From positions 66,843-130,842 of the forward strand of contig JAFYXV010000008.1 in assembly GCA_017557885.1 (NCBI GenBank): a DNA stretch of 64,000 nt, in the 5' to 3' direction. Both the position numbers and the translations under genes were made by a program. Below the pieces are notes generated by a model. That model made no database searches. It was not told the origin of the DNA and saw only the letters and a list, made by a program, of their open reading frames with translations. Shown here one piece after another: positions 1-64,000 of this stretch. Source of the DNA: a bacterium. GTDB taxonomy: Bacteria > Auribacterota > UBA3054. How positions within the stretch are numbered: the first letter of the stretch is position 1; each line of letters starts with the position of its first letter.

Positions 1-1041
1 AGTTTCACCAAAGCCTGCAACGAATGGCTCCAGACCCTCTCCGGCTCCCCCACCGTGCTTCTCACCCACTCCTGCACCGCGGCGCTGGAAATGTCCGCCC
101 TGCTTTGCGACATCAAGCCTGGCGACGAAGTCATCGTCCCCTCCTTCACCTTCGTGACCACCGTCAGTTCCTTCGTGATGCGGGGCGCCGTGCCGGTCTT
201 CGTGGAGATCAGGCCCGACACGCTCAACATGGACGAGAAGCAGATCGAAAAAAGCATCACTAAAAAGACCAAAGCCATCGTGCCCGTCCACTATGCCGGC
301 GTCGGCTGCAATATGAGCGCCATCATGAAGATCGCGAGAGCCCATGGCCTCAGGGTCGTAGAGGACAACGCCCAGGGCGTCATGTCAAAGTACAAAGGAA
401 AGCCCCTCGGCTCCTTCGGCGATCTGGCGGCGGTCTCCTTCCACGAGACGAAAAACATCATCTCCGGGGAAGGCGGCGCCATTTACATCAACGACCCAAG
501 CCTCAAGGAAAAAGCCGAGATCATCAGGGAGAAAGGCACCAACCGGGCCCGCTTCTTCCGCGGCCAGGTGGACAAATACACTTGGGAAGACCTGGGCTCC
601 TCATACCTTCCCAGCGAGATCATAGCCGCTTTCCTCTATGCGCAAATGGAGGAAGCCGAAAAAATAACCGCCACCAGGCTCAAGATCTGGCACAGATATC
701 ACGAAGCCTTCGCCGATCTGGAAAAGAAAGGCAAACTGCGCCGGCCCATCGTTCCCAAGGAATGCAAGCACAACGCCCATATGTATTACCTGCTGCTCAA
801 TTCCCTGAAGCAGCGCACCAAATTCATCGCCAAGATGCGGGAGAAAGAGATCGGCTGCGTGTTCCATTACCTTCCCCTGCACGATTCTCCGGCAGGGAGA
901 AAATTCGGACGTTTCGACCAAGATCTGCCCATAACAAAAAAAGTCAGCGACACGCTGGTCCGCCTTCCCCTGTGGGTCGGTTTGGAAAAGGACGGCGAGC
1001 AGGACTATGTCATCGAGAATGTCTTGAAAATACTGGGCTGA
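1..1041 (+). CDS. DegT/DnrJ/EryC1/StrS-family sugar aminotransferase (WecE/ArnB-like), 5' end truncated by window edge
   Basis: Frame is open from nt 1; translation ...LLTHSCTAALEMSALLCDIKPGDEVIVPSFTFVTT...VHYAGVGCNMSAIMKIARAHGLRVVEDNAQG matches the PLP-dependent DegT-family pattern; stop at 1039-1041. Confidence 0.8.
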   Translation, partial: SFTKACNEWLQTLSGSPTVLLTHSCTAALEMSALLCDIKPGDEVIVPSFTFVTTVSSFVMRGAVPVFVEIRPDTLNMDEKQIEKSITKKTKAIVPVHYAGVGCNMSAIMKIARAHGLRVVEDNAQGVMSKYKGKPLGSFGDLAAVSFHETKNIISGEGGAIYINDPSLKEKAEIIREKGTNRARFFRGQVDKYTWEDLGSSYLPSEIIAAFLYAQMEEAEKITATRLKIWHRYHEAFADLEKKGKLRRPIVPKECKHNAHMYYLLLNSLKQRTKFIAKMREKEIGCVFHYLPLHDSPAGRKFGRFDQDLPITKKVSDTLVRLPLWVGLEKDGEQDYVIENVLKILG

Positions 1042-1075
1042 ACGCAAAAAAGGAGCGAAACAAAAAAGCAAAATT

Positions 1076-1102
1076 GCCGCCTTTCCAAGGCGGCTTTTTT
1101 TT
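1076..1102 (+). terminator. Rho-independent terminator (GCCGCC-loop-GGCGGC followed by T8)
   Basis: Perfect 6-bp GC stem, 7-nt loop and T-run directly after the aminotransferase stop. Confidence 0.6.
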
Positions 1103-1296
1103 GCCGGATCTAATAAAACATTTCCCGCGCGAGCGATCCGCAGAACGTCAAAAACATATCTTATATATATTTTCCAATATTGACTTTTAAGATTATACTA
1201 TTTAATTTAAGTAGTTTATCATTTAGAGGCACACGCTATATTGTTTCTTAATTTAATTTTTGGTATTATGGAGCAAACAAAATTAAGGAGACAAAC

Positions 1297-2289
1297 ATGG
1301 GCAGAAAGAAACTTGAAAAGAGCAAGGCCAAGGATCCCGCGGCTCCCAAACGCAGATACGAGCGCCGCCAGAAGCAGTTCAAAGAACTTCCCTCTCCGGA
1401 GATCATTCCCATCAACCAGGAGATCATCAGCCTGACGTCCGACCCCGAGATGTATTTTCTCCCGATGGCCCAGGACGAGATCTTCCTCATCAATCCCTAC
1501 GCCTGCGGCGTCTCCAGCTGGCTGCCCAAAGCCAAGCTTCACCGCCGCAACTGCGCTTTCTTCTCCATGGAACTGGTTTTGGAAGGCGAAGGCGAATTGA
1601 CGGTGAACGGCAGCACCTATGCCCTGAAGCCCCACGACGTCTTTTTGCTGCATTTCAACGAAGAGCACACTTACCAGAACGTTGGCACGGGCCGTTGGAA
1701 AAAAGTTTGGATCGCTTTCCGTCACAGCCTTATGACTCCCGGCCTCACTCAGCTGGGCTTGGACATGATCTCAAAGATCACATTAAAGGACCAGGACTTC
1801 GAGCAGATCCGGCGCCTTTTCTTCGACGTTCTGGACGAAGTCAGGGACCGCGGCCGGGACTTCAGGATCGAGTCCTCCGCCACCTGCTACAAGATCTTCC
1901 ATCTCCTGGCCCGCTACGCCAAGGCCATCAGCTCCCAGAGGACCAACGTCGTCCCCGCCCAGATCCAGGCCGTGGTCTCCTATGTCGAGAAACACCTGAG
2001 GGAGCCCATTTCCATGGAAGACCTGGCCAACGTGGCCGGCTGCTGCCGCGTGCATCTCACCAGGCTCTTCAAAAAGCACATGGGCATCCACACCAGGGAC
2101 TGGCTCATCCAGCTTAGGATGCGCCATGCCTGCATGATGCTGAAGACCACCAACCTTCCGGTGCACATCATTGCCGAGGAAGTGGGATTCGACGATCCCT
2201 ACCACTTCAGCACGGCTTTCCGCCGCACTGTGGGACAGCCTCCCACCAAGTTCCGCAAGCAGTCCAAGGGAAGCGGGGACCAGGAATAA
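1297..2289 (+). CDS. AraC-family transcriptional regulator (cupin-type sensor + C-terminal AraC HTH)
   Basis: ATG preceded by AAGGAG; C-terminal region EDLANVAGCCRVHLTRLFKKHMG...DWLIQLRMRHACMMLKTTNLPVHIIAEEVGFDDPYHFSTAFRRTVGQPPTKFR is an AraC HTH; lysine-rich N-terminal extension. Confidence 0.8.
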   Translation: MGRKKLEKSKAKDPAAPKRRYERRQKQFKELPSPEIIPINQEIISLTSDPEMYFLPMAQDEIFLINPYACGVSSWLPKAKLHRRNCAFFSMELVLEGEGELTVNGSTYALKPHDVFLLHFNEEHTYQNVGTGRWKKVWIAFRHSLMTPGLTQLGLDMISKITLKDQDFEQIRRLFFDVLDEVRDRGRDFRIESSATCYKIFHLLARYAKAISSQRTNVVPAQIQAVVSYVEKHLREPISMEDLANVAGCCRVHLTRLFKKHMGIHTRDWLIQLRMRHACMMLKTTNLPVHIIAEEVGFDDPYHFSTAFRRTVGQPPTKFRKQSKGSGDQE

Positions 2290-2365
2290 ATCCGGTCTCT
2301 TTCCCTTCGCTCCCCTTGACTTTAAAAGCGAATTCGGATAGAATTAGTCCTCGTAAAAATTGAGT

Positions 2366-2440
2366 GCCGCAGTAGCTCAATGGCAGAGTACCTGGCTGTT
2401 AACCAGGGTGTTGTTGGTTCGAGTCCATCCTGCGGCGCCA
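2366..2440 (+). tRNA. tRNA-Asn (anticodon GTT)
   Basis: Acceptor stem GCCGCAG/CTGCGGC, anticodon loop CTGTTAA, T-loop TTCGAGT, encoded CCA; 75 nt. Confidence 0.85.
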
Positions 2441-2452
2441 TTTTTACGAAAG

Positions 2453-2483
2453 AGACCGGCCTTCCCAGGCTGGTCTTTTTTTA
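2453..2483 (+). terminator. Rho-independent terminator after tRNA-Asn
   Basis: AGACCGGCC-ttccca-GGCTGGTCT hairpin followed by T7. Confidence 0.6.
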
Positions 2484-2591
2484 TTTCCTGCCGGCCGCCT
2501 TTTCAAGGGCAGCATGTTCTTCGGAAACATTTTTATTTTCCCTCAAAACTGCTAAAATTAGTCAATATAAAAATAAAAAGGCGTGAAGAGC

Positions 2592-5489
2592 ATGAAGAAA
2601 CTTTTGACATTCCTGGCGCTGGCGCTAATTTCCCTGGCCGCGCAAGCCGAGACCGCAAAATTCACCTTTGAGGACAACTCCGGAAACATAGACGATCAGG
2701 ACGGCTGGACCGCCGCCGGAAACGCCGCGGTCGCAACCGACCTTAGCGTTTCCGTGACGAACGAGATCAAAGTAAGCGCCTGGCACGCATACGGCGACAA
2801 AGCCCTGGAGCTTGAAGGCGCCGCGACTATTTCGCGCCAAATTTCGTTCAGGGACGACTTAGAGCAAAGGATCGCTTTTGATTTTTACGCGACCTATCCG
2901 GAGGAAGACGCCAACAGATCCTTGGTCCTGAAGCTTGGCGGCGTTCCTCTCCTCAAGCTGGAGGCGGTCGATACCAACGTCATCTCCGCGGAAATTTTCG
3001 GCGGCTTTTTCGGCAATGATCCAGCCTGGCAGCCTGCCGAGGGCGTGCAGACGCTCTACCACCGCAAATGGCAGCACCTTGAGCTTCTGATTGATAAAGA
3101 TCATCTCCTTAAGCTGAAAGCCCCCAACAAGGACGCGGAGATGGCCGGTTTCGCTTTGAAAAGCCCGCTCTCAGCCGGCGAAACGACGCTTTCGATTGAA
3201 AGCGATTTTGAAAAGATCTATCTTGACAATCTGAGATTCACAGAAGAACCTGTCGCCCACAAGACTCTTCTTGAAAAAAATCCCAACGTTTCCCTGGGGC
3301 TCGGCGAAAGCTACGAGTGTTCTTTCGGAAGGGACTGCTCCTTGGGCGGCATGGAATTCAAATGCGCGCTCACGATCCCCCAGAATTGTCTTGGCTTCAT
3401 GAGCCTGAACGAACACACCCTGCCATTGGGCACCTTTTTGTCGCCCGGCGACAACGAGATCATAATCGGCGTTTTGAAAAACGGCCGCCTGATGAAGGCG
3501 ACCGTCAACGGAGAAGAGTTGGATTATGATCTCTCCTTTGACCTGCCTGAAACTATTAGCCTCAAGATCAGCAACCTTTCTCCGACTGCCGACATAAAAG
3601 TCAAAGGAGTCTTCGCCCAGAACAGCCTGCCTATTCTTTACAGCGAAGTCGCCTCCATCGATCTGTTGATGGTGGCCTATACCGGCGGCGGAAACAACAC
3701 TCCTCCCCAAAACTACACCAACATGTACTATCCGAAGGTCCAGGATTTTTATTACCGCAATTCCAACGCCCAGCTCCTTCTGAAGTACGATCCCGTTTAC
3801 CGCCACATCGTTCCCCCGGCGGAAACTTTCTTCCGCAATTATGAGAACGAATTCGGCGAGCAGGAATTAGGCGGCTACATCATGGCCAGGGATCTCAGGA
3901 AAACGCTGGGCATCTGGGATCAGGAATACGATATTTTCGTCTTCACCTGCGGCAACGGCTGGAACAGCTGGGGCGGCAACTGGGGTGGCGGCAGCTGGGG
4001 ATATACCGGCATGGGCAAGGTCATGTGCTCCCAAGTTGGCAACTACGGCGGCAGCGGCACGGGCTTCGTCACGGTCCACGAGGTCATGCACTCGGTGGAC
4101 CAGATGTACTCCTACAGCGGATACCATGAGTACTCAAGCTCGCACCCGGACGGCTGCAGCTACGGCTGGGCCGGCGGAGGCGACACCTGGTCCTGGTGCG
4201 GCACAGCCATGCGTCCCTTCACGAATTATTTCAAATTAAGGACTCCCTGGAAAAACACCTACGTTTACCGTGACAGCGACCGCGACGGCCTGGCCGACAA
4301 CGACTCCGTGCTGCCCATAGACGAAGTGAGGATGAGTTCCGACCAGACCGAGACCGACACCGACAAGGACGGACTTGACGATCTTCAGGAATACCTGGTC
4401 GGGCTTTATTATCCCAGCGACGCCAACGATCCCGACACTGACAAAGACGGGCTGAAGGACGGCGACGACCCCTACCCCATCATCGCTTACAACAAGAGCA
4501 TTCCCAGGCTCCTGAAAGAGCCCAGCATTAACGGTATCTTGGAAGACGACGACTGGACTTACTGGGGCTCCGGCACAGGCGACAGTGAGGATCCTGAATT
4601 CCAGGTCACAGCTTACGCCGGCTGGCGGGACGACGCCGTGTATTTCGCCTTCAAGACCAACAAGAAAAGTTCCTTCACGATCGAAATAGACGGCTCCGCC
4701 TGGTCAGGCCCCTGGCACGGCGGCGACTATTTCAAATTCAAAGCCCACAACCAGTATTACAACAGAATATACGCCGCTTCCAATGACGACAACAGCGTTC
4801 AGGACTGGACCTGCGGCAACGTTCCCGCCGGTTCCCGCTGCATCAAAAAGGACAATGAGCTGGGCGGCTTCAACGTTGAAGTGAAGATCCCCTGCAACCT
4901 GAGATCCATAAGAGGCTACACTTGCTGGCCCGGCGAAGAGGTCACCAACTGTTTCAAATGCGTCTCCGGAGGACAGCTGGGATTATTGGTAAGCTACGAG
5001 GGCATAGGCCTAGACAGAGTCGATATCAACGACTACCATCCCAGCCCCTGGGCCTCCTCCTTTGAAAGGATGGACTGGCATGTCTTCGACCTCGTGGAAG
5101 CCGACGAATCCTTCGCGCTCCTTTCCGCCAAACCCCAGAATGCTGAGCTTCACCTGGGCGAATCGGAACCCATCGATCTCAAGTACGTGAACTACGGCCA
5201 AGCCGGCAACGCTGAAGTAACCATAGAAGCTCCCGACTATTCCTCCTCCGCTTCCGTATACCTTGCGGGCGGCGGCGAGACCACCGAGAGCACGGTTAGC
5301 ATAGATATCCCCGCAAACGAGGAAGCCGCCGGCACGACCGACTTCAACGTCATAACGAAACTGAACGGTTCAGCCGTGACCAACACCTTCACCTGGAACG
5401 TGGTTCCGGAGCCCGCCGCCGCGGCGCTCCTGCTTCTCGGCCTTGCTCTTTTCAGAAGGAAAGCCGATGATCGCCGTCCGCTCCTTTGA
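2592..5489 (+). CDS. PEP-CTERM-anchored secreted protein with HExxH zinc-metallopeptidase motif and thrombospondin-type-3-like calcium-binding repeats
   Basis: Signal peptide MKKLLTFLALALISLAAQA (ATG 2592; longest-ORF GTG at 2583); HEVMHSVDQMYSYSGYHEY; DxDxDG repeats (DSDRDGLADND, DTDKDGLDD, DTDKDGLKDGDD); C-terminal VPEPAAAALLLLGLALFRRK = PEP-CTERM sorting signal. Confidence 0.7.
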   Translation: MKKLLTFLALALISLAAQAETAKFTFEDNSGNIDDQDGWTAAGNAAVATDLSVSVTNEIKVSAWHAYGDKALELEGAATISRQISFRDDLEQRIAFDFYATYPEEDANRSLVLKLGGVPLLKLEAVDTNVISAEIFGGFFGNDPAWQPAEGVQTLYHRKWQHLELLIDKDHLLKLKAPNKDAEMAGFALKSPLSAGETTLSIESDFEKIYLDNLRFTEEPVAHKTLLEKNPNVSLGLGESYECSFGRDCSLGGMEFKCALTIPQNCLGFMSLNEHTLPLGTFLSPGDNEIIIGVLKNGRLMKATVNGEELDYDLSFDLPETISLKISNLSPTADIKVKGVFAQNSLPILYSEVASIDLLMVAYTGGGNNTPPQNYTNMYYPKVQDFYYRNSNAQLLLKYDPVYRHIVPPAETFFRNYENEFGEQELGGYIMARDLRKTLGIWDQEYDIFVFTCGNGWNSWGGNWGGGSWGYTGMGKVMCSQVGNYGGSGTGFVTVHEVMHSVDQMYSYSGYHEYSSSHPDGCSYGWAGGGDTWSWCGTAMRPFTNYFKLRTPWKNTYVYRDSDRDGLADNDSVLPIDEVRMSSDQTETDTDKDGLDDLQEYLVGLYYPSDANDPDTDKDGLKDGDDPYPIIAYNKSIPRLLKEPSINGILEDDDWTYWGSGTGDSEDPEFQVTAYAGWRDDAVYFAFKTNKKSSFTIEIDGSAWSGPWHGGDYFKFKAHNQYYNRIYAASNDDNSVQDWTCGNVPAGSRCIKKDNELGGFNVEVKIPCNLRSIRGYTCWPGEEVTNCFKCVSGGQLGLLVSYEGIGLDRVDINDYHPSPWASSFERMDWHVFDLVEADESFALLSAKPQNAELHLGESEPIDLKYVNYGQAGNAEVTIEAPDYSSSASVYLAGGGETTESTVSIDIPANEEAAGTTDFNVITKLNGSAVTNTFTWNVVPEPAAAALLLLGLALFRRKADDRRPLL

Positions 5490-5517
5490 GAAGGAGGCGT
5501 AGTTCCTTTTCCCTTGC

Positions 5518-5559
5518 GACCGCCGCGCGCCTTTTCCAGGTGCGCGGCGGTCTGCTTTT
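5518..5559 (+). terminator. Putative intrinsic terminator for the PEP-CTERM gene
   Basis: Perfect 11-bp GC-rich stem GACCGCCGCGC / GCGCGGCGGTC with 13-nt loop followed by TGCTTTTCC, about 30 nt after the stop. Confidence 0.45.
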
Positions 5560-5715
5560 CCAATCGCTTCCGCGGCGTCAGCTCCGGCGCGATCAGGCCT
5601 TCTGTGCGGGTCGCTTCAGCCGGCGCACGATCGGCAGGCGTCCTTGCCAGCCCTTCGCGTTCAGCCAGGCTAAAATTCCTTCCGCAGTGTTTGAACAACG
5701 CCGCCCAAAGGAGAT

Positions 5716-5746
5716 AAAAAAAAGAGACCCGCTTTCGCGGGTCTCT
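5716..5746 (-). terminator. Rho-independent terminator for the 5771..6412 gene
   Basis: AGAGACCCGC-tttc-GCGGGTCTCT hairpin; on the minus strand it is followed by T8. Confidence 0.65.
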
Positions 5747-5770
5747 TCCACAAGAATGCTAATTAGCTTC

Positions 5771-6412
5771 TTATTCGGTCACAGGGTTGACCACGTTCAC
5801 GTTCTTGGCGGTGTAAACCAGGCCAGGAGCAACAACGATGGTGCCGCCAGCCTGTTTGGCCTTGAAGGCGACCTTCTTGGGGGTCGTGATGCCAGTGCCT
5901 TCGACTTCGCCGAACTGACCAGCCTGGATGCTCTTGAAGACGCCTTTGAAGGTGCCTTCGACCTTCGTGGTGGCCTTGACGGCCGTGCCCTTGGCGAAGT
6001 TACCAGCATCGACGCTGCCGGTGATGTTGGCGACCTGAGCGGACTTCAAGCCAGCGGCGACGACGGTGCCGACGGTGATGCCTTTCAGCTTAAGAGCGAC
6101 GCCGTTGAAGCCAGCTTCCACGCCGTTGATCGTGCCGGTGACTTTGCCGCCTTTCTGGGCGATGGCTTTACCAGCAGCAGCCTTGACAACGATGTTGCCG
6201 TTGGCGGTGGTGAACTGGACCTGGCCTTTGTCACCCAGCTGGGTGCCGAAGTCAACGATGGTGGCGCCGGTTTCATCGACGGTGACGACCGGGGTCACTT
6301 CGGGCTTGGAGAAGCCTTCCAGACCTTCGCAGAAGACCTGCGGGGTCTTGGCAGCGTAAGCGATAGCAGCGATGACGAGTAAAGAAGCAACGATGATTTT
6401 AGTAGCTTTCAT
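5771..6412 (-). CDS. Small secreted Gly/Thr/Val/Lys/Ala-rich repetitive protein of unknown function
   Basis: Start chosen at internal ATG (MKATKIIVASLLVIAAIAYA signal peptide) preceded by GGAGA; the longest ORF to 6601 adds an implausible non-hydrophobic N-terminus; mature part is degenerate short repeats (KGTAVKATTKVEGTFKG, KGGKVTGTINGVEAG, LKLKGITVGTVVAAG). Confidence 0.6.
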   Translation of the reverse strand: MKATKIIVASLLVIAAIAYAAKTPQVFCEGLEGFSKPEVTPVVTVDETGATIVDFGTQLGDKGQVQFTTANGNIVVKAAAGKAIAQKGGKVTGTINGVEAGFNGVALKLKGITVGTVVAAGLKSAQVANITGSVDAGNFAKGTAVKATTKVEGTFKGVFKSIQAGQFGEVEGTGITTPKKVAFKAKQAGGTIVVAPGLVYTAKNVNVVNPVTE

Positions 6413-6434
6413 TTTATGTCTCCATAAATGTGGT

Positions 6435-6465
6435 ATTTTAAACAATGTCTCCCAAACGGAATCAA
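6435..6465 (-). promoter_or_regulatory. Putative sigma70-like promoter of the small secreted repetitive gene
   Basis: Minus-strand TTGATT - 18/19 nt - TAAAAT about 25 nt upstream of the RBS/ATG. Confidence 0.3.
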
Positions 6466-6698
6466 CAAAATTGTGACTCCCCTCCGGTGGGACGTTTCCT
6501 CGCCCGAAACTTTTCGGACTAAAAATAAAGGCTCGTTTCCCTGTATCGAAGGCCTTAACGCTCGAAGCTGTTATCCGGCCTTTCCCTCTACATTGTTTCA
6601 ATTATCGTAAGGAATTATAACAGAATGCCTGCCGGAAATCAAGTCCTTCTCCGGCCGGCGGGCTGGCGTTCCTGCAAAAACCGCTGCTTTCAGCCGTT

Positions 6699-9600
6699 TT
6701 ACATAACCTCGTTCAGCTCGTTCTCCCGAACGTGCTGGCGTTCCTTCTCCTCCAGGAGCAGCGCCGCCCCGTCCTTTTTCCGGCGTATCGCCCAGTTCAG
6801 GGGATCGCGTTTCCAATTTTCGGAATATTCTCCGTCTATCCTGCGGAAAGAAACGTCCGTGAACTCCACCGCTCCGGGGGAGGCGACGTTCTCGCTTTCC
6901 AGGCAGAAGAAAGAAATATTTTCTGAGCTGTTGGTTATGATCAGGTGCTCCTGGGTCCATTGGCCGCAGAGAGTCCGCCATTTCTTCACTTGGGAATCCG
7001 TATCGCCTCTTTGCCTGAACCGCATGGAAACTTCCGTGGGCGCTTCCCTGCCCTCCGGGATCCTGGCGTAGGCGGAGGCGGCGTAAACGCCGGGCGGCAG
7101 CATCATCCTGACCGAGGCGCCGGCCTTGCCGCCGGGTTCGCCCTGCTCGGAGAGTTTGAAGCCGGGTGTCAAAAGGAAGGTGGCGGGAAGCTTCTCTTCC
7201 TTTTCGGATTCCGCCCGCCATTCTCCCAGCCCTTTGATGAAGTAGCCGTTCATCAGCTGCTCGGCTCCCTCGAAAACTATAACGGCATGCCTGGGCAAAG
7301 AGTTGGTTATGATGCCGCCCATTTCCTTTTGTGCGCTTTCGGAAGCGGGCAGGTCGCCCCTGGCGTCCATCGATTTCTTAAAGGTATCCCACTCTTTGAC
7401 GAAGATCGCGTTTTCCGGACGATTGAGATAGATCTTGTCGAAGGTCTCGGTAAAAGCGCGGAAGTTCTCGTCCGCGAAACCGTAATTCGCTTTGAATTGG
7501 CTTGGGGCTATGAAGGGGATCAGGCCGCCGGCTTTGTAATAGACGTCGAAGAGGAGCCAGGGATCCGGCGTTTCGTTCTTGAGCATTTCAAAATAAGCCC
7601 TGGCCCCCTGGCGGTTTCCGGTCTTGACGCAGAAGAAAAACCGGCCTATGCAGTTGCGGCTTTTTTTCAGTTCGTCTTCCGAAGCGCCTTCCAATCCTTT
7701 TACGATCCATTTGCGATAGGCTTTCCGGATGCTTATTACCGAATAGTCGTCCTGGGAGAGAGGCGGCAGATAAAGCAGCTGCGGGCTTATTTCATAGAGG
7801 GCATCCTCGCTCCAGGCGGAGCGCACGCATTCCGCCAGAGCCAGCGTCATGGCCGCCAGCTGCTGGGGGGAGTGGACTTTCTCCACGGATCTCAAAAGCG
7901 CCGTGGTGTCGTTGACAGCCATGACCGAGCAAATGTCGCTTATGGAGTTGAAATCCGGCCTGCCTATGGTGGAAATGAACCACCAGGCGTAGCCTGTCTC
8001 GCCCAGGAATCTCTCGTCGGCGGAAAGGTAATCGTTGTTTTCCAAAAACACCCATTTGCGGGAAAGTTTCCTTCTCTGCTCATAGCGCAGCACGTCGTAG
8101 AGAGAGGACAATCCCAGGCTTCCCTCTTCGCTTTTTCCCATGCCGGGAAGAACTATGAAGTCTCCCGAACGGAACCCGTTCTCCTGGCTGTCCAGGACCT
8201 GGCAGACTTTTTCCATGACGTCCGAAAGATCGCTGCCCTCCAGCTCGTAGGAGGAACGCCTGTAGCCGAAGAGGAAGGCGACCAAGGGCAGCACGATGAG
8301 CATCGCCGCCAGCGGGCGCAGGCGCGGATTGCCCAGGAAGCGGCTGAGAAGTCTGGCGCAGAGCGTCGCGAAACGGCCGATGAGGATCCCTCCCTGCCCT
8401 ATCGCCGCGGCCAGGAAGACCGTGGAAGCATAGCCTGCGGTCCCGGGATTCAGCTCGCTGACCCGCAGGTAGAAATAGAATAAAACGGTGCTGAGGATGC
8501 CGTAGAGCCCGCAGCGTTTAAGGTCCGTCAGCCACATTAGGAGAATGCCCAGAACGACCGACAGGCCGCAGAGAAATTCCGTGTTGTTGAGCCAGTGGGT
8601 AACCAGGAAAGGATTGGGCGAGGAGGCGATCCAGAAGTTTCCGTTGACTTCAAATTTGGTCGGGTCAAGAGTGCCGCAGAAGAAATAGATCGACGCGATG
8701 GGCAGCAAAAGCGGCAGAAGCCTTGAAACAACAAGGACGGCGAAACTCGCGAAGCTCTTCTGCCTGGCGTTCCAAATTATTCCTATGATCTGCGTCAAAA
8801 AGATCAGGATAAGGCACAGGAACGCAAAGGACGGCATGGCCCCCGGGAAGCCCGCCAGAAGGGAGATCAGAAGGCAGCGGAAAAGATAATACTTGTAGCC
8901 GCTCTGGTAGCTCTTCAGCGAGGCGCAGTAAGAGGTCAGTATCAAAAGCAGCAAAGTCATCTGCAGAACGAAAAGCCCGCCATCCAGCTGGAGTATATTT
9001 CTCCCGGCCAGGAAGAAGACAAGGCCAATGGTCACCGCGGTGGAGGCGGTCAGGATGCCGACCAATCCCTGGATCAGCGCCAAAACGATCAGGCAGCAGG
9101 CGGAGACCACAAGGGACATAAGGGAGTACTGGGCCGGCGTCACCAGAAGCGCGTAGTTCAGCTTCGCGCAGATCCTGGCGTAGGCTATCTGAAGCGTGGT
9201 GAAAGCGGCGCCGCTGCGGTCCGCGGCTTCGCTCATAAAGACGTCACGGATATTCTCAAACATGTGGGCCTGACGGAACACATGCCCCTGGTCCATGGAG
9301 AAATTGCGGTAAACGTCCTGGGAAACTCTCCAAAGGCAAAAGACTGCCGCCGCTATCACCAGCGCGCCGATCAGCTTCGCGCCGATCTTTACGTAGAGGT
9401 CGTTGCCGCCTCTTAAAAAGCCCTGGCTGAAAACGCCGCGGCTTTCGCTCTTCCTGGGCAGCGAAGAAACGTAGGCGTCCTCCCGGTCGTTGTAGTAAGC
9501 GTCGCCTTCGTTTTTCTTTTGGAAAACGGAGGCAGCCCAATCGGCAAGATCCATTATCCTGAAAAAGGCGAGGAAGGCAAAAAACTTGTCGGAAAGCGAA

Positions 9601-10268
9601 AAGCGCGCGCCCTCTGCCTCCTCTTCCTCCTGGGAGGAGAAAAGGAAAGCGTAAAGGGAGGCGAACCTGTCCTGGCAGTAATCCCGGGTCATCATGAGGA
9701 TCGTGTGGAAAGGACGCGCTTCGTTGTCCTGGACTTCCGAAGAAGCCTCTTCCCCGCCGTTCTCCGCAGCCGCGGCCTCTGTTTCGTCTTCAGCTTTCTT
9801 TTCCGTGCCTTTGAAAACGTACTTCTTGCCCAGAACGTAATTCAAAATTATAACTATGGGCTGGGTGATGTATTTGGCCGCCACGCCTGGCTGGAGCACG
9901 ATAAAGGAGAAACTGCAGCCGCCCAGGACAAAAGCCAGCTGGAGATCCTGAGGCAGAAGGACCGACAGAAGTTTCGTCAGGGCGACGTCCACCACCCCGG
10001 AAAGCCCCCTGACCAAAGCGAAGCGCCAGATCTCCATGCCCAGCTCCTTGTTGTCCTTGCAGTGGGAAGCGAAGACCCAAAGCTTGTTGGAAACGTAGGC
10101 GAAGATCTTGGCGCAAACGACGGAGATGACGCCGGAAGTGGTGACGCCCACCCCCATCCGGTACAGGATGTGGTAAACGCCAACGTTGACCACGGTGGTC
10201 AGGACGCCGCAGATCAGATAAGCTATGATCTCTTTGAGGTTCTTTTTCTTTTTTTGCGCGCCAGCCAT
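6699..10268 (-). CDS. Large polytopic membrane protein with N-terminal GtrA-like domain fused to a multi-TM domain and a C-terminal soluble domain (putative polyprenyl-phosphate-sugar-dependent glycosyltransferase or polysaccharide biosynthesis protein)
   Basis: 1189 aa; N-terminus MAGAQKKKKNLKEIIAYLICGVLTTVVNVGVYHILYRMG...AKIFAYVSNKLWVF matches the GtrA family pattern; then acidic linker, more than 12 predicted TM helices and a roughly 450-aa hydrophilic C-terminal region. Confidence 0.65.
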   Translation of the reverse strand: MAGAQKKKKNLKEIIAYLICGVLTTVVNVGVYHILYRMGVGVTTSGVISVVCAKIFAYVSNKLWVFASHCKDNKELGMEIWRFALVRGLSGVVDVALTKLLSVLLPQDLQLAFVLGGCSFSFIVLQPGVAAKYITQPIVIILNYVLGKKYVFKGTEKKAEDETEAAAAENGGEEASSEVQDNEARPFHTILMMTRDYCQDRFASLYAFLFSSQEEEEAEGARFSLSDKFFAFLAFFRIMDLADWAASVFQKKNEGDAYYNDREDAYVSSLPRKSESRGVFSQGFLRGGNDLYVKIGAKLIGALVIAAAVFCLWRVSQDVYRNFSMDQGHVFRQAHMFENIRDVFMSEAADRSGAAFTTLQIAYARICAKLNYALLVTPAQYSLMSLVVSACCLIVLALIQGLVGILTASTAVTIGLVFFLAGRNILQLDGGLFVLQMTLLLLILTSYCASLKSYQSGYKYYLFRCLLISLLAGFPGAMPSFAFLCLILIFLTQIIGIIWNARQKSFASFAVLVVSRLLPLLLPIASIYFFCGTLDPTKFEVNGNFWIASSPNPFLVTHWLNNTEFLCGLSVVLGILLMWLTDLKRCGLYGILSTVLFYFYLRVSELNPGTAGYASTVFLAAAIGQGGILIGRFATLCARLLSRFLGNPRLRPLAAMLIVLPLVAFLFGYRRSSYELEGSDLSDVMEKVCQVLDSQENGFRSGDFIVLPGMGKSEEGSLGLSSLYDVLRYEQRRKLSRKWVFLENNDYLSADERFLGETGYAWWFISTIGRPDFNSISDICSVMAVNDTTALLRSVEKVHSPQQLAAMTLALAECVRSAWSEDALYEISPQLLYLPPLSQDDYSVISIRKAYRKWIVKGLEGASEDELKKSRNCIGRFFFCVKTGNRQGARAYFEMLKNETPDPWLLFDVYYKAGGLIPFIAPSQFKANYGFADENFRAFTETFDKIYLNRPENAIFVKEWDTFKKSMDARGDLPASESAQKEMGGIITNSLPRHAVIVFEGAEQLMNGYFIKGLGEWRAESEKEEKLPATFLLTPGFKLSEQGEPGGKAGASVRMMLPPGVYAASAYARIPEGREAPTEVSMRFRQRGDTDSQVKKWRTLCGQWTQEHLIITNSSENISFFCLESENVASPGAVEFTDVSFRRIDGEYSENWKRDPLNWAIRRKKDGAALLLEEKERQHVRENELNEVM

Positions 10269-10406
10269 AATCGGAATGTCTTTTCTTTCTAATCAGCAAT
10301 AAGAATTTTACCACAAATCCCTCCCAACTCCCAAGGAAGGGGCAGGGAGCCCTGCGCCTCCCTTGAAAAAGGAAGGCCCTTTTGCTAAACTTTTCTTCAC
10401 CACTGT

Positions 10407-10499
10407 GGAGAGATGGCTGAGTGGACGATAGCAACGGCTTGCTAAGCCGTCATACGGTGTTTAACCGTATCGAGGGTTCGAATCCCTCTCTCTCCGCCA
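10407..10499 (+). tRNA. tRNA-Ser (anticodon GCT)
   Basis: Acceptor stem GGAGAGA/TCTCTCC, anticodon loop TTGCTAA, long variable arm, T-loop TTCGAAT, encoded CCA; 93 nt. Confidence 0.85.
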
Positions 10500-10507
10500 C
10501 TTTTATC

Positions 10508-10543
10508 AGCCGCTTTCCTTGATCTTAAGGAGCGGCTTTTTTT
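10508..10543 (+). terminator. Rho-independent terminator after tRNA-Ser
   Basis: AGCCGCT...AGCGGCT hairpin followed by T7. Confidence 0.5.
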
Positions 10544-10563
10544 AACCTTCATTTTAAAGCGCT

Positions 10564-11457
10564 ATGTTTTCATTCCTGAACCGCGACCTGGACAACTACT
10601 CCCCTCCCAAGGAACGGGAGATCATGCCGTTGGGCAAGCTTCTCGCCTACGCCCAGCCTCACATCGTCCCCTATGTGGTCTACGGCGTCTGCACCGCGGT
10701 CCTGGGCAAGATAATCAACCCCTACCAGGCTTACATCTTCGCTTTCCTCCTGACGCTTCTGGTCATCGGGATCTATTATGTCAAGGGCGATTATCCGGAG
10801 CTCACCTTTAAGGGCCTGAAGTTCCGGGACTGGCTCCTGGCCTTCGCCGTAGGCGTGGTGGGCATCGTCCTTTGGATCCTTCCCTATCACTTCGCCTGGA
10901 AAGTAATGTTCGCCCGCATCCCCATTCTGGGCAACGACAACATCTACCTTTCCCTGACCTACGGCTTCCAGTTCGCGGAGGACGCTTTCCACAAAGCCTC
11001 AGGAGCGCTCGTGATGCTGCCGACGGAATATCCCGAAGCCGCTTATTCCAAGGAAGTCCTGGCGGACGGCGCCGCCAAGCTCAAGGATTTCTTCTCCCTT
11101 TCCTGCGACGCGAATTTCCTGGCCGGCTTCCTGACCTTCGTAAGGATCGCCGGCGCCTCGCTGATGGTTCCGCTTTTCGAGGAGCTTTTCAGCCGCTCCG
11201 CCCTGACCCGTTTCTGCGTGGCTGAAAAATACAAGGAAGTGCCGGTCGGCTACTACACCAAGAAGAGTTTCCTGATCGCCATCGGCTTCTTCATCCTTTC
11301 CCACCCCTGGTGGTTCGTGGCCCTGATCTGGGGCGGCCTGATCTTCTTCCTCTATTACTACAAAAAAAGCCTTCCCCTCTGCATTTTCGCCCACGGCGTG
11401 TCCAATCTTCTCCTGGGCCTTTATGTCATTGCCACCGGCAACTATTACCTTTGGTAA
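10564..11457 (+). CDS. CPBP-family (CAAX protease-like) intramembrane metalloprotease
   Basis: Multi-TM protein with the CPBP motifs EELFSRSALTRF (EExxxR) and FAHGVSNLL (FxxxH...N). Confidence 0.7.
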   Translation: MFSFLNRDLDNYSPPKEREIMPLGKLLAYAQPHIVPYVVYGVCTAVLGKIINPYQAYIFAFLLTLLVIGIYYVKGDYPELTFKGLKFRDWLLAFAVGVVGIVLWILPYHFAWKVMFARIPILGNDNIYLSLTYGFQFAEDAFHKASGALVMLPTEYPEAAYSKEVLADGAAKLKDFFSLSCDANFLAGFLTFVRIAGASLMVPLFEELFSRSALTRFCVAEKYKEVPVGYYTKKSFLIAIGFFILSHPWWFVALIWGGLIFFLYYYKKSLPLCIFAHGVSNLLLGLYVIATGNYYLW

Positions 11458-11526
11458 AGAGAAGCTGACCTAAGTAAAGATCTTCGCCTCCCGGCTATGT
11501 TTTCAGAAAGAGCCGCGGCTCTTTCC

Positions 11527-11556
11527 TTGACATTGAAACGCTCTTTTTGCTAATAT
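11527..11556 (+). promoter_or_regulatory. Putative sigma70-type promoter upstream of rho
   Basis: TTGACA - 18 nt - TAATAT, about 155 nt upstream of the rho ATG, implying a long leader. Confidence 0.4.
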
Positions 11557-11713
11557 GGCTTCAAAGAATAAGGGCGTTTCTCTTAGAACATTTTTTCCAA
11601 CGCGCCCTTCCGGCGGTCATATCCGCGCTTTTTCCCTCCCCGGTCGCCACCGCGCCGAACTTTTTCAAGAATTTCATTAGCTGCAGGCGGCCATTTATAT
11701 AACTGTTATTCAT

Positions 11714-12949
11714 ATGATCAATTACAACAACAAATTCCGTAAAGGGCGTTTTAACAAAGTGCGTCAGAACGCCAAGCCAAAGTATTACGGACGTTACAGA
11801 CATTACTCCAACCGCTTCCAAAGAGACCCCATACTGCAGGATGAAGGCTACGAGCTTACGCCGGTCTGCGGATATTACCGCCGCAATGACAAAGGCGCTG
11901 TTTTAAGGAAACAGGAGCGGGCTTTCAAGCCGGAGGAAACCGAGATCTACATCCGCCAGGAACTCTGCCGGCGCTACGGGCTCGTTCAGGGCGCCTACAT
12001 CGAAGGCGGCATGGCTGAGATAAACGGGAAAAAATGGGTCATCGAGATCGACTCAATCAACGGGCTTGTTCCCGAGATCTTCCGCTTCCGTCCCCAGCTG
12101 ACCGAGCTTCCCGCCGTGGCGCCCACGGAACGCTTCGACCTTGGCAGCACCGGTGACGAGACCATGCGCATAGTGGATCTGGTCGCTCCCATCGGCAAAG
12201 GCACCAGAGCCCTCATCGTCTCGCCTCCCAAAGCAGGCAAGACCACGATTTTGGAAAAGCTGGCCTCCTCCATAAAAGCCGTTTCCCCGGAAAGCCATGT
12301 GATCGTCCTCCTGGTGGACGAGCGCCCGGAGGAAGTCACCCATTTCCGCCGCGCTCTCCCAAACGTGGACGTATTGGCCTCCAACAACGACCAGACTCCC
12401 AGGGAACACGTGGAACTTGTGCGCGCCGTCATGGACATGGTCAAGGCCGAACTGGAGTGTTCCAAGGACATCGTGGTGCTTATGGATTCCATCACCAGGA
12501 TCGGACGGGCATTCAACCTCAACAATGTTTACAGCAACAAACTCATGTCCGGCGGCCTGGCCCCCGGCTCCATGGAGATACCCAGGCGTTTCTTCGGCAT
12601 GGCCAGGAAAATTGAGAACGGCGGCTCCCTCACGATAATCGCCACCGCGCTCATCGACACCGGCTCCCGCATGGACGAGCTGATCTTCCAGGAATTCAAA
12701 GGCACCGGCAACTGCGAAATAGTGCTCGACCGTTCTTTGGCGGACGCCCGCATTTTCCCGGCCATCAACATCAACCAGAGCGGAACGCGGCGGGAAGAGC
12801 TTCTCTACCCGGAAAAGGAATACGCCAAACTGGTGACCCTCCGCCGCGCCCTGGCGGACGAAAGCACCAAGAACGCCATTATTTCCCTGAAGGAGTCCGT
12901 CGAGCGCAACCCGAGCAACAAGGACCTTCTGGCCGCGCTAAGGGGCTGA
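11714..12949 (+). CDS. rho: Transcription termination factor Rho
   Basis: RecA-type ATPase core with Walker A PPKAGKTT and ...VLLVDERPEEVTHFRRAL...LTIIATALIDTGSRMDELIFQEFKGTGNCEIVLDRSLADARIFPAININQSGTRREELL. Confidence 0.9.
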   Translation: MINYNNKFRKGRFNKVRQNAKPKYYGRYRHYSNRFQRDPILQDEGYELTPVCGYYRRNDKGAVLRKQERAFKPEETEIYIRQELCRRYGLVQGAYIEGGMAEINGKKWVIEIDSINGLVPEIFRFRPQLTELPAVAPTERFDLGSTGDETMRIVDLVAPIGKGTRALIVSPPKAGKTTILEKLASSIKAVSPESHVIVLLVDERPEEVTHFRRALPNVDVLASNNDQTPREHVELVRAVMDMVKAELECSKDIVVLMDSITRIGRAFNLNNVYSNKLMSGGLAPGSMEIPRRFFGMARKIENGGSLTIIATALIDTGSRMDELIFQEFKGTGNCEIVLDRSLADARIFPAININQSGTRREELLYPEKEYAKLVTLRRALADESTKNAIISLKESVERNPSNKDLLAALRG

Positions 12950-12993
12950 ACGGCGCTTTTTTGTTAGAATGTAAATAAGATTAAGATAAAATC

Positions 12994-13662
12994 ATGCGCA
13001 ATATACTTTCAATTATGCTTTGCCTTGTCTTCCTCGGCGCGGCAGCCGCCGCGGCCGACGGCGTTCAGGCCCGGGTGGTGAGCCAGAAAAAAACCTCGAC
13101 CACCGTTCTTTCCGGCTACCTCCAGGAGCGATTGATCGATACGCTGAAAAATCCGGAAGGAGGCCTCTATGTAATCGTCAAGGATTCGGAAGGAGCGCTT
13201 TTCCCCTGGGTCTTATTTCCCGCGCCTTTCAGCGCCGCAAAGAAAGGCTGCGAGTATAAGGACGAATACTGCAGCATGAGCGTCAACTCTAAAAACGGGA
13301 AATACAAATTCGAATCCCGCTTCCCTCTCGAACCCTACCGGTTTTTCTTCAGCGACGGCGTCACCACCGCGGCTGTCGAGGAGACCAGCATAAAGATCAG
13401 CGGAACTTCCCAAGATCTGCCCGACGTTATCAAAGCCGGCAACGATGTCGGCATATTCATTCACGGCCCCGATAAAGGATCGCTTTTCAACACCCTGATA
13501 CAGTTTGAGCAGAAGGGCAAGAATCTCAAGGCTTCCTACAAGGAATACGGCGGCCTCATGAAGATCAATGCCGTCATTGACAAAAGAGGTTATCTGAAGC
13601 TGACCGTCAAGAACAACCCTCTGTATGAACTGATGGCGCTTATAGACAGCAAGAGCGAATAA
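12994..13662 (+). CDS. Secreted hypothetical protein
   Basis: Signal peptide [21 protein letters not shown]; no recognised domain. Confidence 0.5.
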
Positions 13663-13667
13663 ACAAG

Positions 13668-14702
13668 ATGAGTTCCCTCATACGCAACATACCTCAGAAA
13701 GACGACTCCGTCGACCTGACCCTCAGGCCGCAGCGTTTCTCCGACTTCACCGGCCAGGAGAGGATCAAGGAGCAGCTGCACATTGCGGTGGAAGCCGCCA
13801 GAAGAAGAGACGAGGCCGTGGACCACATCCTGCTCTACGGCCCTCCGGGCCTGGGCAAGACCACGCTGGCCAACATCATCGCCCAGGAAAGGGGCGTCAA
13901 CATCAAGACGACCTCCGGCCCGATCATCGAGAAACCCGGCGATCTGGCAGGACTTCTGACTAACCTGGAGAACGGCGACATTCTCTTCATCGACGAGATC
14001 CACCGCCTGGATTCTTCCGTGGAAGAGTATCTCTACTCCGCCATGGAGGACTTCTTCATCGACATCATGATCGACCAGGGACCACAGGCGCGTTCGGTCA
14101 GGCTTGAACTCAAGAACTTCACGCTCATTGGCGCCACCACGAGGATGGGCAATCTCACGGCTCCCTTGAGGGAGCGCTTCGGAATTTCTTTAAGGCTGGA
14201 ATTCTACAGCGAAAAAGAGCTTTGCGAGATCGTGCGGCGCTCCGCCAGGATCCTGAAGACCGGCATCGAAGAGGAGGCCCTTTCGGAAATAGCCGGAAGA
14301 TCCAGAGGCACGCCCAGAATCGCAAACTTCCTGGTCCGAAGAGTCCGCGACTACGCCCAGGTCAAAGGCGACGGCGTCATAACGCCGAAGCTGGCCAAGG
14401 AAGCCCTGGACATGCTCAGGATAGACGAGCTTGGCCTGGACGACATGGACCACGCCTACCTGACGGCCCTCATCGAAAAATTCGGCGGCCGCCCCACCGG
14501 CGTCAACAACATCGCCGTGACCATCAGCGAGGAAGTCTCCACCATCGAGGAAGTGATAGAGCCCTACCTCATACAGCAGGGCTTCATCATGCGGACGCAG
14601 AAGGGCCGCGTCCCTCTGAAAAAAGCTTACGATCATCTTCACATGAATTACGACGGTCCCATCGCGGACGAACTTTTCAACTTCAACAACAATCAAGAAT
14701 AA
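13668..14702 (+). CDS. ruvB: Holliday junction branch-migration ATPase RuvB
   Basis: [19 protein letters not shown]...[20 protein letters not shown]...[10 protein letters not shown]; AAA+ Walker A/B. Confidence 0.95.
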
Positions 14703-15586
14703 TGGACACTTTTGAAGGAAAACTGGTGCTCGGGCTCCCCAAGGGAAGCCTGGAGGCCGCCACCTGCGAGATATTCCGCAAAGCCGGCTACACGATCAAC
14801 ATTAGCAGCCGCTCATATTACCCCACTATCAACGACGACGACATCAAGCCCATTCTCATCCGCTCCCAGGAAATGTCCCGCTACGTGGAAGCCGGACACT
14901 TGGACTGCGGCATCTGCGGGCACGACTGGATCGTTGAGAACCAGAGCGACGTGGTGGAGATCTGCGAGATGATGTATTCCAAAGCCACCTCCAACCCGGT
15001 CAGATGGGTGCTTTGCGTCCACAACGACAGCCCCTATAAAAAGCCCGAGGATCTGGAAGGAAAGCTTATCGCCACGGAAGCCGTCAACATGACGAAGAAA
15101 TATTTCGCGGAAAAAGGCATCAACGTAAAAATAGAATTTTCCTGGGGCGCCACGGAAGTGAAGTGCCCGAACCTGGTGGACGCCATCGTCGAGCTGACGG
15201 AGACCGGCTCATCCATAAGAGCCAACAACCTCAGGATCATCGACGAGCTTACCACCTCCACCACCCGCTTCATCGCCAACAAGGAAGCGATGAAAGACCC
15301 CTTCAAGCGGACCAAGATAGAGAATCTCGCCATGCTTCTTCAGGGCGCCCTGAGAGCCCGCGACAAAGTCGGACTGAAGCTCAACGCCCCCCTTGCCAAG
15401 CTGGAGGAGATCTCCGCAAAACTTCCCTGCATGAGGGAGCCCACCATCTCTCCCCTGAAGGACAAAGACTGGGTGGCCATGGAAGTGGTCCTGGATGAAG
15501 TGACATCCAGGGACATCATCCCGCAGCTGAAATCACTGGGCGCCCAGGACATCATCGAATATCCCCTTTCCAAAGTTATTCCCTGA
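14702..15586 (+). CDS. hisG: ATP phosphoribosyltransferase (long-form HisG)
   Basis: ATG overlaps the ruvB stop (TAATG); [30 protein letters not shown]...; the track ORF from 14222 is an out-of-frame overlap with ruvB. Confidence 0.85.
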   Translation: MDTFEGKLVLGLPKGSLEAATCEIFRKAGYTINISSRSYYPTINDDDIKPILIRSQEMSRYVEAGHLDCGICGHDWIVENQSDVVEICEMMYSKATSNPVRWVLCVHNDSPYKKPEDLEGKLIATEAVNMTKKYFAEKGINVKIEFSWGATEVKCPNLVDAIVELTETGSSIRANNLRIIDELTTSTTRFIANKEAMKDPFKRTKIENLAMLLQGALRARDKVGLKLNAPLAKLEEISAKLPCMREPTISPLKDKDWVAMEVVLDEVTSRDIIPQLKSLGAQDIIEYPLSKVIP

Positions 15587-15588
15587 TC

Positions 15589-15831
15589 ATGGCTAAAGTT
15601 GATTTTGATCTGAAATACCTGGCGGACGAACTGAAGGACGTTACCTTCGTCAGCTGGTTCGTGGAGGAAGGCCAGGAGGTCAAGGAAGGCGACGACCTCT
15701 GCGAGATCGTCACCGACAAGGCTTCCCTTACTCTTTCCGTCCCCGCCGACGGCGTTATCTCCGAACTGAAATGCCAAAAGAACGACAAACTTGAGGGCGG
15801 CTCCGTCCTCCTTTCCATGGAAGTAAAATGA
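15589..15831 (+). CDS. Stand-alone lipoyl/biotinyl-attachment-domain protein (80 aa)
   Basis: EGDDLCEIVTDKASLTLSVPADGVISEL resembles the lipoyl-domain lysine motif; coupled to hisG (2-nt gap) and to the next gene (ATGA overlap). Confidence 0.5.
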   Translation: MAKVDFDLKYLADELKDVTFVSWFVEEGQEVKEGDDLCEIVTDKASLTLSVPADGVISELKCQKNDKLEGGSVLLSMEVK

Positions 15832-16781
15832 TCGTTTTTGCGGATGATTACGAAAACGGGCAGCCCATCAAACGCCAGCCGCTCTCCGAAGGGCTGGTGG
15901 CTGTCATCCTGGCCCACAACGACGAGAAGACCATCCAATCCGTCATCAAGAAAGCCTCCCGCAAATGCGAGCGCTGCCTGGTGGTGGACGACGGCTCCGA
16001 CGACAAGACCGTGGAGATAGCCAGACAGTCCAGGGCGGAGATCATCACCCACGTAAGTTCCAGGGGCATGATAGCGGCCTTCAACACCGCCGTGGCCTAC
16101 CTGAGGCCCCTCAGCTACAAATACGCCATTTTCCTCTCCGCCAGCGGGCAGCACGAGCCCGGCGACATGCACCGCTTCGTCAGGGCCGCGCAGATAAGGA
16201 ACGCCGACGTCATCTGCGGCAGCCGCGAGAAGAACAGAAGAAGCATCCCGCGTCTCACCAAATGGGCCAACAACATGGCGGACGGCTGCATCAAGTTCAA
16301 GTACGGCTACCGTCTCAACGACCCCCTTTGCAACTACCGCCTGCTCTCCAAGAAGGCCCTGGACACGCTGCCTCCCTGCAGGCACAATTATCTTCTTACC
16401 GCCCACATCCTGCGCCACGCCTACGGATTGAAACTGAGAGTGGGGCATCTGGCCGTCACAGTAGGCCACAACTACGTGACCAAGCCGGCCAGGGCCAGGA
16501 GAGACTTCAAGCAGAGCCTCTACATGTCGCTCTTCATACTCTTCACCCCCAATCCCGATCTGGAAAAGAAAGAGAAGAAGGCCGCCAGAAAACTGGCTGA
16601 GGAAAGCTCGAAACCCATCGTCAAACCGATCGACGAAACGCATAGGAAGCCCAGGAACAAAAAGCGCCGCTACGGAAACAGAAGACGCAGCGCTTCGGAC
16701 ATAAGAGCCATCAAAGACCGCATCATGGACAGCAAGAGTCCGGAAGTCCTGAAAGAGGAACAGGAAGCGAAATTCAATTAA
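15828..16781 (+). CDS. Family 2 glycosyltransferase (DPM1/GtrB-like polyprenyl-phosphate sugar synthase type) with basic C-terminal tail
   Basis: VAVILAHNDEKTI...CLVVDDGSDDKT (GT-A DxD region); C-terminal tail rich in K/R. Confidence 0.7.
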   Translation: MIVFADDYENGQPIKRQPLSEGLVAVILAHNDEKTIQSVIKKASRKCERCLVVDDGSDDKTVEIARQSRAEIITHVSSRGMIAAFNTAVAYLRPLSYKYAIFLSASGQHEPGDMHRFVRAAQIRNADVICGSREKNRRSIPRLTKWANNMADGCIKFKYGYRLNDPLCNYRLLSKKALDTLPPCRHNYLLTAHILRHAYGLKLRVGHLAVTVGHNYVTKPARARRDFKQSLYMSLFILFTPNPDLEKKEKKAARKLAEESSKPIVKPIDETHRKPRNKKRRYGNRRRSASDIRAIKDRIMDSKSPEVLKEEQEAKFN

Positions 16782-16806
16782 AAACCAAACATAAAAGAGG
16801 ATCATT

Positions 16807-17997
16807 ATGGGTAGGATCTTGATAATAGGCGCCGGCGGCGTCGGCAACGTGGCGGCGCACAAATGCGCGGCCAGAAAAGAAGTTTTCGATTACATCTGCT
16901 TGGCGAGCCGCACCAAGAGCAAATGCGACGCCATCAAGGAAAAGATCAAACGCAACGTCGGCAGAGACGACATCGTGACCGATCAAATTGACGCCGACGA
17001 CCCCAACCAGGTCGCCGCCATGATCAAAAAGCACAACGTCGAGACCGTCCTCAACGTGGCTCTCCCCTACCAGGATCTCTCCATCATGAAAGGCTGCCTC
17101 ATGGCCGGCGCCAACTACGTTGACACCGCCAACTACGAGCCCCCCGAAGAGGCGAAGTTCTGCTACAAGTGGCAGTGGGACATGCAGGATGATTTCAAGA
17201 AGGCCGGCTTGACCGCCCTTTTAGGCAGCGGCTTCGACCCGGGCGTCACCAGCGTTTTCACGGCCTACGCCCTTAAGCACGAACTCGACGAGATCCAGTA
17301 CCTCGACATCGTGGACGCCAACGCCGGCGACCACGGGCACCCCTTCGCCACCAACTTCAACCCCGAAATAAACATCCGCGAGATCACCCAGCGCGGCAAA
17401 TATTGGGAAGACGGGCAGTGGAAGGAGACCGATCCCCTTTCCGTGCACAAGACCTTCGACTTCCCCTCCATCGGCGACAAGGAAATGTACCTTATGTACC
17501 ACGAGGAGCTGGAGTCCCTCACCAAACATATCCCGACCATCAAGAGAGCCCGCTTCTGGATGACCTTCTCGGAAAACTATCTCAACCACCTCCGCGTCCT
17601 CCAGAACGTCGGCATGACCAGGATCGACGAAGTGGAATACGAAGGCCACAAGATCGTCCCATTGAAGTTCCTGAAAGCCCTCCTTCCCGACCCCGGCACC
17701 CTGGGCGTCAACTACACCGGCAAGACCTGCATCGGCTGCATCCTGGAAGGAACCAAGGACGGCAAGCCCAAGAAAGTCTTCATCTACAACGTCTGCGACC
17801 ACGCCCAGTGTTTCAAAGAAGTTGAAGCCCAGGCCGTCTCCTACACCACCGGCGTCCCCGCCATGATCGGTACATCGATGATCGTTGAGAAAAAATGGCA
17901 AGGTCCGGGCGTCTTCAACATGGAAGAGTTCGATCCCGATCCCTTCATGAACGACCTTAATCTCTACGGTCTGCCGTGGCAAATCAAGCGCTTCTAA
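16807..17997 (+). CDS. Carboxynorspermidine/carboxyspermidine dehydrogenase (saccharopine dehydrogenase family)
   Basis: N-terminal Rossmann MGRILIIGAGGVGNVAAHKCA; family-typical length; adjacent to nspC. Confidence 0.8.
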   Translation: MGRILIIGAGGVGNVAAHKCAARKEVFDYICLASRTKSKCDAIKEKIKRNVGRDDIVTDQIDADDPNQVAAMIKKHNVETVLNVALPYQDLSIMKGCLMAGANYVDTANYEPPEEAKFCYKWQWDMQDDFKKAGLTALLGSGFDPGVTSVFTAYALKHELDEIQYLDIVDANAGDHGHPFATNFNPEINIREITQRGKYWEDGQWKETDPLSVHKTFDFPSIGDKEMYLMYHEELESLTKHIPTIKRARFWMTFSENYLNHLRVLQNVGMTRIDEVEYEGHKIVPLKFLKALLPDPGTLGVNYTGKTCIGCILEGTKDGKPKKVFIYNVCDHAQCFKEVEAQAVSYTTGVPAMIGTSMIVEKKWQGPGVFNMEEFDPDPFMNDLNLYGLPWQIKRF

Positions 17998-19142
17998 ACT
18001 GCTTTCCGGAACTTAAAACTCCGGCTTTCGTCATTACGGAATCCGACCTCATAAAAAACGGCCGGATCCTCCTGGACGTCCAGGAAAAAGCCGGATGCAA
18101 AATACTCTGGGCCCTGAAGTGCTTCGCCATGCCGGAGGCCGCTAAGGCCCTGAAGCCCTATCTAGCCGGCACCTGTGCCAGCGGCCTTTTTGAAGCCAGA
18201 TTCGGGAAAGAGAATTTCGGCGGCGAAAATCACGTTTACGCCCCGGCCTTTTCCGACGAGGATATGGCTGAGATCGTAAAGTACGCCGACCACATCTCCT
18301 TCAATTCCTACTCCCAACTTAGGCATCACAAGAAGACCGTTGAGGGAGCAAACAAAGAGATCAAAGTCGGCCTCAGGATAAATCCCGGCTACTCGGAAGT
18401 CGAGACCATGATCTACAACCCCTGCGCCCCCTACTCCCGTTTCGGCGTCAGCGAAAAAGACTTGGAAAAAGAAGGCGTAGCTGAGATCTCCGGATTGCAT
18501 TTCCACACCATGTGCGAACAAAAAAGCGACGTGCTGGAAAGAACGCTGGAGGTCGTCGCCAAAAAATTCGGACCTTTCCTCCGCGACCTTGAATGGCTCA
18601 ACATGGGCGGCGGACAATTGATCACGAAGCCTGACTACGACCGGGAACATCTCATAAAGCTCATCAGTGAGTTCAAGACCGCCTTCGGCCTTAAGACGAT
18701 CTATCTCGAGCCCGGCGAGGCCGTGGCCGTTGACGCGGGATATCTCGTGACAAGCGTCCTGGACATCATAGAAAACGGCATGCCAATAGCTATATTGGAT
18801 ACCTCCGCCGCCAACCATATGCCGGACGTTCTGGAAATGCCTTACCGCCCCTGCATAATCGGCTCCGGCGAACCGAAGGAATTTCCCTACACTTACCGCT
18901 TAGGCGCCCTGACCTGCCTGGCCGGCGACTATATCGGCGACTACTCCTTCCCAAAACCGCTGAAAGTTGGCGACCGCTTAGTCTTCACCGACATGGCGAT
19001 CTATTCCTTCGTCAAGACCTGCATGTTCAACGGCATCAATCTTCCATCCCTCGCCTACCAAAAAGAAAACGGCGAAATAAAACTTGTCCGGGAATTCACC
19101 TACGAAGACTATGCCGGCAGATTGGGAGAAAAACTATGCTGA
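17976..19142 (+). CDS. nspC: Carboxynorspermidine/carboxyspermidine decarboxylase
   Basis: GTG start overlapping the upstream gene by 22 nt; 388 aa, PLP-dependent decarboxylase-like sequence; context with the dehydrogenase. Confidence 0.8.
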   Translation: MANQALLNCFPELKTPAFVITESDLIKNGRILLDVQEKAGCKILWALKCFAMPEAAKALKPYLAGTCASGLFEARFGKENFGGENHVYAPAFSDEDMAEIVKYADHISFNSYSQLRHHKKTVEGANKEIKVGLRINPGYSEVETMIYNPCAPYSRFGVSEKDLEKEGVAEISGLHFHTMCEQKSDVLERTLEVVAKKFGPFLRDLEWLNMGGGQLITKPDYDREHLIKLISEFKTAFGLKTIYLEPGEAVAVDAGYLVTSVLDIIENGMPIAILDTSAANHMPDVLEMPYRPCIIGSGEPKEFPYTYRLGALTCLAGDYIGDYSFPKPLKVGDRLVFTDMAIYSFVKTCMFNGINLPSLAYQKENGEIKLVREFTYEDYAGRLGEKLC

Positions 19143-19972
19143 ATTTTCTGGAATCCGAATTCACGCCCGCCAAGCCCGACAAAGCCGCTTTCCACATCAT
19201 TCCCGCTCCCTATGAAAAAAGCGTCTCCTACGGCTCGGGAACAAAGCTTGGCCCCAAGACCATCATAGAATCCTCCCAGCAGCTTGAAAAGATCCAGCGC
19301 GGCAAGAAGCCCGGAGCGAAAGGCATATATACCGCTCACCCCGCCTCCACTCTCAAAGCAATAGAGAAAGCCGTCTCCTACGCCATTGCGTGCAAATCCC
19401 TGCCCTTTACCCTGGGAGGCGAGCACACAGTCACCCTCGGCGCCATACGCGCCTTAAAAGCGCGCCTGGGCTCTGAAATTGGCCTCATACAGTTCGACGC
19501 TCACGCCGATCTCCGCTTCGCTTACGAGGACAATCCCCTTTCCCACGCCTCAGTCATGCGCCGCGTCAGCGAACTCGGGATCCCAATCGCCCAATTCGGC
19601 ACCCGCTCCTATTGCGAAGAAGAGCAAGCCTACAGGAAAGACAGGAAAAACAAAATTACTTTCCACGACGCCGAGGAACTCTTCCTGCGCTTCAAAGAAA
19701 ATAGGAAGACAAAACTTCTTCCCGCAAACTTCCCAAAGAAGATCTACCTTTCCTTCGACATCGACGGCCTAGACTCCTCCATCATGCCCGCCACCGGAAC
19801 GCCAGTTCCCGGAGGCCTCCTCTGGTACCAGACCTTAAGCCTTCTTACTGAACTCACCAAAGGCCGAACTATAATCGGCATGGATCTCGTGGAATACGCC
19901 CCCATCAAAGGCTTCCACGCCTACGACTTCACCGCCGCCACCCTGGCCTACGAAATGATGGCTTTGGTTTGA
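19136..19972 (+). CDS. speB: Agmatinase-like ureohydrolase (arginase family)
   Basis: Mn-binding motifs GGEHTVTLG, DAHADL, SFDIDGLDSS; pathway context with polyamine genes. Confidence 0.75.
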   Translation: MLNFLESEFTPAKPDKAAFHIIPAPYEKSVSYGSGTKLGPKTIIESSQQLEKIQRGKKPGAKGIYTAHPASTLKAIEKAVSYAIACKSLPFTLGGEHTVTLGAIRALKARLGSEIGLIQFDAHADLRFAYEDNPLSHASVMRRVSELGIPIAQFGTRSYCEEEQAYRKDRKNKITFHDAEELFLRFKENRKTKLLPANFPKKIYLSFDIDGLDSSIMPATGTPVPGGLLWYQTLSLLTELTKGRTIIGMDLVEYAPIKGFHAYDFTAATLAYEMMALV

Positions 19973-19991
19973 CGATCGCAAAAGCATAAAA

Positions 19992-20032
19992 AGACAAAAG
20001 CAGCGATGGATTTCCCATCGCTGCTTTTGTCT
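19992..20032. terminator. Bidirectional terminator hairpin (18-bp perfect stem)
   Basis: AGACAAAAGCAGCGATGG-loop-CCATCGCTGCTTTTGTCT between convergent genes ending at 19972 (+) and 20053 (-). Confidence 0.6.
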
Positions 20033-20052
20033 TCAAACAGTAATAAACCTGC

Positions 20053-20262
20053 TTACTTGTTTTCTTCCTCTTTGCGTTTGGCAAGCAAAGCTTTCAAATC
20101 ATCAAGAGTCTTGTACTCATGATGCTTTTCCTTTTGGTATTCCTTAACGGCTTCCTTGGCCCAAATCTCATCCTGATAGTCTTCGGCAGCATCAGCATCT
20201 CCGCAGGGCATCACAACGACCTTGGATTCCAAATCATCTGTTTTAATCTTGGCCTTTCTCAT
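20053..20262 (-). CDS. Small acidic hypothetical protein, possible cognate partner/antitoxin of the upstream toxin
   Basis: 69 aa; ATG overlaps the toxin stop (ATGA); no recognisable HTH or RHH motif. Confidence 0.4.
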   Translation of the reverse strand: MRKAKIKTDDLESKVVVMPCGDADAAEDYQDEIWAKEAVKEYQKEKHHEYKTLDDLKALLAKRKEEENK

Positions 20263-20552
20263 TTCAACCTCCTGTATATTTCCTTTCTGTTATCGATCTT
20301 GATCACTTCGACTGTTATTATATCATCAATGATATTATACACGCACCTGTATTGCCTAAATCTGAAACGATAATAAGAACTGTTTTTTAATTTTTTTGCA
20401 AATGGAATCTGAGCATATGGATTTCTCAATACGATCTCCAATTTGTTATAAAACAATCTTATATCGGATGTGGGCAATGTCTCCAAAAACTCAAACGCTT
20501 TTTTATCAATTTTCAGTTTATAAATATTATCACGAAAATTTTTAAAAAGCAA
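20259..20552 (-). CDS. RelE/ParE-family type II toxin (mRNA interferase-like)
   Basis: C-terminal YRFRFRQYRCVYNIIDDIITVEVIKIDNRKEIY matches the RelE/ParE pattern; N-terminal region YKLKIDKKAFEFLETLP...NPY; apparent TTG start. Confidence 0.65.
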   Translation of the reverse strand: MLFKNFRDNIYKLKIDKKAFEFLETLPTSDIRLFYNKLEIVLRNPYAQIPFAKKLKNSSYYRFRFRQYRCVYNIIDDIITVEVIKIDNRKEIYRRLK

Positions 20553-20876
20553 TTAAAAGAATCATAAACAACGATACAATTCTTCTTGAATCTCTGTGAA
20601 AGTTAGATTTGATGCTGCGCATTTCGTTTTACCTCCTGTGTCCATGCGTTAATTTGATTTTTCACATGTTAGCAGATAAAATTCAATGTACAAAGCATTT
20701 TTGAAAAAACTATTATTTACAATAGTCAAAACAATAAAAATTTAATTCGTATAGTCGAATAAGCGTTTTAGCGCTAGCAACAAAAATAGCCGTGACCTTC
20801 TCGCTAACAAAGGTCGCGTTTTAAAAAGATAAATTGCCTTCAGTCCGCGCGGCCGGCTATGATCTTAGGGCCGGTC

Positions 20877-20905
20877 TTGCTTTTAAAATCGGGTTTAGGT
20901 ATAAT
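20877..20905 (+). promoter_or_regulatory. Putative sigma70-type promoter for rpmE
   Basis: TTGCTT - 17 nt - TATAAT about 45 nt upstream of the rpmE ATG. Confidence 0.4.
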
Positions 20906-20948
20906 ATTCTCTACCTTAAAAAATAACTATAACTGATTAGGTTCAAGT

Positions 20949-21152
20949 ATGAAAGAAAAGATCCATCCTAACTACGAACAGACGACCATCACCTGCGCCT
21001 GCGGCCACGTTTTCAAAGTTGGCACCACGGTAAAGGATATGCACATCGGCATTTGCTCCGAATGTCACCCCTTCTTCACCGGTAAGCAGAAATTTGTCGA
21101 CACGGCAGGCCGCGTCGAGAAGTTCAACCGTCGTTACGGCAAAAAAGACTGA
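20949..21152 (+). CDS. rpmE: 50S ribosomal protein L31
   Basis: [64 protein letters not shown] with Cys zinc ribbon. Confidence 0.95.
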
Positions 21153-21254
21153 TAAGCCTTCTTTGCCTTTCAGCGAAGCTCATGACGCGCGTCATTACCA
21201 AGACGAGCCGTGGGCTTCGTTTTTTTTGCCCTCTTTCCCCTTCTCAGATGATCC

Positions 21255-22331
21255 ATGAAAGTTTTTGATATCACGGCCCAGATAGCCGAGATGAAAAAGC
21301 TCGAGGACGAGCTCTCCAAAGCGGAAACAGTCGCTGATCCCGCGCTTTTCCGCAACCTGACCCGCAGGCACAAACACCTGAGCGAGGTCGTGGACACCGG
21401 AAGCCGGCTGGCGAAAGCCCAGGCGGCGGTGGCGGACTGCGAAAAGATCATCGGCGAGAATTCCGATCACGAACTTGTGGAACTGGCCAAGGAGGAAATG
21501 GCGGAAGCGCAGAAACAGTCCGAAGAGCTGGAAAAGGCCATGATGGTCCTTTTGCTTCCCAAGGACCCTTACGACGACGCCAACACCATCATGGAAATAA
21601 GGGCCGGAACCGGCGGCGAGGAAGCGGCGTTGTTCGCCTCCGAGCTTTTCAGAATGTATTCCCGCTATGCGGAAAGACAAGGCTGGAAGATCGAGACGAT
21701 GAACACCTCCCCCGCCGCGGCCGGAGGCTTGAAGGAAATCATCTTCAGCATCCAGGGCGACGCCGTATTTTCGCATATGAAGTACGAAGCCGGCGTGCAC
21801 AGAGTCCAGCGCGTGCCGGAAACCGAGACCCAGGGCAGGATCCACACTTCCGCGGCCTCGGTGGTCGTTCTGCCGGAGCAGGAGGAAGTGACCGTGGACA
21901 TCAAGCCGGAGGATCTCAGGATCGACATCTACCGCTCCACCGGCGCCGGCGGCCAGCACGTCAACACCACCGACTCCGCCATCAGGATCACGCACCTGCC
22001 CACCGGGCTGGTGGTGACCTGCCAGGACGAAAGAAGCCAGTATAAGAACAAAGCCAAAGCCATGCGCGTATTGCAGGCCAGGCTCTTGGAAAAAGAACGC
22101 CAGGAAGCCGCCAAGGAAAGGTCCGACCAGAGAAAGACCATGGTGGGCAGCGGCGACCGCAGCGACAAAAATAGGACTTACAACTTCCCCCAGAACCGCG
22201 TGACAGACCATCGCATCGGGCTGACCGTGCATGCTCTGGGCGAAATAATGAACGGCGACCTCGACCGTCTAATCTTGCCACTTATCGAGCATGACACCGA
22301 GGAAATGCTCAAAGCATGCACTTCTCTATGA
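21255..22331 (+). CDS. prfA: Peptide chain release factor 1
   Basis: GGQ motif in [28 protein letters not shown]; RF1-type recognition region [19 protein letters not shown]. Confidence 0.95.
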
Positions 22332-23440
22332 AAAAAAGCCTTTTATTGTTTACGGCCCTTTTGCTTTTGTCCGCTTGTGATAAAAACTCCTTTCAGGAGC
22401 AGACAGAGGAAGAACTGCAGATAGTTCCCGTCGTCCTCAGGGAAAGCGGAACGAAGACCACCGTCGCCAACAAAAGCGCGGCCAAACTTTCCGGCGCCAC
22501 CGTGGTGACGGTGACCGTTTTCCAGGCCAGCGCTCCTTCGGAGAGCGCTGCTGCGGCGAAAGCGAGCGTTGGAAGCCAGCTGATATCGCTGCCGGTGCAT
22601 ACGGTCTCCGATCACTGCACCTCCAACGACCTGGCCCTTGTGGGCGGCATCTCCGTGCCGGCCCAGGAATTCTACCAGCTCTTCTCCCAGCCGAACCTAG
22701 ACGCCATGCCCAACTATCTTAGAAGGACCTTTGACAAGGAAAGAAGCGCCTACATCACCCAGCTCATCAACAACAAAGTCTTCGAATACGCCGCGGCCCA
22801 CGAGGACTTCAGCAATGAAGCCGGCTATGCCGAAGCGGTGGAAGACGCCGTGCACAAAGTCAACCTGGAATATTTCTACGACCGCTACATCAACAACAAA
22901 GTCAACGTGACGGACGAGGAAGTGAAAAATTATTACGAGGCCCACAAGAGCGAATACACCAAGCCCGCCCAGTTCAGGGCCGCGCATATCCTGGTGAAAG
23001 TCGCGCCCAACGCTTACAGGGCGGAAGTCAGCAACGCCTACGCCAGGGCCACGGACCTAAGAAGAAGAGCTCTGGAAGGCGAAGACTTCGGACAATTGGC
23101 CTCCGCTTTCTCGGACTGCCCCTCGAAAGTCAAGGGCGGAGACCTGGATTTCTTCACCAAAGGCCAAACTCACCCCGCGTTTGAAAAAGCCGTGGAAAGG
23201 CTGCAGATCGGCGACATTTCCCCGGTGGTGGAAACCTCCCAGGGCTACCATGTGATCAAGCTTCTCGACAGGATACCGGAAAGAGTCCGCTCCTTCGACG
23301 AAGTCAAGGAAGAACTTAAAAATACGCTGGCGCTGCAGCGCACTGGCGAACTTTACGAAAATGTGCTGCAGTCCCTAACCAACAAATACAAGGTGATCCG
23401 CAATGAAAGCCTCATCAGAAAACTGGTCAAACAGTATTAA
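22316..23440 (+). CDS. Parvulin-type peptidyl-prolyl cis-trans isomerase lipoprotein (PrsA/SurA-like)
   Basis: Signal peptide with lipobox LLLSAC (alternative ATG at 22328); PpiC domain [10 protein letters not shown]...[20 protein letters not shown]...GYHVIKLL. Confidence 0.75.
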
Positions 23441-25160
23441 AGCCTTTTTCCTTCTCGCCGCTATCCTGACCGCTTTTTCTTCAGGCGCGGCTGAAGTGAA
23501 CAGCATCGTGGCCAAAGTCGGCGACGCTTCCATCACGTCCGTGGAACTGGACCGCTACGTCAACCCGACTCTAAAATCTTACATGAAGATGATGCCCGAC
23601 GACCCGCAGATCCGGGAGGAATACAACCTGGAAAGAGTCGACGCCCTGAAAGGCATCATCGACAGCAAGCTCCTTGTGAGGGAAGCCAACAAGCTGGAAT
23701 TCACCATTCCGCCCATGGAGATCGACAAGCAGCTTAGCAAGGAAAGGGAGCGCTACACCTCCGAGGAAGAGTTCCAGGCCTACCTCAAAGAAAACAAGAT
23801 CACCCTGCAGGAATTCAAGGAACACCTCTCCGACTCCATCAAGGCCCAGGCCGTCCTTCAGGAAAAGGTCTTCAAAAGAGTCCGCGTGCTTCCCCATGAA
23901 GTGCACAAATTCTACGTGGACAACAAAAATCTGCTCTACTCCAGCCAGCCCAGCGTCCACCTCTACCAGATCCTCATAAAGGACGATCCTTCCAAGGAAG
24001 GCAGAGACCCTTACGCCAGAATATCCGATATTAAAAACCAGCTGGCTTCCGGCGCCAACTTCCAGCAGCTGGCCCTGATGTACTCCGAGGGCCCCATGAG
24101 AGCCAGCGGCGGCGACTGGGGCATCATCGAGCAGGGCCACTTCGGCGAAGAGATGGCCGCGGTGGAAAGCGCCGCCTTCACCCTCGCCCCCGGCACCTAC
24201 AGCGATATTATCAGGACGCGCTTCGGCTATCACATCGTCTATGTCAGCGCCAAAAAGGACGCCCATGTCCAGACGGAACGCGAAGCCTACGACGACATCT
24301 ACCGCAGAGTGGCGGAATCCAAGAGCGCCGCTGTTTACGAACCTTACATGAACGGCCTCAGGAGATCCTGCGCGATCGAGATCTTCGATCCGGAGCTTAT
24401 GGCCGCCAAACCCCAGATCAAACCCGGCAAAAAGATCGGCGACTTCATGACCAGGAAGATGGAGGAAGCGGAAAGCGCTCCTTCTCAAGTTGAGAGCGTG
24501 AGCACGGCTCCCGTGACCGTTACCGAAACCGCGGAAATTAAGGAAGCGTCTACTCCCGTCTTGGTGACTGAAAACGAAGGAAACGAGGAACAAACTCAAG
24601 TTACGGAAAGCGCTGAAAAATCTTCCGAAGAAGTTATTCCCGCTGAAAGCAAAGAGGAAGGCGACAGCGCCTGGAAAGAAGATCCGCGCAACAAGGAGAT
24701 AAAATCGGATCCCGGATCCGACGTCTGGGAAAAAGGCCCCGAAGACAAAACGGAAGTCGATCCCAACGCCTCAAGCGCCTTCGACGCCGACAGCAGCGTC
24801 TCCGAAACGGTCGAAGTGAAGAGCGAGGAAACGAAGGAAGAAGCCGAGGCTGCCAATGAGAAAAAGGAAGACGTCTTCGTGGAACTGAAGGCCGCGGAAA
24901 CGAACGCCGAGACCGAAAATCCCGAAGTGGTCAAAGAAGATGTTTTCGTGGAACTGAAGGCCGCGGAAATGAAGGAAGAAACTCCGGCGGAAACAAAGGC
25001 CGCGGAGCCGAAAGAGGAAAGCAAGAAAGCCGATCCTTTCGACGAGCTGGAAAAGAAAATGGACCAGAACATGGCCGACCCCAATCTTCCCGGCGCCCAG
25101 CCCAGCACTGATCCTCCCCTCTTCGAGATGAAGGAAGTCTCTGCTCCCGCCAATAACTGA
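23403..25160 (+). CDS. SurA-like periplasmic chaperone/PPIase with long acidic repetitive C-terminal tail
   Basis: Signal peptide; SurA N-domain-like region; PpiC domain (FQQLALMYSEGPMRASGGDWGIIEQGHFGEEMAAV...GYHIVYV); about 230-aa E/K/T/A-rich tail. Confidence 0.7.
   Translation: MKASSENWSNSIKAFFLLAAILTAFSSGAAEVNSIVAKVGDASITSVELDRYVNPTLKSYMKMMPDDPQIREEYNLERVDALKGIIDSKLLVREANKLEFTIPPMEIDKQLSKERERYTSEEEFQAYLKENKITLQEFKEHLSDSIKAQAVLQEKVFKRVRVLPHEVHKFYVDNKNLLYSSQPSVHLYQILIKDDPSKEGRDPYARISDIKNQLASGANFQQLALMYSEGPMRASGGDWGIIEQGHFGEEMAAVESAAFTLAPGTYSDIIRTRFGYHIVYVSAKKDAHVQTEREAYDDIYRRVAESKSAAVYEPYMNGLRRSCAIEIFDPELMAAKPQIKPGKKIGDFMTRKMEEAESAPSQVESVSTAPVTVTETAEIKEASTPVLVTENEGNEEQTQVTESAEKSSEEVIPAESKEEGDSAWKEDPRNKEIKSDPGSDVWEKGPEDKTEVDPNASSAFDADSSVSETVEVKSEETKEEAEAANEKKEDVFVELKAAETNAETENPEVVKEDVFVELKAAEMKEETPAETKAAEPKEESKKADPFDELEKKMDQNMADPNLPGAQPSTDPPLFEMKEVSAPANN
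24867..24969 (+). repeat. In-frame tandem direct repeat (period 69 nt) inside the SurA-like tail
   Basis: GAAGACGTCTTCGTGGAACTGAAGGCCGCGGAAA at 24867-24900 repeated as GAAGATGTTTTCGTGGAACTGAAGGCCGCGGAAA at 24936-24969 (peptide EDVFVELKAAE twice). Confidence 0.8.
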
Positions 25161-25169
25161 GGGAAAACA

Positions 25170-25658
25170 ATGCTCATCCTAGGCATCGATCCCGGCACCA
25201 GGATCACGGGCTACGGTCTCATCCGCTATGAGAACAACGTAATGGAGTGCGCGGAATTCGGAGTCATCAAAAACTCCGCCTCCCTCTCCCCTACGGAATG
25301 CTACGCCCGGATCTTCGAAGGCATCGACGAAATATTGAAAAGCTACGACGTCACGGCCATAGCGGTGGAGAGCCAGTTCTTCTACAAGAACGCCCGCACC
25401 GCCCTGAAAATAGGCGAAGCCCGCTGCGCCGCCATCATGCCCGCCGCCCTGAGGCGCATACCCATCCAGGAGTTCGCGCCCACCAGGGTGAAAAAAGCCG
25501 TGGTGGGAATAGGCGCCGCCACCAAGGAGCAGGTCCAGGCCATGATCTTGAGCATGCTGAAAATAAAGGACCGCAGAATGCTGCCGGACGCCTCCGACGC
25601 CCTGGCCATAGCCATTACTTACGTCCATGCCCTGAAGTATCCCAAAACTCAATTTTAA
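25170..25658 (+). CDS. ruvC: Crossover junction endodeoxyribonuclease RuvC
   Basis: MLILGIDPGTRITGYGLI...; catalytic acidic residues in the conserved GIDPG and AVE contexts. Confidence 0.95.
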   Translation: MLILGIDPGTRITGYGLIRYENNVMECAEFGVIKNSASLSPTECYARIFEGIDEILKSYDVTAIAVESQFFYKNARTALKIGEARCAAIMPAALRRIPIQEFAPTRVKKAVVGIGAATKEQVQAMILSMLKIKDRRMLPDASDALAIAITYVHALKYPKTQF

Positions 25659-25660
25659 AA

Positions 25661-26248
25661 ATGATCACTTTTCTTGAAGGCATACTGGATGAAAAAGAAC
25701 CCTCTTCCGTTGTTCTGAACGTAGGGGGCGTAGGCTACGAAGTGGCCGTTTCCCTTAACACCTATGAAGCCCTGCCTCCCCTGGGCGACAAGATCCGTCT
25801 CCTGACCTATCATCATTTGAGGGAGAACGAGGAAAAACTCTTCGGCTTCGCCGACAAGGACGAAAGGGAGTGCTTTTTAAAACTCATCGACGTCTCCGGA
25901 GTCGGCCCCGCCTCCGCCCTGCTGATCCTCAGCAGCCAGCCTCTGAAGTCCCTCTGCCACATCATCGCCACCGAGGATATCAAAGCCTTGTCCAGCGTCA
26001 AAGGCATCGGAAAAAAGACCGCGGAAAGGATCATCGTGGAACTGAAAGACAAGATCGCTCCCTTGAGCGCCAAATTGGGAAGTTCCGGAAAATCCTTCTC
26101 CAAGGACGCCGCGGACGCCGTCATGGCCCTGGTGGCCCTCGGCTACAGGCAAAACGAAGCCCAGGAGGCCGTCAACAGAGCCTTGCAGAAAGATCCCGAC
26201 GCCTCCACCGACCAGCTGGTCAGAGTCGTTATCCAAAACAAGATCTGA
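25661..26248 (+). CDS. ruvA: Holliday junction DNA helicase subunit RuvA
   Basis: MITFLEGILDEKEPSSVVLNVGGVGYEVAVSLNTYEALP...LIDVSGVGPASALLILS...VKGIGKKTAERIIVELKDK; the track ORF from 25247 is an out-of-frame overlap with ruvC. Confidence 0.9.
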   Translation: MITFLEGILDEKEPSSVVLNVGGVGYEVAVSLNTYEALPPLGDKIRLLTYHHLRENEEKLFGFADKDERECFLKLIDVSGVGPASALLILSSQPLKSLCHIIATEDIKALSSVKGIGKKTAERIIVELKDKIAPLSAKLGSSGKSFSKDAADAVMALVALGYRQNEAQEAVNRALQKDPDASTDQLVRVVIQNKI

Positions 26249-26251
26249 AGC

Positions 26252-27148
26252 ATGAAAAAAGTCGTCTGCTACGGTTCCTTGGTGCGCGACATCATCTATC
26301 ACGTCCCCCACTTCGTAAAGCCGGGGGAAACTCTGCCGGCTGAAGACCGCAACGTTTTTTACGGCGGCAAAGGCTTCAACCAGTCGATCGCGCTGAAAAG
26401 AGCCGGGCTCGCGGATGTCTGTCAGGCCGGGAGCTACGGACCGGACGGATACGATTTCCTGGAATATCTGGAAAAAGAAGGCGTAGCCACAGACTTTGTC
26501 TATCCCGTCTCGATTTCCCAGGGGCACGCCGTCGTTCAGGTGATCCCCTCCGGCCAGAACGCCATCGTGCACTTCGGCGGCTCCAACCACTGCGTGCCCG
26601 AAAAGCTCATAGGCGACCTTAAAAACTCCCTTTCCGAAGGCGACTGGTTCATAGCCCAGAACGAAGTGAACCTTCTGCCGGAATTAATGAACGCACTGGC
26701 GGAAAAAGGCGTCACGATCGCCTTCAATCCCTCCCCCTGCGACGACTCTATAAAAGCTCTTCCGCTGGAAAAAACCTCCTTCCTCATAGTCAACGAATTG
26801 GAAGGCGCGGCCATTTCCGGCATTCCCTCCGACCGTCCCGAAGAGATACTCCTGAAGATGCGGGAAAAATTCCCGAATACCAAAACGGTCCTGACATTAG
26901 GAGAAAACGGCGCTTATTACGACGACGGGAAAGATGTGATCAGACAGGGATCTTACAAAGTGAAAGCCATAGATACCGTGGGCGCCGGCGACACTTTCGC
27001 AGGCTACTTCTTCGCCTCCCTTATAAACGGATTGGCGCCCAAAGACGCCCTTGACCTCGCCTCCAAAGCCGCCGCCATTTCCGTCACGAGACCCGGCGCG
27101 GCCCCCTCCATCCCTTCCCTTAAAGAAGTCTTGCACTATAAATTATAG
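26252..27148 (+). CDS. rbsK: Ribokinase / PfkB-family carbohydrate kinase
   Basis: GGKGFNQSIA (ribokinase GGKGANQA-like) and C-terminal DTVGAGDTFAGYF motif. Confidence 0.7.
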   Translation: MKKVVCYGSLVRDIIYHVPHFVKPGETLPAEDRNVFYGGKGFNQSIALKRAGLADVCQAGSYGPDGYDFLEYLEKEGVATDFVYPVSISQGHAVVQVIPSGQNAIVHFGGSNHCVPEKLIGDLKNSLSEGDWFIAQNEVNLLPELMNALAEKGVTIAFNPSPCDDSIKALPLEKTSFLIVNELEGAAISGIPSDRPEEILLKMREKFPNTKTVLTLGENGAYYDDGKDVIRQGSYKVKAIDTVGAGDTFAGYFFASLINGLAPKDALDLASKAAAISVTRPGAAPSIPSLKEVLHYKL

Positions 27149-27156
27149 GAACCACT

Positions 27157-28947
27157 ATGTCGAATGATCTTCCCCATTGGCAATTGAATGAGCTTTACCC
27201 TTCCCTGGATTCCCCGGAACTCAGAGCGGATCTTATCAAGATCAAAAACAACGTCGCCTCTTTGAAGGAATATGAATTTCCTCCCTGCCCGGATAGCGTC
27301 GATAAACTGGCGGATGAACTCGCCAAAATGATCAAGCGGGAAGAAGAATTGATAGAACCTGTGGAAGCGATCGGCGTTTACTGCCATTCCATCATAAGCA
27401 CGGATTCCTACAACGGCGAAGCCGTCAAAATAGATTCTTCCTTGGACGGCGCCAAGATCGCCCTTAGCCTTCTGCGGGTCCGCTATCTCAAATGGCTGGA
27501 CAATATCCCTCAAAAGCTGTGGAACGAGCTTTGGAGTTCCCCCGCTTCCGAAAAGATCAAGGACTTCCGTTTCGCCCTGCAGGAGGAACGCGACAACGCC
27601 GCTCATCTTCTGAGCGAAAAGGAAGAAGAACTGGCCGCCAAACTGGAGCAGTGCGGGACGCAAGCCTGGGCCAAGATGCAAGGCCTTATCACTTCCAGGG
27701 CCACCGCCGACTTCACCGTTGACGGCGAAACGAAAAGAATGCCACTGACCGCCATCAGAGCCTACCAGACCAACAGCGACCCCGAGGTTAGATTAAGAGC
27801 TCAGAAGACCGAAGAAGCCGCCTGGAAGACTATAGAGGACCAGATCGCCGCCTGCCTGAACGGCGTCAAAGGCAGCGCCAACACCATGGCGAAAGCCAGA
27901 GGCTACTCCTCCGCCCTTGAGCAGAGCCTGAGGATCTCCCGCCTTGACGACGAGACCTTCGCCGCCCTCTGGGACGCAATGCAGCGATCCTTCCCGCTTT
28001 TCAGGCGCTACTTCAAGAGCAAAGCCAAGAAGCTCGGGCTTCCGAAACTGCGCTGGTGCGACCTGGACGCCCCCGTGGGCAGCAGCACCAAACGTTATTC
28101 CTTTGAAGACTGCCAAAGCTTCCTGCTCAGACATTTCGCAAATTTCACACCGGAAATGCATGACCTGGCCAAAAGAGCTTTCGACAACAACTGGATCGAC
28201 GCCGAGCCCAGGGACGGCAAACGCGGCGGCGCTTTCTGCATGCCTATAAGGAAACTTGAAGAATCCCGCGTCATGGCCAACTACGGCTACAATTTCGATT
28301 CCGTCAACTGCCTGGCCCACGAACTGGGACATGCCTTCCACAACTACTGCATGAAAGGCCTTCCCGCCAAGCAGCGCAAGTGCCCAATGACGCTGGCCGA
28401 GACCGCCTCCATCATGAACGAGGTCGTGGTCTCCAGCTCCGCCATCAAAGAAGCCGAAAGTAGAGGCGAGGAACTCTACATCCTGGAAAACATGCTGACC
28501 AGCGCCAGCGGCGTCATCGTGGACATCGCCTCCCGCTTCCTCTTCGAAAAAGAAGTCATGAAGCGCCGGGAAGAAAACGAGCTTACGGCCAAGGAACTCT
28601 GCGCCATCATGGAAGAGGCCCAGAATGCCACCTTCGGCGACGCCCTGGACGAGAACTGCCGCGGGCCCTATATGTGGACCTGGAAGCCGCACTATTACTT
28701 CTCAAGCTTCAACTTCTACAACTACCCCTACGCCTTCGGCCAGCTTTTCGCCCTGGCGCTCTATTCGCTTTACAAAAAGGAAGGACAGACCTTCATTCCC
28801 AAGTACATGGGCTTCCTGCGCTCCGCAGGACAAGATTCGCCCAGAGGCCTGGCCGCGCGTTTTGGGTATAATATAACCAAGAAAGAATTTTGGGACAATT
28901 CCCTTTCAGTTATTGAAGGTTGGATAAACAGATACGAAGAACTTTGA
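27157..28947 (+). CDS. pepF: Oligoendopeptidase F-like M3-family metallopeptidase
   Basis: 596 aa with HELGHAFHNYC zinc-binding motif and M3B-like length. Confidence 0.75.
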   Translation: MSNDLPHWQLNELYPSLDSPELRADLIKIKNNVASLKEYEFPPCPDSVDKLADELAKMIKREEELIEPVEAIGVYCHSIISTDSYNGEAVKIDSSLDGAKIALSLLRVRYLKWLDNIPQKLWNELWSSPASEKIKDFRFALQEERDNAAHLLSEKEEELAAKLEQCGTQAWAKMQGLITSRATADFTVDGETKRMPLTAIRAYQTNSDPEVRLRAQKTEEAAWKTIEDQIAACLNGVKGSANTMAKARGYSSALEQSLRISRLDDETFAALWDAMQRSFPLFRRYFKSKAKKLGLPKLRWCDLDAPVGSSTKRYSFEDCQSFLLRHFANFTPEMHDLAKRAFDNNWIDAEPRDGKRGGAFCMPIRKLEESRVMANYGYNFDSVNCLAHELGHAFHNYCMKGLPAKQRKCPMTLAETASIMNEVVVSSSAIKEAESRGEELYILENMLTSASGVIVDIASRFLFEKEVMKRREENELTAKELCAIMEEAQNATFGDALDENCRGPYMWTWKPHYYFSSFNFYNYPYAFGQLFALALYSLYKKEGQTFIPKYMGFLRSAGQDSPRGLAARFGYNITKKEFWDNSLSVIEGWINRYEEL

Positions 28948-28950
28948 TCG

Positions 28951-29901
28951 ATGATTAAAGAATTATTATTGTTTACTCTTGGACTCGCCTTACTAATATC
29001 CGGCGGAGAACTAATGATCAAGGGCGCCGTGGCGCTCTCTAAGATACTCTCCATATCCGCCATGGTGATAGGTATCGTCATAGTGGGGTTCGGGACATCC
29101 GTTCCCGAGCTTTTGGCCAGCCTTTTTGCCGTTGTGAAAATGAACTCCCCGGGACTCCACTTCGGAAACATCATCGGCTCCAACATAGCCAACGTGCTTC
29201 TGATCCTTGGCTTGACAGCGGTAATTAATCCCATAACATTCCCGGCCAAACCTTCCAAAAGAGACATAACGTTCCTCATACTCAGCATAGTTCTTTTGGG
29301 GATCGCCTTTTTCGGCTTAAAACAAATCGATATCTTTTACGGAATATTCCTTACGCTCGCTATGGGTGTTTATATTGTCTGGAGTTTCTTAAAACGCGAT
29401 GTGCAGACCGAAGAGATACCGGAGCTTACCGGCCCGTGGGCCAACGTTTTCTTCAGCTTGCTCATGACAGTGATCGGTATCGCGGTAATGGTCGGCGGCG
29501 CCGACATGATGGTCGACAACGCCGTAAAGATCGCCAAGGATCTGAATGTCAGCAACACCCTTATCGGACTGACGATCGTTGCGGTCGGCACCAGCCTTCC
29601 GGAATTGGCCGCTTCGCTAATGTCCGCGCTTCACAAACACTCTGATCTGGCCGTCGGCAACATAATCGGCTCGAACATCTTCAACGCCATATTTATTCCT
29701 GGCCTTACGGCCATAGCGAATAAAATATGCAATGACAAGGCCATTGTTATTGGCGAAAACAAGCTCATTGAAGAGTTCTTGATAATGGGCATCGTCACCG
29801 CGGTCTTCATTTTCTTCTCCATAAGAGGTCGCATCGGACGTGTTGTCGGCGCATTGTTCCTTATTTCCTACGCGGTCTTCATCTTCTACGCCGCGAAATA
29901 A
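28951..29901 (+). CDS. Sodium/calcium exchanger (CaCA family) membrane protein
   Basis: Two alpha-repeat motifs GTSVPELLASL and GTSLPELAASL with GNIIGSNI(A/F)N. Confidence 0.85.
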   Translation: MIKELLLFTLGLALLISGGELMIKGAVALSKILSISAMVIGIVIVGFGTSVPELLASLFAVVKMNSPGLHFGNIIGSNIANVLLILGLTAVINPITFPAKPSKRDITFLILSIVLLGIAFFGLKQIDIFYGIFLTLAMGVYIVWSFLKRDVQTEEIPELTGPWANVFFSLLMTVIGIAVMVGGADMMVDNAVKIAKDLNVSNTLIGLTIVAVGTSLPELAASLMSALHKHSDLAVGNIIGSNIFNAIFIPGLTAIANKICNDKAIVIGENKLIEEFLIMGIVTAVFIFFSIRGRIGRVVGALFLISYAVFIFYAAK

Positions 29902-29942
29902 AGTTTGACCGCCAGGTCGCGATCTGTTTTAAGTTTGCAAAC

Positions 29943-30002
29943 AAAAATCCCTGCGCCTACTCCACAGAGAACTGTTCTTCGGGAAGTCGGCGCAGGGATT
30001 TT
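29943..30002. terminator. Putative bidirectional terminator / structured 3' region between convergent genes
   Basis: 14-bp stem AAAATCCCTGCGCC / GGCGCAGGGATTTT enclosing an inner AGAAC-tg-TTCT hairpin. Confidence 0.35.
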
Positions 30003-30032
30003 ACTTCGGCGCACAGAAGCTAAAGCGCCCGG

Positions 30033-30830
30033 TTATTCAGTTTTCGTCTTTTTCTCAGCAGCGGCTTCCTTGTTGGCGGCCCTCCAGTCCGCTTCCAGCT
30101 CCTTCGCCGACTTTCCGGTCGCTTTCTTCCAGAACTTGCCGTCGTCGAAAGAATGATCGCGGAGCGCGGCGTTGAGTTTCTTCATCGTCCCGGGGAAACG
30201 GCTCTCTACGAAACCGAAGAAATGCGCAGTGACGCGGTAGGAGTCGTTGTAGTGGTATTTATCGGGGGCCTTGAGCACAAAATCGCAGCCTTTGGACTCA
30301 GGTTCGAAAAGGACCCACCTGATGTAGTCCGCGTAGCCCTCGCTCGCCCATTCGGGGCAGTTCTTCTCGTTGCACCCCTCCGTCCAATAGTTCTGCAAAA
30401 CGTGGGTGAGTTCGTGTATGGTAGAACCAAGCGCCTCGCCATCCAGATTCTCCCTGAACCAATCGACGCGAAGGCAGACCTGATTCTCACTGGGCAAAGC
30501 CCAGGCCGGCGCACCGTCGGCGGATTTTAGTTTTACGACAACGAACTGGAAGTTGATTTTTTTCGGCGGCTTCCAGCCGTCGGACGCCATGGTGTCGGTC
30601 AGCTTCACGACCCACTCTTTAACGGCGGGTGCGAACTTTTCCTTCGTCCACTTGTTCAGGTCCGGGGCGTTTGATGTGTCGAATACGAGTTTCGAAACGC
30701 TTGTCGCGACTTCAAATTTGTTGTTATCGCTCTTTTCCTTGCCGCCCTCAGCCGCATAAAGGGAAACCGTCGGCAGCATTAAAAAGCAAGCCATCGTTAA
30801 CATTAACCAGCTTTTGTCGTAGTTCTTCAT
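30033..30830 (-). CDS. Secreted BSP-family-like (basic secretory protein / peptidase of plants and bacteria) putative metallopeptidase
   Basis: Signal peptide; HELTHVLQNYW...EGYADYIRW resembles the BSP-family HExxH pattern. Confidence 0.5.
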   Translation of the reverse strand: MKNYDKSWLMLTMACFLMLPTVSLYAAEGGKEKSDNNKFEVATSVSKLVFDTSNAPDLNKWTKEKFAPAVKEWVVKLTDTMASDGWKPPKKINFQFVVVKLKSADGAPAWALPSENQVCLRVDWFRENLDGEALGSTIHELTHVLQNYWTEGCNEKNCPEWASEGYADYIRWVLFEPESKGCDFVLKAPDKYHYNDSYRVTAHFFGFVESRFPGTMKKLNAALRDHSFDDGKFWKKATGKSAKELEADWRAANKEAAAEKKTKTE

Positions 30831-30880
30831 TTTGTTCTCCGTTTATTTTATTTCGTTTGTTTTATTTCCTTTGATCATTT

Positions 30881-32545
30881 TTATTGCTTCTCAGGCAGAT
30901 CCCAATCGTATGTTTTGATCTCGCTGCCGAAGCGCCAGCGCGCGGGCCGAAGGTTTTCCTGCCAGTCCAGCGGTTCGCCGGTAGGCTGCGGCTTGGCCGA
31001 GCGGCGCAAAGCCTGCTCCAGCGCCGTACGGATCTCCGGCGTCGTAAAATTGCGCTTCCATGAGACGAACAGCGCCGTGCCGGAACGCGAGACAAGATCG
31101 AGCCACTGCGAATTCAACTTCCAGGGAATTGCGTCCTTATCCGAAAGCCCGAAGCAGTCGCCATCCGCAAAATAGAACGTGCCGTGATGGATCGTGCGCA
31201 TGCCAACCGTGTTCGGACCCATCTGGCGCGTCCGCCCCCAGTCGTTTCCGCTCGTGTCGTCGCCTGTGCGCTGGATCTCAAAGAGTCCGGCGGCGAAGTG
31301 ATCGATCGCGTTGCAGCCGATGATGACCATTTTGTCGCCTGCGGCCTCGCGAAGCACCGTGTAGAGTCCCTTCACGACTTCCGCCGTGGTACGGCTCCTG
31401 TCGCTCCACTCGGGAAGGTCGCGGTTAATGGGGGCTAGCCCGCCGCCCCAGGATACGCACCAGTCGAAAGTGATGTAGTCTGTTTTGATTAGCTCAAATC
31501 CCCAATCGACAAAACGCGCCACGTCGGCGCGGATGCGCTTTTCAAGCGTCGGATCGGTCGGATCCATGGGAAGGCCTTCGTTCGGCAGCCCGTCGTCGGG
31601 AAGGAAGGGACGGTACCAGAGTCCCGGCTTGGCGTCCATCGCTTTGACGTGTTTTGCCACTTCGTCCATCTCCATCCCCCACTTTTCGTTCACTCCCGCC
31701 CAGCGCTTGTCGGCCGTTGTCTCAGCGCACCCCTGCTTGCCGCGCTGCCAGCCGTCGTCCACGACGACATAGGGACGCACCAATTCGCCCTTGACGAGCG
31801 AAATTATGAATTCGGCGTCCGCAAGGAAGTTCGTCGCCGTGTTATTGCCGTAGGCGCAGTACCAGTCGTTGTAGCCATAGATGGGTTCCTTCGGAAGACG
31901 CGGTTTCGGACACATCTTCCGGCAGAACTCCTGACCGGCCTTGAAGGGCGTCTCGTTATCATTGCCGCGCCGGGAGACGAGGGTGCAGGCCTGAAGCTCA
32001 CGGCCCTTTAGTTCCAAAGGACTCGAACCGGCGCGAACATCAATTGATAGCAACAGGCGCTCCGGATCGACTTTCCAGGAGCCGAAAGCGTTCGGCTGGA
32101 CCATGAGCCCGTAGCCGTCCGTGCGCTTCCCGTCGTTCACAAGGCAGTACCACGGCTTCCAGCCGTCGTGGGGAGCGGATGAGCCATCAATGCCAAACCA
32201 TCCCGAGTCCCCATAGGTGCGCTCCCAGTCGCCGCCGTAAACGAGGGCGTTTTTGGGTAGCGAGGCGTTCCATATAAGCTCGACCTTGGAGATGGGAGCT
32301 TCGCCTGAAATGGTTACCGTTACTTCTTGACGCGGGTCGTGGCAGAGCGCCAGTTTCACGCGATTAGCGGAATCCTCAGCGCCGTCCACAAGAATTTTGT
32401 CGGGTTTAGCGATGTCGACAAAGGGCATCTCAGTGCATTTCGCCGCGCCCTGTTTGGAAGCAGACGCATCTGCACAGCCGTGCAGAGCGCCGGACGCAAA
32501 CGTTGCCACACCAAATAAAGATAAGATCGAAAAAACGTTTCTCAT
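30881..32545 (-). CDS. Secreted glycoside hydrolase, alpha-galactosidase-like (clan GH-D, GH27/GH36-type)
   Basis: Signal peptide; YGYNDWYCAYGNN...VVVDDGWQ (DDxW motif) and FVDWGFELIKTDYITFDW (nucleophile-region K(V/T)D(Y/F) pattern). Confidence 0.6.
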   Translation of the reverse strand: MRNVFSILSLFGVATFASGALHGCADASASKQGAAKCTEMPFVDIAKPDKILVDGAEDSANRVKLALCHDPRQEVTVTISGEAPISKVELIWNASLPKNALVYGGDWERTYGDSGWFGIDGSSAPHDGWKPWYCLVNDGKRTDGYGLMVQPNAFGSWKVDPERLLLSIDVRAGSSPLELKGRELQACTLVSRRGNDNETPFKAGQEFCRKMCPKPRLPKEPIYGYNDWYCAYGNNTATNFLADAEFIISLVKGELVRPYVVVDDGWQRGKQGCAETTADKRWAGVNEKWGMEMDEVAKHVKAMDAKPGLWYRPFLPDDGLPNEGLPMDPTDPTLEKRIRADVARFVDWGFELIKTDYITFDWCVSWGGGLAPINRDLPEWSDRSRTTAEVVKGLYTVLREAAGDKMVIIGCNAIDHFAAGLFEIQRTGDDTSGNDWGRTRQMGPNTVGMRTIHHGTFYFADGDCFGLSDKDAIPWKLNSQWLDLVSRSGTALFVSWKRNFTTPEIRTALEQALRRSAKPQPTGEPLDWQENLRPARWRFGSEIKTYDWDLPEKQ

Positions 32546-32572
32546 GCTATCATTCCTTAATTAATGCCCATA

Positions 32573-34192
32573 TTACCACGTATTGCCGAAAGGCTTCATA
32601 GCTTCGTCAAATTCGGGGATCGTCGCAGCCTTGCCGGCGAGATACTCATCCACGCGGCGCTTGGCCTCCTCCATGCGCGCCAATACGCTGGAGTTGCGCT
32701 TTTGGATCAGATCGAAGCCGAAGGGCTGGGATGTTTCGTTCCAGTTGTCGCGGTAGATCTCACAGAATTCGCGCATCGCAGTAACCGCCTTGTCGAGCTT
32801 CGCCGCAGCTTCCTTGATCTTCTCAGCGTCCTTTTCCTTCCAGGCGTCCAGCATCGCGAGCGAATAGTCTAATTTTGTCAGCGTCGCGCAGCTGTAAGCG
32901 CAGGAGACGGGAGCTCCCGACCCCTCAAATCCTGCTTCCGCGTCGGCAAGAGCATCGCGCCACACACGGAGGCGATTGATGCCGTCGCCGTCCCACTTTG
33001 CCATGGCGTTCCTTATTTCCAGCATATAAAGCGGATCGTCATAGAAGAACGTCGTATCGTGTTTCCCCAGATTGAAATTCGGGTGGCTCTGGATATTGGA
33101 GATCTTGGAGATGGTTTTGAAGTCCATGCCCGTTATCGCCTTAAAGCGCGCGCAATTGTCGTCGTTGGGTTCCACGGGGCGTCCGGCGGCAAGTTCGGCG
33201 CAGGTGAACATGGCCTCGTCGATGGTCTCGGGAATATGGTAGGCGCCGTTGTCGCCCCAGAGAGTTATCCACATTTCAGGGCACCCCTTCTCCTTTGCGG
33301 CGGTAAGAAATGCGCCCAAGGCTTTGAGCGTATATTCACGGAAGTGAATGAAGCGGTCCCACACCAGGGCTCCGCCCGCCAAAACCGGCTTGCCGTTTAA
33401 TTCGGCGTGTCCGTCGATAGTCCTGCGATAATGATCAGTATCAAGATTGTAGTAATCCCAGAAAACGAGGCGCACTCCGGCGGGGATCTTTTTTGAGATC
33501 TCTTCTGCGGACAGTTCTTTGTTGTCGCGGTACATTCCGTAGAACATGTCGCTCCAGATCAAAATTTCCTTGTAGCCGTGGCGATTGCAGATCTCGCAGA
33601 CTTTTTTTAGATGCTCGAGAAAAACATCGAATTTCGGGCGATTGCCGTTGCGCTTGGCGTATTCGCCGTCCGCAAAGCCCCAAGCCTCGTCCATGCCGAC
33701 GTGGATGCGGCTGCCGCCGGCGCCCTCCTGCCAGAAGGCGACCATCTTCTCGATGAGCTCGTAGGTCTTGGGCTCGCCCACCAGCACCGTGGAGTCGTTG
33801 CAGCGCACGTCCGCCGAATCGCTCCAGCGCAGCCATTTTTCGAGATGCCCCAGTGTCTGGATGCAGGGAACGAGTTCAAGTCCGTTCGCATCCGCGGCCG
33901 CCTTGATCTCCTTCACGTCTTCCAACGTTAAGCCGCCGCGCGTTAAGCCCCACTTCGGCACGCCTTCAAGGCAATAGGTGTCCTCGGTATAGAGCATGAC
34001 GCTGTTGTAGCCCATCTTGGACATGCGCTCAAAGCAGCCTTTCAAATAAGGGACCTTATAGACGCGTCCGCGCGAGAGGTCGAGCATCGCGCCGAGCCTT
34101 TTAAGCCCCGCCCCTTCGGACTGAGGCTCCGCGGCTGTGCAAACCAGCGCGCCCGCAAGCGCCGCGACCGAGGCAATAGTTTTCATTGTCAT
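32573..34192 (-). CDS. Secreted glycoside hydrolase with GH20-like (beta-N-acetylhexosaminidase-type) catalytic domain
   Basis: Signal peptide; DLSRGRVY...MSKMGYNSVMLYTEDT...LTLEDVKEIKAAADANGLELVPCIQTLGH...RIHVGMDEAW aligns by eye to GH20 motifs (D-SR, H-x-GGDE-like D-E pair). Confidence 0.5.
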   Translation of the reverse strand: MTMKTIASVAALAGALVCTAAEPQSEGAGLKRLGAMLDLSRGRVYKVPYLKGCFERMSKMGYNSVMLYTEDTYCLEGVPKWGLTRGGLTLEDVKEIKAAADANGLELVPCIQTLGHLEKWLRWSDSADVRCNDSTVLVGEPKTYELIEKMVAFWQEGAGGSRIHVGMDEAWGFADGEYAKRNGNRPKFDVFLEHLKKVCEICNRHGYKEILIWSDMFYGMYRDNKELSAEEISKKIPAGVRLVFWDYYNLDTDHYRRTIDGHAELNGKPVLAGGALVWDRFIHFREYTLKALGAFLTAAKEKGCPEMWITLWGDNGAYHIPETIDEAMFTCAELAAGRPVEPNDDNCARFKAITGMDFKTISKISNIQSHPNFNLGKHDTTFFYDDPLYMLEIRNAMAKWDGDGINRLRVWRDALADAEAGFEGSGAPVSCAYSCATLTKLDYSLAMLDAWKEKDAEKIKEAAAKLDKAVTAMREFCEIYRDNWNETSQPFGFDLIQKRNSSVLARMEEAKRRVDEYLAGKAATIPEFDEAMKPFGNTW

Positions 34193-34273
34193 TGATTTGT
34201 TCCTTTTGATTATGTCTTTCTTTAGTTACTATGCTTGCATGATCTTTGTCAGGAAATAAAGGCCCGCGTTTTA

Positions 34274-35395
34274 TTAGTGATAAATTTTCTTGATTCCGGG
34301 ATGCCTGTGGATGTGGCTCTCTCTTTCTCTCTCCCTCTCCCAGAGGCTCAGCTTCTTCCTCTCGGGCGGTTCGGCGTCTTCTTCATCCAAAACTTTCTGC
34401 CATTTAGCCAGCGCTAAGGGATCAGCCATGGGCTCTTTGGTCAAGGGATAAAACACCCTCTTCTTCAGCCCGTTGCAAAAATCGTCGAAACTTCCGGCCC
34501 ATTTGTCGCTGACATAGAGATTTTGAAAGCTGTTGCGGAAGCCGGAATTCCCGCCTTTTACGGTTTTTATGTATTCCACGAATTTTGGTTCGCTTGCCAG
34601 GAATATATTGCTGACCAACGCTCTCGACTGTATGGTGAAATAAAGCTTCTTTTCCAGGTCGTCCATCTTGGGAGGCCAGAAGAGGTCGGTTGGCAGCAGC
34701 AGCTTGTCTTCCAGAAGGTAAGGCAGCGTGACGATCCTGCTCGGCTCCACCACCGCGTTCAGGCGGGAACAGTGCGCGCAGAACCCTACTCTCAGCGCGT
34801 CGCAAAGCTCTCCCTCGGGATTGACGCTGTCCATGTATTCCTTCAGGATCATGCTGGCCACGCCGTATTTCATGCTGTTTCCCAATTGCAACCTGTTGCC
34901 AGGAGTTGCGCAGACCAATACGGAGCGGGCCTTGCTGTCAACGGAAACGTTGTCCGCAGGAGTTAGACCATCCTTCCCCTTCAGGGCCGCAAACAGCTTG
35001 GGATCGGTCAAAACATAGATCTTGCAGCGATCGTCGGAAAAATCAAAGATATCTCCAGCCTGCAGTTGGGTCAAGGTTTTTTGAAGAAAGTTGATCAGAT
35101 CAATGCTGATCGGGATAAATTTATAGTATTGGAAAGTGTCTGTTTCCTTGAGCATATTGACATGTTTTTTAATTTCTTCCTTTTCCCCCTCTTCCGAAGA
35201 AATAACGACTGTTTCTTCCTCGAAAAAGCCCTGGCATTTTTTTGGAAAATAAAAAACAAAAAAATCCGTCTTCCAGCTCTTGTAACCCTCGCCTGCGCAA
35301 ACCGCTTCCCACCGATCCGCGCCGGCACCGCGAACGTTGATCGGCAGAAGAAACGCCGCAGCCAAAAGGCATAATATCAGTTTTAAGGAGCGCAT
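34274..35395 (-). CDS. Secreted hypothetical protein (first gene of the minus-strand glycan-degradation cluster)
   Basis: Signal peptide MRSLKLILCLLAAAFLLPINVRGAGA; no recognised domain. Confidence 0.5.
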   Translation of the reverse strand: MRSLKLILCLLAAAFLLPINVRGAGADRWEAVCAGEGYKSWKTDFFVFYFPKKCQGFFEEETVVISSEEGEKEEIKKHVNMLKETDTFQYYKFIPISIDLINFLQKTLTQLQAGDIFDFSDDRCKIYVLTDPKLFAALKGKDGLTPADNVSVDSKARSVLVCATPGNRLQLGNSMKYGVASMILKEYMDSVNPEGELCDALRVGFCAHCSRLNAVVEPSRIVTLPYLLEDKLLLPTDLFWPPKMDDLEKKLYFTIQSRALVSNIFLASEPKFVEYIKTVKGGNSGFRNSFQNLYVSDKWAGSFDDFCNGLKKRVFYPLTKEPMADPLALAKWQKVLDEEDAEPPERKKLSLWERERERESHIHRHPGIKKIYH

Positions 35396-35557
35396 GCTGG
35401 ATGCTCTTTCTTTGACGATTAAAATAAACTTTACTAATTAAATCAATTATAGCATAAGAAATGTTGTCTTTTTGTTTTTCTTTGCGAACAGATCGGGCTG
35501 GCCAAAAGGGCGGGACTTTCTGATATAATAAATAAAATTAAAATAAGGAATGATCTT

Positions 35558-36619
35558 ATGTTGGAACAAATCGCTAACGAATTGGAAAACCTTAAGAAGG
35601 AAGCGACTTCCGCCATCGAAGCCGCCGGCAGCACGGCGGAACTGGCGGAGCTTGACATCAAATATTTGGGACGCAAGGGCTCCTTCGCCGCTTACATGTC
35701 CCGCATGAAAGACCTTTCCAATGAGGAAAGGCCCTCTTTCGGCAAGATCGTGAACGAAGCCAAGACCGCCGTCTCCACGGCTCTTTCCGACCGCCGCATC
35801 GCCCTTTTGGTGGCGGAAGACACCGCCAAACTGAAAAAGGACAGGATCGACGTGACGCTGCCCGGGCGCTTCGCCTCGGTGGGCTCCATTCATCCAACCT
35901 CCGCGGCTTTGAAAGAGATCTCGGATATCTTCCTTCGTTTGGGCTTCACCATTGAGGAAGGCCCGGACGTGGAGGATGAATGGCACAACTTCGACGCCCT
36001 CAATATTCCCGACACCCATCCGGCCCGCGACGTGCAGGACACCTTCTTCGTGAAGTCCCCCAAGGAAGTCGCCGAGTCAGGCAACAAGATCCTGATGCGC
36101 ACCCACACCTCGCCTGTGCAGGCCAGGACCATGGAAAAGCAGCAGCCTCCCATCCGCTTCATAGCGCCCGGCAGAGTTTACCGCAACGAAAGGATCGACG
36201 CCTCCCACTACACCATCTTCCATCAGATCGAAGGATTATATGTGGACAAGAACGTGACCTTCGCGCAATTGAAGGGAACCTTGATGAACTTCGCGAAGAT
36301 CTACTACGGCCCGCAAGCCTCCATCAGGCTGCGCCCGGGTTTCTTCCCCTTCACTGAGCCTAGCGCTGAAGTTGACATCACCTGCACGGTCTGCGGCGGC
36401 AAAGGCTGCAGCGTCTGCAAAGGCACGGGCTGGGTGGAAGTTTTGGGCGCCGGCATGGTCCATCCCAACGTCTTCAAAGCCGCCGGCTACACTGATCCCG
36501 ATATCACGGGCTACGCCTTCGGATTGGGCGTCGAGCGCCTCGCGATCCTAAAGTACCGCATCGACGACATCCGTCTCTTCTACGATAACGACATCCGCTT
36601 CCTGGAGCAGTTCATCTAA
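35558..36619 (+). CDS. pheS: Phenylalanine--tRNA ligase alpha subunit
   Basis: Class II aaRS motifs (FPFTEPSAEVD, GAGMVHPNV...GLGVERLAIL) and zinc-ribbon-like CTVCGGKGCSVCKGTGW. Confidence 0.95.
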   Translation: MLEQIANELENLKKEATSAIEAAGSTAELAELDIKYLGRKGSFAAYMSRMKDLSNEERPSFGKIVNEAKTAVSTALSDRRIALLVAEDTAKLKKDRIDVTLPGRFASVGSIHPTSAALKEISDIFLRLGFTIEEGPDVEDEWHNFDALNIPDTHPARDVQDTFFVKSPKEVAESGNKILMRTHTSPVQARTMEKQQPPIRFIAPGRVYRNERIDASHYTIFHQIEGLYVDKNVTFAQLKGTLMNFAKIYYGPQASIRLRPGFFPFTEPSAEVDITCTVCGGKGCSVCKGTGWVEVLGAGMVHPNVFKAAGYTDPDITGYAFGLGVERLAILKYRIDDIRLFYDNDIRFLEQFI

Positions 36620-36622
36620 GTC

Positions 36623-37099
36623 ATGATCAGAGTTGGCCAGGGATTCGACGTTCACGCTTTCGCGCCGGGAAGGCCTCTCAAGCTTTGCGGCGTCACTGTT
36701 CCCTTTGAATTGGGACTGCTCGGCCATTCAGACGCCGACGTGGCTGTCCACGCTTTGATGGACGCGCTGCTGGGCGCCGCCGCGCTTGGCGATATCGGCA
36801 AACTCTTTCCCGACACCGACCAAAAATACGCCGGCGCGGACAGCATACTGCTTTTGAAGAAAGTGGTCGCGCTCCTGAAAGAAAAAAATTTTACGATCAT
36901 AAATTTCGACATAACCATCATTGCGCAGGAACCGAAGATCAGTCCTTATGTCGACGGGATGCGGGCGATACTGGCGTCTTGCTGCGGCCTGTCCCTCGAC
37001 TGTGTCAGCGTCAAAGCGACCACCACGGAAAAACTGGGCTTCACGGGAAGAAAGGAAGGCATCGCCGCCCTGGCCTGCGCTCTTATTGAAAAAGCTTAA
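36623..37099 (+). CDS. ispF: 2-C-methyl-D-erythritol 2,4-cyclodiphosphate synthase
   Basis: MIRVGQGFDVHAF...GHSDADVAVHALMDALLGAAALGDIGKLFPDTD. Confidence 0.95.
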   Translation: MIRVGQGFDVHAFAPGRPLKLCGVTVPFELGLLGHSDADVAVHALMDALLGAAALGDIGKLFPDTDQKYAGADSILLLKKVVALLKEKNFTIINFDITIIAQEPKISPYVDGMRAILASCCGLSLDCVSVKATTTEKLGFTGRKEGIAALACALIEKA

Positions 37100-38686
37100 A
37101 TGGCAGAGAAAAAAGAACACTGGGGATCCTCTTTCGGATTCATAATGGCCATGGCCGGTTCCGCCGTGGGACTTGGCAATATCTGGCGCTTTTCCTTCAT
37201 AACGGGCCAGAACGGCGGCAGCGCTTTTTTGATCGTTTACCTTGCCTGCGTGATCTTCGTAGGCATTCCCATCATGCTCTGCGAACTGACCATGGGCAGG
37301 GCTTCCCAATCGAACCCTGTCAGGACCTTCCACAAGCTTGGCGCGGAAAAATCGAAACTGTCCTACGGATTAGGCGTCATAGCGCTTCTGATGGCCGTGG
37401 GTTTCCTGAGTTTCGGGCATTTCTTCTACGCCGCGCTGCTTTCCATTGTCGGCGTATCTTTCATCTACTTCGGCTGGGTGACGCTGGGCGTCATCTACGG
37501 CGCCGTCACTCCCCTTTTCATTCTGGCCTATTACGGCGTGGTGGGCGGCTGGACGCTCATTTACGTCTGGAAATCGCTTTTAGGGCAGCTTAACGTGCAG
37601 ACCGTAGAGGAAGCCTCCGCCATCATGACCCCCATCATTATGGCGCCCAAGGGCGCCTGGACGGCCCCGCTCCTGTCCACTCTGCTCTTCGTTCTCGCCA
37701 CCGCCGCCATCATCTGGGTTGGCGTGCAGAAAGGCATCGAGCGCTTCTCGAAGATCTTCATGCCCGTTTTGTTTCTTCTTCTCATCGTGCTAATTTTCCG
37801 CGGGCTGACGCTTCCCAACGCTTCCAAGGGCTTGAAATTCCTTTTCGTGCCTGATTTTTCACAGCTTTCCGGAAGCTCGGTTTTGGCCGCTTTGGGACAC
37901 GCCTTCTATTCCCTTTCCCTGGGCATGGGCATTACCATCACCTACGGCGCCTACCTAAAATCTGACAACAATATTCCAAGATCCACCGTCACGGTCGCCA
38001 TGCTCGACACTCTTGTTTCCGTCATGGCAGGATTGGCGATCTTCCCGGTGGTCTTCGCCATGGGCTTCGCTCCTGACAGCGGGCCGTCTCTCATTTTCAA
38101 AGTCCTGCCGCTGGCTTTCCAGAAACTGCCGCTTTCCGCCCTCTGGAACGTCATCTTCTTCGTCGCGGTCCTTATCGCCGCTCTGACCAGCGCAGTGAGC
38201 CTCATGGAAGGCCCTGTCTGCCTCATGGTGGAAGAGCTGAAGTGGAAGCGCAGCAAAGTCCTTTTGATCCTTGTCCCCTGCCTTTGCGTCGTCTCCTCCG
38301 TGATCGCGCTCTCCGCCGGCGACTGGAGCAATTTCCCGCAGCTCGGAGAATTCATCCAGAAAACTTTCATGACCTCCAAGGGCAGCCTCTTCGACGCCTT
38401 CGACTGCGGCGCCTGCCAGTGGCTCATCCCCATCGCCTGCTTCCTGACGCTCCTTTACGCCAGCTGGGTCTGGGGGCCGCACTGCGCCGTAAAAGAAATG
38501 CGCACAGGCTCCACCGGCGCCATGGACACGAACCTCTGGCACCTTGTCTCCGGCGTCTATGATAAGAACGACACCGGCATTCCCTCTCCTCTGGCGCCCT
38601 GCGTGCTGTGGGCTTTCTTCGTGCGCTGGATCTCACCCATATTGGTCCTCCTGGCTTTCCTGGACGGACTGGGAGTTTTCAGGTGA
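37100..38686 (+). CDS. Sodium-dependent transporter, neurotransmitter:sodium symporter (NSS/SNF) family
   Basis: N-terminal GFIMAMAGSAVGLGNIWRFSFITGQNGGSAF signature; 12 TM. Confidence 0.85.
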   Translation: MAEKKEHWGSSFGFIMAMAGSAVGLGNIWRFSFITGQNGGSAFLIVYLACVIFVGIPIMLCELTMGRASQSNPVRTFHKLGAEKSKLSYGLGVIALLMAVGFLSFGHFFYAALLSIVGVSFIYFGWVTLGVIYGAVTPLFILAYYGVVGGWTLIYVWKSLLGQLNVQTVEEASAIMTPIIMAPKGAWTAPLLSTLLFVLATAAIIWVGVQKGIERFSKIFMPVLFLLLIVLIFRGLTLPNASKGLKFLFVPDFSQLSGSSVLAALGHAFYSLSLGMGITITYGAYLKSDNNIPRSTVTVAMLDTLVSVMAGLAIFPVVFAMGFAPDSGPSLIFKVLPLAFQKLPLSALWNVIFFVAVLIAALTSAVSLMEGPVCLMVEELKWKRSKVLLILVPCLCVVSSVIALSAGDWSNFPQLGEFIQKTFMTSKGSLFDAFDCGACQWLIPIACFLTLLYASWVWGPHCAVKEMRTGSTGAMDTNLWHLVSGVYDKNDTGIPSPLAPCVLWAFFVRWISPILVLLAFLDGLGVFR

Positions 38687-40197
38687 GTCCTAACAGGGAA
38701 TTCTGGTCTTCCTCCAAAGGTTTCGTTCTCGCCATGGCGGGCTCCGCCATCGGGCTTGGAAACATTTGGCGCTTTTCCTACATCATGGGGAAGTACGGCG
38801 GCGCCGCTTTCATACTTGTCTATCTCGCCGCCATATTCCTTATCGGCCTGCCAATCATGCTTTGCGAGCTTAGTTTGGGCCGCGCCTCCGGGAAAGGGCC
38901 TCTGGAAGCCATGACGAATTTGGCTCCCAAAAGAACGACGCTTTCGTTTCTGACAGCCGTTGCGCTTACACTTGGCGCGGCGGCTTTTGCTTTCAAAGGC
39001 ATGTATTTTCACGCCGGCGTCGCGGGATTCTTCGCTTTGGGCGCATTTGCTTTCGGCTGGGGATTTTTGGGCTTCACGGTGACGTTCCTCACTCCTCTTA
39101 TGATCGCGGTCTTCTATTCCGTGGTGGGAGGCTGGATCATCATTTACACCATCATATCCCCCGTAGGAAAGATCTTCCGCGAACCGGCAGCCGCCTCTCA
39201 CCTTCTTGACAACGTCGTCACGGCCTCAGGCAATCAATATTGGGTGACCATAGCGGCGGCCGCCGCCTTCTTCCTCGCCACCGCCTTTATCGTCATGGCC
39301 GGCGTGCAGAAAGGCATCGAGCGCTTCTCCAGGATCTTCATGCCGATCATTTTCATCCTGATCGTCGTGATAATCATAAGAGCGCTGATGCTTCCCGGCG
39401 CCAAGGAAGGCTTGCGCTTTCTCTTTTTGCCGGACTTTAGCAAAATGAGCGCCGAGGGCATTATGGCCGCTTTGGGCCAGGCCTTCTTCACGCTCTCTTT
39501 GGGAGCAGGCGTAGGCATCGCCTACGGCTCCTACCTTGGAAAGAGCAGTTCGCTGCCCAAGACCGCGATCACCATCGTCATAATGGACACCATCGCCTCC
39601 ATACTGGCGGGGCTTGCCATCTTCCCTCTGCTTTTCGCCACCGGCCTCTCACCGCAGGAAGGGACCTCTTTGGTCTTCAAAGTCCTGCCCGCCGCCTTCG
39701 GTAAACTTCCCCTGTCCCCGCTTTGGGGAACCATATTCTTTTTCACGCTGCTCCTTGCCGCGCTCACAAGCTCCATCAGTATGCTGGAGGGCGCCGTTCA
39801 GGGGCTCATGCAGAAACTGTATCTTTCCCGCGGGAAAGCCGTTCTTCTTCTCATCATGGTGCTTGGGCCGCTGGTTCCCCTGACCGCCGTCTCTTCGGCC
39901 AGTTTCGCGAACGTCCCGAAACTCGGTAAGTTTTTCAGCGAGACTTTGCAGCTGCGCTCCGGTTCCTTCTTCGCGATCCTTGACAACACCACCTGCCTCT
40001 GGCTCATGCCCATCGCCGGATTGATGACGCTGCTGTTCGTCAGTTATGTCTGGGGTAAGAAAAAGGCCCTGGAAGAAATGAACTGCTTCAACGCTTTCGA
40101 CTGGCTCTTTTCCAACATCTGGTTCTTCGTAGTCCGCTATATCTCCCCCGTTCTGGTCATTCTGGCCTTCCTGAAAGGCCTTGGCATATTCTTTTAA
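38683..40197 (+). CDS. Sodium-dependent transporter, NSS/SNF family (tandem paralog)
   Basis: GTG start overlapping the upstream stop (GTGA) chosen because the N-terminus SPNREFWSSSKGFVLAMAGSAIGLGNIWRFSYIMGKYGG aligns with the paralog start; the track ORF ATG at 38608 would overlap the upstream gene by 79 nt. Confidence 0.8.
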   Translation: MSPNREFWSSSKGFVLAMAGSAIGLGNIWRFSYIMGKYGGAAFILVYLAAIFLIGLPIMLCELSLGRASGKGPLEAMTNLAPKRTTLSFLTAVALTLGAAAFAFKGMYFHAGVAGFFALGAFAFGWGFLGFTVTFLTPLMIAVFYSVVGGWIIIYTIISPVGKIFREPAAASHLLDNVVTASGNQYWVTIAAAAAFFLATAFIVMAGVQKGIERFSRIFMPIIFILIVVIIIRALMLPGAKEGLRFLFLPDFSKMSAEGIMAALGQAFFTLSLGAGVGIAYGSYLGKSSSLPKTAITIVIMDTIASILAGLAIFPLLFATGLSPQEGTSLVFKVLPAAFGKLPLSPLWGTIFFFTLLLAALTSSISMLEGAVQGLMQKLYLSRGKAVLLLIMVLGPLVPLTAVSSASFANVPKLGKFFSETLQLRSGSFFAILDNTTCLWLMPIAGLMTLLFVSYVWGKKKALEEMNCFNAFDWLFSNIWFFVVRYISPVLVILAFLKGLGIFF

Positions 40198-40321
40198 ATA
40201 TCTGCTCGCAAATTATTTAATTTTCAATCCGTTCAATATAATTTCCTAGTAAATTGTTTACCTTTCAATTTTTCTTTTTTTATGTTATGATATAAGCGTC
40301 AACAAAATCGAGGAGGCTTTT

Positions 40322-41644
40322 ATGCAGAACGAACAATCTCAAGATCAAAAAGGCAGGACCCCCGTCGTCGCCAAAGTTATCCTTTTGTTCGGCATACTCG
40401 TCGTGGGATTGGGTTTTGTATATTTTCTCTCCGACGTGTGGAGAGAGCTCTTTGAGAAAAAAAGTTTCTTTGTCGCCTGCAGCGTGATCTTTTATGCCGC
40501 CGGCGGTTTTCTGCATTATAAGAACAGGTCGAAAATTCTGAGGGAGATCTTCTACCTGATCGCCGCAGGCTTTACCGTCTCGGGCTTCTGGCTGTTTTTT
40601 CCGGAGCTGAAATATATGCCGGAGGAATACAAAGCCTTCTACGCCCTGGTCTTCATTTTCGCCCTGGGCTTTTTGCTGGATTCCCTCTCCCACTATCTTT
40701 TTGCCGCAGCGATCTACGTGTACGCGTATTTTTACGCTGCTGACGAAGCCCGGAACATCCAGAGCGTTTTTTGCGTCGCAAGTTTCTTCGCCATGAACCT
40801 GGTTTTCCTGGGCGCTTTCCTCTGGCGCCGCAGGGTCTCCCTGCTGCTGCTTTTTCTGATCGCTCTGTTTTCGAACAATTTTTATTTCTCCCCTTACCTT
40901 CCCGTAAAGTTGGTTTATCTGCCAATAGTAATCCTGACCTTCTGGGCGGTAGCCGCCTGGCCTTCCATAAGGAACGACAAAGCCGGTCTTGGCAAAGCGG
41001 CCATGATGCTTGCGGTGATCGTAACATCCTGCGTTTACGCCATGCTCTTAAGCGACGATTTCTGGCATGAGGGTTTTCAGTTCCTGGAGACAGATGATAT
41101 TTATGACAGCAATATCAAAAACGTCATAAGCTGCTTTTTCTTCGGTGCGGAAACGGTGTTTGTCCTGGTCGCTTATCTGAAATTTTATCTTGACCGCCCG
41201 GAAAAGCAGGAGCTTTTCTTCTATTCCTCCGGCATTCTTTTCGCCCTGCTTCCCTTCGTCTTTTATCCCTTCTGCCGTCTGCATGTGTCTTACAGGGTCG
41301 AGGGCTGCAGCGAACCGGTGCATGAAATATGGAACAATTGCAATAAAGTCGCGAAAGTTTTCTTCAACGTCTTCTGCGCGGCGATGGCTTACTTCATTTT
41401 CATAGGCTTCAGATTGAAGAGCCTGTCCATGAAGATCTTCGTCATTCCCTTCGCCATCGTCACAGGCGTTGCGCATATCTGCTTCACCTACTGGGGCCGC
41501 CACACTCCCGACGGCTTGTGGCTTATCTACGCCGGGCTGGTCATAGTTTACTCGGTGGGATGTTATTTCTTTTGCAGGAAATTGGAAAGCCGTGAAAAAA
41601 CTCCCGCTGCTGACGCTGACAGTAATAAAACAGACATGGCGTAA
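40322..41644 (+). CDS. Polytopic membrane protein of unknown function (paralog A; possibly DUF2157-like)
   Basis: GAGGAGG RBS; at least 10 TM helices; N-terminal region similar to the next gene. Confidence 0.55.
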   Translation: MQNEQSQDQKGRTPVVAKVILLFGILVVGLGFVYFLSDVWRELFEKKSFFVACSVIFYAAGGFLHYKNRSKILREIFYLIAAGFTVSGFWLFFPELKYMPEEYKAFYALVFIFALGFLLDSLSHYLFAAAIYVYAYFYAADEARNIQSVFCVASFFAMNLVFLGAFLWRRRVSLLLLFLIALFSNNFYFSPYLPVKLVYLPIVILTFWAVAAWPSIRNDKAGLGKAAMMLAVIVTSCVYAMLLSDDFWHEGFQFLETDDIYDSNIKNVISCFFFGAETVFVLVAYLKFYLDRPEKQELFFYSSGILFALLPFVFYPFCRLHVSYRVEGCSEPVHEIWNNCNKVAKVFFNVFCAAMAYFIFIGFRLKSLSMKIFVIPFAIVTGVAHICFTYWGRHTPDGLWLIYAGLVIVYSVGCYFFCRKLESREKTPAADADSNKTDMA

Positions 41645-41673
41645 TTATTTTCTTTAATCATCTTTTCAAGGAG

Positions 41674-43020
41674 GTGTGTATGGAAAATTTTGAGAAAAAC
41701 AAGGTCAAAGAGATCGATGCGAAAAGAGACACCGTAAAATTCATTGCGGTCCTCGGCTGCGTTGCCATGGGGATCGGTTTAATGCTTCTTCTCGCCAACT
41801 ATTGGCAGAGCATTCTCTCCTCCAAGTGGTTCCTTTTGTGCTGCGGCATTGCTTTGCACGGATTGGCGCTTGCGCCATCCACAAAAAAGATCTTCAAGGC
41901 TTTTCCGGAAATCCTGGCCGCCATGGGCACGACGCTCATTGGTTTCGCGCTCTGGCACCTGCTGCCTTCGCTTTGGGATGACGACACGAAAATTGGCTGC
42001 ATCCTTGTTTTTTCACTGATCGTTGGCTTCATCAGGAATTACAAACTGCATGACGTCCTCAGCTATGCGCTTGTCATGGCGCTATTCATAAAGGGGCTGA
42101 TTGGCGACAATTTCCACACAAGCTTTTATTACTTGGGAATCTTTCTGGTCATGGGCGTTTTTTCCATTAACGCTTACCTAAGGAAAAGCGTCGTATCTTT
42201 CGCCGCGGCCCTCGCCACGCTCGGCATGGCTCAGTTCATCTTCGGGAACATCCTCCCCTTCCGGCCGCTTCAGCTTTCCCTGAACGCGCTGGTCTTCTGG
42301 GGCCTGGCCTGTTCTCCGCAGATCAGGGAATTCAACGAGAAATTCTCCAAGACCGCTTACGTGATCGCTTTTCTGGAAACGTCTGTGGTTCTCTACATCC
42401 TTGCTTTCGAGGATACCTGGGAACTCGACTGGTTCAACAATCACCTGAGCCTGGCCGTCTTCAAGAAAAACATCCCCTACTCGGTCTTCACCTCTATCTT
42501 CTATATTCTGGAGCTGGCGGTCACCGCGTACGCTTTCATATTCTTCTGGAAAACCGGTCCCAAGGCCAGGGCGAAGATCACCTTCCTTATTCCCTTGACG
42601 ATAACGGTCATTTTCCTTCTTTGCAATATAGGAACGGGCACGAAAGTCGGCGACGCCTTGTATCTCCTGCCCGAGTCTTTCTACTCCAATCTCTTTTTCC
42701 TGATCTGGTTCGTTTACCTCTTCTTCAACGTCTGGGTAAGCTTCAAAGAAAGCCGCCTGCTCTTGAGAGTATTCGGGCTCGTCTTCATAGTGATCGGCGG
42801 CATAGCGAGGATAATCGTCGAGAATTCCCTGGAGGAGATCACCACCGCATTCTGTTTCATCTACGCCGGAATGGTCCTCCTCTTCACGGCCTACTGCGCT
42901 TTCAAAGTCGTCTCTGACGAAGAGGAGAAGCTGGCGGAGGAAGAAGAGAAAAAGTACGCCGAAAACTTCAAGTTCAACTCCGCCCTGAACGAGGGCGGCG
43001 CGCATGACGAAGTTCAGTGA
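41674..43020 (+). CDS. Polytopic membrane protein of unknown function (paralog B)
   Basis: AAGGAGG RBS; multi-TM; acidic C-terminal tail EEEKLAEEEEKKYAE. Confidence 0.55.
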   Translation: MCMENFEKNKVKEIDAKRDTVKFIAVLGCVAMGIGLMLLLANYWQSILSSKWFLLCCGIALHGLALAPSTKKIFKAFPEILAAMGTTLIGFALWHLLPSLWDDDTKIGCILVFSLIVGFIRNYKLHDVLSYALVMALFIKGLIGDNFHTSFYYLGIFLVMGVFSINAYLRKSVVSFAAALATLGMAQFIFGNILPFRPLQLSLNALVFWGLACSPQIREFNEKFSKTAYVIAFLETSVVLYILAFEDTWELDWFNNHLSLAVFKKNIPYSVFTSIFYILELAVTAYAFIFFWKTGPKARAKITFLIPLTITVIFLLCNIGTGTKVGDALYLLPESFYSNLFFLIWFVYLFFNVWVSFKESRLLLRVFGLVFIVIGGIARIIVENSLEEITTAFCFIYAGMVLLFTAYCAFKVVSDEEEKLAEEEEKKYAENFKFNSALNEGGAHDEVQ

Positions 43021-43028
43021 GACCTAAG

Positions 43029-43078
43029 GCGCAAAAATAAAAAAGCCCTCCTTGCGGAGGGCTTTTTTATTTTTGCGC
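43029..43078. terminator. Bidirectional rho-independent terminator (50-nt near-perfect palindrome)
   Basis: GCGCAAAAATAAAAAAGCCCTCC-ttgc-GGAGGGCTTTTTTATTTTTGCGC between convergent genes. Confidence 0.7.
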
Positions 43079-43090
43079 ACAAAACGTCTT

Positions 43091-43441
43091 TTACGCTTCT
43101 TTGGCGACTTTCACGAGCTCGGCGAAAGCCTTGGGCTCGGTGGCGGCCAGGTTGGCGAGAACCTTGCGGTTCAGCGTCACGCCGGCTTTGGCGAGACCGG
43201 ATATAAAAGCGTTGTAAGAAATGCCGGCTTCGTTGGCGGCGATGTGGATGCGGGTGATCCACAGGGCGCGGAAGCTGCGCTTTTTGTTGCGGCGATCGCG
43301 ATACTGGTAAACCAGACCGCGGACCACGGTTTCCTGCATGTTGCGGTTACCGTTGCGGCGCAGACCGAAGAAACCCTTGGCGAGTTTCTGCATTTTGCGT
43401 TTGCGTTCCCTGCTGGCGGGACTATTAGTGGCTCTTGGCAT
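43091..43441 (-). CDS. rplT: 50S ribosomal protein L20
   Basis: ...RKRKMQKLAKGFFGLRRNGNRNMQETVVRGLVYQYRDRRNKKRSFRALWITRIHIAANEAGISYNAFISGL. Confidence 0.95.
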   Translation of the reverse strand: MPRATNSPASRERKRKMQKLAKGFFGLRRNGNRNMQETVVRGLVYQYRDRRNKKRSFRALWITRIHIAANEAGISYNAFISGLAKAGVTLNRKVLANLAATEPKAFAELVKVAKEA

Positions 43442-43482
43442 AAGTAGATTCTCCTATGATTAGTTATTACCGCAGGTGGCCC

Positions 43483-43680
43483 TTAACCGTACGGCAGCAT
43501 TTCTTTGACATTGCGGGCATCGGTGGTGCCGCAAATGGACGTGTCACGGAAAGAACGTTTGTTCTTTCTGGTCTTGCCCGTCATCAGGTGGCGGGACTTG
43601 GTGTTTGTGCGTTTCACTTTGCCGCTCTTGGTGACGGAAAAGCGCTTGCTCACAGACTTTTTGGTTTTGACTTTTGGCAT
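43483..43680 (-). CDS. rpmI: 50S ribosomal protein L35
   Basis: MPKVKTKKSVSKRFSVTKSGKVKRTNTKSRHLMTGKTRKNKR. Confidence 0.95.
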   Translation of the reverse strand: MPKVKTKKSVSKRFSVTKSGKVKRTNTKSRHLMTGKTRKNKRSFRDTSICGTTDARNVKEMLPYG

Positions 43681-43760
43681 AATTGCTCCTGTCTTTTTTT
43701 GTTTTTAGTTGATTGAAGGCGCGCATCGAGGAGGAGTCTGTAATCCCGCGCGACGCTAGT

Positions 43761-44306
43761 TTATTGTTCCTTGGGCTTCTTGGTCTTCAGCGGCCCAAAG
43801 ACAATAGTGTAATTCGCGCCCGTTTTCTTGACGGGTATCTCTACCGCGCCAAAATCCTTTATTTCAGCGGTCAGACGTTCCAGCAGTTCCTGGCCCATTT
43901 CCTGGTGAGCCGCTTCGCGGCCCTTGTGGAAACAGACCACTCTCACATGGTAGCCGTCCGCCAAAAATTCCAATATGTGTTTGCGTTTGATCTCAAGATC
44001 GCCGCTGTCGATGCCTGGCCTGAATTTGATCTCCTTGGTGCGGGTCTTCTGGCCCTGCTTGCGGGAATCTTTTTCGCGGCGAGTCTGCTCGTAGCGGTAC
44101 TTGCTGTAGTCGATGATGCGGCAGACCGGAGGCTGGGCGCCGGGCGCCACTTCCACGAGATCCAGATTGCGCTTTTCAGCTTCTTCCAGAGCCTGCTGGC
44201 GGGTGACGATGCCCAACTGTTTGCCGTCATCGGTTATAAGACGCACCTCGGGGGCTTTGATGTCCTCGTTTACCCTGGTGCTGTCAGTTTGATTGTACTT
44301 GCGGAT
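43761..44306 (-). CDS. infC: Translation initiation factor IF-3, probably initiating at a non-AUG codon
   Basis: Track ORF starts at GTG 44246, but the frame is open upstream to 44336 and encodes conserved IF-3 N-terminal residues (TRVNEDIKAPEVRLITDDGKQLGIV); candidate starts ATC (44306, preceded by GAGGGT) or ATA (44330). Confidence 0.85.
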   Translation of the reverse strand: MRKYNQTDSTRVNEDIKAPEVRLITDDGKQLGIVTRQQALEEAEKRNLDLVEVAPGAQPPVCRIIDYSKYRYEQTRREKDSRKQGQKTRTKEIKFRPGIDSGDLEIKRKHILEFLADGYHVRVVCFHKGREAAHQEMGQELLERLTAEIKDFGAVEIPVKKTGANYTIVFGPLKTKKPKEQ

Positions 44307-44326
44307 AGTTTTACCCTCGCTTTTGG

Positions 44327-46105
44327 TTATTCTTCTTTATCCCATTCGCTCTTCGGGGCGTGGGTGTCGCGCTCCTTGCAGAGAGAGTTGATCAGAGTTT
44401 CAAGGGGCAGCGCGTTCGCCTGGGAGCCCTGGCGGGTCCTCAGCGAGACAGTCTTCTCGCTGGCTTCCTTGTCGCCCAGAACGAGCGTGTAGGGAACCTT
44501 GTCGAGTTTGCCCTGGCGGACCTTGGCGCCCATGGGGCGGTGAGTCTCGTCCACGGTCGCTCTAAGCCCGCGTTCCTGAAGAGCCGCGAGCACTTCCTTG
44601 GCGTAGTCGAGATGCGCGTCCTTGATGGGCACGATCCTGACCTGCTCCGGAGCGAGCCACAGGGGGAAGTTGCCGCCGCAGTTCTCCAGATAGACCGCGA
44701 AGAAGCGCTCTATGGCGCCCAAAAGCGCCCTGTGGATCATGTACGGCACATGTTCCTGCCCGTCTTCGCCGACATAGGTCATATTGAAGCGCTCAGGCAG
44801 GTTGAAGTCGAACTGGATGGTGGAGCACTGCCACTCGCGGCGCAGCATATCCTTGATCTTGATGTCGATCTTGGGGCCGTAGAAAGCGCCGCCGCCTTTG
44901 TCGATGTCGTACTTCAGGCCGAGCTTGGCCACGATCTTCTCCAGGGCGCTCTGAGCGGCGTTCCAGCGGCTCTCCTCGCCCACGCACTTGCCTTCCGGCC
45001 TGGTGGAGATATAGACGTGGTATTCGGTGAAACCGAAGTTGTGCAGCATCTGGAGGCAGAACCTGAGCGTTCTCTCCAATTCCTCTTCCATCTGATCTTC
45101 GCGGCAGAAGATGTGCGCGTCGTCCTGCGTAAATCCTCTCACTCTCAGAAGACCGTGCAAGACGCCGCTTCTTTCGAAACGATAGACCGTGCCGAGTTCC
45201 GCCATGCGCATGGGCAGATTGCGGTAAGAGCGGGTCTTGTTTTTGTAGATCAAAATATGGAAGGGGCAGTTCATGGGCTTCACGAAATATTCCTGAGTCT
45301 GGTCGTTGTCCAGGGGAACATCCATGGAGGGGAACATATTTTCGCGATAGAAGGAAAGGTGTCCGCTGGTCTCCCACAGGGTGGATTTTCCCACGTGCGG
45401 CGAATAGACCAGATCGTAGCCGTTCTTAAGATGCTCGTTGCGCCAGAAGTTTTCGATCTCGTTCCGGATGACGGCGCCGCGGGGATGCCAGACCATAAGG
45501 CCCGGGCCCAGCTCTTCGTGGAAGCTGCCGAGATCCATGTCCTTCAGAAGGACACGGTGGTCTCTTCTCTTGGCTTCCTCAAGATAATTCAGATATTCGT
45601 CAAGCTGAGCCTGTGTCGGAAAAGCCACGCCGTAAATGCGCTGAAGCATCGGGCGATGCTCATCGCCGCGCCAGTAGGCACCCGCAACGCTAAGGAGCTT
45701 AACGGCCTTCACGGGGCCAGTCGATTCAAGATGCGGTCCGCGGCAGAGGTCTAAGAATTCGCCCTGCTTGTAAACGGAAACTTCCTTAGCATCCAGATCT
45801 TCTATGATCTCGACCTTGTAGGTCTGGTCTTTTTCCTTGAAATATTCCAGGGCCTTTTCCCTGGGCCACTCTTCGCGCTCCAGCTTATAATCAGCCTCGG
45901 CGATCTTCTTCATTTCCTCTTCGATCTTGACTAAGTCTTCGGGAGAGAAAGGCGTCACGGTGTCGAAATCATAGTAAAAACCTTCCTCTATAGCCGGGCC
46001 GATGGCCAGCTTAACATCAGGATAAAGGCGCAGGACCGCCTGAGCCAGACAGTGGCTCGCGGTGTGCCAGAAAGTTTCACGATATTTCGGATCTTCGAAG
46101 TTCAT
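44327..46105 (-). CDS. thrS: Threonine--tRNA ligase (short form lacking the N-terminal TGS domain)
   Basis: Editing-domain HxxxH (FWHTASHCLAQAV), class II catalytic core and anticodon-binding domain; 592 aa. Confidence 0.95.
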   Translation of the reverse strand: MNFEDPKYRETFWHTASHCLAQAVLRLYPDVKLAIGPAIEEGFYYDFDTVTPFSPEDLVKIEEEMKKIAEADYKLEREEWPREKALEYFKEKDQTYKVEIIEDLDAKEVSVYKQGEFLDLCRGPHLESTGPVKAVKLLSVAGAYWRGDEHRPMLQRIYGVAFPTQAQLDEYLNYLEEAKRRDHRVLLKDMDLGSFHEELGPGLMVWHPRGAVIRNEIENFWRNEHLKNGYDLVYSPHVGKSTLWETSGHLSFYRENMFPSMDVPLDNDQTQEYFVKPMNCPFHILIYKNKTRSYRNLPMRMAELGTVYRFERSGVLHGLLRVRGFTQDDAHIFCREDQMEEELERTLRFCLQMLHNFGFTEYHVYISTRPEGKCVGEESRWNAAQSALEKIVAKLGLKYDIDKGGGAFYGPKIDIKIKDMLRREWQCSTIQFDFNLPERFNMTYVGEDGQEHVPYMIHRALLGAIERFFAVYLENCGGNFPLWLAPEQVRIVPIKDAHLDYAKEVLAALQERGLRATVDETHRPMGAKVRQGKLDKVPYTLVLGDKEASEKTVSLRTRQGSQANALPLETLINSLCKERDTHAPKSEWDKEE

Positions 46106-46233
46106 GTGACGACCTTTTTATAGTTGCTCGAAAGAGAGTTATATTTTTTTATGTTAGGAATAGATATTTTACGATAAGAGGCTTTCAAAGTCAATAAGCC
46201 TCTCCTCCTTGCCGGGATACCCCGCAAGCATGA

Positions 46234-46265
46234 AAAAAGGAGGGGCCTCACCGGCCCCTCCTTTC
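46234..46265 (-). terminator. Rho-independent terminator for the 46287..47609 gene
   Basis: AAAGGAGGGGCC-tcacc-GGCCCCTCCTTT 12-bp stem; minus strand followed by T6. Confidence 0.6.
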
Positions 46266-46286
46266 AAAGTTCAATTCTACGGACTG

Positions 46287-47609
46287 CTATCTACTTTGTT
46301 TAAGGATTTCAGAAATGATCTCGTTGAGATGTCCTGAGTTATTGGGCATGGCATCCCCTATTATGTAGTACCAATAATCTTTTTCTCTCTGGTCAAATGG
46401 CTTTTTATAATATTCCGCTATCTCCTCCGCCCACTTTTTCAAAATTTCCGGCTCCTTGGGATCCGTTCCCAGGAAGCGTACGGAGCACTCGGCGTTTTTC
46501 AAAGCCTTTTCCAAGCCCTCTTCGGCGGAAAGATTTCTGTCGTAAGCGTCTTTGTTCGCTTCCCACCAAGTCAGGACTTCTTTTTTTTCGACTTTATGAC
46601 CAAGCGACGCTTTGTCCATTTCCAAAAACAAAAGCGTTTCGTCGCCAGCATTCAAAGCTTCATATGAAAACGGCATAAGAAAAACTTCAAAGGAATGATA
46701 ATCTCTTGCTAAACCTTCAAGCACCGGTTCTCTCGCCCCATGCCTTTTAAATTCAGAAGTCCAGCAAGCGTACCATTCTTCCCAAAAATCTTTGGCATAA
46801 GCTCTGCCAATGAACCAGAAAAATCTTTGAGCTAAGCTGTTGCCTTGACCGCCAACGTCAAATTGTCCGTTTTGGCAATCTGTTTTCCTCCAGGCACCTG
46901 CAAAATCATGTTTGTCAAGACATGAAACCACGCCGTGCCCGCAATTAGGTTTCAAAAGATTCCAGCACCAGTTAAGATTGTTGGTGCCTCCGTTCGCTTT
47001 TTTTACAGCCTCGACGTCTTCATTAGCCAGCTTCTCCAATGCGTCATAGTTCATCTTTAAGCGGTAGGCGGGCCGCATGGTTTCCAATTCAAATGAATTG
47101 GGAGCGTTTTTTGCCATATCTTTCGCATAATCCACCAGCATGTTTTTCCATCCTTCCGCAGAAAAATTCTCAACCAGGCGGTAGCGAAGGAATTTTATGT
47201 TTTTGACAGAATTTGTTTTGTGTTCCACATTGCCAAAAAGCACAGGCAATTTGTTTCCATCAACACCTGTCAGAACTTCAAGTTTAGCTGAAGAATGCAA
47301 CAATCCGTCTCTGCTTCCCGGATCTGCAAAATCCACGTCGCAGCTAACAGTGAAGGATGCTTTTCCGGAAGGCGCTTTGACAAAAATATAAGAACCGCTG
47401 GAAACTGCTTCGGCGTCCACTATATCATGCCATTTGACGCGATAAATATAAGAATCGTCCAACCCGTCTAATACAACTTTATACTTAGTTACGGAGCCGC
47501 TCAAAACATAGCAGGGGCCTTCTATTTTGGCACCATATTTATCTGCAAAGACTGAAAAGCAAAAAAGTATAGCAAATAAAAAAAGTATCTTAGCTGTCTT
47601 ATTATCCAT
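46287..47609 (-). CDS. Secreted hypothetical protein encoded in a low-GC (about 45%) segment
   Basis: Signal peptide MDNKTAKILFLFAILFCFSVFA; Cys/Trp-rich central region (NLNWCWNLLKPNCGHGVVSCLDKHDF); no recognised domain. Confidence 0.5.
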   Translation of the reverse strand: MDNKTAKILFLFAILFCFSVFADKYGAKIEGPCYVLSGSVTKYKVVLDGLDDSYIYRVKWHDIVDAEAVSSGSYIFVKAPSGKASFTVSCDVDFADPGSRDGLLHSSAKLEVLTGVDGNKLPVLFGNVEHKTNSVKNIKFLRYRLVENFSAEGWKNMLVDYAKDMAKNAPNSFELETMRPAYRLKMNYDALEKLANEDVEAVKKANGGTNNLNWCWNLLKPNCGHGVVSCLDKHDFAGAWRKTDCQNGQFDVGGQGNSLAQRFFWFIGRAYAKDFWEEWYACWTSEFKRHGAREPVLEGLARDYHSFEVFLMPFSYEALNAGDETLLFLEMDKASLGHKVEKKEVLTWWEANKDAYDRNLSAEEGLEKALKNAECSVRFLGTDPKEPEILKKWAEEIAEYYKKPFDQREKDYWYYIIGDAMPNNSGHLNEIISEILKQSR

Positions 47610-47669
47610 AAAAACTGTCCTTCCTCACATGACGCGAAGCGTTGAGATTAGTTTATTTAATTCTACCAG

Positions 47670-47709
47670 AAAAAAAAAAAAGCAAGGCGCGCTGAAAAGC
47701 GCGCCTTGC
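47670..47709 (-). terminator. Rho-independent terminator for the giant PEP-CTERM gene
   Basis: GCAAGGCGCGC-tgaaaa-GCGCGCCTTGC hairpin; minus strand followed by T12. Confidence 0.7.
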
Positions 47710-47731
47710 TTAATTCGCTTATCGTTCGCTC

Positions 47732-50700
47732 TTATTTTCTGCGAAGAACGGCTATGCCGAGAAGAGCCAGCAGGAAGAGCGCGGCGGGTTCGGGGACCAC
47801 GGGCGTCAGCTTGACGCTCACGCTTTCCACGCAGACACTGTCGTTGGCAGTGCTGAGGAGCATCCTGAGGGCGTCCACGCCTTCCGTAGCCTTGACGGAG
47901 CCGCTGGTTATGGGCGCGTCAACAACGACAGGATCAGCGGCCCAGGTGAATTCCCTGAACTGCTTGTTGCCGGTCTTGGTGTTAAGTTTGACGGCGTAAT
48001 CGAAAGTTTCGCCGACGGCCGGTCTGGCGGTGGCCAAAGCGGTGGCCGGAGAGTAATCGTTGAAGGTGGGGACAAAAGCGTCGCCGCTTCTGGAGACTAC
48101 GACTTTCATCTGCCTGTGCTCGGAGTCCTGAGTGAGCGTCAGGTCGCCGGCAGGAGCTTTGGTGAAGAGCAGCTTGTAAGCGATCTCAAGATCGTATTTG
48201 TCAGCGATGCCTTCGCCGATGCCGAGAGCGTAGAAGAGGCCGCCTTCGCCGGCCGTGGGATTCTCGGAGGTCTTGGCGTATTCCAGAACGAGGCCGTCGG
48301 AGAAGGTCTGGCTCAAGTCTCCCCTGTCGGTCGCAATGGCTTCGACTTTCAGATCGTCGATATCGAAGGTGCCTTCGCCCCACTGGAAGAAGCGCAGAAT
48401 GGAGAAGGTCTGCGTCTCGTTCTCCTGGTCGCAGAGATATTCGCCGGATTCTTCGTTATTGCCGATCCTGACCTGTCTGAGGACGTGGCGGGCATGTCCT
48501 TCGCTGTCCGTAATAGTGTCGGCGCTGAAGACGGCGCTGAACTCGGTCCACTCGTCCTTTGCGATGGCGTTCTCGGAAACGAATTCCGGATGCGTCTCGT
48601 CGGACTTGTTGCTGGCGAATCTGTAGGATCCGTCGTCATAGCGGAACTGCGTTTCCACGCACTGCGGCGTCCAGAGGCCGAGGTTCTTGGCGGTGGTTCC
48701 GCCCAGTCTAACTTTGAAGCTGACCTTGAAGAAGCCCTTGGCTTTGCCGCTGGCCGCGACCCAGTCGTTGTCCAAAGTCTTGTCCAGCTTCTTGTGGATG
48801 CCGAAGAGGCCGGTAATATCTTTCAATCTAAGATATTTGTTGCCGTTCTCTTCTTTGACGATGGTGCTGCCGTTGACGTCGATGGCGCCGTAGGCCACGC
48901 TCCAGTTGTCCTCGCCGCAGAGATCCTTGCCGTTTTCATATTTCTCAAAGTCTTCCGTAAGCAGCGTGTCGTAAACTTCCCAATCGGCGGTGCTCTTAAT
49001 TTGGGCGTTGACGTCGGCTTCGCCCTTTATGTTCCGGTCGAAGAATCTGGGATCGCCCTTGGGGAACTCGGCGAAATTGGCGCTGTAAACTTCATAGCCT
49101 TTTTCCGGAGTGCCGTTGGGAGCGCCGACTCTGAAAGTGCCCTTGCCCGCTTCGCCGAGATCGATAGTTGCCAAAGTGGAGGCGTACTTCGCTTCCGCAG
49201 GCAGCGTCTTGGGCGTCACCTTGATGGACTGGAATCTCTGGAAGGTGCCGCTCGCAGGCTCAGCCCTGAAGAGATCTTCGTTCTCGAAGGAAACGCTGAA
49301 GTTGGCGGTGGTGCCAGGCAGTTCGTTGGTGATCGTGATCGTCCCGTATTCCTTGGAGAAGGTGATGGGGTCGTAATCGAGGGCAAGTATGGGAACGGAC
49401 TGCTTTTTCGGGGTGAGCTTGGCGTCCACCGCTCCCACGCGGGCCTGGCCGGAACTGAGGGAGAACTTGATCTTGTCAATGGCAGTTGTAGCGTCAGCGC
49501 CGGTAATAGGCAGATTCTCCTTGTAATAGGTGCCGTCCCAGTAGAGCTGCCTCAGGTTCTTCTCGGTGGTAGAGATGTCGTAGCCATAGGTGAACCATTC
49601 GCCGGCGTTGGCTGTGAAGGTGCCCTGCACGCCCTTGACGTTCGAATAAGTCAGGTTGACCTTGTTCTCGAAAAGCCTGAATTCCGTGGCAAACTGCTTG
49701 TGGAAGTCGTCCTGCCCGAAAGTCAGCGCTCCGTTGAAACCGGAGGGAAGCATCATCTGGGCGGCCACGGTGATGTCGTACTTCTTGGCCATGGCTTCCG
49801 TAAATCCCAGTTTGATTTCGACCGAACGCCCGTTATCGTTGCCTAAGAAGAGATCCATGGGATCCTCGTCCGGGAAGTCCAGGGTGTCGTAATCGGTCTC
49901 GGAAACGATGGTCTCGACTTTCAGATTGTCAAGGCAGAAGGTGCCGCTGCCCCAGAGGAAGAAGCGCAAGGTGTTGAAGAAGTCACTGTTGCTGCTCTGA
50001 TCGAGGAAAGCTTTGCAATTTTCAACCTTGTCGCCAACCTTGTACTGGCGCAGGATGTGGCGGTAGTTGTCCCCGGAAGCATCCGACACGGGCTTCGCCT
50101 CTATGATCATGCTGACTCTCGTCCAGCTGGCCTGGGAAATGTAATTCTGGGAAACGAACTCCGTATGGTTGGCGTCGCTGGCGTTGCTGCGGAAGCGGTA
50201 GCCGCTGCCGTTGACATACTCGAAGTTGCCCTCCACCATCTGGGGATCCCAGAGTCCGAAGAACTTGCTGGAAGTGCCGGTCAGCATGGCGTCGAAGCTG
50301 ATGCGGAAGTAGCCTTTGGCGTGGCCTTCCCACCAGTTGGGCTTCATCTGGACGTCCAGCTTTTTGTGGGCGCCGAAGAGATTGTTGACGTAGGCGATCT
50401 CGCAATATCTGTTGCCGAATCTTTCCCTGACGTAGATCGATCCGTCCCTGTCGATGGTGCCGTAGCCGCTTCCCCAGCCGCCGACGCCGCCAAGGTTGGT
50501 GTTGCCGGGATAATCTTCGAAGTCTTCGTCAAGCAAGACTTCCGTAACGTAGTGGTCGAAAGCGTAGTCAAGGTTGCCGCCGTTTTCCCAGAGGCAGTCG
50601 TAATCGCCGGGATTGCCTTTCGGGAACGTGGAGAGATCGGCGGAGTAGAGGCCGTAGCCGTCAGTTTCGTTGCCGCAGGGCGCGCCGAGGCGCACTCTCT

Positions 50701-52825
50701 TCGTGCCGGCGTAACCGGCTTCCACTTCCACCACGCATTCCAGGAACTGGGGAGTGGTGGGAAGATCGAAAGCTTCCACCTGGATCGTGGCGTCGCTCTT
50801 GAAAAGGCCTTCCACCGGGGAGATCGTGAAGTGATCGGCGCCTTTTACGATCTTGGCTTTATATTTGATGGTGGTGTTCTCGTGGCAGTTCGTCAGAGCG
50901 ATGGCGGTAAGGGTGGAGCCTATTTCCATCGGCTTGGCGGAAAGCTTAAGTTCGCCGATGCCGCAGTCCACATGGATGTCGTCGAAGTCGGCACCGCCCG
51001 AGCTGACGTCCTTGAGCCAGACAGAGCTGATGTAAACGTCGTCGGAGCCCGCGACGTAGCATTCGGTCGCGCTGTGGTACTCGTTATTGACGGACCAGCC
51101 AATGAACTCCTTGCTGTTTTCGTCAATAAAGAAGGTCCAGGTCTGCCAGCCGGTACTGATCTGCTGCAGAGTGGTGGATTTGTTGACGCTGCCGCCGGGA
51201 GTGGAAGAGCAGGCCAGGCTCAGCTTTCCGTCGCTGGTGACGTAAGCGTAGCAGAGAGCGTCCTTGGCGCCCCTGATGTCGAAGTAGGTGCCGCCGAAAG
51301 TCGGCTTGACCTTTACGCTGACCTTGTAGGTGCCGTATCCGTTGTCGGACTTGACGTTGACGGGAACCTGGAAGCCGTTGCCGCCCTGGCTGTGAAGGTA
51401 ATAGTTGCCGTTCTGTTCCTTGATCTGGCCGGTGGCGCTAAGATTGATTATGCCCTGTTGCCAGGTGGCGTCGCCCAGATAGAAGTCTTCGTCCGCTTCA
51501 AATCCGCAGTTGAATTCGGAAAGCACGGGAGGCGTGCGGTACAGAGAGGCGTACTTCCTGATCTTCTGCCAGACGGTGGCGCATCTGGTCTTGCTGTTGT
51601 AATAGACCGCGGAGCCGCCGTACTGGAGAAATTGTTCGGAGAAATAAGGCACCCTGTAGCCGTAGTAGGTGCCGTTCCAGCTGCCGTGGTAGGTCATGAT
51701 GGAAAGGCATCTCTGGGTAAGGTTGGTGGCGTAGAAGTAGCAGCCCAGGCTGTGTCCGAAAAGACCGCCGTCCGACGGTCCGGGGCTGCTCGACTGTTCG
51801 GCGGAGTGGTTGCAGCCCATGTTGTGGCCCCACTCGTGGACCCAGGAAAGATCTTCCAGATAGCTGTAGAGCACGATGTGGAAACCGCAGCCTTCCGCGC
51901 CGGTGGGGCTGCCGTGGACATAGCCTAAACCGGCCCAGCCGGAAGTCATGTATCTCGGGGCGTAGCAGACGAAGTCGGCGCCCAGCTTGTCCCTCAAGGC
52001 GGGCACGAACTCGAAGCCTTCCTTGCCCTGCTGCATGCGGGAAAGGTCAGTGCTCGAGTCCTTCGTTTCCTCGTAGTCGCAAAGGTAAGTGCCGACGCAG
52101 GTCAGCTTCGCTTTTATAAGGCTGTTCTGCATGGCCTGGTTGCAGACCGCGATGCCGGCGGCCACCTTCGTGTTGGCGGCTTCCAGACTGCCGGCGGACT
52201 CGATGGATTGGTTGGAGAAGAGGACAATGATGGTCAGCTCCACCACTTCGTCGTCGTCCCAGTTGGCGGCCCAGGCGGACTGCTCGGGAGTAAGGTCAGC
52301 GGCGGGAACGCCGAAGCTGGAAATAGAGTTCTGTTCCTCCCAGACGGGCGCTTCGTGATCCTCCGGATTGGACATCTGGGCGCAGCGCTCGCTGTAAGAA
52401 CATTCCTTAACTTCGTAAACGCCTTTCTGCTTGGTGCCGCTGATCTCGTAGCGGGCGTCGGCCGTAAGGTCTTCCACAACGCCGAAAAGCACGTTGGGGC
52501 CGGCCGCGATGCGCCACTGGCCGGCGAAATTGTCCAGATTACCGGCCCGGCAGACGATGCCGTTCACGTCTTTGACAGCGTAAGTGACGTCGCCCTTCAG
52601 TTCGCCCTGGGGCGTCAGGAAAGTCACCCTGTCGCCTATTTTAAGCTCGGCTAGGGCGAACATAGCGTTCTCGACCTTCGGCTCAGGCGCACTGGGGTAC
52701 GTCGAGAAAATTTGGGCTGTCTGAGCCCCGCTGGGGTCAAGAGTAAGGCAGAAATCCGCGGCGAAGGACGTCGCGGCAAAGATGACCGCGATAACGGCGG
52801 CCAGGATCTGGTAGTGCTTGCGCAT
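47732..52825 (-). CDS. Giant (1697 aa) PEP-CTERM-anchored secreted protein with N-terminal metzincin-type zinc metalloprotease domain and internally duplicated beta-rich domains
   Basis: Signal peptide MRKHYQILAAVIAVIFAATSFA; HEWGHNMGCNH (HExxHxxGxxH); two homologous roughly 200-aa modules (LLDEDFEDYPGNTNLGG...DNLKVE and LLTEDFEKYENGKDLCG...DDLKVE); C-terminal VPEPAALFLLALLGIAVLRRK. Confidence 0.75.
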   Translation of the reverse strand: MRKHYQILAAVIAVIFAATSFAADFCLTLDPSGAQTAQIFSTYPSAPEPKVENAMFALAELKIGDRVTFLTPQGELKGDVTYAVKDVNGIVCRAGNLDNFAGQWRIAAGPNVLFGVVEDLTADARYEISGTKQKGVYEVKECSYSERCAQMSNPEDHEAPVWEEQNSISSFGVPAADLTPEQSAWAANWDDDEVVELTIIVLFSNQSIESAGSLEAANTKVAAGIAVCNQAMQNSLIKAKLTCVGTYLCDYEETKDSSTDLSRMQQGKEGFEFVPALRDKLGADFVCYAPRYMTSGWAGLGYVHGSPTGAEGCGFHIVLYSYLEDLSWVHEWGHNMGCNHSAEQSSSPGPSDGGLFGHSLGCYFYATNLTQRCLSIMTYHGSWNGTYYGYRVPYFSEQFLQYGGSAVYYNSKTRCATVWQKIRKYASLYRTPPVLSEFNCGFEADEDFYLGDATWQQGIINLSATGQIKEQNGNYYLHSQGGNGFQVPVNVKSDNGYGTYKVSVKVKPTFGGTYFDIRGAKDALCYAYVTSDGKLSLACSSTPGGSVNKSTTLQQISTGWQTWTFFIDENSKEFIGWSVNNEYHSATECYVAGSDDVYISSVWLKDVSSGGADFDDIHVDCGIGELKLSAKPMEIGSTLTAIALTNCHENTTIKYKAKIVKGADHFTISPVEGLFKSDATIQVEAFDLPTTPQFLECVVEVEAGYAGTKRVRLGAPCGNETDGYGLYSADLSTFPKGNPGDYDCLWENGGNLDYAFDHYVTEVLLDEDFEDYPGNTNLGGVGGWGSGYGTIDRDGSIYVRERFGNRYCEIAYVNNLFGAHKKLDVQMKPNWWEGHAKGYFRISFDAMLTGTSSKFFGLWDPQMVEGNFEYVNGSGYRFRSNASDANHTEFVSQNYISQASWTRVSMIIEAKPVSDASGDNYRHILRQYKVGDKVENCKAFLDQSSNSDFFNTLRFFLWGSGTFCLDNLKVETIVSETDYDTLDFPDEDPMDLFLGNDNGRSVEIKLGFTEAMAKKYDITVAAQMMLPSGFNGALTFGQDDFHKQFATEFRLFENKVNLTYSNVKGVQGTFTANAGEWFTYGYDISTTEKNLRQLYWDGTYYKENLPITGADATTAIDKIKFSLSSGQARVGAVDAKLTPKKQSVPILALDYDPITFSKEYGTITITNELPGTTANFSVSFENEDLFRAEPASGTFQRFQSIKVTPKTLPAEAKYASTLATIDLGEAGKGTFRVGAPNGTPEKGYEVYSANFAEFPKGDPRFFDRNIKGEADVNAQIKSTADWEVYDTLLTEDFEKYENGKDLCGEDNWSVAYGAIDVNGSTIVKEENGNKYLRLKDITGLFGIHKKLDKTLDNDWVAASGKAKGFFKVSFKVRLGGTTAKNLGLWTPQCVETQFRYDDGSYRFASNKSDETHPEFVSENAIAKDEWTEFSAVFSADTITDSEGHARHVLRQVRIGNNEESGEYLCDQENETQTFSILRFFQWGEGTFDIDDLKVEAIATDRGDLSQTFSDGLVLEYAKTSENPTAGEGGLFYALGIGEGIADKYDLEIAYKLLFTKAPAGDLTLTQDSEHRQMKVVVSRSGDAFVPTFNDYSPATALATARPAVGETFDYAVKLNTKTGNKQFREFTWAADPVVVDAPITSGSVKATEGVDALRMLLSTANDSVCVESVSVKLTPVVPEPAALFLLALLGIAVLRRK

Positions 52826-52992
52826 AAAAAAACCTCCTAGGGATTATTTCATTCATTTTATCAAATTTTGGGCTTCCGGCAAATTTTGAGCCCTCCGCAC
52901 CTTGTTTCATTTTCCCTTTTTGGATAAAATAGAAAGATACTGAAATAAAATTGATAATTATGCTCACATTCATCCCACAAAGGAGAATAGTC

Positions 52993-54441
52993 ATGAAACT
53001 GCACAAATATCTCCCGGCTCTGCTCGCTGGCCTTATGTCCGTCGGCCTTTTGGCTGACGTCCTCATCAGCGAATTCACCTATGACGCCAAGAAGCCCTTT
53101 AAGAGCGACGACTGGGTGGAGATCTGCAACTACGGCGACGGCGCCGTCGATATCTCCGGCTGGAAGCTCGGCGACGACAAATACGACGAGGGCGGAACGC
53201 TGTTCACTATCCCGGAAGGCACCACTCTTGCCGCCGGCGAATGCGTAGTCCTCTATTCCGACGCGGCTTTCACCAGCATCTACCCTGACGTTGAGAATAT
53301 CCTCGGCCCCACCGGCATCGGCTTTGGCAAAAACAGCGACGACGTGGTCTTAATTGACAAGACCGGCAAAGTTCAGCACAAGATCGAATATTCCACCATC
53401 TCTGACGGCGGCGAATGGCCGGACGGCTCCGCTTATTCCAACGTGCTCGTCTATCCCTACGCCGACTACAACAACACCTGGCAGACCTGGAACGTCAGCA
53501 ACTCCGAAGGCGGCTCCCCCGGCACGAAGAATCCCGAGACCTGCGGACTCTATGTCGGCAAGCACAGCCGCAACCCCAACGCCCCCACTTCCGTCACTTC
53601 CCCCGAGATCCACATCTGGGCCTATGACAACAGCAGGAACGACAAGGCCGTAAAGAGCGCCAAGATCTTCTACTCCACTTCCGAAAGCGGCGAATACACT
53701 TCCAAGAGCATGACTTTGCTGGAAGGCAACGAATGGGTCTGCAACCTTCCCGCCATGGAAGAAGGCACCACTGTCTTCTATTATGCGCTTGTTGAAGATT
53801 ACAGCGGCAACACTCTGAGAAAATACTGGAACGCCTACAGGGCCCCCTACATGTACGTCGTCACCAACGAGCCCGTCTATTCCGGCGTCGTCATCAACGA
53901 GATCATGTACCAGTGCCTCGACATAGCCTACACCAACACGAAGGGCAACTGCAAGAACTACGAATACGTGGAGCTCTTCAACCGCACCGACGAAGACATA
54001 GACGTCAGCTACTGGCGTTTTGAGACCAGCGACGACAAGTACCGTCTGCCCAAGGACACCATCCTGGGCGCCAGGGAATTCCTGCTCATCACCGACCGCC
54101 AGGCCGCCATTGAGACCGTTTACTCTCTGCCTGTGGGCGCCGCCATCTACGAATTCGACTTCGGCCTTTCCAACACCGGCGACACTATCTCTTTGCAGAA
54201 CGCCAACGGTCAGGAAGTGGACGTTGTCACTTTCAAATCCACCGCCCCCTGGCCCACCGGCTGCGCCGGACTTGGCCCCTCTCTGGAATTGAGCGATCCC
54301 AACGCCGACAACACCCAGCCCAACGCCTGGGCCGCGTCGATCGCGATCTACGGAACTCCCTGCGAGACCAACAGCGTGCCGGAACCGGCTTTCGCCCTGA
54401 TGGCTCTGCTGGCTTTTGCCGGAGCCTTCCTCAGAAGGTAG
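52993..54441 (+). CDS. PEP-CTERM-anchored protein with two lamin-tail-domain (LTD)-like modules
   Basis: ATG at 52993 preceded by AGGAGA (track ORF TTG 52951); signal peptide MKLHKYLPALLAGLMSVGLLA; LTD-like LISEF...DDWVEICNYGDGAVDISGWKLGDD and VVINEIMYQ...YEYVELFNRTDEDIDVSYWRF; C-terminal VPEPAFALMALLAFAGAFLRR. Confidence 0.65.
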   Translation: MKLHKYLPALLAGLMSVGLLADVLISEFTYDAKKPFKSDDWVEICNYGDGAVDISGWKLGDDKYDEGGTLFTIPEGTTLAAGECVVLYSDAAFTSIYPDVENILGPTGIGFGKNSDDVVLIDKTGKVQHKIEYSTISDGGEWPDGSAYSNVLVYPYADYNNTWQTWNVSNSEGGSPGTKNPETCGLYVGKHSRNPNAPTSVTSPEIHIWAYDNSRNDKAVKSAKIFYSTSESGEYTSKSMTLLEGNEWVCNLPAMEEGTTVFYYALVEDYSGNTLRKYWNAYRAPYMYVVTNEPVYSGVVINEIMYQCLDIAYTNTKGNCKNYEYVELFNRTDEDIDVSYWRFETSDDKYRLPKDTILGAREFLLITDRQAAIETVYSLPVGAAIYEFDFGLSNTGDTISLQNANGQEVDVVTFKSTAPWPTGCAGLGPSLELSDPNADNTQPNAWAASIAIYGTPCETNSVPEPAFALMALLAFAGAFLRR

Positions 54442-54456
54442 ATCGAGAGTCGCGAA

Positions 54457-55551
54457 GTGTGGCTTTGGCTTAGATATTTCCTCATCATCGCCCTTTCCGG
54501 CGTCGTGTTGTATTTCGTTTTGCAGACCGACGTCGCCGCTTTGAAGTGTCCTTTTGAACTGGAAGCTTCCGAGCAGTGGACCATCCAGCAGGAAAGGCCC
54601 GGGGACTTTATAGCCAAGCACCTCAAGGGCCGCATGCAGGCCCTGGCGGGCGTTACGACCTTCCGCTTCGACCGCTACGACGTGGTCAACACGGAACTGG
54701 CGCCCGGCATCAAAGAAGGGTCCCTGGTCAAAGTTGGCGACCATGTCCTGACCTTCCACTCCCTCTACGACGAATCGCAGAAGAAGATGCTCCAGGCCAA
54801 GGTCGATATGTACCAGGCAACGCTGGACAATCTCCTCTCCGGCGAATTGCAGGAGCGCGTCACGGAAGGCGAAAAGCTCGTCTCCCTGGCCTACACGAAT
54901 TACTACAGCTATCTTCCCTTGGTGGAGCGCCGCCGGGAACTTTACAACACCGGCTACATCTCCAACGACGAAGTCCAGCAGGCGGAGGAAGAACTGAACA
55001 GCCGCTTCGCGGAGATCAGCGTGGCGGAGGCCGATCTGAACGCCCGCAAAATGGCCTGCTCCTCCAACGTCATCAACACGGCCAGGGCGGAGCTGCGCGT
55101 CGCTCAGAAAGAGCTTGAAATGGTCAACGACCGCCTGGAAGCCAGAACGGTTACGACTCCCGTAAACGGCCGCGTTACCCAGGTCTCCCTTGACCCGGAA
55201 ATCAAGACCATCCTAAGAGTTGTCAACGAGGATCCCATTTACGCCCGCGTAGTGGCCCCGCTGAATTTCTCCAACGAGATCCAGCCCGGCCTTGAAGCTG
55301 TCCTGTCCTTCCACAACGAAGACCTGACCGTCACCGGCAAAGTGGAATCCGTTTCCATCGTTCCGGTCCCCTTGATGGGTCTTTCCGTCGTGCACGCTCT
55401 TATTCCCATAAGGGACGTCCCCTTCTCCGCCATCTCCTCCATGACCGGCGAAGCCATCATCCCCTCCATCAAGATAGACCCTTACCACTCCTCTCTTGCG
55501 GCTCTGCGCTCTCTCTATCAGAAATTCAACAACTCCCTTCGCAAGGAGTGA
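54457..55551 (+). CDS. HlyD-family membrane fusion protein / periplasmic adaptor-like protein
   Basis: GTG start 15 nt after the upstream stop; N-terminal TM helix, coiled-coil region (QAEEELNSRFAEISVAEADLNARK...AELRVAQKELEMVNDRLEA) and beta-barrel motif TVTTPVNGRVTQVSLDP. Confidence 0.6.
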   Translation: MWLWLRYFLIIALSGVVLYFVLQTDVAALKCPFELEASEQWTIQQERPGDFIAKHLKGRMQALAGVTTFRFDRYDVVNTELAPGIKEGSLVKVGDHVLTFHSLYDESQKKMLQAKVDMYQATLDNLLSGELQERVTEGEKLVSLAYTNYYSYLPLVERRRELYNTGYISNDEVQQAEEELNSRFAEISVAEADLNARKMACSSNVINTARAELRVAQKELEMVNDRLEARTVTTPVNGRVTQVSLDPEIKTILRVVNEDPIYARVVAPLNFSNEIQPGLEAVLSFHNEDLTVTGKVESVSIVPVPLMGLSVVHALIPIRDVPFSAISSMTGEAIIPSIKIDPYHSSLAALRSLYQKFNNSLRKE

Positions 55552-55554
55552 AAA

Positions 55555-56298
55555 ATGGCGAATTTCCACGGCCGCTACGAGCTGAAGTATTTTCTTCCCT
55601 ATGACCTTATAGACAAGGCCATAGCGTACGCCTCGCCTTACGTCCAGCCAGACCAGCACGCCAAGCCCAACGGCCTGGGCGTTCCCGGCTACACCATCCG
55701 CTCCGTTTATTTTGACGACGACAACCTGACGCTTTACAAAGAAAAACTCATAGGCTTGAAAGACCGCAGAAAATTCCGCGTCAGGGGCTACGCCAACGTC
55801 ACGCCCGACAACAACGTTTTCCTGGAAATAAAATACCGCTCCCGTCAGCAGGTCGGCAAGGACCGCGCGCCCATGAAATTAAGCGAACTTCAGGAGATCA
55901 TGGACCGCAGCAAGACTCTCGACGAAGTAGAGTTTCCCACCGACTACCTGAGGGCCAACGCCCACCGCTTCCTGCACAACTGCTTCGTCAAAGGGTATCG
56001 TCCCATGACCACCGTCATCTACGACCGCAACCCCTTCATCGGAAAAGACGACGGCGAAGTCAGGTTCACCATCGACACGAACCTCAGGGCCGTGGATCAC
56101 TCCTATTCCTACACGCTTTTCGAACCCTACGAGGAAGAGCAGATCGCGCTTCCCGGAGCCATATTGGAACTGAAATTCGACCGCCTCATGCCGGAATGGA
56201 TGCGGCGCTTTTTAACCAAATTCGAGATCACCCAGACTTCCATATCCAAATACGCGCACTGCATAGAAAAAGTAATATTGCGCGAGGAGGAAAGTTAA
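55555..56298 (+). CDS. VTC-domain protein (CYTH-like, polyphosphate-polymerase-domain family)
   Basis: N-terminal RYELKYFLPYD...RSVYFDDDNL...RRKFRVRGYANVTPDNNVFLEIKYRSRQ pattern typical of bacterial VTC domain proteins; 3-nt gap from the upstream gene. Confidence 0.6.
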   Translation: MANFHGRYELKYFLPYDLIDKAIAYASPYVQPDQHAKPNGLGVPGYTIRSVYFDDDNLTLYKEKLIGLKDRRKFRVRGYANVTPDNNVFLEIKYRSRQQVGKDRAPMKLSELQEIMDRSKTLDEVEFPTDYLRANAHRFLHNCFVKGYRPMTTVIYDRNPFIGKDDGEVRFTIDTNLRAVDHSYSYTLFEPYEEEQIALPGAILELKFDRLMPEWMRRFLTKFEITQTSISKYAHCIEKVILREEES

Positions 56299-56301
56299 TT
56301 T

Positions 56302-57027
56302 ATGAATCAGACTGCCGAATATGAAATGATGCAGTGGACGCTGAACGCCCTGGCGCCGACCACCTGGATAGACGTGGTCAACAACTTCGCCGTGGCCGCG
56401 CTCTTCGCGTTCCTCTTGGTTTTGCTCTACCGCTTCTGCCGCGGCGTGCACGGCAACAAGACCTTCATGCAAACGCTGGTCATGATGGAGATCATCATAA
56501 CGCTTGTGATGATGGTCATCCTGAATGTCCGCGGCTCCTCCGCCGTGGCCGTGGCTTTCGGGTTGATGGGCGCCATGAGCGTTGTCCGCTTCCGCACCAT
56601 CATAAAGGATAACCGCGACACTGCCTTCGTCTTCATGGCCGTGGCCCTGGGCATGGCCGCCGGCACCGGCCAGCACAGGATCGGCGCCATCGGCTTCGTC
56701 ATCATCTGGCTCTCCTTCGTCTTCACGGAATACACTCCCTGGAGCCTCCGCCACAGAGAGATCATCGCCAAGATCATCTTCAGCACCGAAAATTCCGAGA
56801 GCAAGCTTGATTCTGGCGCTGAGATCATGGGCCGCATGAAGCAATTGGGCACCTCCATAAAAATGCTGCACTCCCGCACCATAAAATCCGGCACCGCCAT
56901 CGAGGCCACCTACTCCTTCCGTCTGAGATTCAGAGTCAGCGAGGAATACGCCACCGCCCAGCTGATGGGCTTAAAGTGCGTGGAATCCGTCAGCCTCTTC
57001 TCACCTTCAGAAGTCGAGGAGCCCTGA
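56302..57027 (+). CDS. DUF4956-like membrane protein (usual partner of bacterial VTC-domain proteins)
   Basis: Multi-TM; GLMGAMSVVRFRTIIKDNRDTAFVFMAVALGMAAGTG resembles the DUF4956 core. Confidence 0.55.
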   Translation: MNQTAEYEMMQWTLNALAPTTWIDVVNNFAVAALFAFLLVLLYRFCRGVHGNKTFMQTLVMMEIIITLVMMVILNVRGSSAVAVAFGLMGAMSVVRFRTIIKDNRDTAFVFMAVALGMAAGTGQHRIGAIGFVIIWLSFVFTEYTPWSLRHREIIAKIIFSTENSESKLDSGAEIMGRMKQLGTSIKMLHSRTIKSGTAIEATYSFRLRFRVSEEYATAQLMGLKCVESVSLFSPSEVEEP

Positions 57028-57028
57028 C

Positions 57029-57334
57029 ATGAACGCTTACCGCAAAGCCGCGGACGCGCTGGCGGTTGTGGTCCTTCTCTGGGCTATCGCCATGCTCATA
57101 GCCTTCGCTCCCAGGTTCGCCAACTTCACCTCATTGCATGAGGAAGCAGTAGCGGCTTTCCAGAACGCCCCCACCCTCACAAACGAACTCAAGGCCAACG
57201 TTATCAAGCTCTGGAACGCCGAGGCCGCCAGCAACGGCCTTCTCGTCATCAGCTGGACCGGCTTCGCCGCCGCCGAGCTTATCCAGGTAATCCTCGCCTT
57301 CATCGCCCGCCGCAAGGAAAAGCAGAATGCCTGA
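57029..57334 (+). CDS. Small membrane protein of unknown function (101 aa, two predicted TM helices)
   Basis: ATG 1 nt after the upstream stop; hydrophobic segments ALAVVVLLWAIAMLIAF and LLVISWTGFAAAELIQVILAFIA. Confidence 0.45.
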   Translation: MNAYRKAADALAVVVLLWAIAMLIAFAPRFANFTSLHEEAVAAFQNAPTLTNELKANVIKLWNAEAASNGLLVISWTGFAAAELIQVILAFIARRKEKQNA

Positions 57335-58466
57335 CCGCGAACCAAACTCTTACGAAGAGATAATCGCCGCCGCGCCCCATGGCAGCAAAAAATATTGGAC
57401 CGAGATCCCTGACGATTACCAGAGCATGGTTTTAAGCTCCCTGCGGGCCCGTATAGCGGGCTGCAACCTGGGAGCCATAGTGGAAGGCTGGTCTCTCATA
57501 AAGATGGAAAATTACGCCAAGGAGATCGGCGTCCCCTACCCTATGACCGACTACTGGCCCTCCTCCCCGGACCCGGAGGAACCGCGCTACATCCTCGGCA
57601 GGAACCGCCAGTACACCAAGGGCGAGATGAGATATTCTCCCGTGGACGACGACACCACCTACACCATTCTGGGTCTCCTAATAGCGGAAGAAGCGAAGAA
57701 TTTCCCATTCGCTCTCGACGACGTGGCAAATGCCTGGCTCAAATATCTGCCCATGGCCTGCACCGCCGAGAAAGTGACCTTGGACAATCTCAAAGCCGGC
57801 GTCGCTCCAGAAAAAGCCGCTGAGATAAACAATCCTTACGACGAATGGATCGGCGCGGACATCCGCTGCGACGGCTTCGCCTACATGGCACCAGGCAACC
57901 CGAGATTAGCCGCCAAATTAGCCTACACAGACGCTTATCTGAGCCACCGCAAAAACGGCATCTACGGGGAAATGTATTTTGCGGCCGTCATCAGTTCCGC
58001 CTTCGCCCTGAAAGATACCAAAGCCGCCCTGGAAGCGGGACTGTTTGAGATCCCGGAAAACTGCGACCTGGCGGCAGCGGTTAAATGGGCCCTCTCCCTT
58101 TACGGCAAAATAAAAGACTACAGAGAAGCCGCGAAACTAGTCGATGAGCGCTTCCCGAATATGTCTCCCGTCCACACCATCAACAACGCCTGCCTGACCA
58201 TATTCGCCCTGGGCCTCGGGCATGAAACGAAGTCCATAGACACCGTCATCTCGCAGTGCGTCGCCATGGCCCACGACTGCGACTGCACCGCCGCCACCGC
58301 CGGCTCGATCGCAGGCGCGGCCTGGGGAAACGCCACGCTCTCAGATCACTGGTATGAACCTTTCAACGACATCCAGGAAAGCTACCTCATAGGCCGCCGC
58401 GTCTTCGGCATCGAGGACCTCTCCTTCCGCTTCGCCGCCCAGGCCAAGCGCCATAAAAAACTTTAA
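57327..58466 (+). CDS. ADP-ribosylglycohydrolase (ARH/DraG) family protein
   Basis: C-terminal MAHDCDCTAATAGSIAGAAWG matches the ARH D-x-D-x-T...AG..GA motif; overlaps the upstream gene by 8 nt. Confidence 0.65.
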   Translation: MPDREPNSYEEIIAAAPHGSKKYWTEIPDDYQSMVLSSLRARIAGCNLGAIVEGWSLIKMENYAKEIGVPYPMTDYWPSSPDPEEPRYILGRNRQYTKGEMRYSPVDDDTTYTILGLLIAEEAKNFPFALDDVANAWLKYLPMACTAEKVTLDNLKAGVAPEKAAEINNPYDEWIGADIRCDGFAYMAPGNPRLAAKLAYTDAYLSHRKNGIYGEMYFAAVISSAFALKDTKAALEAGLFEIPENCDLAAAVKWALSLYGKIKDYREAAKLVDERFPNMSPVHTINNACLTIFALGLGHETKSIDTVISQCVAMAHDCDCTAATAGSIAGAAWGNATLSDHWYEPFNDIQESYLIGRRVFGIEDLSFRFAAQAKRHKKL

Positions 58467-58483
58467 TTTTCTATAAAAAAAAG

Positions 58484-58525
58484 ACAACAAAAAAAGAGTC
58501 GTGCAAACGACTCTTTTTTTGTTGT
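58484..58525. terminator. Bidirectional rho-independent terminator (A-run / hairpin / T-run palindrome)
   Basis: ACAACAAAAAAAGAGTCG-tgcaaa-CGACTCTTTTTTTGTTGT between the + strand operon end (58466) and the minus-strand tRNA-Gly. Confidence 0.7.
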
Positions 58526-58532
58526 ATCCTGC

Positions 58533-58608
58533 TGGAGCGGGCGACCGGACTCGAACCGGCAACCAACAGCTTGGAAGGCTGTGACTCTGCCAATTGAGTT
58601 ACACCCGC
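58533..58608 (-). tRNA. tRNA-Gly (anticodon TCC)
   Basis: Minus-strand GCGGGTG acceptor stem, anticodon loop CTTCCAA, T-loop TTCGAGT, encoded CCA; 76 nt. Confidence 0.85.
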
Positions 58609-58642
58609 AAAAGCAGATATGATAGCCCGAAGGGCGATCTCT

Positions 58643-59143
58643 TTAACGCTTCGAGAACTGGAAGCGGGCGCGGGCGCCGCGCTGGCCGTATTTCTTGCGC
58701 TCTTTCTCGCGGGCGTCCCTGGTCAGAAGACCGTTGGACTTCACGAGAGCCTTGGTCGCGTCATCGATGAGAGCAAGGGCTCTGGCGATGCCGTGACGGA
58801 TGGCGCCGGCCTGTCCGGAGATGCCGCCGCCGGCTACGGTGGCGACCACATCGAACTTGCCGATGATCTTGGCGGCTTCGAAAGCTTCCTGGACCAGCTG
58901 CCTGGTGGTGTCCACGGGGAAGTAATCCTCAAAGGCGCGGCCGTTGACGGTAATGGTTCCATTGCCGGGTTTCAGGACCACGCGGGCGCTGGATCTTTTG
59001 CGGCGGCCGGTGGCGGAGTAACTTTCGGTGAAGACACGGGTGTCCTCAACGGGAGCGGCCTGGACCTCAGGAGTGGTTTCGACTTCGGGAACCTCGACGG
59101 TTTCCGGGGTGACGTTGCTGTTTTCGCTCATATTATCACTCAT
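58643..59143 (-). CDS. rpsI: 30S ribosomal protein S9 with acidic N-terminal extension
   Basis: ...YSATGRRKRSSARVVLKPGNGTITVNGRAFEDYFP...KKYGQRGARARFQFSKR. Confidence 0.95.
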   Translation of the reverse strand: MSDNMSENSNVTPETVEVPEVETTPEVQAAPVEDTRVFTESYSATGRRKRSSARVVLKPGNGTITVNGRAFEDYFPVDTTRQLVQEAFEAAKIIGKFDVVATVAGGGISGQAGAIRHGIARALALIDDATKALVKSNGLLTRDAREKERKKYGQRGARARFQFSKR

Positions 59144-59158
59144 TTATTAAGAGGTTTG

Positions 59159-59605
59159 TTACAGGGTGATCTCAACGGGTTTCTGGGCGCTGTGCGGATG
59201 TTCCGGGCCGGCGTAAATTTTAAGCTTCGCGAGAATGGAGTATCCGAGCTTATTCTTGGGAAGCATGCCCTTGACAGCGTGAAGAATAACACGTTCAGGA
59301 TGGGATTCGATGACATCCGCGAAATTGCGGCGCTTGAAGCCGCCGGGATAACCGGAGTGGCTGGTGTAGCTCTTGTCGGTCGCTTTGCGGCCGGTGACGC
59401 TGACTTTTTCGGCGTTGATGATAACGCAGTAGTCACCGCCGTCCACGTTCGGCGTGAAGGTGGCTTTGTTTTTGCCGCGCAGAATGTCGGCCACTTTGGT
59501 GGCGAGTCGGCCGAGGTTCTGGCCTTCGGCGTTGATCAGATACCATTTCTGATCGACATCCTGGGCTTTCAGAACAAAGGTCTTGTTGACGTCTTGCTGT
59601 TTCAT
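59159..59605 (-). CDS. rplM: 50S ribosomal protein L13
   Basis: Start at internal ATG preceded by AGGAA: MKQQDVNKTFVLKAQDVDQKWYLINAEGQNLGRLATKVADILRGKNK...; the track ORF extends 81 codons upstream without support. Confidence 0.95.
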   Translation of the reverse strand: MKQQDVNKTFVLKAQDVDQKWYLINAEGQNLGRLATKVADILRGKNKATFTPNVDGGDYCVIINAEKVSVTGRKATDKSYTSHSGYPGGFKRRNFADVIESHPERVILHAVKGMLPKNKLGYSILAKLKIYAGPEHPHSAQKPVEITL

Positions 59606-59786
59606 AATTTCCTCAGTTAAAGAAAGAAAAATGTTTCGGTACTTAAACCCGCGGAAAGAGGCAACCGTCATGCTCGGAAACGCTTGTCCTTTTTTTAGGT
59701 TTAGGTTAAGTATAATACCACTTTGCCTTTTCAAAGTCAACACGGGACCCAAGGCCGGGCTCTTCCGGGAAGCGGACGCTATCCCT

Positions 59787-59815
59787 TGCGCCGATTTGGG
59801 GGTTGTGCTAGAATA
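59787..59815 (+). promoter_or_regulatory. Putative promoter for gap (extended -10)
   Basis: TTGCGC - 17 nt - TGcTAGAAT about 75 nt upstream of the gap ATG. Confidence 0.35.
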
Positions 59816-59831
59816 GATTTTAATACTGTAA

Positions 59832-60911
<1,080 letters not shown>

Positions 60912-60932
60912 GCGCAACAAAGCGATCCTATA

Positions 60933-60969
60933 AAAGGGGCGGGAGGCGTCAGCCGCCCGCCTCTTTTTT
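60933..60969 (+). terminator. Rho-independent terminator after gap
   Basis: GC-rich hairpin (AAAAGGGGCGGGAGGC-gtca-GCCGCCCGCCTCTTTT) plus T-run. Confidence 0.6.
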
Positions 60970-60993
60970 AATAAAACTTAACAGGAATTTTAT

Positions 60994-62286
60994 ATGAACA
61001 AGAAGACTTTAAGAGACGTTGATCTCAAAGGCAAAAGAGTCGTCATGCGCGTGGACTTCAACGTCCCCATGGCCAAGGACGGCTCCGGCAAAATAACGGA
61101 CGACACGAGGATCGTGGCCGCCCTTCCCAGCATCAAGTACGTCCTGGAGCAGGGCGGATCACTTGTCCTCATGAGCCATCTGGGCCGTCCCAAAGGCAAA
61201 GGCTTTGAACCGGAATTCACCCTGAAGCCCGTCTCGGAAGCGCTGAGCGCCAAATTAGGCCTCGAAGTTAAGTTCGTTCCGGACTGCATGGCCGCCGACG
61301 AAGTGGTTAACGCCCTGAAGCCCGGCGAAGTCGCCCTGCTGGAAAACACCCGCTTCTACAAAGCGGAAGACGGCAAAGTCAAAAAGGACGACGAGAAGAA
61401 AGGCATCCATCTGACGGAAGAGGAATATCAGCAGAAGAAAGCCGAATTGAAGACAAAGCGTCAGGAAATGGCCAAGAAGCTCGCCTCTTACGGCGACCTC
61501 TACTGCAACGACGCCTTCGGCACGGCTCACCGCGCCCACGCCAGTACGGCCGTCATCGCCGACTATCTGAAGCCCGCTGTTTCCGGCTTCCTGCTTGAGA
61601 AAGAGATCCAGTTCCTGGGCGACGCCGTCGAGAACCCGGTGCGTCCCTTCGTCGCGATCCTTGGCGGCGCCAAGGTCTCTGACAAACTGGCGGTGGTCAA
61701 AGCCCTCCTGGCCAAGGTCGATACTCTCATCATCGGCGGCGGCATGGCCTACACCTTCAAGAAAGCCCAGGGCATGAAGATCGGCAATTCTCTCTGCGAA
61801 GACGAACAGGTCGCCTACTGCAAGGATATGCTTGACGAAGCCGAGAAGAAAGGCGTCAAGATCCTGCTGCCGGTGGACAACCTCATCGCCGACAAATTCC
61901 CCGAGACCAAGGATGCTTCCGACATTCAGATCAAGGAATGCGAAGGCGACATCCCCGACGGCTGGATGGGCCTCGACATCGGCCCCAAGAGCGTTGCGCT
62001 TTTCAGCGATGCTCTGAAAGGCGCCAAGACCGTGGTCTGGAACGGCCCCATGGGCTGCTTTGAGTTCGCGCCCTTGTCCAAGGGCACCTACGGCGTCTGC
62101 GACGCTGTGGCGACCGTAAAAGCCAACGGCGGCGTTTCCATCATCGGCGGCGGCGACTCCGTCAGCGCTGTCAAGAAGAGCGGCAAGGCCGGCGAAATGA
62201 GCCATGTCTCCACCGGCGGCGGCGCCTCATTGGAATTCCTGGAAGGCAAAGTCCTCCCCGGCGTGGCCTGCCTGGACGAAAAGTAA
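60994..62286 (+). CDS. pgk: Phosphoglycerate kinase (with about 30-aa K/E-rich insertion)
   Basis: N-terminal [12 protein letters not shown]; ...[13 protein letters not shown]...; length 430 aa. Confidence 0.95.
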
Positions 62287-62289
62287 GCA

Positions 62290-63096
62290 ATGCCAAAAAA
62301 AGCGCTCAGCATAGCCGGCTCCGACAGCGGGGGCGGCGCGGGGATCCAGGCGGACCTGAAGACCTTCACAAGTTTGAAAGTTTTCGGCACGACCGCCATC
62401 ACCGCCGTCACCGTCCAGAACACTCTGGGAGTCAGTGGCTATGAGCTTATGCCGCCAAAACTCGTTTCCGACCAAATCGAAGCGGTCTTGGAAGACATAG
62501 GCGCGGACGCCGTGAAATCCGGCATGCTGGGAAGCGCAGCTATAATCGCGGCGGTGGCGCAGACTCTGCGTCATCGCCGCCTTCTTTATGTCCTCGATCC
62601 CGTCATGATCGCCAAAGGCGGCGCCAAGCTTTTAGCCGACGACGCCATCGAAAACTTAAAGCAATTGCTCATCCCGATCGCAACCGTCGTTACGCCGAAC
62701 ATTCCGGAAGCCGAGGAAATAAGCGGCGTGAAGATCGAATCTGAAGCGGCGCGTCAAATGGCCGCAAGAAAGATCTTATCCTTGGGGCCGCAGGCTGTCA
62801 TAATAAAAGGCGGACACGGGAAGGCGGAACAGGGTCCCCGGGCCTTCGACGACCTGCTTGTCATTAAAGAAGGCGAAAACGAAAAAGAGCATTATCTTCC
62901 CACCGAAAGAATAGAGACCCGCTGCGACCACGGCACCGGCTGCACTTTCTCCGCGGCCCTGACCGCTTTTCTGGCCAAGGGCGAAAGCGTTTTGTCCGCC
63001 GCGGAAAAAGCCAAAGCTTATTTGACCGACGCCCTGAGATCCGCCGAGCCAACCGGACACGGCCACTGCTCCGTCGATCACATGCACGCTCTTTAA
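62290..63096 (+). CDS. thiD: Hydroxymethylpyrimidine/phosphomethylpyrimidine kinase
   Basis: [22 protein letters not shown]...; C-terminal [19 protein letters not shown]. Confidence 0.9.
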
Positions 63097-63115
63097 CACT
63101 AAAGACAGTTAAAAT

Positions 63116-63151
63116 AAAAACAGCGCCGCTTTTTTGCGGCGCTGTTTTTTT
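63116..63151. terminator. Bidirectional rho-independent terminator
   Basis: AAAAACAGCGCCGC-tttttt-GCGGCGCTGTTTTTTT between convergent thiD and the 63167 gene. Confidence 0.7.
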
Positions 63152-63166
63152 ATCGCGGGATAAGAT

Positions 63167-64000
63167 TTATTCCCTGGTGATGACCACGTCCCTGATGTCC
63201 ATGTAGCAGTTGGTGGATTCGCCCATCAGGTAGAAACAAATAGCGAAAGCAAGGTTGGGATCCTGTTCGGTCTTGCTGGCGTGGTGGGCGTCGTGGATGA
63301 AGCTCAAGTCGGCGAAATCCTCGCTGAGGCTGAATTTTTCGTCGTGATCGTATTTCACCTGATACACCGTGTCGCCTCTGATCTCGTCTTCCCAGTTCTG
63401 CTCCATGTACAGCCGGCCTTTCCCGCCCCTGCCCCTGGCTTTGAAGCTTATGCGGTAATTCCTGCCGTCAACGACCCGCATGTCGCCCTTATGAATGCCG
63501 CCCGTGCCGCCGATGTAGCCGTCGGCGTAGGTCAGGTGGAAAAAGTCCACCACGGCGGTCTCGCCGGTCATGCGGTTTATGATGACCGTCTCGGATTTAA
63601 CGTCCGCTATAGGCGCGGAGTTGTCAGGCCATTTCTGATCCTCTGTCCAGCCGGGGATCGCTTTGTAAGGCTTGTAAACGTCCTTGCCCTTCAGCTGGGT
63701 TATGGGTCCGAAGGCTGGGCGCATTTTGACGCCGATGTTGCGGGAGACGTAAAAATAGCCCTTGACGTCGGACAAGATGAGGTCCAGAAGGCCGTCCTTG
63801 TCGATGTCGTAAACGTAACAGCGGGCTCCCTCGCCCACCGGAGTGGTGGAGCCGTTCACCATAAGTTCGCCGGCGAAATCAAGCAGCCTGGGGTTCTCCG
63901 GATCGTCCTTTTCCGGGGAGTAGTACAGCAAAAGTTTGCCGTCGGCGTCGGCCACCAGAAGGTCCATCTTGCCGTCGCCGTTCAAGTCTCCGTGGCAGGG
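63167..64000 (-). CDS. FG-GAP/VCBS-repeat protein, 5' end beyond window edge
   Basis: Frame remains open to nt 64000 (...PCHGDLNGDGKMDLLVADADGKLLLYY); repeats DxDxDG (DIDKDGLLDLIL). Confidence 0.6.
   Translation of the reverse strand, partial: PCHGDLNGDGKMDLLVADADGKLLLYYSPEKDDPENPRLLDFAGELMVNGSTTPVGEGARCYVYDIDKDGLLDLILSDVKGYFYVSRNIGVKMRPAFGPITQLKGKDVYKPYKAIPGWTEDQKWPDNSAPIADVKSETVIINRMTGETAVVDFFHLTYADGYIGGTGGIHKGDMRVVDGRNYRISFKARGRGGKGRLYMEQNWEDEIRGDTVYQVKYDHDEKFSLSEDFADLSFIHDAHHASKTEQDPNLAFAICFYLMGESTNCYMDIRDVVITRE

Follow-up and report, generated by a model that had tools for sequence, protein, structure and literature searches.

Known metzincins with accessory domains and the PEP-CTERM system

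CpaA of Acinetobacter has been characterized as an adamalysin-like metzincin glycoprotease whose tandem Ig-like beta-sandwich repeats resemble glycan binders (PMC7542363). For Mep72 of Pseudomonas aeruginosa a Sec signal, a metzincin domain and, subsequent to it, tandem carbohydrate-binding modules (CBMs) were reported (PMC4334185), and proBFT-3 was found to combine an adamalysin-like catalytic domain with a prodomain of comparable length, about 190 residues (PMC9514063). For substrates of the PEP-CTERM/exosortase system, the features listed by Haft et al. [quoted passage not shown]

Surface proteases of uncultured rumen bacteria have hardly been studied, and well-understood cargo of the PEP-CTERM/exosortase pathway is still lacking. 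The gene described here, located within an analysed stretch of 64,000 nucleotides (the window), most likely encodes a zinc protease carried at the cell surface by a long stalk whose domains are of sugar-binding type. It would offer a concrete exosortase cargo in which a recognisable enzyme head is joined to a lectin-like stalk modelled with confidence, and which could serve to test the effect of exosortase sorting on a large enzyme.

The gene and its signals

Direct reading of the minus strand recovered the open reading frame reported in the earlier note at 47732..52825, with an ATG start and a product of 1697 aa and about 185 kDa, comprising seven accessory domains and an extra N-terminal domain (Table 1). 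Identical copies of the 1697-aa protein were found on 12 contigs of up to 1.4 Mb, hence ruling out an assembly or gene-fusion artefact: the gene is real and derives from an uncultured rumen bacterium. The identical NCBI entry (MBR5624809.1) carries the name 'hypothetical protein'.

Table 1. Positions of the gene's signals, of the encoded domains and of the divergent neighbour within the window.
Feature	Position	Strand	Basis
Promoter-like site: TTGCCG, 16 nt, TAAAAT; TG before the -10 hexamer	52855..52882	(-)	consensus scan
Ribosome-binding site AGGAGG	52833..52838	(-)	7 nt upstream of ATG; direct reading
Signal peptide, aa 1-23: MRKHYQILAAVIAVIFAATSFA, cleavage before AD	52757..52825	(-)	basic n-region, hydrophobic core, A-x-A site
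N-terminal beta domain and linker, aa 24-190	52256..52756	(-)	model; co-occurrence in relatives
Reprolysin/adamalysin-like metzincin catalytic domain, aa 191-436	51518..52255	(-)	Pfam; profile versus PDB; Foldseek
Zinc-binding motif HEWGHNMGCNH, aa 330-340	51806..51838	(-)	direct reading
Met-turn candidate SIMTY, aa 375-379	51689..51703	(-)	conservation
JR0, probable LamG/ConA-like jelly roll, aa 437-622	50960..51517	(-)	Foldseek of model 1
Super-module 1, aa 623-1142: Ig-like (623-716), linker, JR1 (763-975), C1 (976-1142)	49400..50959	(-)	
Super-module 2, aa 1143-1676: Ig2 (1143-1235), linker, JR2 (1287-1499), C2 (1500-1676)	47798..49399	(-)	
PEP-CTERM-type sorting signal VPEPAALFLLALLGIAVLRRK, aa 1677-1697	47735..47797	(-)	motif; Pfam/TIGR02595 scores; conservation
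Intrinsic-terminator-like hairpin and T-run	47670..47711	(-)	14-bp stem, 9 G-C pairs, 4-nt loop
Lamin-tail-domain (LTD) neighbour with its own PEP-CTERM tail (SVPEPAFALMALLAFAGAFLRR)	52993..54441	(+)	Pfam LTD E 2.1e-34; tail by pattern

The site upstream of the gene is a promoter candidate, as judged by its promoter-like spacing and hexamers. Its TTTG(A/G)TAAAAT part is kept upstream of the gene in all of the loci L001-L008, and promoter-like matches are as frequent in the region as chance would predict. A sigma-54-type GG-N10-GC upstream element (GGCTCAAAATTTGC) was considered and rejected, as it is not kept in L002 and L005-L007. Downstream of the gene, the strong T12-terminated hairpin proposed earlier was confirmed, whereby two of the 12 consecutive T residues lie within the stem. 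The signal peptide was assigned by eye from the sequence; anchoring as a lipoprotein was rejected, as C26 is not preceded by a lipobox (the sequence there is AADFC).

At the C-terminus a VPEP motif is followed by the TM helix AALFLLALLGIAVL and by RRK at the extreme end, and P1678, E1679, P1680 and K1697 are invariant in 10 full-length homologs. The PEP-CTERM anchoring claimed in the earlier note thus stands as far as the PEP/TM/basic-tail layout and the N-terminal signal are concerned, but the scores of this copy fall just under both cut-offs (Pfam PF07589, 16.3 bits against 20.7; TIGR02595, 15.4 against 16). In NCBI, the orthologs MBP5628075.1 and MBR4466430.1 bear the name 'PEP-CTERM sorting domain-containing protein'. 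Three PEP-CTERM tails are found within the 64-kb window, and no exosortase was identified among its scanned ORFs.

The probable metzincin head

The extended zinc motif HExxHxxGxxH of the metzincin clan (MA(M)) is matched by HEWGHNMGCNH, the full consensus that the earlier note had read here. The entire motif is invariant among the 10 full-length homologs, and H330, E331, G333, H334, N335, G337, C338, N339 and H340 are invariant throughout a 14-sequence set including distant relatives; the HExxH histidines, on whose conservation the metzincin assignment had been made to depend, are hence kept in 14/14 sequences, down to relatives of 24-30% identity. In the same set and over the same range of identity M377 and Y379 of the candidate Met-turn are invariant, whereby M377 is located 37 residues past H340 in a part of the model with pLDDT <50. 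The SIMTY context resembles the SxMxY Met-turn of astacins and serralysins. Adamalysins carry Asn after the second zinc histidine and characteristically Asp after the third (HExxHxxGxxHD); the latter mark is absent here, the residue in question being Ser341, retained by all 10 full-length homologs; distant relatives have Ser or Ala.

Upon application of gathering cut-offs, all three Pfam Reprolysin models reached their thresholds, in support of the earlier assignment: Reprolysin_5 (PF13688) with 34.2 bits (cut-off 27), Reprolysin_4 (PF13583) with 26.3 (22) and Reprolysin_3 (PF13582) with 22.4 (22.4). When searched against PDB sequences, a profile of the head and the N-terminal domain matched CpaA (E 4.4e-4) and then snake-venom metalloproteinases (SVMPs), and a search with the head sequence alone gave no meaningful match. 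Among the NCBIfam models, that of Mep72 (NF052434) matched best (E 6.5e-13, aa 199-396); this partial match scores 48.1 bits, far below the equivalog cut-off of 645, and the protein is hence not Mep72. The CpaA model (NF033511) scores 24.6 bits against a cut-off of 750.

Modelling of aa 24-640 from the 14-sequence alignment yielded a poor model (mean pLDDT 55; <50 through most of the catalytic domain's second half), and all statements on the head fold are hence of low resolution. With this model as query, adamalysin-type metzincins (MPII, CpaA, ADAM8/22/33 and SVMPs) make up the majority of the 40 Foldseek matches at E<=1e-3, the rest being jelly rolls that match JR0. The protease domain evolves under omega values of 0.12-0.14, the lowest among the domains of the protein bar JR1. 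Judged by motif, profiles and conservation, the head is most likely an adamalysin/reprolysin-like metzincin protease domain, for which catalysis is predicted.

The N-terminal domain

The domain preceding the head is modelled with a pLDDT of about 84 for aa ~53-148 and has no Pfam match. Relatives of 24-35% identity possess it together with the catalytic domain, and its residues G64, N88, G89, G102 and E146 are invariant. Relatives of this part of the protein were found in Kiritimatiellales and Acidobacteriota, among others. Between both domains (model residues 129-165) pLDDT drops below 50, and this part could be a flexible linker; an invariant WDDDE is located at aa 189-193, immediately ahead of the first strand of the catalytic domain. 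The top Foldseek match was metalloproteinase II (MPII) of B. fragilis (PDB 4on1; E 1.8e-7), a chain of 334 residues to which 365 columns align at 10% identity, the query model being of low confidence. This chain we take to be the zymogen, i.e., prodomain plus catalytic domain, in which case the match would span both. Considering this low-resolution fold match and the co-occurrence in relatives, aa 24-190 are probably a prodomain or an intramolecular chaperone. Short chains of the CpaA structure 6o38, presumably CpaB, match a part of about 110 residues of the head model in the Foldseek search, so that the N-terminal domain may be the fused counterpart of a CpaB-like chaperone/inhibitor.

The duplicated stalk

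C-terminal to the catalytic domain, the stalk comprises about 1240 residues. When the protein was split and its parts compared, modules 1 and 2 were found to share 34% identity over 516 aa (E 2e-90), and domain-by-domain hhalign comparison between them gave probabilities of 98.5-100% (JR1 with JR2: 100%, E 1.9e-57). The internal duplication described earlier is hence real, and both quoted module ends (FEDYPGN...LRFFLWGSGTFCLDNLKVE and FEKYENG...LRFFQWGEGTFDIDDLKVE) are present and homologous, but the repeated unit has about 520 aa, not about 200. The jelly-roll likeness proposed for the modules was borne out as well: JR1 and JR2 take the ConA-like (LamG-like) fold, their structure models revealing a curved two-sheet beta jelly roll that can be superposed on lectin, CBM and GH16 domains. 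C1 forms the second beta-sandwich of super-module 1. For JR0, Foldseek matches comprise neurexin LNS, laminin LG, galectin and PL7 jelly rolls at a pLDDT of only 50-63, its hhalign match to JR2 is weak (probability 20%, E 1e-3), and no Pfam match passes its cut-off.

Profile-profile comparison revealed no significant similarity between JR and C domains, nor between JR0 and JR1, C1 or C2; a single sequence family for all seven accessory domains is therefore not claimed. Scanned singly against Pfam, every accessory domain stayed at noise level, none has a Pfam or CBM sequence match, and a PDB sequence search with the module profile gave no meaningful match. Ig1 and Ig2 match Ig_CFAP65_4th alone and weakly (E 0.02-0.11) and no BACON family; the homologous Ig domain of the relative P0021 matches BACON_2 with 30.4 bits (cut-off 25). 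In an exhaustive search of 1.84 billion representative proteins, only 26 relatives of the module were found. As they lack a Pfam family and have so few relatives, the stalk domains would define new domain families.

Relatives and exchange of module 2

All module relatives whose C-termini were read end in PEP-CTERM tails; some carry a subtilisin head, and others, such as P0021-P0029, consist of stalk modules alone. Full-length homologs were found only in ruminant-gut MAGs of the uncultured lineage UBP3, where the full-length protein is conserved in at least 49 cluster members. Two of the subtilisin-headed relatives, P0014 and P0015, score 450-490 bits in an hmmsearch with the module alignment, and P0014 stems from the same metagenome sample as the metzincin homolog P0009 (49% identity).

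Compared with P0004-P0008, module 2 is 51-53% identical, as against 79-85% for the head and module 1, and C2 shows omega values of 0.67-0.95 as compared to those of the protease domain. P0002 was identified as a recombinant; the breakpoint is clean and module 2 occurs in discrete allelic types. By these alignments, the membrane-proximal module 2 is a hypervariable, recombining cassette that is swapped between strains. Its breakpoint and allelic types resemble antigenic or phage-receptor variation, and the locus may serve as a strain marker and as a handle on cell-surface selection in the rumen.

The divergent LTD-VTC operon

As the earlier note had it, the promoter region of the gene is divergent from an LTD/VTC operon, the ATG of the LTD gene at 52993 being separated from the metzincin gene by a spacer of 167 bp. 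The operon consists of the LTD gene, a gene for a 364-aa protein, VTC and DUF4956, in this order. The divergent pairing is kept in all eight close loci (L001-L008) and also at L038, the locus of the 49%-identical homolog, with operon proteins at 66-79% identity and a different flank on the opposite side. The LTD protein of either genome also bears a PEP-CTERM tail.

Proposed mechanism and alternatives

The explanation preferred here, to which a probability of roughly 0.7 is assigned, is that of a monocistronic, Sec-exported metzincin with a putative prodomain, a lectin-like stalk, exosortase-dependent sorting and a swappable membrane-proximal module. The gene would be transcribed on its own and its product exported via Sec as a multidomain zinc endopeptidase with an adamalysin/reprolysin-like head. 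After removal of the signal peptide, aa 24-190 would probably keep the catalytic domain latent until they are cleaved off. Zinc is expected to be coordinated by H330, H334 and H340, whereby E331 would serve as general base and M377 would form the Met-turn. The stalk, i.e., one LamG-like jelly roll followed by two super-modules each made up of an Ig-like domain, a ConA-like jelly roll and a second lectin-like sandwich, most likely extends the protease off the outer membrane through the cell's own polysaccharide layer, and, judged by its fold, may bind glycans of the substrate or of the own matrix. Going by the family definition, the VPEP/TM/RRK tail would be handed over to an exosortase, cleaved at PEP and attached or retained at the cell surface or in the exopolysaccharide (EPS). 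The exchange of the super-module 2 cassette would fit a surface-exposed part under diversifying pressure or in co-evolution with a strain-specific surface glycan. Against this explanation stand the poor head model (mean pLDDT 55), by which the metzincin fold and the Met-turn geometry remain predictions, the PEP-CTERM scores just below cut-off, the lack of an exosortase in the 64-kb window, Ser341 in place of Asp and, for the prodomain, the low resolution of the fold match.

As a refinement rather than an exclusion of this explanation, the protein may act as an O-glycoprotease the way CpaA or StcE do; its lectin-like modules would recognise heavily glycosylated proteins, and its head would cut beside glycosylated residues. 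Salivary or host mucins, plant arabinogalactan proteins or extensins, and protozoal or bacterial surface glycoproteins would be candidate substrates. This is rather unlikely given the CpaA family score (24.6 against 750), the Ig-like nature of the CpaA repeats as opposed to the ConA-like jelly rolls found here, and the fact that ConA-like folds often serve as plain spacers or protein binders. Similarly doubtful is that the catalytic domain becomes a soluble exoprotease by autoprocessing, with the stalk staying behind on surface or matrix. Here Mep72 serves as precedent, as processing frees its metzincin domain from two CBMs and as Mep72 autodegrades in vitro (PMC4334185); it is also the best NCBIfam match, though a partial one, and model residues 129-165 could provide the flexible linker. 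However, a stalk of 1240 residues with a sorting signal, maintained at full length in at least 49 members, would be a costly leaving group, the Mep72 model gives 48 bits where 645 are required, and no processing site was identified. That the protein is a pseudo-protease, i.e., an adhesin binding solely via its lectin-like domains, would agree with most of its mass being binding-type folds and with relatives made of stalk modules only, but is highly improbable, as 14 of 14 sequences, distant relatives among them, retain the catalytic Glu, the three zinc histidines and the Met-turn Met, and omega is lower in the protease domain than anywhere else bar JR1.

Two wider readings extend beyond the single protein. 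As suggested in the earlier note, metzincin gene and divergent operon (LTD, 364-aa, VTC, DUF4956) may form one co-regulated surface system; the pairing in all eight close loci and, despite a differing opposite flank, at L038, together with the PEP-CTERM nature of LTD in both genomes, makes this a tentative possibility. Yet neither a shared operator nor an inverted repeat was identified, the sole conserved upstream element is the -10-like box on the metzincin side, the promoter scan stays at chance level, and outside the close cluster the comparison covered a single genome, synteny alone being no proof. Less likely still is a joint reading, according to which the super-module of about 520 aa is an uncatalogued, lineage-restricted PEP-CTERM 'display cassette' exchanged between strains, and the N-terminal domain a fused CpaB/BamI-type chaperone-inhibitor. 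Such a cassette would take different heads, a metzincin here and, in other proteins, a subtilisin (S8) or a pectate-lyase-like beta-helix. The copy next to the membrane would be exchanged as discrete allelic types, of which there are at least four (A, B, C and D), with docking onto, or co-exposure with, a strain-specific surface polysaccharide as the cause.

Comparison with known systems

Enzyme class, lectin-stalk architecture and sorting signal are all of already known kinds, and general principles are unchanged by this locus. CpaA, solved together with its chaperone CpaB (PDB 6o38), is the best solved relative by profile, in the catalytic domain, and a top fold match. Like CpaA, the protein combines a metzincin head with tandem beta-sandwich repeats, but these are ConA-like jelly rolls located C-terminal to the head; in CpaA the catalytic domain resides at residues 375-536 of 578, as revealed by the sequence match. 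CpaA is released via the type II system and depends on a separate membrane chaperone, whereas this protein ends in a PEP-CTERM tail and no chaperone gene lies next to its own. Mep72 (PA2783) has 65 kDa, two CBMs, the partner inhibitor BamI and no PEP-CTERM signal, as compared to about 185 kDa and seven accessory domains in this protein. The layout of proBFT-3 is comparable to aa 24-190 plus 191-436, but fragilysin possesses neither stalk nor sorting signal, and no counterpart of its aspartate-switch residue was identified here. With the M12B family (SVMPs and ADAMs) the protein has HExGHNxGxxH, the Asn after the second His and many fold matches in common; it differs in the Ser after the third His, the SIMTY Met-turn context, the lack of disintegrin and Cys-rich domains and its bacterial domain context.

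The subtilisin-headed metagenomic relatives P0014, P0015, P0019 and P0020 share Ig, jelly-roll and second-sandwich modules and the PEP-CTERM tail, but their head is a Peptidase_S8 and not a metzincin, and their second module is devoid of the large jelly roll. The sigma-54 upstream element of proteobacterial PEP-CTERM genes is not conserved at this locus; all those features of PEP-CTERM proteins and genes that are listed above from PMC1569441 are shared by this gene.

Gene, source and genomic setting

The 1697-aa reading frame and the T12-terminated hairpin on its 3' side, both proposed in the earlier note, were found in the sequence as claimed. AGGAGG is located 7 nt 5' of the metzincin ATG, and about 20 nt beyond the stop codon a 14-bp G+C-rich hairpin leads into 12 consecutive T, two of which are counted within the stem. 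The identical protein is carried by 12 public contigs of up to 1.4 Mb, which rules out an assembly artefact as the source of this ORF and identifies it as a real, unannotated gene (GenBank MBR5624809.1, 'hypothetical protein [bacterium]'). The nearest genomic matches are MAGs from forestomachs of water buffalo, goat, yak and sheep, next to the unclassified candidate-phylum 'bacterium UBP3_UBA3054'. The window has the make-up of an ordinary chromosomal region, encoding ThrRS, RuvAB, RF-1, HisG, GAPDH, PGK and SurA-type chaperones, whereby the latter argue for a diderm envelope.

A spacer of 167 bp separates the metzincin from the LTD operon upstream, and the divergent arrangement assigned to the two before is kept in all eight close homologous loci. 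L038, the locus of a 49%-identical metzincin, has the same pairing, with 66-79% identity for the operon proteins and an unrelated opposite flank. Conservation at this distance goes beyond what could be learnt from the close loci, yet it is not evidence of co-regulation. Upstream, conservation is confined to one element, TTTG(A/G)TAAAAT, which resembles an extended -10 box and lies on the side of the metzincin; a sigma-54-like motif upstream of the metzincin was rejected as it is not conserved. Within the operon, the LTD protein possesses two LTD stretches and a PEP-CTERM tail, the VTC domain is polyphosphate-polymerase-like, and the LTD protein evolves faster than its partners (81-83% vs 93-98% identity in L005-L007).

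Further loci of the window are collected in the table. The 440-aa ORF next to the metzincin is confined to the window and the close locus L002, where it is partial; as ThrRS directly follows the metzincin in L001 and L004-L007, it is a strain-variable insertion. The tandem DUF2157-like pair is another strain-variable envelope locus: its first member is only 57% identical to the counterpart in L001, whose genome is otherwise 93-99% identical, and L005-L007 possess a close counterpart only for the second copy. The genes at 30033-34192 may constitute another secreted degradative cluster.

Features of the window and of one related locus
Feature	Position	Strand	Description
968-aa protein	2583-5489	+	Sub-threshold PEP-CTERM as sole Pfam match
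1189-aa protein	6699-10268	-	N-terminal GtrA/DPMS transmembrane domain sole recognised part; remainder ~1000 residues
Three genes in a row	30033-34192	-	BSP-family peptidase (265 aa), 554-aa protein without family, GH20C C-terminal-domain protein
SNF-family pair	37100-40197	+	Two adjacent, slightly overlapping sodium:neurotransmitter symporter genes; paralogs ~43-44% identical
DUF2157-like pair	40322-43020	+	Two tandem membrane proteins (440 and 448 aa)
Low-GC stretch	46001-48000		GC 0.455; contains the 440-aa ORF
440-aa ORF	46287-47609	-	Between metzincin and ThrRS; signal-peptide-like N-terminus, no Pfam family
Metzincin ORF	47732..52825	-	1697 codons, ATG start
Codons for metzincin aa 185-199	~52229-52273	-	Invariant stretch
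LTD operon	52993-57027	+	LTD protein, 364-aa protein without family, VTC-domain protein, DUF4956
P0014	8001-12524 of L039		S8-headed relative

Reprolysin-like head

The zinc-binding consensus noted earlier, HEWGHNMGCNH, locates to aa 330-340 and is joined by SIMTY at aa 375-379; Reprolysin_5, Reprolysin_4 and Reprolysin_3 all reach Pfam gathering scores across aa 207-387. The zinc motif shows no substitution at any position in ten full-length homologs, and in a 14-sequence set, which takes in four head-only relatives of 24-30% identity, H330, E331, G333, H334, N335, G337, C338, N339, H340, M377 and Y379 are invariant, hence the proposed zinc ligands are conserved down to that distance. A PDB-sequence search with a profile of N-terminal domain and head returned CpaA (E 4.4e-4), followed by snake-venom adamalysins. 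AlphaFold gave a poor model for aa 24-640 (mean pLDDT 55), so that the fold was tested at low resolution only; its Foldseek matches are nevertheless mostly adamalysin-type metzincins, i.e., B. fragilis metalloproteinase II, CpaA, ADAM8/22/33, VAP-1 and SVMPs. The earlier note, whose reading largely holds, had named two results that would refute it, lack of a metzincin fold or histidines that vary among homologs; neither was obtained, the first as judged at this low resolution. The third zinc His is followed by Ser, a position at which Asp is typical of adamalysins, and the SxMxY context of the candidate Met-turn resembles astacins and serralysins, for which reasons the head was named 'reprolysin-like' and not a canonical M12B enzyme.

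N-terminal domain

Residues ~53-148 form a confidently predicted beta domain (pLDDT ~84) for which the Pfam scan returned no match. The N-terminal domain travels with the catalytic domain in distant relatives, several of its residues being invariant. The Foldseek match to MPII spans 365 columns vs a 334-residue chain, which we take to be the zymogen, i.e., prodomain plus catalytic domain, and several short 6o38 chains, presumably the CpaB chaperone, match ~110 residues of the aa 24-640 model. In proBFT-3, a prodomain of ~190 residues, comparable to the metzincin N-terminal domain, blocks the cleft via an aspartate switch (PMC9514063), and the active site of CpaA is filled by the tail of CpaB (PMC7542363). 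We infer that aa 24-190 serve as prodomain or intramolecular chaperone, and the switch residue may be C148 or lie in WDDDE (aa 189-193), which is invariant. The surrounding stretch, WAANWDDDEVVELTI at aa 185-199, directly precedes the first catalytic-domain strand and is invariant in the family; its WDDDE core is kept in the relatives P0010 and P0011 (35% identity) and absent from P0012 and P0013. A role as metal site or latency element is conceivable for this stretch.

A duplicated and recombining stalk

Internally duplicated modules of about 200 aa had been described for the region following the head; the duplication is real, but its unit is larger, as aa 623-1142 (module 1) and aa 1143-1676 (module 2) align end-to-end with 34% identity across 516 residues (E 2e-90). 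Within the two modules, three domains in succession match their respective counterparts (hhalign probabilities of 98.5% for Ig1/Ig2, 100% for the jelly rolls JR1/JR2 and 99.3% for C1/C2), which documents tandem duplication of a three-domain super-module; this event predates the family because the 49%-identical homolog has both copies. The module 1 model, for which 33 sequences of module copies and their remote relatives were aligned, is confident (pLDDT 94.1, pTM 0.80), and Foldseek favours tandem pairs (laminin LG4-5, the Gas6 LG pair, tandem galectins), which indicates a lectin-like sandwich in JR1 and another, directly following it, in C1. As far as the fold is concerned, the earlier description as jelly-roll or carbohydrate-binding-like was therefore correct. 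For JR0 (aa 437-622, after the protease), matches to LamG, galectin and PL7 jelly rolls come from the poor model, and the lectin-like character of the stalk is thus modelled with confidence for module 1 and tentatively for JR0, its function being putative. None of the accessory domains matches a family in Pfam scans of the metzincin, and a relative's homolog of the Ig-like domain matches BACON_2.

In the three complete loci with a ~70%-identical metzincin (L004, L006, L007), identity is 90-98% for most flanking genes (ThrRS 97%) and 78-86% for the DUF2157 and SNF membrane proteins. Here dS is similar (0.76-0.83 for the metzincin vs 0.48-0.83 for neighbours), dN of the metzincin is several times above that of most neighbours, and omega amounts to ~0.27-0.28 vs 0.02-0.19. 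The excess divergence sits mainly in module 2: C2 is 38-40% identical with an omega of 0.67-0.95, the protease domain 80% identical with 0.12-0.14. At least four types of module 2 exist, A (window, P0001-P0003), B (P0004-P0007), C (P0008) and D (P0009). The homolog P0002 shares 94-97% identity with P0004 and P0005 in head and module 1; in module 2 its identity to these two drops to 52-53%, but reaches 91-97% to the window protein and P0003, with the switch point near aa 1100-1150. These incongruent identities provide direct evidence that recombination took place where the modules meet, and at the level of sequence they show module 2 to behave as an exchangeable cassette. It may be speculated that this variable, membrane-proximal module co-evolves with a strain-specific surface glycan.

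Full-length homologs are rare, with only nine (49-97% identity) in 5.8 billion clusters, and an exhaustive HMMER search of 1.84 billion representatives with the module profile returned 26 proteins at E<=1e-3; P0001-P0009 themselves score above 800 bits with this profile. Among the 26, P0014, P0015, P0019 and P0020 carry the same modules behind a Peptidase_S8 head, P0021-P0029 consist of repeated jelly-roll and Ig units alone, and P0024 and P0025 have a weak pectate-lyase-like match and one jelly roll; a PEP-CTERM-type tail ends all of the proteins named here. As the modules thus occur behind different heads, the stalk appears to behave as a display or binding unit that is reused for PEP-CTERM cargo within a narrow group of organisms. 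The second module of the S8 relatives consists of Ig and C only, without the large jelly roll, and P0014 and the metzincin homolog P0009 come from the same metagenome sample (ERZ28573638).

Putative sorting signal and suggested mechanism

The passages of Haft et al. (2006, PMC1569441) on PEP-CTERM define it by three parts and describe most of its genes as single-gene units; all three parts are present in the metzincin C-terminal end, VPEPAALFLLALLGIAVLRRK, and the gene likewise forms such a unit and has a terminator of its own. The PEP is invariant across the family, and NCBI names two orthologs 'PEP-CTERM sorting domain-containing protein'. The anchoring proposed earlier is suggested by the tail; the latter scores marginally under both PEP-CTERM HMM thresholds, and the scanned ORFs of the 64-kb window encode no exosortase. 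Two further PEP-CTERM-type tails are found in the window, those of the LTD protein and of the 968-aa protein, the latter being the third in 64 kb and reading VVPEPAAAALLLLGLALFRRK followed by 8 extra residues.

The suggested mechanism assumes that the metzincin is exported by Sec, as its N-terminus MRKHYQILAAVIAVIFAATSFA|AD looks by eye like a Sec signal peptide, and that the N-terminal domain might possibly confer latency. The head would then very probably carry out zinc-dependent endoproteolysis, for which invariant catalytic residues and family membership strongly argue, while the lectin-like domains would form a stalk and the tail would mediate exosortase-dependent retention at the surface. 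As a rival or refinement, a CpaA-like preference for glycoproteins is reasonable; the NCBIfam model of CpaA matches the metzincin partially and far below threshold (24.6 vs 750). Another such alternative is release of the head by autoprocessing, for which Mep72 provides a precedent (PMC4334185), the Mep72 model again matching partially and far below threshold (48 vs 645 bits).

As compared to known systems, metzincins with modules of carbohydrate-binding type are a known kind, and so is the sorting signal; new here are the accessory-domain families, which are uncatalogued, and a stalk common to different heads, one module of which is recombining and hypervariable.

Follow-up and report, generated by a model that had tools for sequence, protein, structure and literature searches.

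In the 64-kb window (the whole stretch of DNA that was analysed, 64,000 nucleotides), a gene for a stand-alone Vtc4-type triphosphate-tunnel (VTC) protein, a putative polyphosphate (polyP) polymerase, is directly followed by a gene for a DUF4956 inner-membrane protein, and the pairing of these two families is far beyond chance. We tentatively propose, as a reading a little short of an even chance, that the two proteins act with an HlyD-like periplasmic adaptor and an LTD surface protein, encoded upstream, as an envelope cassette that makes polyP and passes the chain outward. That the VTC protein is a polyP polymerase is well supported by inference from its sequence and predicted fold, and export of the polymer is plausible on the basis of gene context. 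The original prediction had drawn this system as two genes; the pair itself stands, while its extent was drawn too small, since the adaptor and LTD genes upstream are also conserved.

A VTC protein with a Vtc4-type active site

Both genes of the pair were confirmed on the + strand, at exactly the positions, and with the 3-nt gap, given in the original prediction. The VTC gene (55555-56298) has an ATG start and encodes a protein of 247 amino acids beginning MANFHGRYELKYFL, and the DUF4956 gene (56302-57027), also with an ATG start, encodes 241 amino acids. The gap between them reads TTT (56299-56301), and the GAGGAGG ribosome-binding site of the DUF4956 gene sits within the final VTC codons.

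The VTC protein matches the Pfam VTC family (PF09359) with an E-value of 2.1e-41 and 142.5 bits (cut-off 23) over positions 2-234 of the 235-position profile, and the RYELKYFL motif that first drew attention to it lies at residues 7-14. It is soluble, as had been claimed, with no transmembrane segment, and no SPX domain was found: the VTC domain takes up the whole of the 247 amino acids, and Pfam gave no other match. Its profile aligns with the catalytic domain of yeast Vtc4 across residues 5-243 (E 2e-18). Structure prediction, in which the absence of a triphosphate-tunnel fold would have counted against the original prediction, returned an AlphaFold2 model with a Vtc4-type tunnel (pLDDT 92.7), for which the best PDB match in a Foldseek search was Vtc4 itself (3g3r; TM 0.80, E 1.8e-15); generic TTM proteins, with TTM hydrolases among these secondary structural matches, scored only 0.41-0.51.

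All nine Vtc4 residues needed for polyP synthesis are kept in this protein, namely K11, R75, R77, K93, Y156, R158, E205, S231, and K232, which correspond to K200, R264, R266, K281, Y359, R361, E426, S457, and K458 of Vtc4. In yeast, mutants of these nine residues have less polyP, and the non-catalytic subunits Vtc2/3 carry I or L at the position of K458 (bioRxiv 10.1101/2023.01.27.525886). Across 268 bacterial homologues, each of the nine is found unchanged in 262-266, the exceptions being alignment gaps and one substitution of S231; the counterpart of K458, K232, is present in 266 of the 268, with gaps in the other two. Further, the bacterial homologues have two additional invariant basic residues that face the tunnel, R71 and K73, and a tunnel lined with such residues would suit a long polyanion. 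A third bacterial signature is E9 (invariant in 261 of 268), by which strand 1 reads R-x-E-x-K where Vtc4 has R-x-T-x-K (T198).

This glutamate bears on an alternative that we consider unlikely, in which the VTC protein carries out another triphosphate-tunnel reaction, as a tripolyphosphatase or polyphosphatase, an NTP triphosphatase or a cyclase, and DUF4956 brings it to the membrane, for instance to process phosphate polymers that are imported or detected at the envelope. Most of the TTM superfamily is hydrolytic, and the ExExK metal motif is typical of its hydrolytic members. E9 keeps one glutamate of this classical site as a remnant of it, so the chemistry may differ from that of Vtc4. Phosphatases also recur near related loci, with a membrane-anchored purple-acid-phosphatase-like enzyme in 23 Paenibacillus loci and an alkaline phosphatase gene in locus L082. 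However, the structural similarity to Vtc4 is far above that to any hydrolytic TTM, every polymerisation residue is present, including the lysine that separates Vtc4 from Vtc2/3, and the invariant R71 and K73 also argue against this alternative.

Compared with the yeast VTC complex (PDB 3g3q/3g3r, 7ytj, 8i6v), the putative bacterial polymerase belongs to the same Pfam catalytic family, has the same predicted tunnel fold and shares identical triphosphate- and Mn-binding residues, K458 included. Both systems link a soluble synthase with a membrane partner; in yeast the link is physical, here it is genetic. However, the SPX domain, which senses inositol pyrophosphates in yeast, the C-terminal DUF202-type transmembrane helices and a Vtc1-like subunit are all absent here. 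The bacterial enzyme is instead a separate polypeptide with an unrelated MgtC-like/ACT protein as its membrane partner, its tunnel adds E9, R71, and K73, and its cassette adds a periplasmic adaptor. Whereas the yeast route runs from the cytosol to the vacuole, the bacterial one would run from the cytoplasm to the periplasm or surface.

DUF4956 and the conservation of the pair

The second gene encodes, as had been claimed, a multi-spanning DUF4956 protein, which matches Pfam PF16316 (E 1.1e-15, 58.2 bits, cut-off 30.6), as do all 27 of its homologues (27/27). Hydropathy and the AlphaFold2 model give four to five membrane helices. An MgtC/YhiD-like helical domain (approximately residues 22-145) carries the invariant motif S-x2-RFRT-x3-D-x2-DTA and is followed by a C-terminal ACT-like domain (approximately residues 153-233). 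By the positive-inside rule, the invariant basic loop and the ACT-like domain lie on the cytoplasmic side. Charged residues are scarce in the membrane helices, and the key loop is modelled poorly (pLDDT 55-68).

The relationship of this protein to MgtC is a distant one. Its own match to Pfam MgtC (PF02308) is 13.2 bits, under the threshold of 31.4, and 26 of the 27 homologues give sub-threshold matches, the best with an E-value of 3.7e-4. An alignment by hhalign with Escherichia coli YhiD spans 190 columns (probability 88.7%, E 2.5e-6). These profile comparisons indicate that DUF4956 is a remote MgtC/YhiD homologue, that is, a superfamily-level relative rather than a member of the family. Like MgtC/SapB/YhiD proteins, it combines an N-terminal membrane domain of about five helices with an ACT-like domain at the C-terminus; the profile alignment spans both, and the two groups have in common the pattern G..G....R ... 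TA...A..GM..G.G. However, DUF4956 is a separate family with its own invariant RFRT-x3-D-x2-DT loop, and obligatory pairing with VTC is not reported for MgtC/YhiD.

This relationship counts against DUF4956 as a channel, since the MgtC family is one without a demonstrated channel function; Salmonella MgtC is described as a regulator that binds ATP synthase and PhoR (as cited in PMC12345266). The DUF4956 protein gave no DUF202 match in Pfam and is unrelated to the channel helices of Vtc1/3/4. No PDB sequence match was found, and the model has no credible match among PDB membrane folds, including the membrane parts of 7ytj and 8i6v. The original prediction of a coupled synthesis and export machine modelled on yeast divides in two: its synthesis half agrees with the Vtc4 profile match, the tunnel model and the conservation of all required residues, whereas its translocation half is an analogy only, because DUF4956 is not homologous to the DUF202-type helices of Vtc1/3/4.

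Conservation of the two genes as neighbours, which the original prediction had made a test of the pair, is near complete. Among 85 related loci, DUF4956 lies near VTC in 84, and in 83 it is directly downstream on the same strand. This adjacency spans at least eight phylum-level labels. In called genes, the two are mostly separated by -8 to +3 nt (+96 in L084), with the ribosome-binding site in the end of the upstream gene. The pair had also been described as widespread, and VTC has 15,895 cluster representatives, with stand-alone bacterial VTC proteins that keep the Vtc4 active site in full accounting for approximately 9,000-16,000 distinct 50%-identity clusters. It is highly improbable that the two genes are mere neighbours or annotation artefacts, functionally unlinked. 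Such a reading could draw on one sampled DUF4956 gene with no VTC gene alongside (L088) and on the lack of any VTC-DUF4956 fusion in the top 120 and 150 homologues, whose lengths all fall within 217-324 amino acids. However, it is contradicted by synteny, that is, by the near-constant adjacency over distant phyla amid unrelated flanks and by the start/stop coupling of the genes. Each protein also has invariant motifs of its own, which implies selection on both.

The four-gene cassette and its surroundings

The conserved gene order comprises an LTD surface protein, an HlyD-like periplasmic adaptor, VTC and DUF4956, and it is retained at 72%, 49% and 46% VTC identity, amid unrelated flanks. The LTD gene (52993-54441, + strand) encodes a secreted or surface protein with two lamin-tail (LTD) domains (Pfam E 2e-34, matched in two stretches). 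A signal-like helix opens the protein, and its C-terminus is a sorting-like VPEP...RR tail, which at 7.8 bits is below the PEP-CTERM cut-off of 16. The tail of a neighbouring giant protein passes this cut-off. The mechanically called LTD frame begins at a TTG (52951); the likely start is the ATG at 52993. Upstream lies an AT-rich divergent intergenic region (52826-52992) that contains promoter-like hexamers and, before the LTD gene, the ribosome-binding site AAGGAG; one promoter-like site is at 52930-58 on the + strand and a second is on the - strand, both of them consensus matches only.

The adaptor gene (54457-55551, + strand) encodes a divergent protein of the HlyD/membrane-fusion type, in which an N-terminal transmembrane anchor (residues 3-21) is combined with a long coiled-coil region and with barrel domains. 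The protein has no Pfam match, and its NCBIfam matches to HlyD, EmrA and RND-MFP families (E 8e-11 to 3e-8) are far below the cut-offs. Its assignment rests on family scores below threshold. A profile of 10 adaptor homologues matched ZneB (3e-8), MacA (2e-7) and EmrA (7e-7) in the PDB, with E-values ranging to 1e-6, and among the same 10 homologues five match Pfam HlyD_3 and four match HlyD_D23, whereas the adaptor of this locus matches neither. The arrangement recalls MacAB-TolC, EmrAB-TolC and HlyBD-TolC in that the gene for a transmembrane-anchored adaptor, built from a coiled-coil hairpin and barrel domains, adjoins that for a presumed inner-membrane partner. However, the cassette differs from tripartite efflux and type I secretion systems: neither this operon nor L009-L022 and L082-L086 contain an ABC, RND or MFS transporter gene, no gene for an outer-membrane factor lies near the adaptor, the presumed cargo would be an inorganic polymer made on site, and the adaptor falls below curated thresholds. 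Since the cassette holds no other transporter gene, DUF4956 is the sole candidate inner-membrane partner for the adaptor.

The adaptor is immediately upstream of VTC in 26 of the 85 loci, and an LTD gene precedes it in 17 loci, with a CotH-LTD fusion in three more. A CotH kinase gene occurs in 58 of the 85, and the LTD-only protein of this locus fills the slot held by CotH or CotH-LTD in other lineages; the fusion in L015 links the LTD and CotH forms of the cassette. No CotH was found in the 64-kb window with an HMM built from 40 neighbouring CotH genes. The possibility that the LTD protein is a degenerate CotH was rejected, as only its LTD domains align to the L015 fusion and it has no CotH HMM match. 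Whatever its family (LTD, CotH-LTD, CotH, Cthe_2159 or PLD-like), the third conserved partner always has a signal or anchor. The upstream adaptor and this secreted LTD or CotH partner favour an extracytoplasmic destination, as does the membrane-anchored purple-acid-phosphatase-like enzyme of the 23 Paenibacillus loci.

Downstream of the pair, a gene for a small 101-amino-acid protein with two hydrophobic segments (57029-57334, + strand) starts 1 nt past the DUF4956 stop. The protein has no family match, including none to DUF202, and is retained within the clade to 72% VTC identity and not beyond; it was set aside as lineage-specific. The gene overlaps by 8 nt that of an ADP-ribosylglycohydrolase-family protein (57327-58466, + strand; Pfam PF03747, E 9e-35), which is probably co-transcribed with the upstream genes. 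This enzyme (cluster c11) is found only in L001-L008, relatives of at least 95% identity, and is absent from L082-L086, and it was rejected as part of the conserved cassette on account of its confinement to near-identical genomes. A palindromic hairpin of 19 bp between runs of A and T (58484-58525), likely a bidirectional terminator, closes the operon and also follows the convergent tRNA-Gly gene. A search of 52000-59000 found no riboswitch or other leader RNA, and tRNA-Gly was the sole RNA detected. The host is a rumen bacterium.

A proposed role for polyphosphate at the envelope

In the proposed mechanism, VTC would be a soluble, metal-dependent polymerase that uses the gamma-phosphate of ATP or another NTP to extend polyP through its basic beta-barrel tunnel, a step for which the fold and the active-site identity argue. 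VTC would dock on the cytoplasmic face of DUF4956, an MgtC-like membrane protein that may oligomerise, and the conserved basic RFRT..K..R loop and ACT-like domain of the latter would receive the chain, as suggested by the obligatory adjacency and translational coupling of the two genes. The chain would then cross the inner membrane and, through the adaptor, head to the cell surface, where the LTD protein may bind it or, in other lineages, a secreted CotH kinase may use it; for these last steps the evidence is gene context.

Alternatively, the polymerase may work without export, which we regard as possible though doubtful. DUF4956 would then be a membrane anchor or allosteric regulator, with an ACT-like domain sensing a small ligand like MgtC-type regulators, and polyP would stay at the cytoplasmic face, storing phosphate or energy locally or acting as a signal linked to the secretion of neighbouring surface proteins. 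However, this alternative leaves unexplained why an adaptor with no other transporter is fixed directly upstream in 26 loci and why the third partner is always extracytoplasmic. Further, bacteria make cytoplasmic polyP with PPK enzymes, and a membrane-tethered second synthase would need a reason.

Part of the gene order is known already. Genes for CotH, a "polyphosphate polymerase" and DUF4956 occur in Gram-positive pel loci and in Clostridium perfringens NELoc-2 (PMC7112168; PMC12345266; PMC2879425), with VTC followed by DUF4956 in the same order and strand as here and, likewise, with a secreted third partner. SIR_1593 and SIR_1592 belong to the same families as the present VTC and DUF4956 proteins, and their Vtc4-like model and MgtC-like transmembrane plus ACT architecture had been noted by the authors. 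By contrast, the present locus has no CotH and no pel genes, its third partner is LTD-only, and an HlyD-like adaptor lies between LTD and VTC. What is added here to the known CotH-VTC-DUF4956 synteny is the four-gene form with LTD and the HlyD-like adaptor, of which we found no description in the literature searched.

In reviews, the eukaryote-type polyP polymerase is still VTC and the prokaryote-type one PPK (PMC12526157, PMC10657179). Deletion of the VTC gene in Streptococcus intermedius gave no aggregation phenotype (PMC12345266). In agreement with the original assessment of the pair as biochemically uncharacterised, the literature searched contained no biochemistry or measured activity for bacterial VTC or DUF4956; one match to "VTC domain" was the unrelated treble-clef domain of Vms1.

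If bacterial VTC proteins polymerise polyP, they would constitute an unstudied branch of bacterial polyP metabolism that spans gut, rumen, soil and pathogen genomes, including C. perfringens NELoc-2 and streptococcal pel loci. Should the chain also be exported, the origin of extracellular polyP, the donor of CotH kinases and the role of the MgtC-family membrane domain become directly testable, and the four-gene form offers a genetic argument for an envelope-spanning route as well as a compact gene set for reconstitution. It is conceivable, if on the whole improbable, that a third, Vtc4-type polyP synthase exists beside PPK1 and PPK2, tied to a so far unrecognised MgtC-like translocon (with the adaptor in mostly diderm carriers) and secreting polyP. 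If so, secreted CotH kinases, for which there is no ATP outside the cell, would use surface polyP as their phosphoryl donor or substrate, or the polymer would, as an anion, cross-link or be bound by LTD proteins and cationic exopolysaccharides such as Pel. The MgtC superfamily would thereby gain a transport function, and a dedicated secretion system for an inorganic polymer would have been identified.

The VTC protein and its operon

The VTC gene (55555–56298, + strand) encodes a 247-aa protein with the N-terminal sequence MANFHGRYELKYFL, which matches PF09359 over profile positions 2–234 of 235 (Pfam, E = 2.1e-41, 142.5 bits). The next ORF (56302–57027, +; 241 aa) follows after 3 nt, with a GAGGAGG ribosome-binding site inside the final codons of the VTC gene, and matches DUF4956 (PF16316, E = 1.1e-15). 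Positions, spacing and family assignments therefore agree with the original prediction, in which the pair was proposed, by analogy with yeast Vtc4, to synthesize and translocate polyphosphate (polyP).

The pair forms genes 3 and 4 of a six-gene, + strand operon, with junctions of 15, 3, 3, and 1 nt and then an 8-nt overlap. Gene 1 (likely ATG 52993 to 54441) encodes a protein with two lamin-tail domains (LTD), an N-terminus that resembles a signal peptide, and a tail (VPEP...RR) scoring below the PEP-CTERM cut-off, and gene 2 (54457–55551) encodes a 364-aa protein with an N-terminal transmembrane anchor. Gene 5 (57029–57334), translationally coupled to DUF4956, encodes a protein of 101 aa that matches no family and has two hydrophobic segments, and gene 6 (57327–58466), overlapping it by 8 nt, encodes an ADP-ribosylglycohydrolase-family protein; the former is retained in relatives down to 72% VTC identity but no further, the latter only in near-identical genomes. 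The operon is bounded by an AT-rich divergent intergenic region and, on the other side, by a perfect 19-bp hairpin (58484–58525) flanked by A and T runs, which probably terminates both the operon and the convergent tRNA-Gly(TCC) gene (58533–58608, −). No riboswitch was found in the operon leader. The window derives from a rumen metagenome-assembled genome, with locus L001 ('Bacterium isolate RGIG8200') 100% identical; close relatives include 'UBP3_UBA3054'.

A single-sequence search of PDB sequences matched yeast Vtc4 (3g3q) at E = 3e-6, and a 23-homologue profile improved this to 2e-18 while extending the alignment over residues 5–243. The triphosphate-tunnel fold, on which the original prediction was staked, is present in the AlphaFold2 model (mean pLDDT 92.7, pTM 0.89), whose top PDB match is the Vtc4 catalytic domain (3g3r, TM 0.80, E = 1.8e-15), with Vtc3 and Vtc2 next, whereas generic triphosphate tunnel metalloenzymes (TTMs) score far lower (TM 0.41–0.51). 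According to cryo-EM of the VTC complex, the triphosphate is bound by Vtc4 K200, R264, R266, K281, R361, K458, S457, and Y359 and Mn2+ by E426; polyP levels in the cell drop when any one of the eight triphosphate ligands is mutated, and the non-catalytic Vtc2/3 depart from Vtc4 only at K458, where they have I or L (bioRxiv 10.1101/2023.01.27.525886). Aligned with the natively numbered chain 8i6v_E, the window protein keeps all nine, including the K458 equivalent, as K11 (K200), R75 (R264), R77 (R266), K93 (K281), R158 (R361), K232 (K458), S231 (S457), Y156 (Y359), and E205 (E426); R7, E91, K102, R170, and K207 further correspond to R196, E279, K294, R373, and K428. Each of the nine is present in 262–266 of 268 bacterial-type homologues, the remainder being gaps save one S231 substitution. 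Judged by sequence and model, this is a soluble Vtc4-type tunnel enzyme with an intact, strongly conserved polymerase active site.

Unlike Vtc4, the window protein has neither an SPX domain nor a membrane domain, and E9, R71, and K73, tunnel-facing and invariant across the 268-homologue alignment, replace T198, A260, and A262. Through E9, strand 1 reads R-x-E-x-K, half of the ExExK metal motif of hydrolytic TTMs. It is mainly for this half-retained motif that we keep open a second rival, in which the enzyme hydrolyzes its substrate, although we regard it as improbable; the active-site identity with Vtc4 suggests instead that the enzyme is likely to polymerize polyP from NTP.

The DUF4956 partner and conservation of the pair

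A one-genome-per-species scan yielded 80 loci encoding VTC relatives, whose counts are not a census because a single peptide pattern, taken from the VTC alignment, served to select the loci and Paenibacillus dominates among them. Their labels, which may be wrong for MAG contigs, comprise unclassified rumen bacteria, a Chlamydiota MAG, Blastocatellia, Gemmatimonadales, Krumholzibacteriota, Planctomycetota, Paenibacillus, Lachnospiraceae, and other Firmicutes. In 78 of these, an HMM search places a DUF4956 gene directly downstream of VTC in the same orientation; one exception is truncated by a contig edge, and the other has DUF4956 4 kb upstream within the same operon. With five further metagenome contigs, DUF4956 occurs near VTC in 84/85 loci, bearing out the expected conservation as neighbours. 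Junctions in called genes are −8, −8, −4, +1, +3, and +96 nt. Sampled from the DUF4956 side, VTC lies immediately upstream in two of three distant members; in the third (locus L088), the DUF4956 gene (1456–2142) has no adjacent VTC and stands beside a response regulator, with about 3.4 kb (2306–5740) after it lacking any ORF of at least 120 aa.

The VTC family is widespread, as had been supposed, since clustering at 50% identity leaves 15,895 representatives with E ≤ 1e-3 and 9,362 with E ≤ 1e-10. The 150 top-scoring representatives are all stand-alone (217–324 aa), and no VTC-DUF4956 fusion was seen among the homologues examined. Chance adjacency is excluded, and the VTC enzyme has an MgtC-like/ACT membrane protein as its obligatory genetic partner.

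No sequence relative of DUF4956 was found in the PDB. Its model, of moderate confidence (pLDDT 75.8), has helices at 22–47, 53–99, 104–122, and 125–144 and a C-terminal beta-alpha-beta-beta-alpha-beta unit at 153–233. Because 26 of 27 family members give sub-threshold matches to Pfam MgtC (best E = 3.7e-4), and profile comparison with Escherichia coli YhiD aligns 190 columns over both domains (probability 88.7%, E = 2.5e-6), we classify DUF4956 by sequence as a remote MgtC/YhiD-superfamily protein; its streptococcal homologue SIR_1592 has been described with the same MgtC-like plus ACT architecture (PMC12345266). DUF4956 is unrelated to the channel-forming DUF202-type helices of yeast VTC. In the main rival, the polymerase is kept while DUF4956 serves as an anchor or ligand-sensing regulator, in agreement with known MgtC behaviour. 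We consider this rather unlikely; the extracytoplasmic partners described below argue for membrane crossing.

An invariant cluster, S93-x2-R96-F97-R98-T99-x3-D103-x2-D106-T107-A108, is flanked by two short hydrophobic stretches. Counts of K+R (none within the first 24 residues, 3 in loop 44–57, 4 in loop 95–108) fit an N-out, C-in topology that would put both the basic loop and the ACT-like domain on the cytoplasmic side, where they might meet a soluble partner or an incoming polyanion. The model is weakest at the basic loop (pLDDT 55–68).

Probable adaptor, surface proteins and neighbouring genes

The 364-aa protein itself has no Pfam match, and its matches to NCBIfam HlyD/EmrA/RND-adaptor models (E = 8e-11 to 3e-8) all fall below cut-offs. 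A profile of ten homologues matches the structures of ZneB (3e-8), MacA (2e-7), and EmrA (7e-7), and Pfam HlyD_3 and HlyD_D23 are found in five and four of these ten, respectively. We therefore regard it as a probable HlyD-like adaptor, sub-threshold for curated models.

When all neighbouring ORFs were clustered and then searched for with HMMs, the adaptor proved to lie immediately upstream of VTC in 26 of the 85 loci, with an LTD-only protein before it in 17 and a CotH-LTD fusion (about 1,000 aa) in three (confirmed in locus L015, with CotH at 104–417 and LTD from 613). In loci without LTD or CotH, a Cthe_2159 beta-helix or PLD-like secreted-type protein precedes the adaptor. The LTD-adaptor-VTC-DUF4956 order is kept in independent metagenome contigs at 72, 49, and 46% VTC identity, amid entirely different flanks. 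In one large clade the cassette adds this probable periplasmic adaptor and a surface protein. A CotH kinase gene occurs within 4.5 kb in 58/85 loci, 55 of them adaptor-free (mainly Firmicutes, also Planctomycetota), and nowhere in the 64-kb window. The CotH domains of these loci have a signal or anchor ahead of them and a C-terminal anchor behind, and so face outwards.

Divergently and just upstream of VTC, 23 loci of Paenibacillus encode a membrane-anchored purple-acid-phosphatase-like enzyme (e.g., L058 6479–7732, −, Pur_ac_phosph_N plus Metallophos, within L023–L079), possibly a module-linked hydrolase that cleaves phosphoesters or polyP outside the cytoplasm. Other recurrent neighbours, namely a GGDEF diguanylate cyclase (L072 5585–7336, +), a Cthe_2159-type beta-helix carbohydrate-binding protein (L020 4898–6820, +), and a small PLD-like protein upstream of the adaptor (L021/L022), are in keeping with a role in the extracellular matrix, as in the published association with pel. 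Less than 7 kb from the cassette, locus L082 encodes an alkaline phosphatase (11821–13440, −) and locus L084 a Na/Pi-cotransporter-PhoU fusion (1–1942, −), which hints at a link to phosphate economy or could be coincidence.

Divergent from the cassette, the window encodes a 1,697-aa reprolysin-like metallopeptidase-domain protein (47732–52825, −; PF13688) with a bona fide PEP-CTERM tail (TIGR02595, 23.6 bits vs. cut-off 16). In a Krumholzibacteriota locus, the cassette directly adjoins a reprolysin-like gene of 480 aa (L022 9510–10949), and L082 has a 1,704-aa gene at the matching position; such a gene may be a recurrent cassette neighbour. Elsewhere, two adjacent sodium:neurotransmitter symporter (SNF) family genes (37100–40197, +) have mechanical ORFs overlapping by ~80 nt, and patches at 20001–22000, 40001–42000, and 46001–48000 have lower G+C (0.455–0.476 vs. 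about 0.56 in the remainder). ORF 40322–41644 has only a weak DUF2157 match, and ORF 46287–47609 no Pfam match.

Published synteny and the case for export

In Clostridium perfringens NELoc-2, every VTC-domain gene has directly after it a gene for a 222–226-aa membrane protein that was annotated as tubulin/FtsZ GTPase, and CotH lies close by (PMC2879425); accessory genes of Gram-positive pel loci include 'cotH, poly-phosphate polymerase, DUF4956, DUF4832' (PMC7112168). In Streptococcus intermedius, deletion of the DUF4956 or CotH gene altered Pel levels and aggregation, deletion of VTC left aggregation visibly unchanged, and the authors assumed cytoplasmic polyP (PMC12345266). Recent reviews still call VTC a eukaryotic type (PMC12526157, PMC10657179). 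With this synteny recorded, and neither enzymology nor polyP localisation found in the literature on bacterial VTC/DUF4956, the pair is known but uncharacterised, much as the original prediction had it; we found no published description of the form containing adaptor and LTD protein.

Taken together, sequence, predicted structure, and gene context are consistent with a model in which the VTC enzyme would polymerize polyP and dock on DUF4956, as adjacency and translational coupling suggest, and the chain would then cross the membrane. This last step is suggested by an adaptor with no other inner-membrane partner in the cassette, by the extracytoplasmic nature of every conserved third partner, by the outward-facing CotH domains, and by the recurrence of extracytoplasmic phosphoesterases nearby. 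We propose the complete sequence of steps tentatively, at somewhat below even chances. The window locus is a newly observed form of the VTC-DUF4956 pair and lends the export hypothesis a genetic argument.

Follow-up and report, generated by a model that had tools for sequence, protein, structure and literature searches.

A cysteine-containing active-site signature in a widespread branch of the DraG/ARH superfamily, seen from a VTC/DUF4956 locus of a rumen lineage

Introduction

Few enzymes of the DraG/ARH superfamily have, to our knowledge, been characterised, namely DraG, Tri1, ARH1 and ARH3. All four use the ligand set E...[S/T]DD...DxD[S/T] together with Mg2+ or Mn2+. The selenoprotein SelJ belongs to the ARH/J1-crystallin family; our literature search gave no information on the position of its Sec residue, and we found nothing relevant in the literature on a characterised Cys-containing ARH or on a reclassification of the ARH fold as a glycoside hydrolase.

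The coordination motif has been formulated as 'E...[S/T]DDT...D[S/T]D[S/T]', with the Glu following the first helix, and in ARH1 the residues Gly130 and His163, described as absolutely conserved, contact the pyrophosphate (PMC6309922). In human ARH3, MgA is bound by T76, D77, D78 and D316 and MgB by D314, D316 and T317, while E41 contacts MgII and D34 is absent from the listed Mg ligands (PMC8141533, PMC8319183; ligand roles in ARH3 and ARH1 are given also in PMC9738213). Activity of ARH3 is severely reduced by D34G, and the authors of that work place D34 within the active site; it is lost in the S148A and G150E mutants (PMC8319183).

Prokaryotic relatives include MJ1187 and E. coli YegU, uncharacterised 'ribosylglycohydrolases' encoded beside transporter and PfkB-kinase genes, that of YegU between yegT (putative transporter) and yegV (PfkB-type sugar kinase). 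In the ribose-utilisation loci of Bacteroidetes (Rus PULs), PF03747-type genes are accompanied by ribokinases, nucleoside hydrolases and LacI-type regulators, and the ADP-ribosylglycohydrolases encoded there have been suggested to free ribose from nutrients that contain it (bioRxiv 10.1101/574913). Here we describe an ARH-superfamily gene found in a stretch of 64,000 nucleotides of bacterial DNA (the window), and the branch of the superfamily to which it belongs.

Results and Discussion

The gene under study is the following one:

57327..58466, + strand: ARH-superfamily gene (PF03747, DraG/ARH fold), 379 aa (ORF call, Pfam, AF2, Foldseek, dN/dS)

The ORF is real, and its product is a confident member of PF03747 with the ARH fold. 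It scores 121.2 bits against the Pfam profile (gathering cut-off 26.2, E=8.6e-35), residues 41-338 matching positions 5-284 of 287. The AF2 model (pLDDT 94.4, pTM 0.94) is compact, all-alpha and nearly all helix, and the top 48 Foldseek matches of this model in the PDB are ARH-fold proteins without exception, with MJ1187, DraG, ARH3, ARH1 and Tri1 matched at probability 1.0, TM 0.6-0.74 and 13-17% identity. MJ1187 (PDB 1T5J) is the best of them (E=1.3e-7, target-normalised TM 0.74, about 16% identity); DraG (PDB 3G9D, 2WOC) has the same all-alpha fold at a target-normalised TM of 0.73-0.74 and 15-17% identity, and human ARH3 (ADPRHL2/ADPRS; PDB 2FOZ, 6D36, 7AKS), at 14-16% identity, was aligned by hhalign along residues 33-350 with 99.0% probability (E=4e-17). 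Since the protein has no N-terminal hydrophobic signal sequence, it is presumed to be cytoplasmic. The dN/dS of the gene against six orthologues is 0.07-0.13. The protein stands outside the DraG and Tri1 equivalogs of NCBIfam, scoring 22.7 bits against a cut-off of 337 for TIGR02662 and 19.8 against 490 for NF041672.

The residues which can be compared with those of the characterised enzymes are grouped in five places:

57459..57485, + strand: motif 1, G45-C46-N47-L48-G49-A50-I51-V52-E53 (HMM alignment to DraG and MJ1187; hhalign to ARH3)
57645..57653, + strand: motif 2, D107-D108-D109, where helix 108-122 begins (hhalign with a 249-sequence profile; AF2 secondary structure)
57852..57866, + strand: G176-A177-D178-I179-R180, equivalent to the 'G-x-A-M-R' loop of ARH enzymes (ARH3 G152...R156; hhalign)
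57945..57947, + strand: H207, counterpart of ARH3 H182 and ARH1 H163, the buried pyrophosphate-contacting His (hhalign)
58275..58286, + strand: motif 3, D317-C318-D319-C320 (HMM alignments to DraG, ARH3 and MJ1187; hhalign)

Because a single-sequence phmmer search of the PDB aligned the C-terminal third alone, and a profile restricted to the central region gave no PDB match even at E<=10, the central motifs were mapped by hhalign, for which the ARH3 and MJ1187 target sequences were rebuilt from YegU-PDB alignments. A shallow profile misplaced motif 2, and its register was set by the 249-sequence profile.

An earlier note on this DNA had regarded the N-terminal motif, in residues 42-56 (RIAGCNLGAIVEGWS), as unrecognisable. 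The canonical Asp is indeed missing, but the motif itself is present, as it aligns in register with Asp to Cys at C46 as the sole change from the canonical G-D-A-L-G-x-x-x-E. The profile of 32 homologues, 'aGCtLGapvE' (aGCnLGaivE in the protein itself), aligns without gaps to 'cGDALGATVE' of DraG, and hhalign against ARH3, MJ1187 and YegU (97.8-99.0% probability) left the register of motif 1 unchanged. By hhalign C46 corresponds to ARH3 D34, and by both HMM alignment and hhalign E53 corresponds to ARH3 E41 and to E28 of A. brasilense DraG, which contact metal II. Cys at aligned position 46 thus occupies the place of the conserved Asp in the G-D-A-x-G motif of active ARH enzymes, and their metal-contacting Glu is present as E53. 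The same note had allowed that a canonical Asp motif might have been misjudged by eye; alignments to the DraG and ARH families return Cys46, and no second, Asp-containing copy of the N-terminal motif exists anywhere in the 379-aa protein. The C-terminal ARH signature which it had called clear (HDCDCTAATAGSIAGAAWG, residues 316-334) is present but is itself non-canonical, as D317-C-D319-C320 replaces D-x-D-[T/S].

Motif 3 corresponds to D314-T-D316-T317 of ARH3, ligands of metals A and B, with D317 at D314, D319 at D316 and C320 at T317; the Asps of the D-x-D-[S/T] motif of active ARH enzymes are present, and their Thr/Ser ligand of metal B has become C320. In motif 2, D107, D108 and D109 correspond to the metal A ligands T76, D77 and D78 (hhalign, 99.0% probability with the 249-sequence profile, the deeper profile being the only one that aligned this region), so that the vicinal pair D108-D109 is retained and the leading Thr/Ser of [S/T]-D-D is D107. 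The two-metal centre keeps all its acidic ligands (D108/D109 and D317/D319, with the metal-contacting E53), and the ligand substitutions relative to ARH3 are T76 to D107 and T317 to C320. Identical counterparts were found for ARH3 E41, D77, D78, D314, D316, G152, R156 and H182; the two proteins differ at the three positions D34/C46, T76/D107 and T317/C320, and also at S148-Y149-G150, the adenosine contacts, in whose place D172-E173-W174 stand in a moderately confident region of the hhalign alignment. DraG shares the two-metal acidic centre and differs likewise by Asp to Cys in motif 1, Thr to Asp in motif 2 and Thr to Cys in motif 3 (D-x-D-[T] versus D-x-D-C), and our protein has an insertion about 20 residues larger between E53 and motif 2. 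MJ1187 and YegU, distant relatives at about 16% identity, both have the canonical forms GDA(L/M)G...E, TDDT and GGDTD(S/T) of the motifs.

These features are not peculiar to one protein. G45, C46, G49, E53, D107-D108-D109, G176, H207, D317, D319 and C320 are invariant in the 32 homologues (51-92% identity), and among 249 aligned sequences of the wider clade position 46 is Cys in 227, Asn in 14 and Asp in none, and position 320 is Cys in 215 and Ser in 28. E53 is kept in 246 of the 249, each Asp of motif 2 in 244-246, G176 in 247, R180 in all 249 and H207 in 246; taken one by one, the acidic residues E53, D107-D109, D317 and D319 recur in 240-246 of these sequences, whose identity goes as low as about 32%. 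The clade amounts to 1995 clusters at 50% identity with E<=1e-3, 1188 with E<=1e-10 and 303 with E<=1e-30, and a relative is encoded on 472 genome stretches. Members come from Clostridia, Planctomycetota, Verrucomicrobiota, Chloroflexota and rumen MAGs. As the alignments read, a signature of E53, D107-D108-D109 and D317-x-D319-C320, with C46, is close to invariant across many phyla, and the clade is a large, widespread and uncharacterised branch of the DraG/ARH superfamily.

The two cysteine positions vary together. Positions 46 and 320 form the pairs C/C in 205 sequences, C/S in 16, N/S in 11 and N/C in 2 (Fisher p=4e-10, uncorrected for phylogeny), and column 320 is the strongest APC-corrected mutual-information partner of column 46. 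A co-varying Cys/Cys pair thus stands where canonical enzymes have the motif-1 Asp and the motif-3 Thr/Ser, the co-variation being confounded by phylogeny. Homology, the phenotype of ARH3 D34G and the co-variation suggest that C46 lies near C320 and near the metal site. The altered metal coordination or substrate specificity proposed earlier is in this light plausible, though the reason given for it, the changed N-terminal motif, does not hold, as the Mg ligands listed for ARH3 do not include D34.

Loss of the motif-1 Asp, whose equivalent substitution D34G cripples ARH3, and of the Thr/Ser ligand of metal B might lead one to see here a catalytically dead ARH-fold binding module, a pseudoenzyme like vertebrate ARH2/ADPRHL1 or J1-crystallin, and an inactive binding module had also been among the earlier suggestions. 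We consider this very improbable, because the dN/dS is about 0.1 and the signature is near-invariant, each of its acidic residues being present in 240-246 of the 249 sequences, which span several phyla; the substitutions are, moreover, both conserved and co-varying, which argues for a defined alternative site and not for decay. The gene looks like an ordinary, intact and apparently functional member of its clade, a modest lead for enzymology which is neither broken nor exotic.

At its own locus the gene is the last of a compact series:

54457-55551, + strand: HlyD-like periplasmic adaptor gene (NCBIfam HlyD/EmrA-type matches, all far below cut-offs)
55555-56298, + strand: VTC domain gene (Pfam VTC, E=2.1e-41)
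56302-57027, + strand: DUF4956 membrane protein gene (Pfam DUF4956, E=1.1e-15)
57029..57334, + strand: predicted two-TM ORF, 101 aa, its TGA stop overlapping the ARH start codon (ORF call; no Pfam or NCBIfam match)
58484..58525, no strand assigned: hairpin with a 19-bp stem and A and T runs on its flanks (terminator scan)
58643-59143, - strand: rpsI (Pfam Ribosomal_S9)

Gaps of 1-3 nt separate the HlyD-like, VTC, DUF4956 and 101-aa ORF genes, and the ATG of the ARH gene lies within an 8-nt overlap (ATGCCTGA, 57327-57334) with the end of the 101-aa ORF, preceded by a Shine-Dalgarno-like AAGGAA at 57314-57319. The translational coupling to the VTC/DUF4956 genes claimed before is therefore direct only with respect to the 101-aa ORF and reaches VTC and DUF4956 indirectly, through the short gaps upstream. 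The hairpin looks like a bidirectional intrinsic terminator, predicted to end the operon and facing the convergent rpsI. We considered whether the 101-aa ORF, for which neither Pfam nor NCBIfam gave a match, could be a frameshifted remnant of the N-terminal extension of about 70 aa seen in long-form homologues, and rejected this, because it is hydrophobic with two TM segments, is a separate gene conserved in the 92-94% identical contigs, and the N-terminus of the ARH protein aligns with the end of the extension.

One might take the ARH protein for a partner of the putative polyphosphate synthase/exporter made up of the VTC, DUF4956 and HlyD-like proteins, where it might, for example, process a nucleotide-derived by-product or primer. 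The overlap, the tight spacing back to VTC and the single terminator past the ARH gene agree with such a role, and the gene order is stable in 7 related contigs at dS up to 0.65, a stability that may point to a genuine functional link within this lineage. The arrangement is nevertheless confined to one narrow rumen lineage (loci L016-L021, at 89-94% identity, and L001): in the 10 kb around the gene, none of 74 loci of other lineages gave a blastp (1e-5) or phmmer (1e-2) match to the VTC, DUF4956, HlyD-like or small-TM protein, which makes the implied functional tie weak, and homologues at 51-60% identity already stand in contexts wholly unlike this locus. We know of no chemistry that ties ARH enzymes to polyphosphate, and the literature found for DUF4956 consisted of eukaryotic VTC papers only. 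A partnership with the VTC machinery as the function of the protein is accordingly something we hold to be distinctly unlikely; the link is real here, is lineage-specific and does not define the function of the family. An anti-phage defence role was rejected as well, as none of the six proteins of the operon, the ARH protein included, matched a PADLOC model at E<=0.01.

Elsewhere the neighbourhoods of clade genes vary between phyla, and many of these genes stand alone. A divergent AraC regulator lies beside the clade gene in 6 loci and at P0059, one locus has a LacI-aldolase-FGGY kinase-Zn-ADH-ARH operon, and GFO_IDH_MocA and AP_endonuc_2 genes also occur among the neighbours. In sister clades the ARH domain is fused to a PfkB kinase (P0209), an IU nucleoside hydrolase, LacI or SLH domains; the PfkB, nucleoside hydrolase and LacI fusions belong to sister branches at 36-38% identity with Ser, not Cys, at position 320. 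The ARH-PfkB fusion echoes the placement of YegU beside yegV, and the partners of the ARH genes in Rus PULs recur as neighbours or fusions of the present clade, a likeness by partner genes; unlike the Rus PUL genes, the present one is outside any PUL and has no adjacent ribokinase. Such AraC/LacI, sugar catabolism, PfkB kinase and nucleoside hydrolase contexts and fusions point to a cytoplasmic ribosyl or glycosyl hydrolase acting on a small molecule.

A genuine (ADP-ribosyl)hydrolase, which like DraG, ARH1 and ARH3 would strip ADP-ribose from proteins, nucleic acids or small molecules (such as O-acetyl-ADP-ribose, alpha-NAD or free ADP-ribosyl conjugates) in ADP-ribosylation signalling or detoxification, is the reading suggested by the ARH fold with its full acidic metal-ligand set. 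G176 and H207 fall opposite the conserved buried Gly and His that contact the pyrophosphate in ARH1 and ARH3, and a convergent NUDIX hydrolase gene lies downstream, at a median of 43 nt, in 6 Clostridia loci; the conserved G176/H207 and this gene may be compatible with an ADP-ribose-type substrate too. We think such a function rather unlikely all the same. The scores are far under the DraG and Tri1 equivalog cut-offs, and S148/Y149/G150 have D/E/W opposite them in the alignment, where G150E inactivates ARH3. Across seven contexts the neighbours annotated by Pfam include no ADP-ribosyltransferase family, no DraT or toxin gene occurs in the annotated neighbourhoods, and no ART-family gene is adjacent in the operon of the window; unlike DraG, the protein has no DraT, nitrogenase or PII context, and unlike human ARH3 it is prokaryotic and has metabolic-type contexts. 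The regulators and neighbours are of sugar-catabolism type, and one relative, being SLH-anchored, would be extracellular.

On balance we think it somewhat probable that the protein is a cytoplasmic glycohydrolase of the ARH superfamily, catalytically competent and metal-dependent, with its own active-site signature and a ribose-type small-molecule substrate. The two-metal centre would still bind a ribosyl (or similar furanosyl) group by its cis-diol and, by analogy with ARH1, ARH3 and DraG, would activate water to cleave the glycosidic bond. The thiol or thiolate at position 320 would probably shift metal site B from Mg2+ towards the softer Mn2+, Fe2+ or Zn2+, and C46 may act in the second shell as the canonical Asp does. 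As substrate, a small molecule or nutrient that contains ribose is more likely than a protein ADP-ribosylated by a dedicated transferase. As a long shot, one may even imagine that C46 and C320 with D107 build a thiolate-containing, possibly hetero-bimetallic (Fe/Zn/Mn) or redox-sensitive centre with a new chemistry or substrate class, such as Cys-assisted cleavage of a non-nucleotide furanoside, with a possible mechanistic tie to a VTC-type polyphosphate synthase/exporter in the rumen lineage.

Conclusions

Within a superfamily described so far through enzymes with the E...[S/T]DD...DxD[S/T] ligands, this clade has a fixed alternative set, with Cys for the motif-1 Asp, Asp for the motif-2 Thr and Cys for the motif-3 Thr. 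The database label 'ADP-ribosylglycohydrolase family protein', carried by all proteins of the clade, probably overstates what is known of their substrate. Knowledge of the clade's metal and substrate would widen what is known of ARH-fold chemistry and would improve the annotation of many gut and rumen genomes.

Results

The ARH gene (57327-58466, + strand) is a genuine open reading frame by ORF call and translation, with a product of 379 residues. That product is a confident match to the Pfam family PF03747 (ADP_ribosyl_GH), reaching 121 bits where 26.2 would suffice (E=8.6e-35) and spanning 5-284 of the 287 profile positions. Its scores against the NCBIfam equivalogs DraG (22.7 bits, cut-off 337) and Tri1 (19.8 bits, cut-off 490) are far too low for membership. 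An AlphaFold2 model made from 32 homologues (pLDDT 94.4, pTM 0.94) is helical almost throughout, and its structural neighbours in the PDB are exclusively of the ARH fold, namely MJ1187, DraG, ARH3, ARH1, Tri1 and an ARH-related protein of T. thermophilus, with TM scores of 0.6-0.74 yet only 13-17% identity. It is therefore an ARH-fold protein, remote from all solved or characterised members. Homologues come in two length classes, of about 350 and about 435 residues (alignment A1, columns 1-95), the longer with an N-terminal extension of about 70 residues; the protein studied here is intermediate and retains just the last 20 or so residues of that extension (EPxxYEEI...P.GSKK.W; window 57327-57400).

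The N-terminal metal-binding motif had been described in the earlier note as not recognisable. The homologue profile of this region ('aGCtLGapvE'; RIAGCNLGAIVEGWS, residues 42-56) pairs without gaps with 'cGDALGATVE' of A. brasilense DraG, 'vGDALGATVE' of R. rubrum DraG and 'iGDALGMPTE' of MJ1187. Human ARH3 and MJ1187 chain sequences were reconstructed via E. coli YegU alignments and taken into profile-profile alignment, which gave a probability of 97.8% with 32 sequences and 99.0% (E=4e-17) with 249, and the following correspondence.

Active-site residues and their equivalents in full-length ARH3 numbering
C46: D34
E53: E41
D107, D108, D109: T76, D77, D78 (249-sequence profile only; consistent with a model helix beginning at residue 108)
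G176, R180: G152, R156
H207: H182
D317, D319, C320: D314, D316, T317

ARH3 is known to bind MgA through T76, D77, D78 and D316, and MgB through D314, D316 and T317 (PMC8141533), with E41 contacting MgII (PMC8319183); the coordination motifs are E...SDDT...DSDS in ARH1 and E...[T/S]DDT...DTDT in ARH3 (PMC6309922). By these alignments motif 1 is in place and in register: it can be recognised and its metal-binding Glu (E53) is intact, although its Asp is truly absent. All four Asp ligands of the metal centre are kept as well. Compared with ARH3, Asp is replaced by Cys at 46, Thr by Asp at 107 and Thr by Cys at 320. The last change lies within the C-terminal signature (HDCDCTAATAGSIAGAAWG, residues 316-334), which had been called clear but is itself not canonical. 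The buried Gly and His that contact pyrophosphate in ARH1 and ARH3 align with G176 and H207, and the adenosine contacts S148/Y149/G150 of ARH3 with D/E/W; G150E abolishes ARH3 activity (PMC8319183). The pocket may thus still accommodate a phosphorylated ribosyl ligand, though the binding mode is probably different from that of ARH3.

Homology search returned 2983 matches, and a scan of every representative in a library of 1.84 billion clusters found 1995, 1188 and 303 related clusters at E<=1e-3, 1e-10 and 1e-30, respectively. Relatives are encoded in 472 genome stretches from Clostridia, Planctomycetota, Verrucomicrobiota, Chloroflexota, Kiritimatiellia, Melioribacteraceae and others. Throughout 32 homologues of 51-92% identity, G45, C46, G49, E53, D107-D109, G176, R180, H207, D317, D319 and C320 are invariant. 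A wider set of 249 sequences, reaching down to about 32% identity, keeps E53 in 246, each of D107, D108 and D109 in 244-246, D317 in 243 and D319 in 240. At position 46, 227 of the 249 carry Cys and 14 carry Asn, but none has Asp; at position 320 there are 215 sequences with Cys and 28 with Ser. The two positions pair as C/C (205), C/S (16), N/S (11) and N/C (2), with a Fisher p=4e-10 uncorrected for phylogeny, and among all columns it is column 320 that shares the highest APC-corrected mutual information with column 46. Comparison with six orthologues, 89-94% identical in amino-acid sequence and at dS 0.28-0.65, gives a dN/dS of 0.07-0.13. Conserved ligands, co-variation and low dN/dS together are what one expects of a working enzyme whose alternative active site has become fixed; they make an inactive module, as had been proposed, unlikely and a pseudoenzyme very improbable.

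Operon and its distribution

The ARH gene closes a tightly packed operon.

Genes of the operon
52951-54441, + strand: LTD/PEP-CTERM protein
54457-55551, + strand: HlyD-like (periplasmic) adaptor
55555-56298, + strand: VTC (polyphosphate-polymerase-like) domain protein
56302-57027, + strand: DUF4956 membrane protein
57029-57334, + strand: 101-residue ORF with two transmembrane segments
57327-58466, + strand: ARH gene

Its start overlaps the stop of the two-TM ORF by 8 nt (ATGCCTGA), with a Shine-Dalgarno-like AAGGAA upstream. The ARH gene is followed, ahead of the convergent rpsI/rplM genes, by a hairpin (58484-58525) with a perfect 19-bp stem and A and T runs on either side, which looks like a bidirectional intrinsic terminator. 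The genes at 52951-57334 look like a bacterial VTC-type polyphosphate synthase/translocase coupled to an envelope-spanning adaptor. Divergent from the LTD gene, a 1697-residue PEP-CTERM-anchored protein with a Reprolysin-like (M12) metalloprotease domain and internal duplications is encoded at 47732-52825 (- strand).

Identical gene order occurs in seven related rumen contigs: one metagenome contig at 92% identity and six rumen MAG loci at 89-94%. Homologues of the VTC, DUF4956, HlyD-like, LTD and small-TM proteins were absent from 74 other genome loci surveyed with 10 kb of flank per side where available (blastp 1e-5, phmmer 1e-2). Therefore the VTC link is a lineage-specific arrangement and not a property of the clade. 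The operon link to VTC/DUF4956 genes noticed earlier is real in the window but local, and a role of the ARH protein as partner of the VTC machinery, to which the overlap at the operon end could point, we regard as improbable, since the association is confined to one lineage.

Contexts in other lineages

Some 20-25 short-form Clostridia loci (among L022-L089), as well as loci L002-L008 (about 1200-7900), show a divergent cluster of FkbM-type methyltransferase, PF08543 kinase, ECF S-component, GalK-like (GHMP) kinase, MBL-fold and AP_endonuc_2 (TIM barrel) genes, plus PBP5 and PGI, and sometimes a flavin reductase, which points to a pathway that salvages or breaks down some imported small molecule. 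A divergent AraC regulator is found at six loci of several phyla and also adjoins homologue P0059, and one locus carries a LacI-aldolase-FGGY kinase-Zn-ADH-ARH operon near GH2, GH38 and fucosidase genes. Further neighbours elsewhere include GFO_IDH_MocA, Creatininase, URO-D-like and MatE genes. Fusions to PfkB kinase, inosine-uridine nucleoside hydrolase, LacI regulator and B12/radical-SAM domains occur in sister branches (35-38% identity; most have Ser at 320), and SLH cell-wall anchor fusions in one such branch that retains Cys at 320; some of these multidomain relatives (P0151, P0251, P0209, P0222, P0190 and P0240, 34-40% identity) could be gene-call fusions. PF03747 genes are also reported from Bacteroidetes ribose-utilisation loci with ribokinases and nucleoside hydrolases (bioRxiv 10.1101/574913), and in E. 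coli yegU has a transporter gene on one side and the gene for a PfkB kinase on the other.

A gene for a ThiD/PdxK-type kinase (PF08543; 62290-63096, + strand) follows the ARH gene at a distance of 3.8 kb, another is 1.3-1.7 kb from Clostridia homologues (L002-L008, about 5490-6680; L096, 13717-14517), and thiD lies 2.6 kb from yegU in E. coli; the proximity may be a coincidence, yet three unrelated lineages share it.

In six Clostridia MAGs (L061, L075, L076, L083, L086 and L089) a convergent gene for a 141-residue NUDIX hydrolase, at 10555-10980 directly downstream of the homologue in L061, lies a median of 43 nt past the homologue's end, and could hint at ADP-ribose-type metabolism. No ADP-ribosyltransferase was found in any annotated neighbourhood, and there were no PADLOC defence matches. 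These contexts, fusions, ribose-utilisation loci and the yegU setting together lean towards a ribosyl/glycosyl hydrolase of metabolism and away from a de-ADP-ribosylase with a regulatory role, and we consider a true ADP-ribosylhydrolase unlikely.

Proposed mechanism and significance

Metal B of the canonical enzymes is ligated by the Thr/Ser hydroxyl of motif 3, and an Asp (or Asn) in motif 1 seems well sited as the second-shell partner of that residue. Such a partnership may explain both the harm of D34G, an active-site mutation that severely cuts ARH3 activity (PMC8319183), and the pairing of Asn with Ser in the side branch and Cys with Cys in the main clade. We infer that C46 is close to C320 in space. 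A thiol(ate) ligand would fit Mg2+ poorly, so that site B may hold a softer metal such as Mn2+, Fe2+ or Zn2+, and the extra carboxylate of D107 would raise the charge at site A. Altered metal coordination or specificity, as was first thought, is plausible, but the changes at 107 and 320 would be more consequential than the loss of Asp at 46.

On balance we lean to a catalytically competent cytoplasmic metal-dependent ARH glycohydrolase, with a ribose-containing small molecule as the likelier substrate. Ordinary and intact, the ARH gene belongs to a large uncharacterised clade, itself a variant of an enzyme kind already known. Although none of this is categorically new, the co-varying Cys pair offers a clean and testable lead for enzymology.
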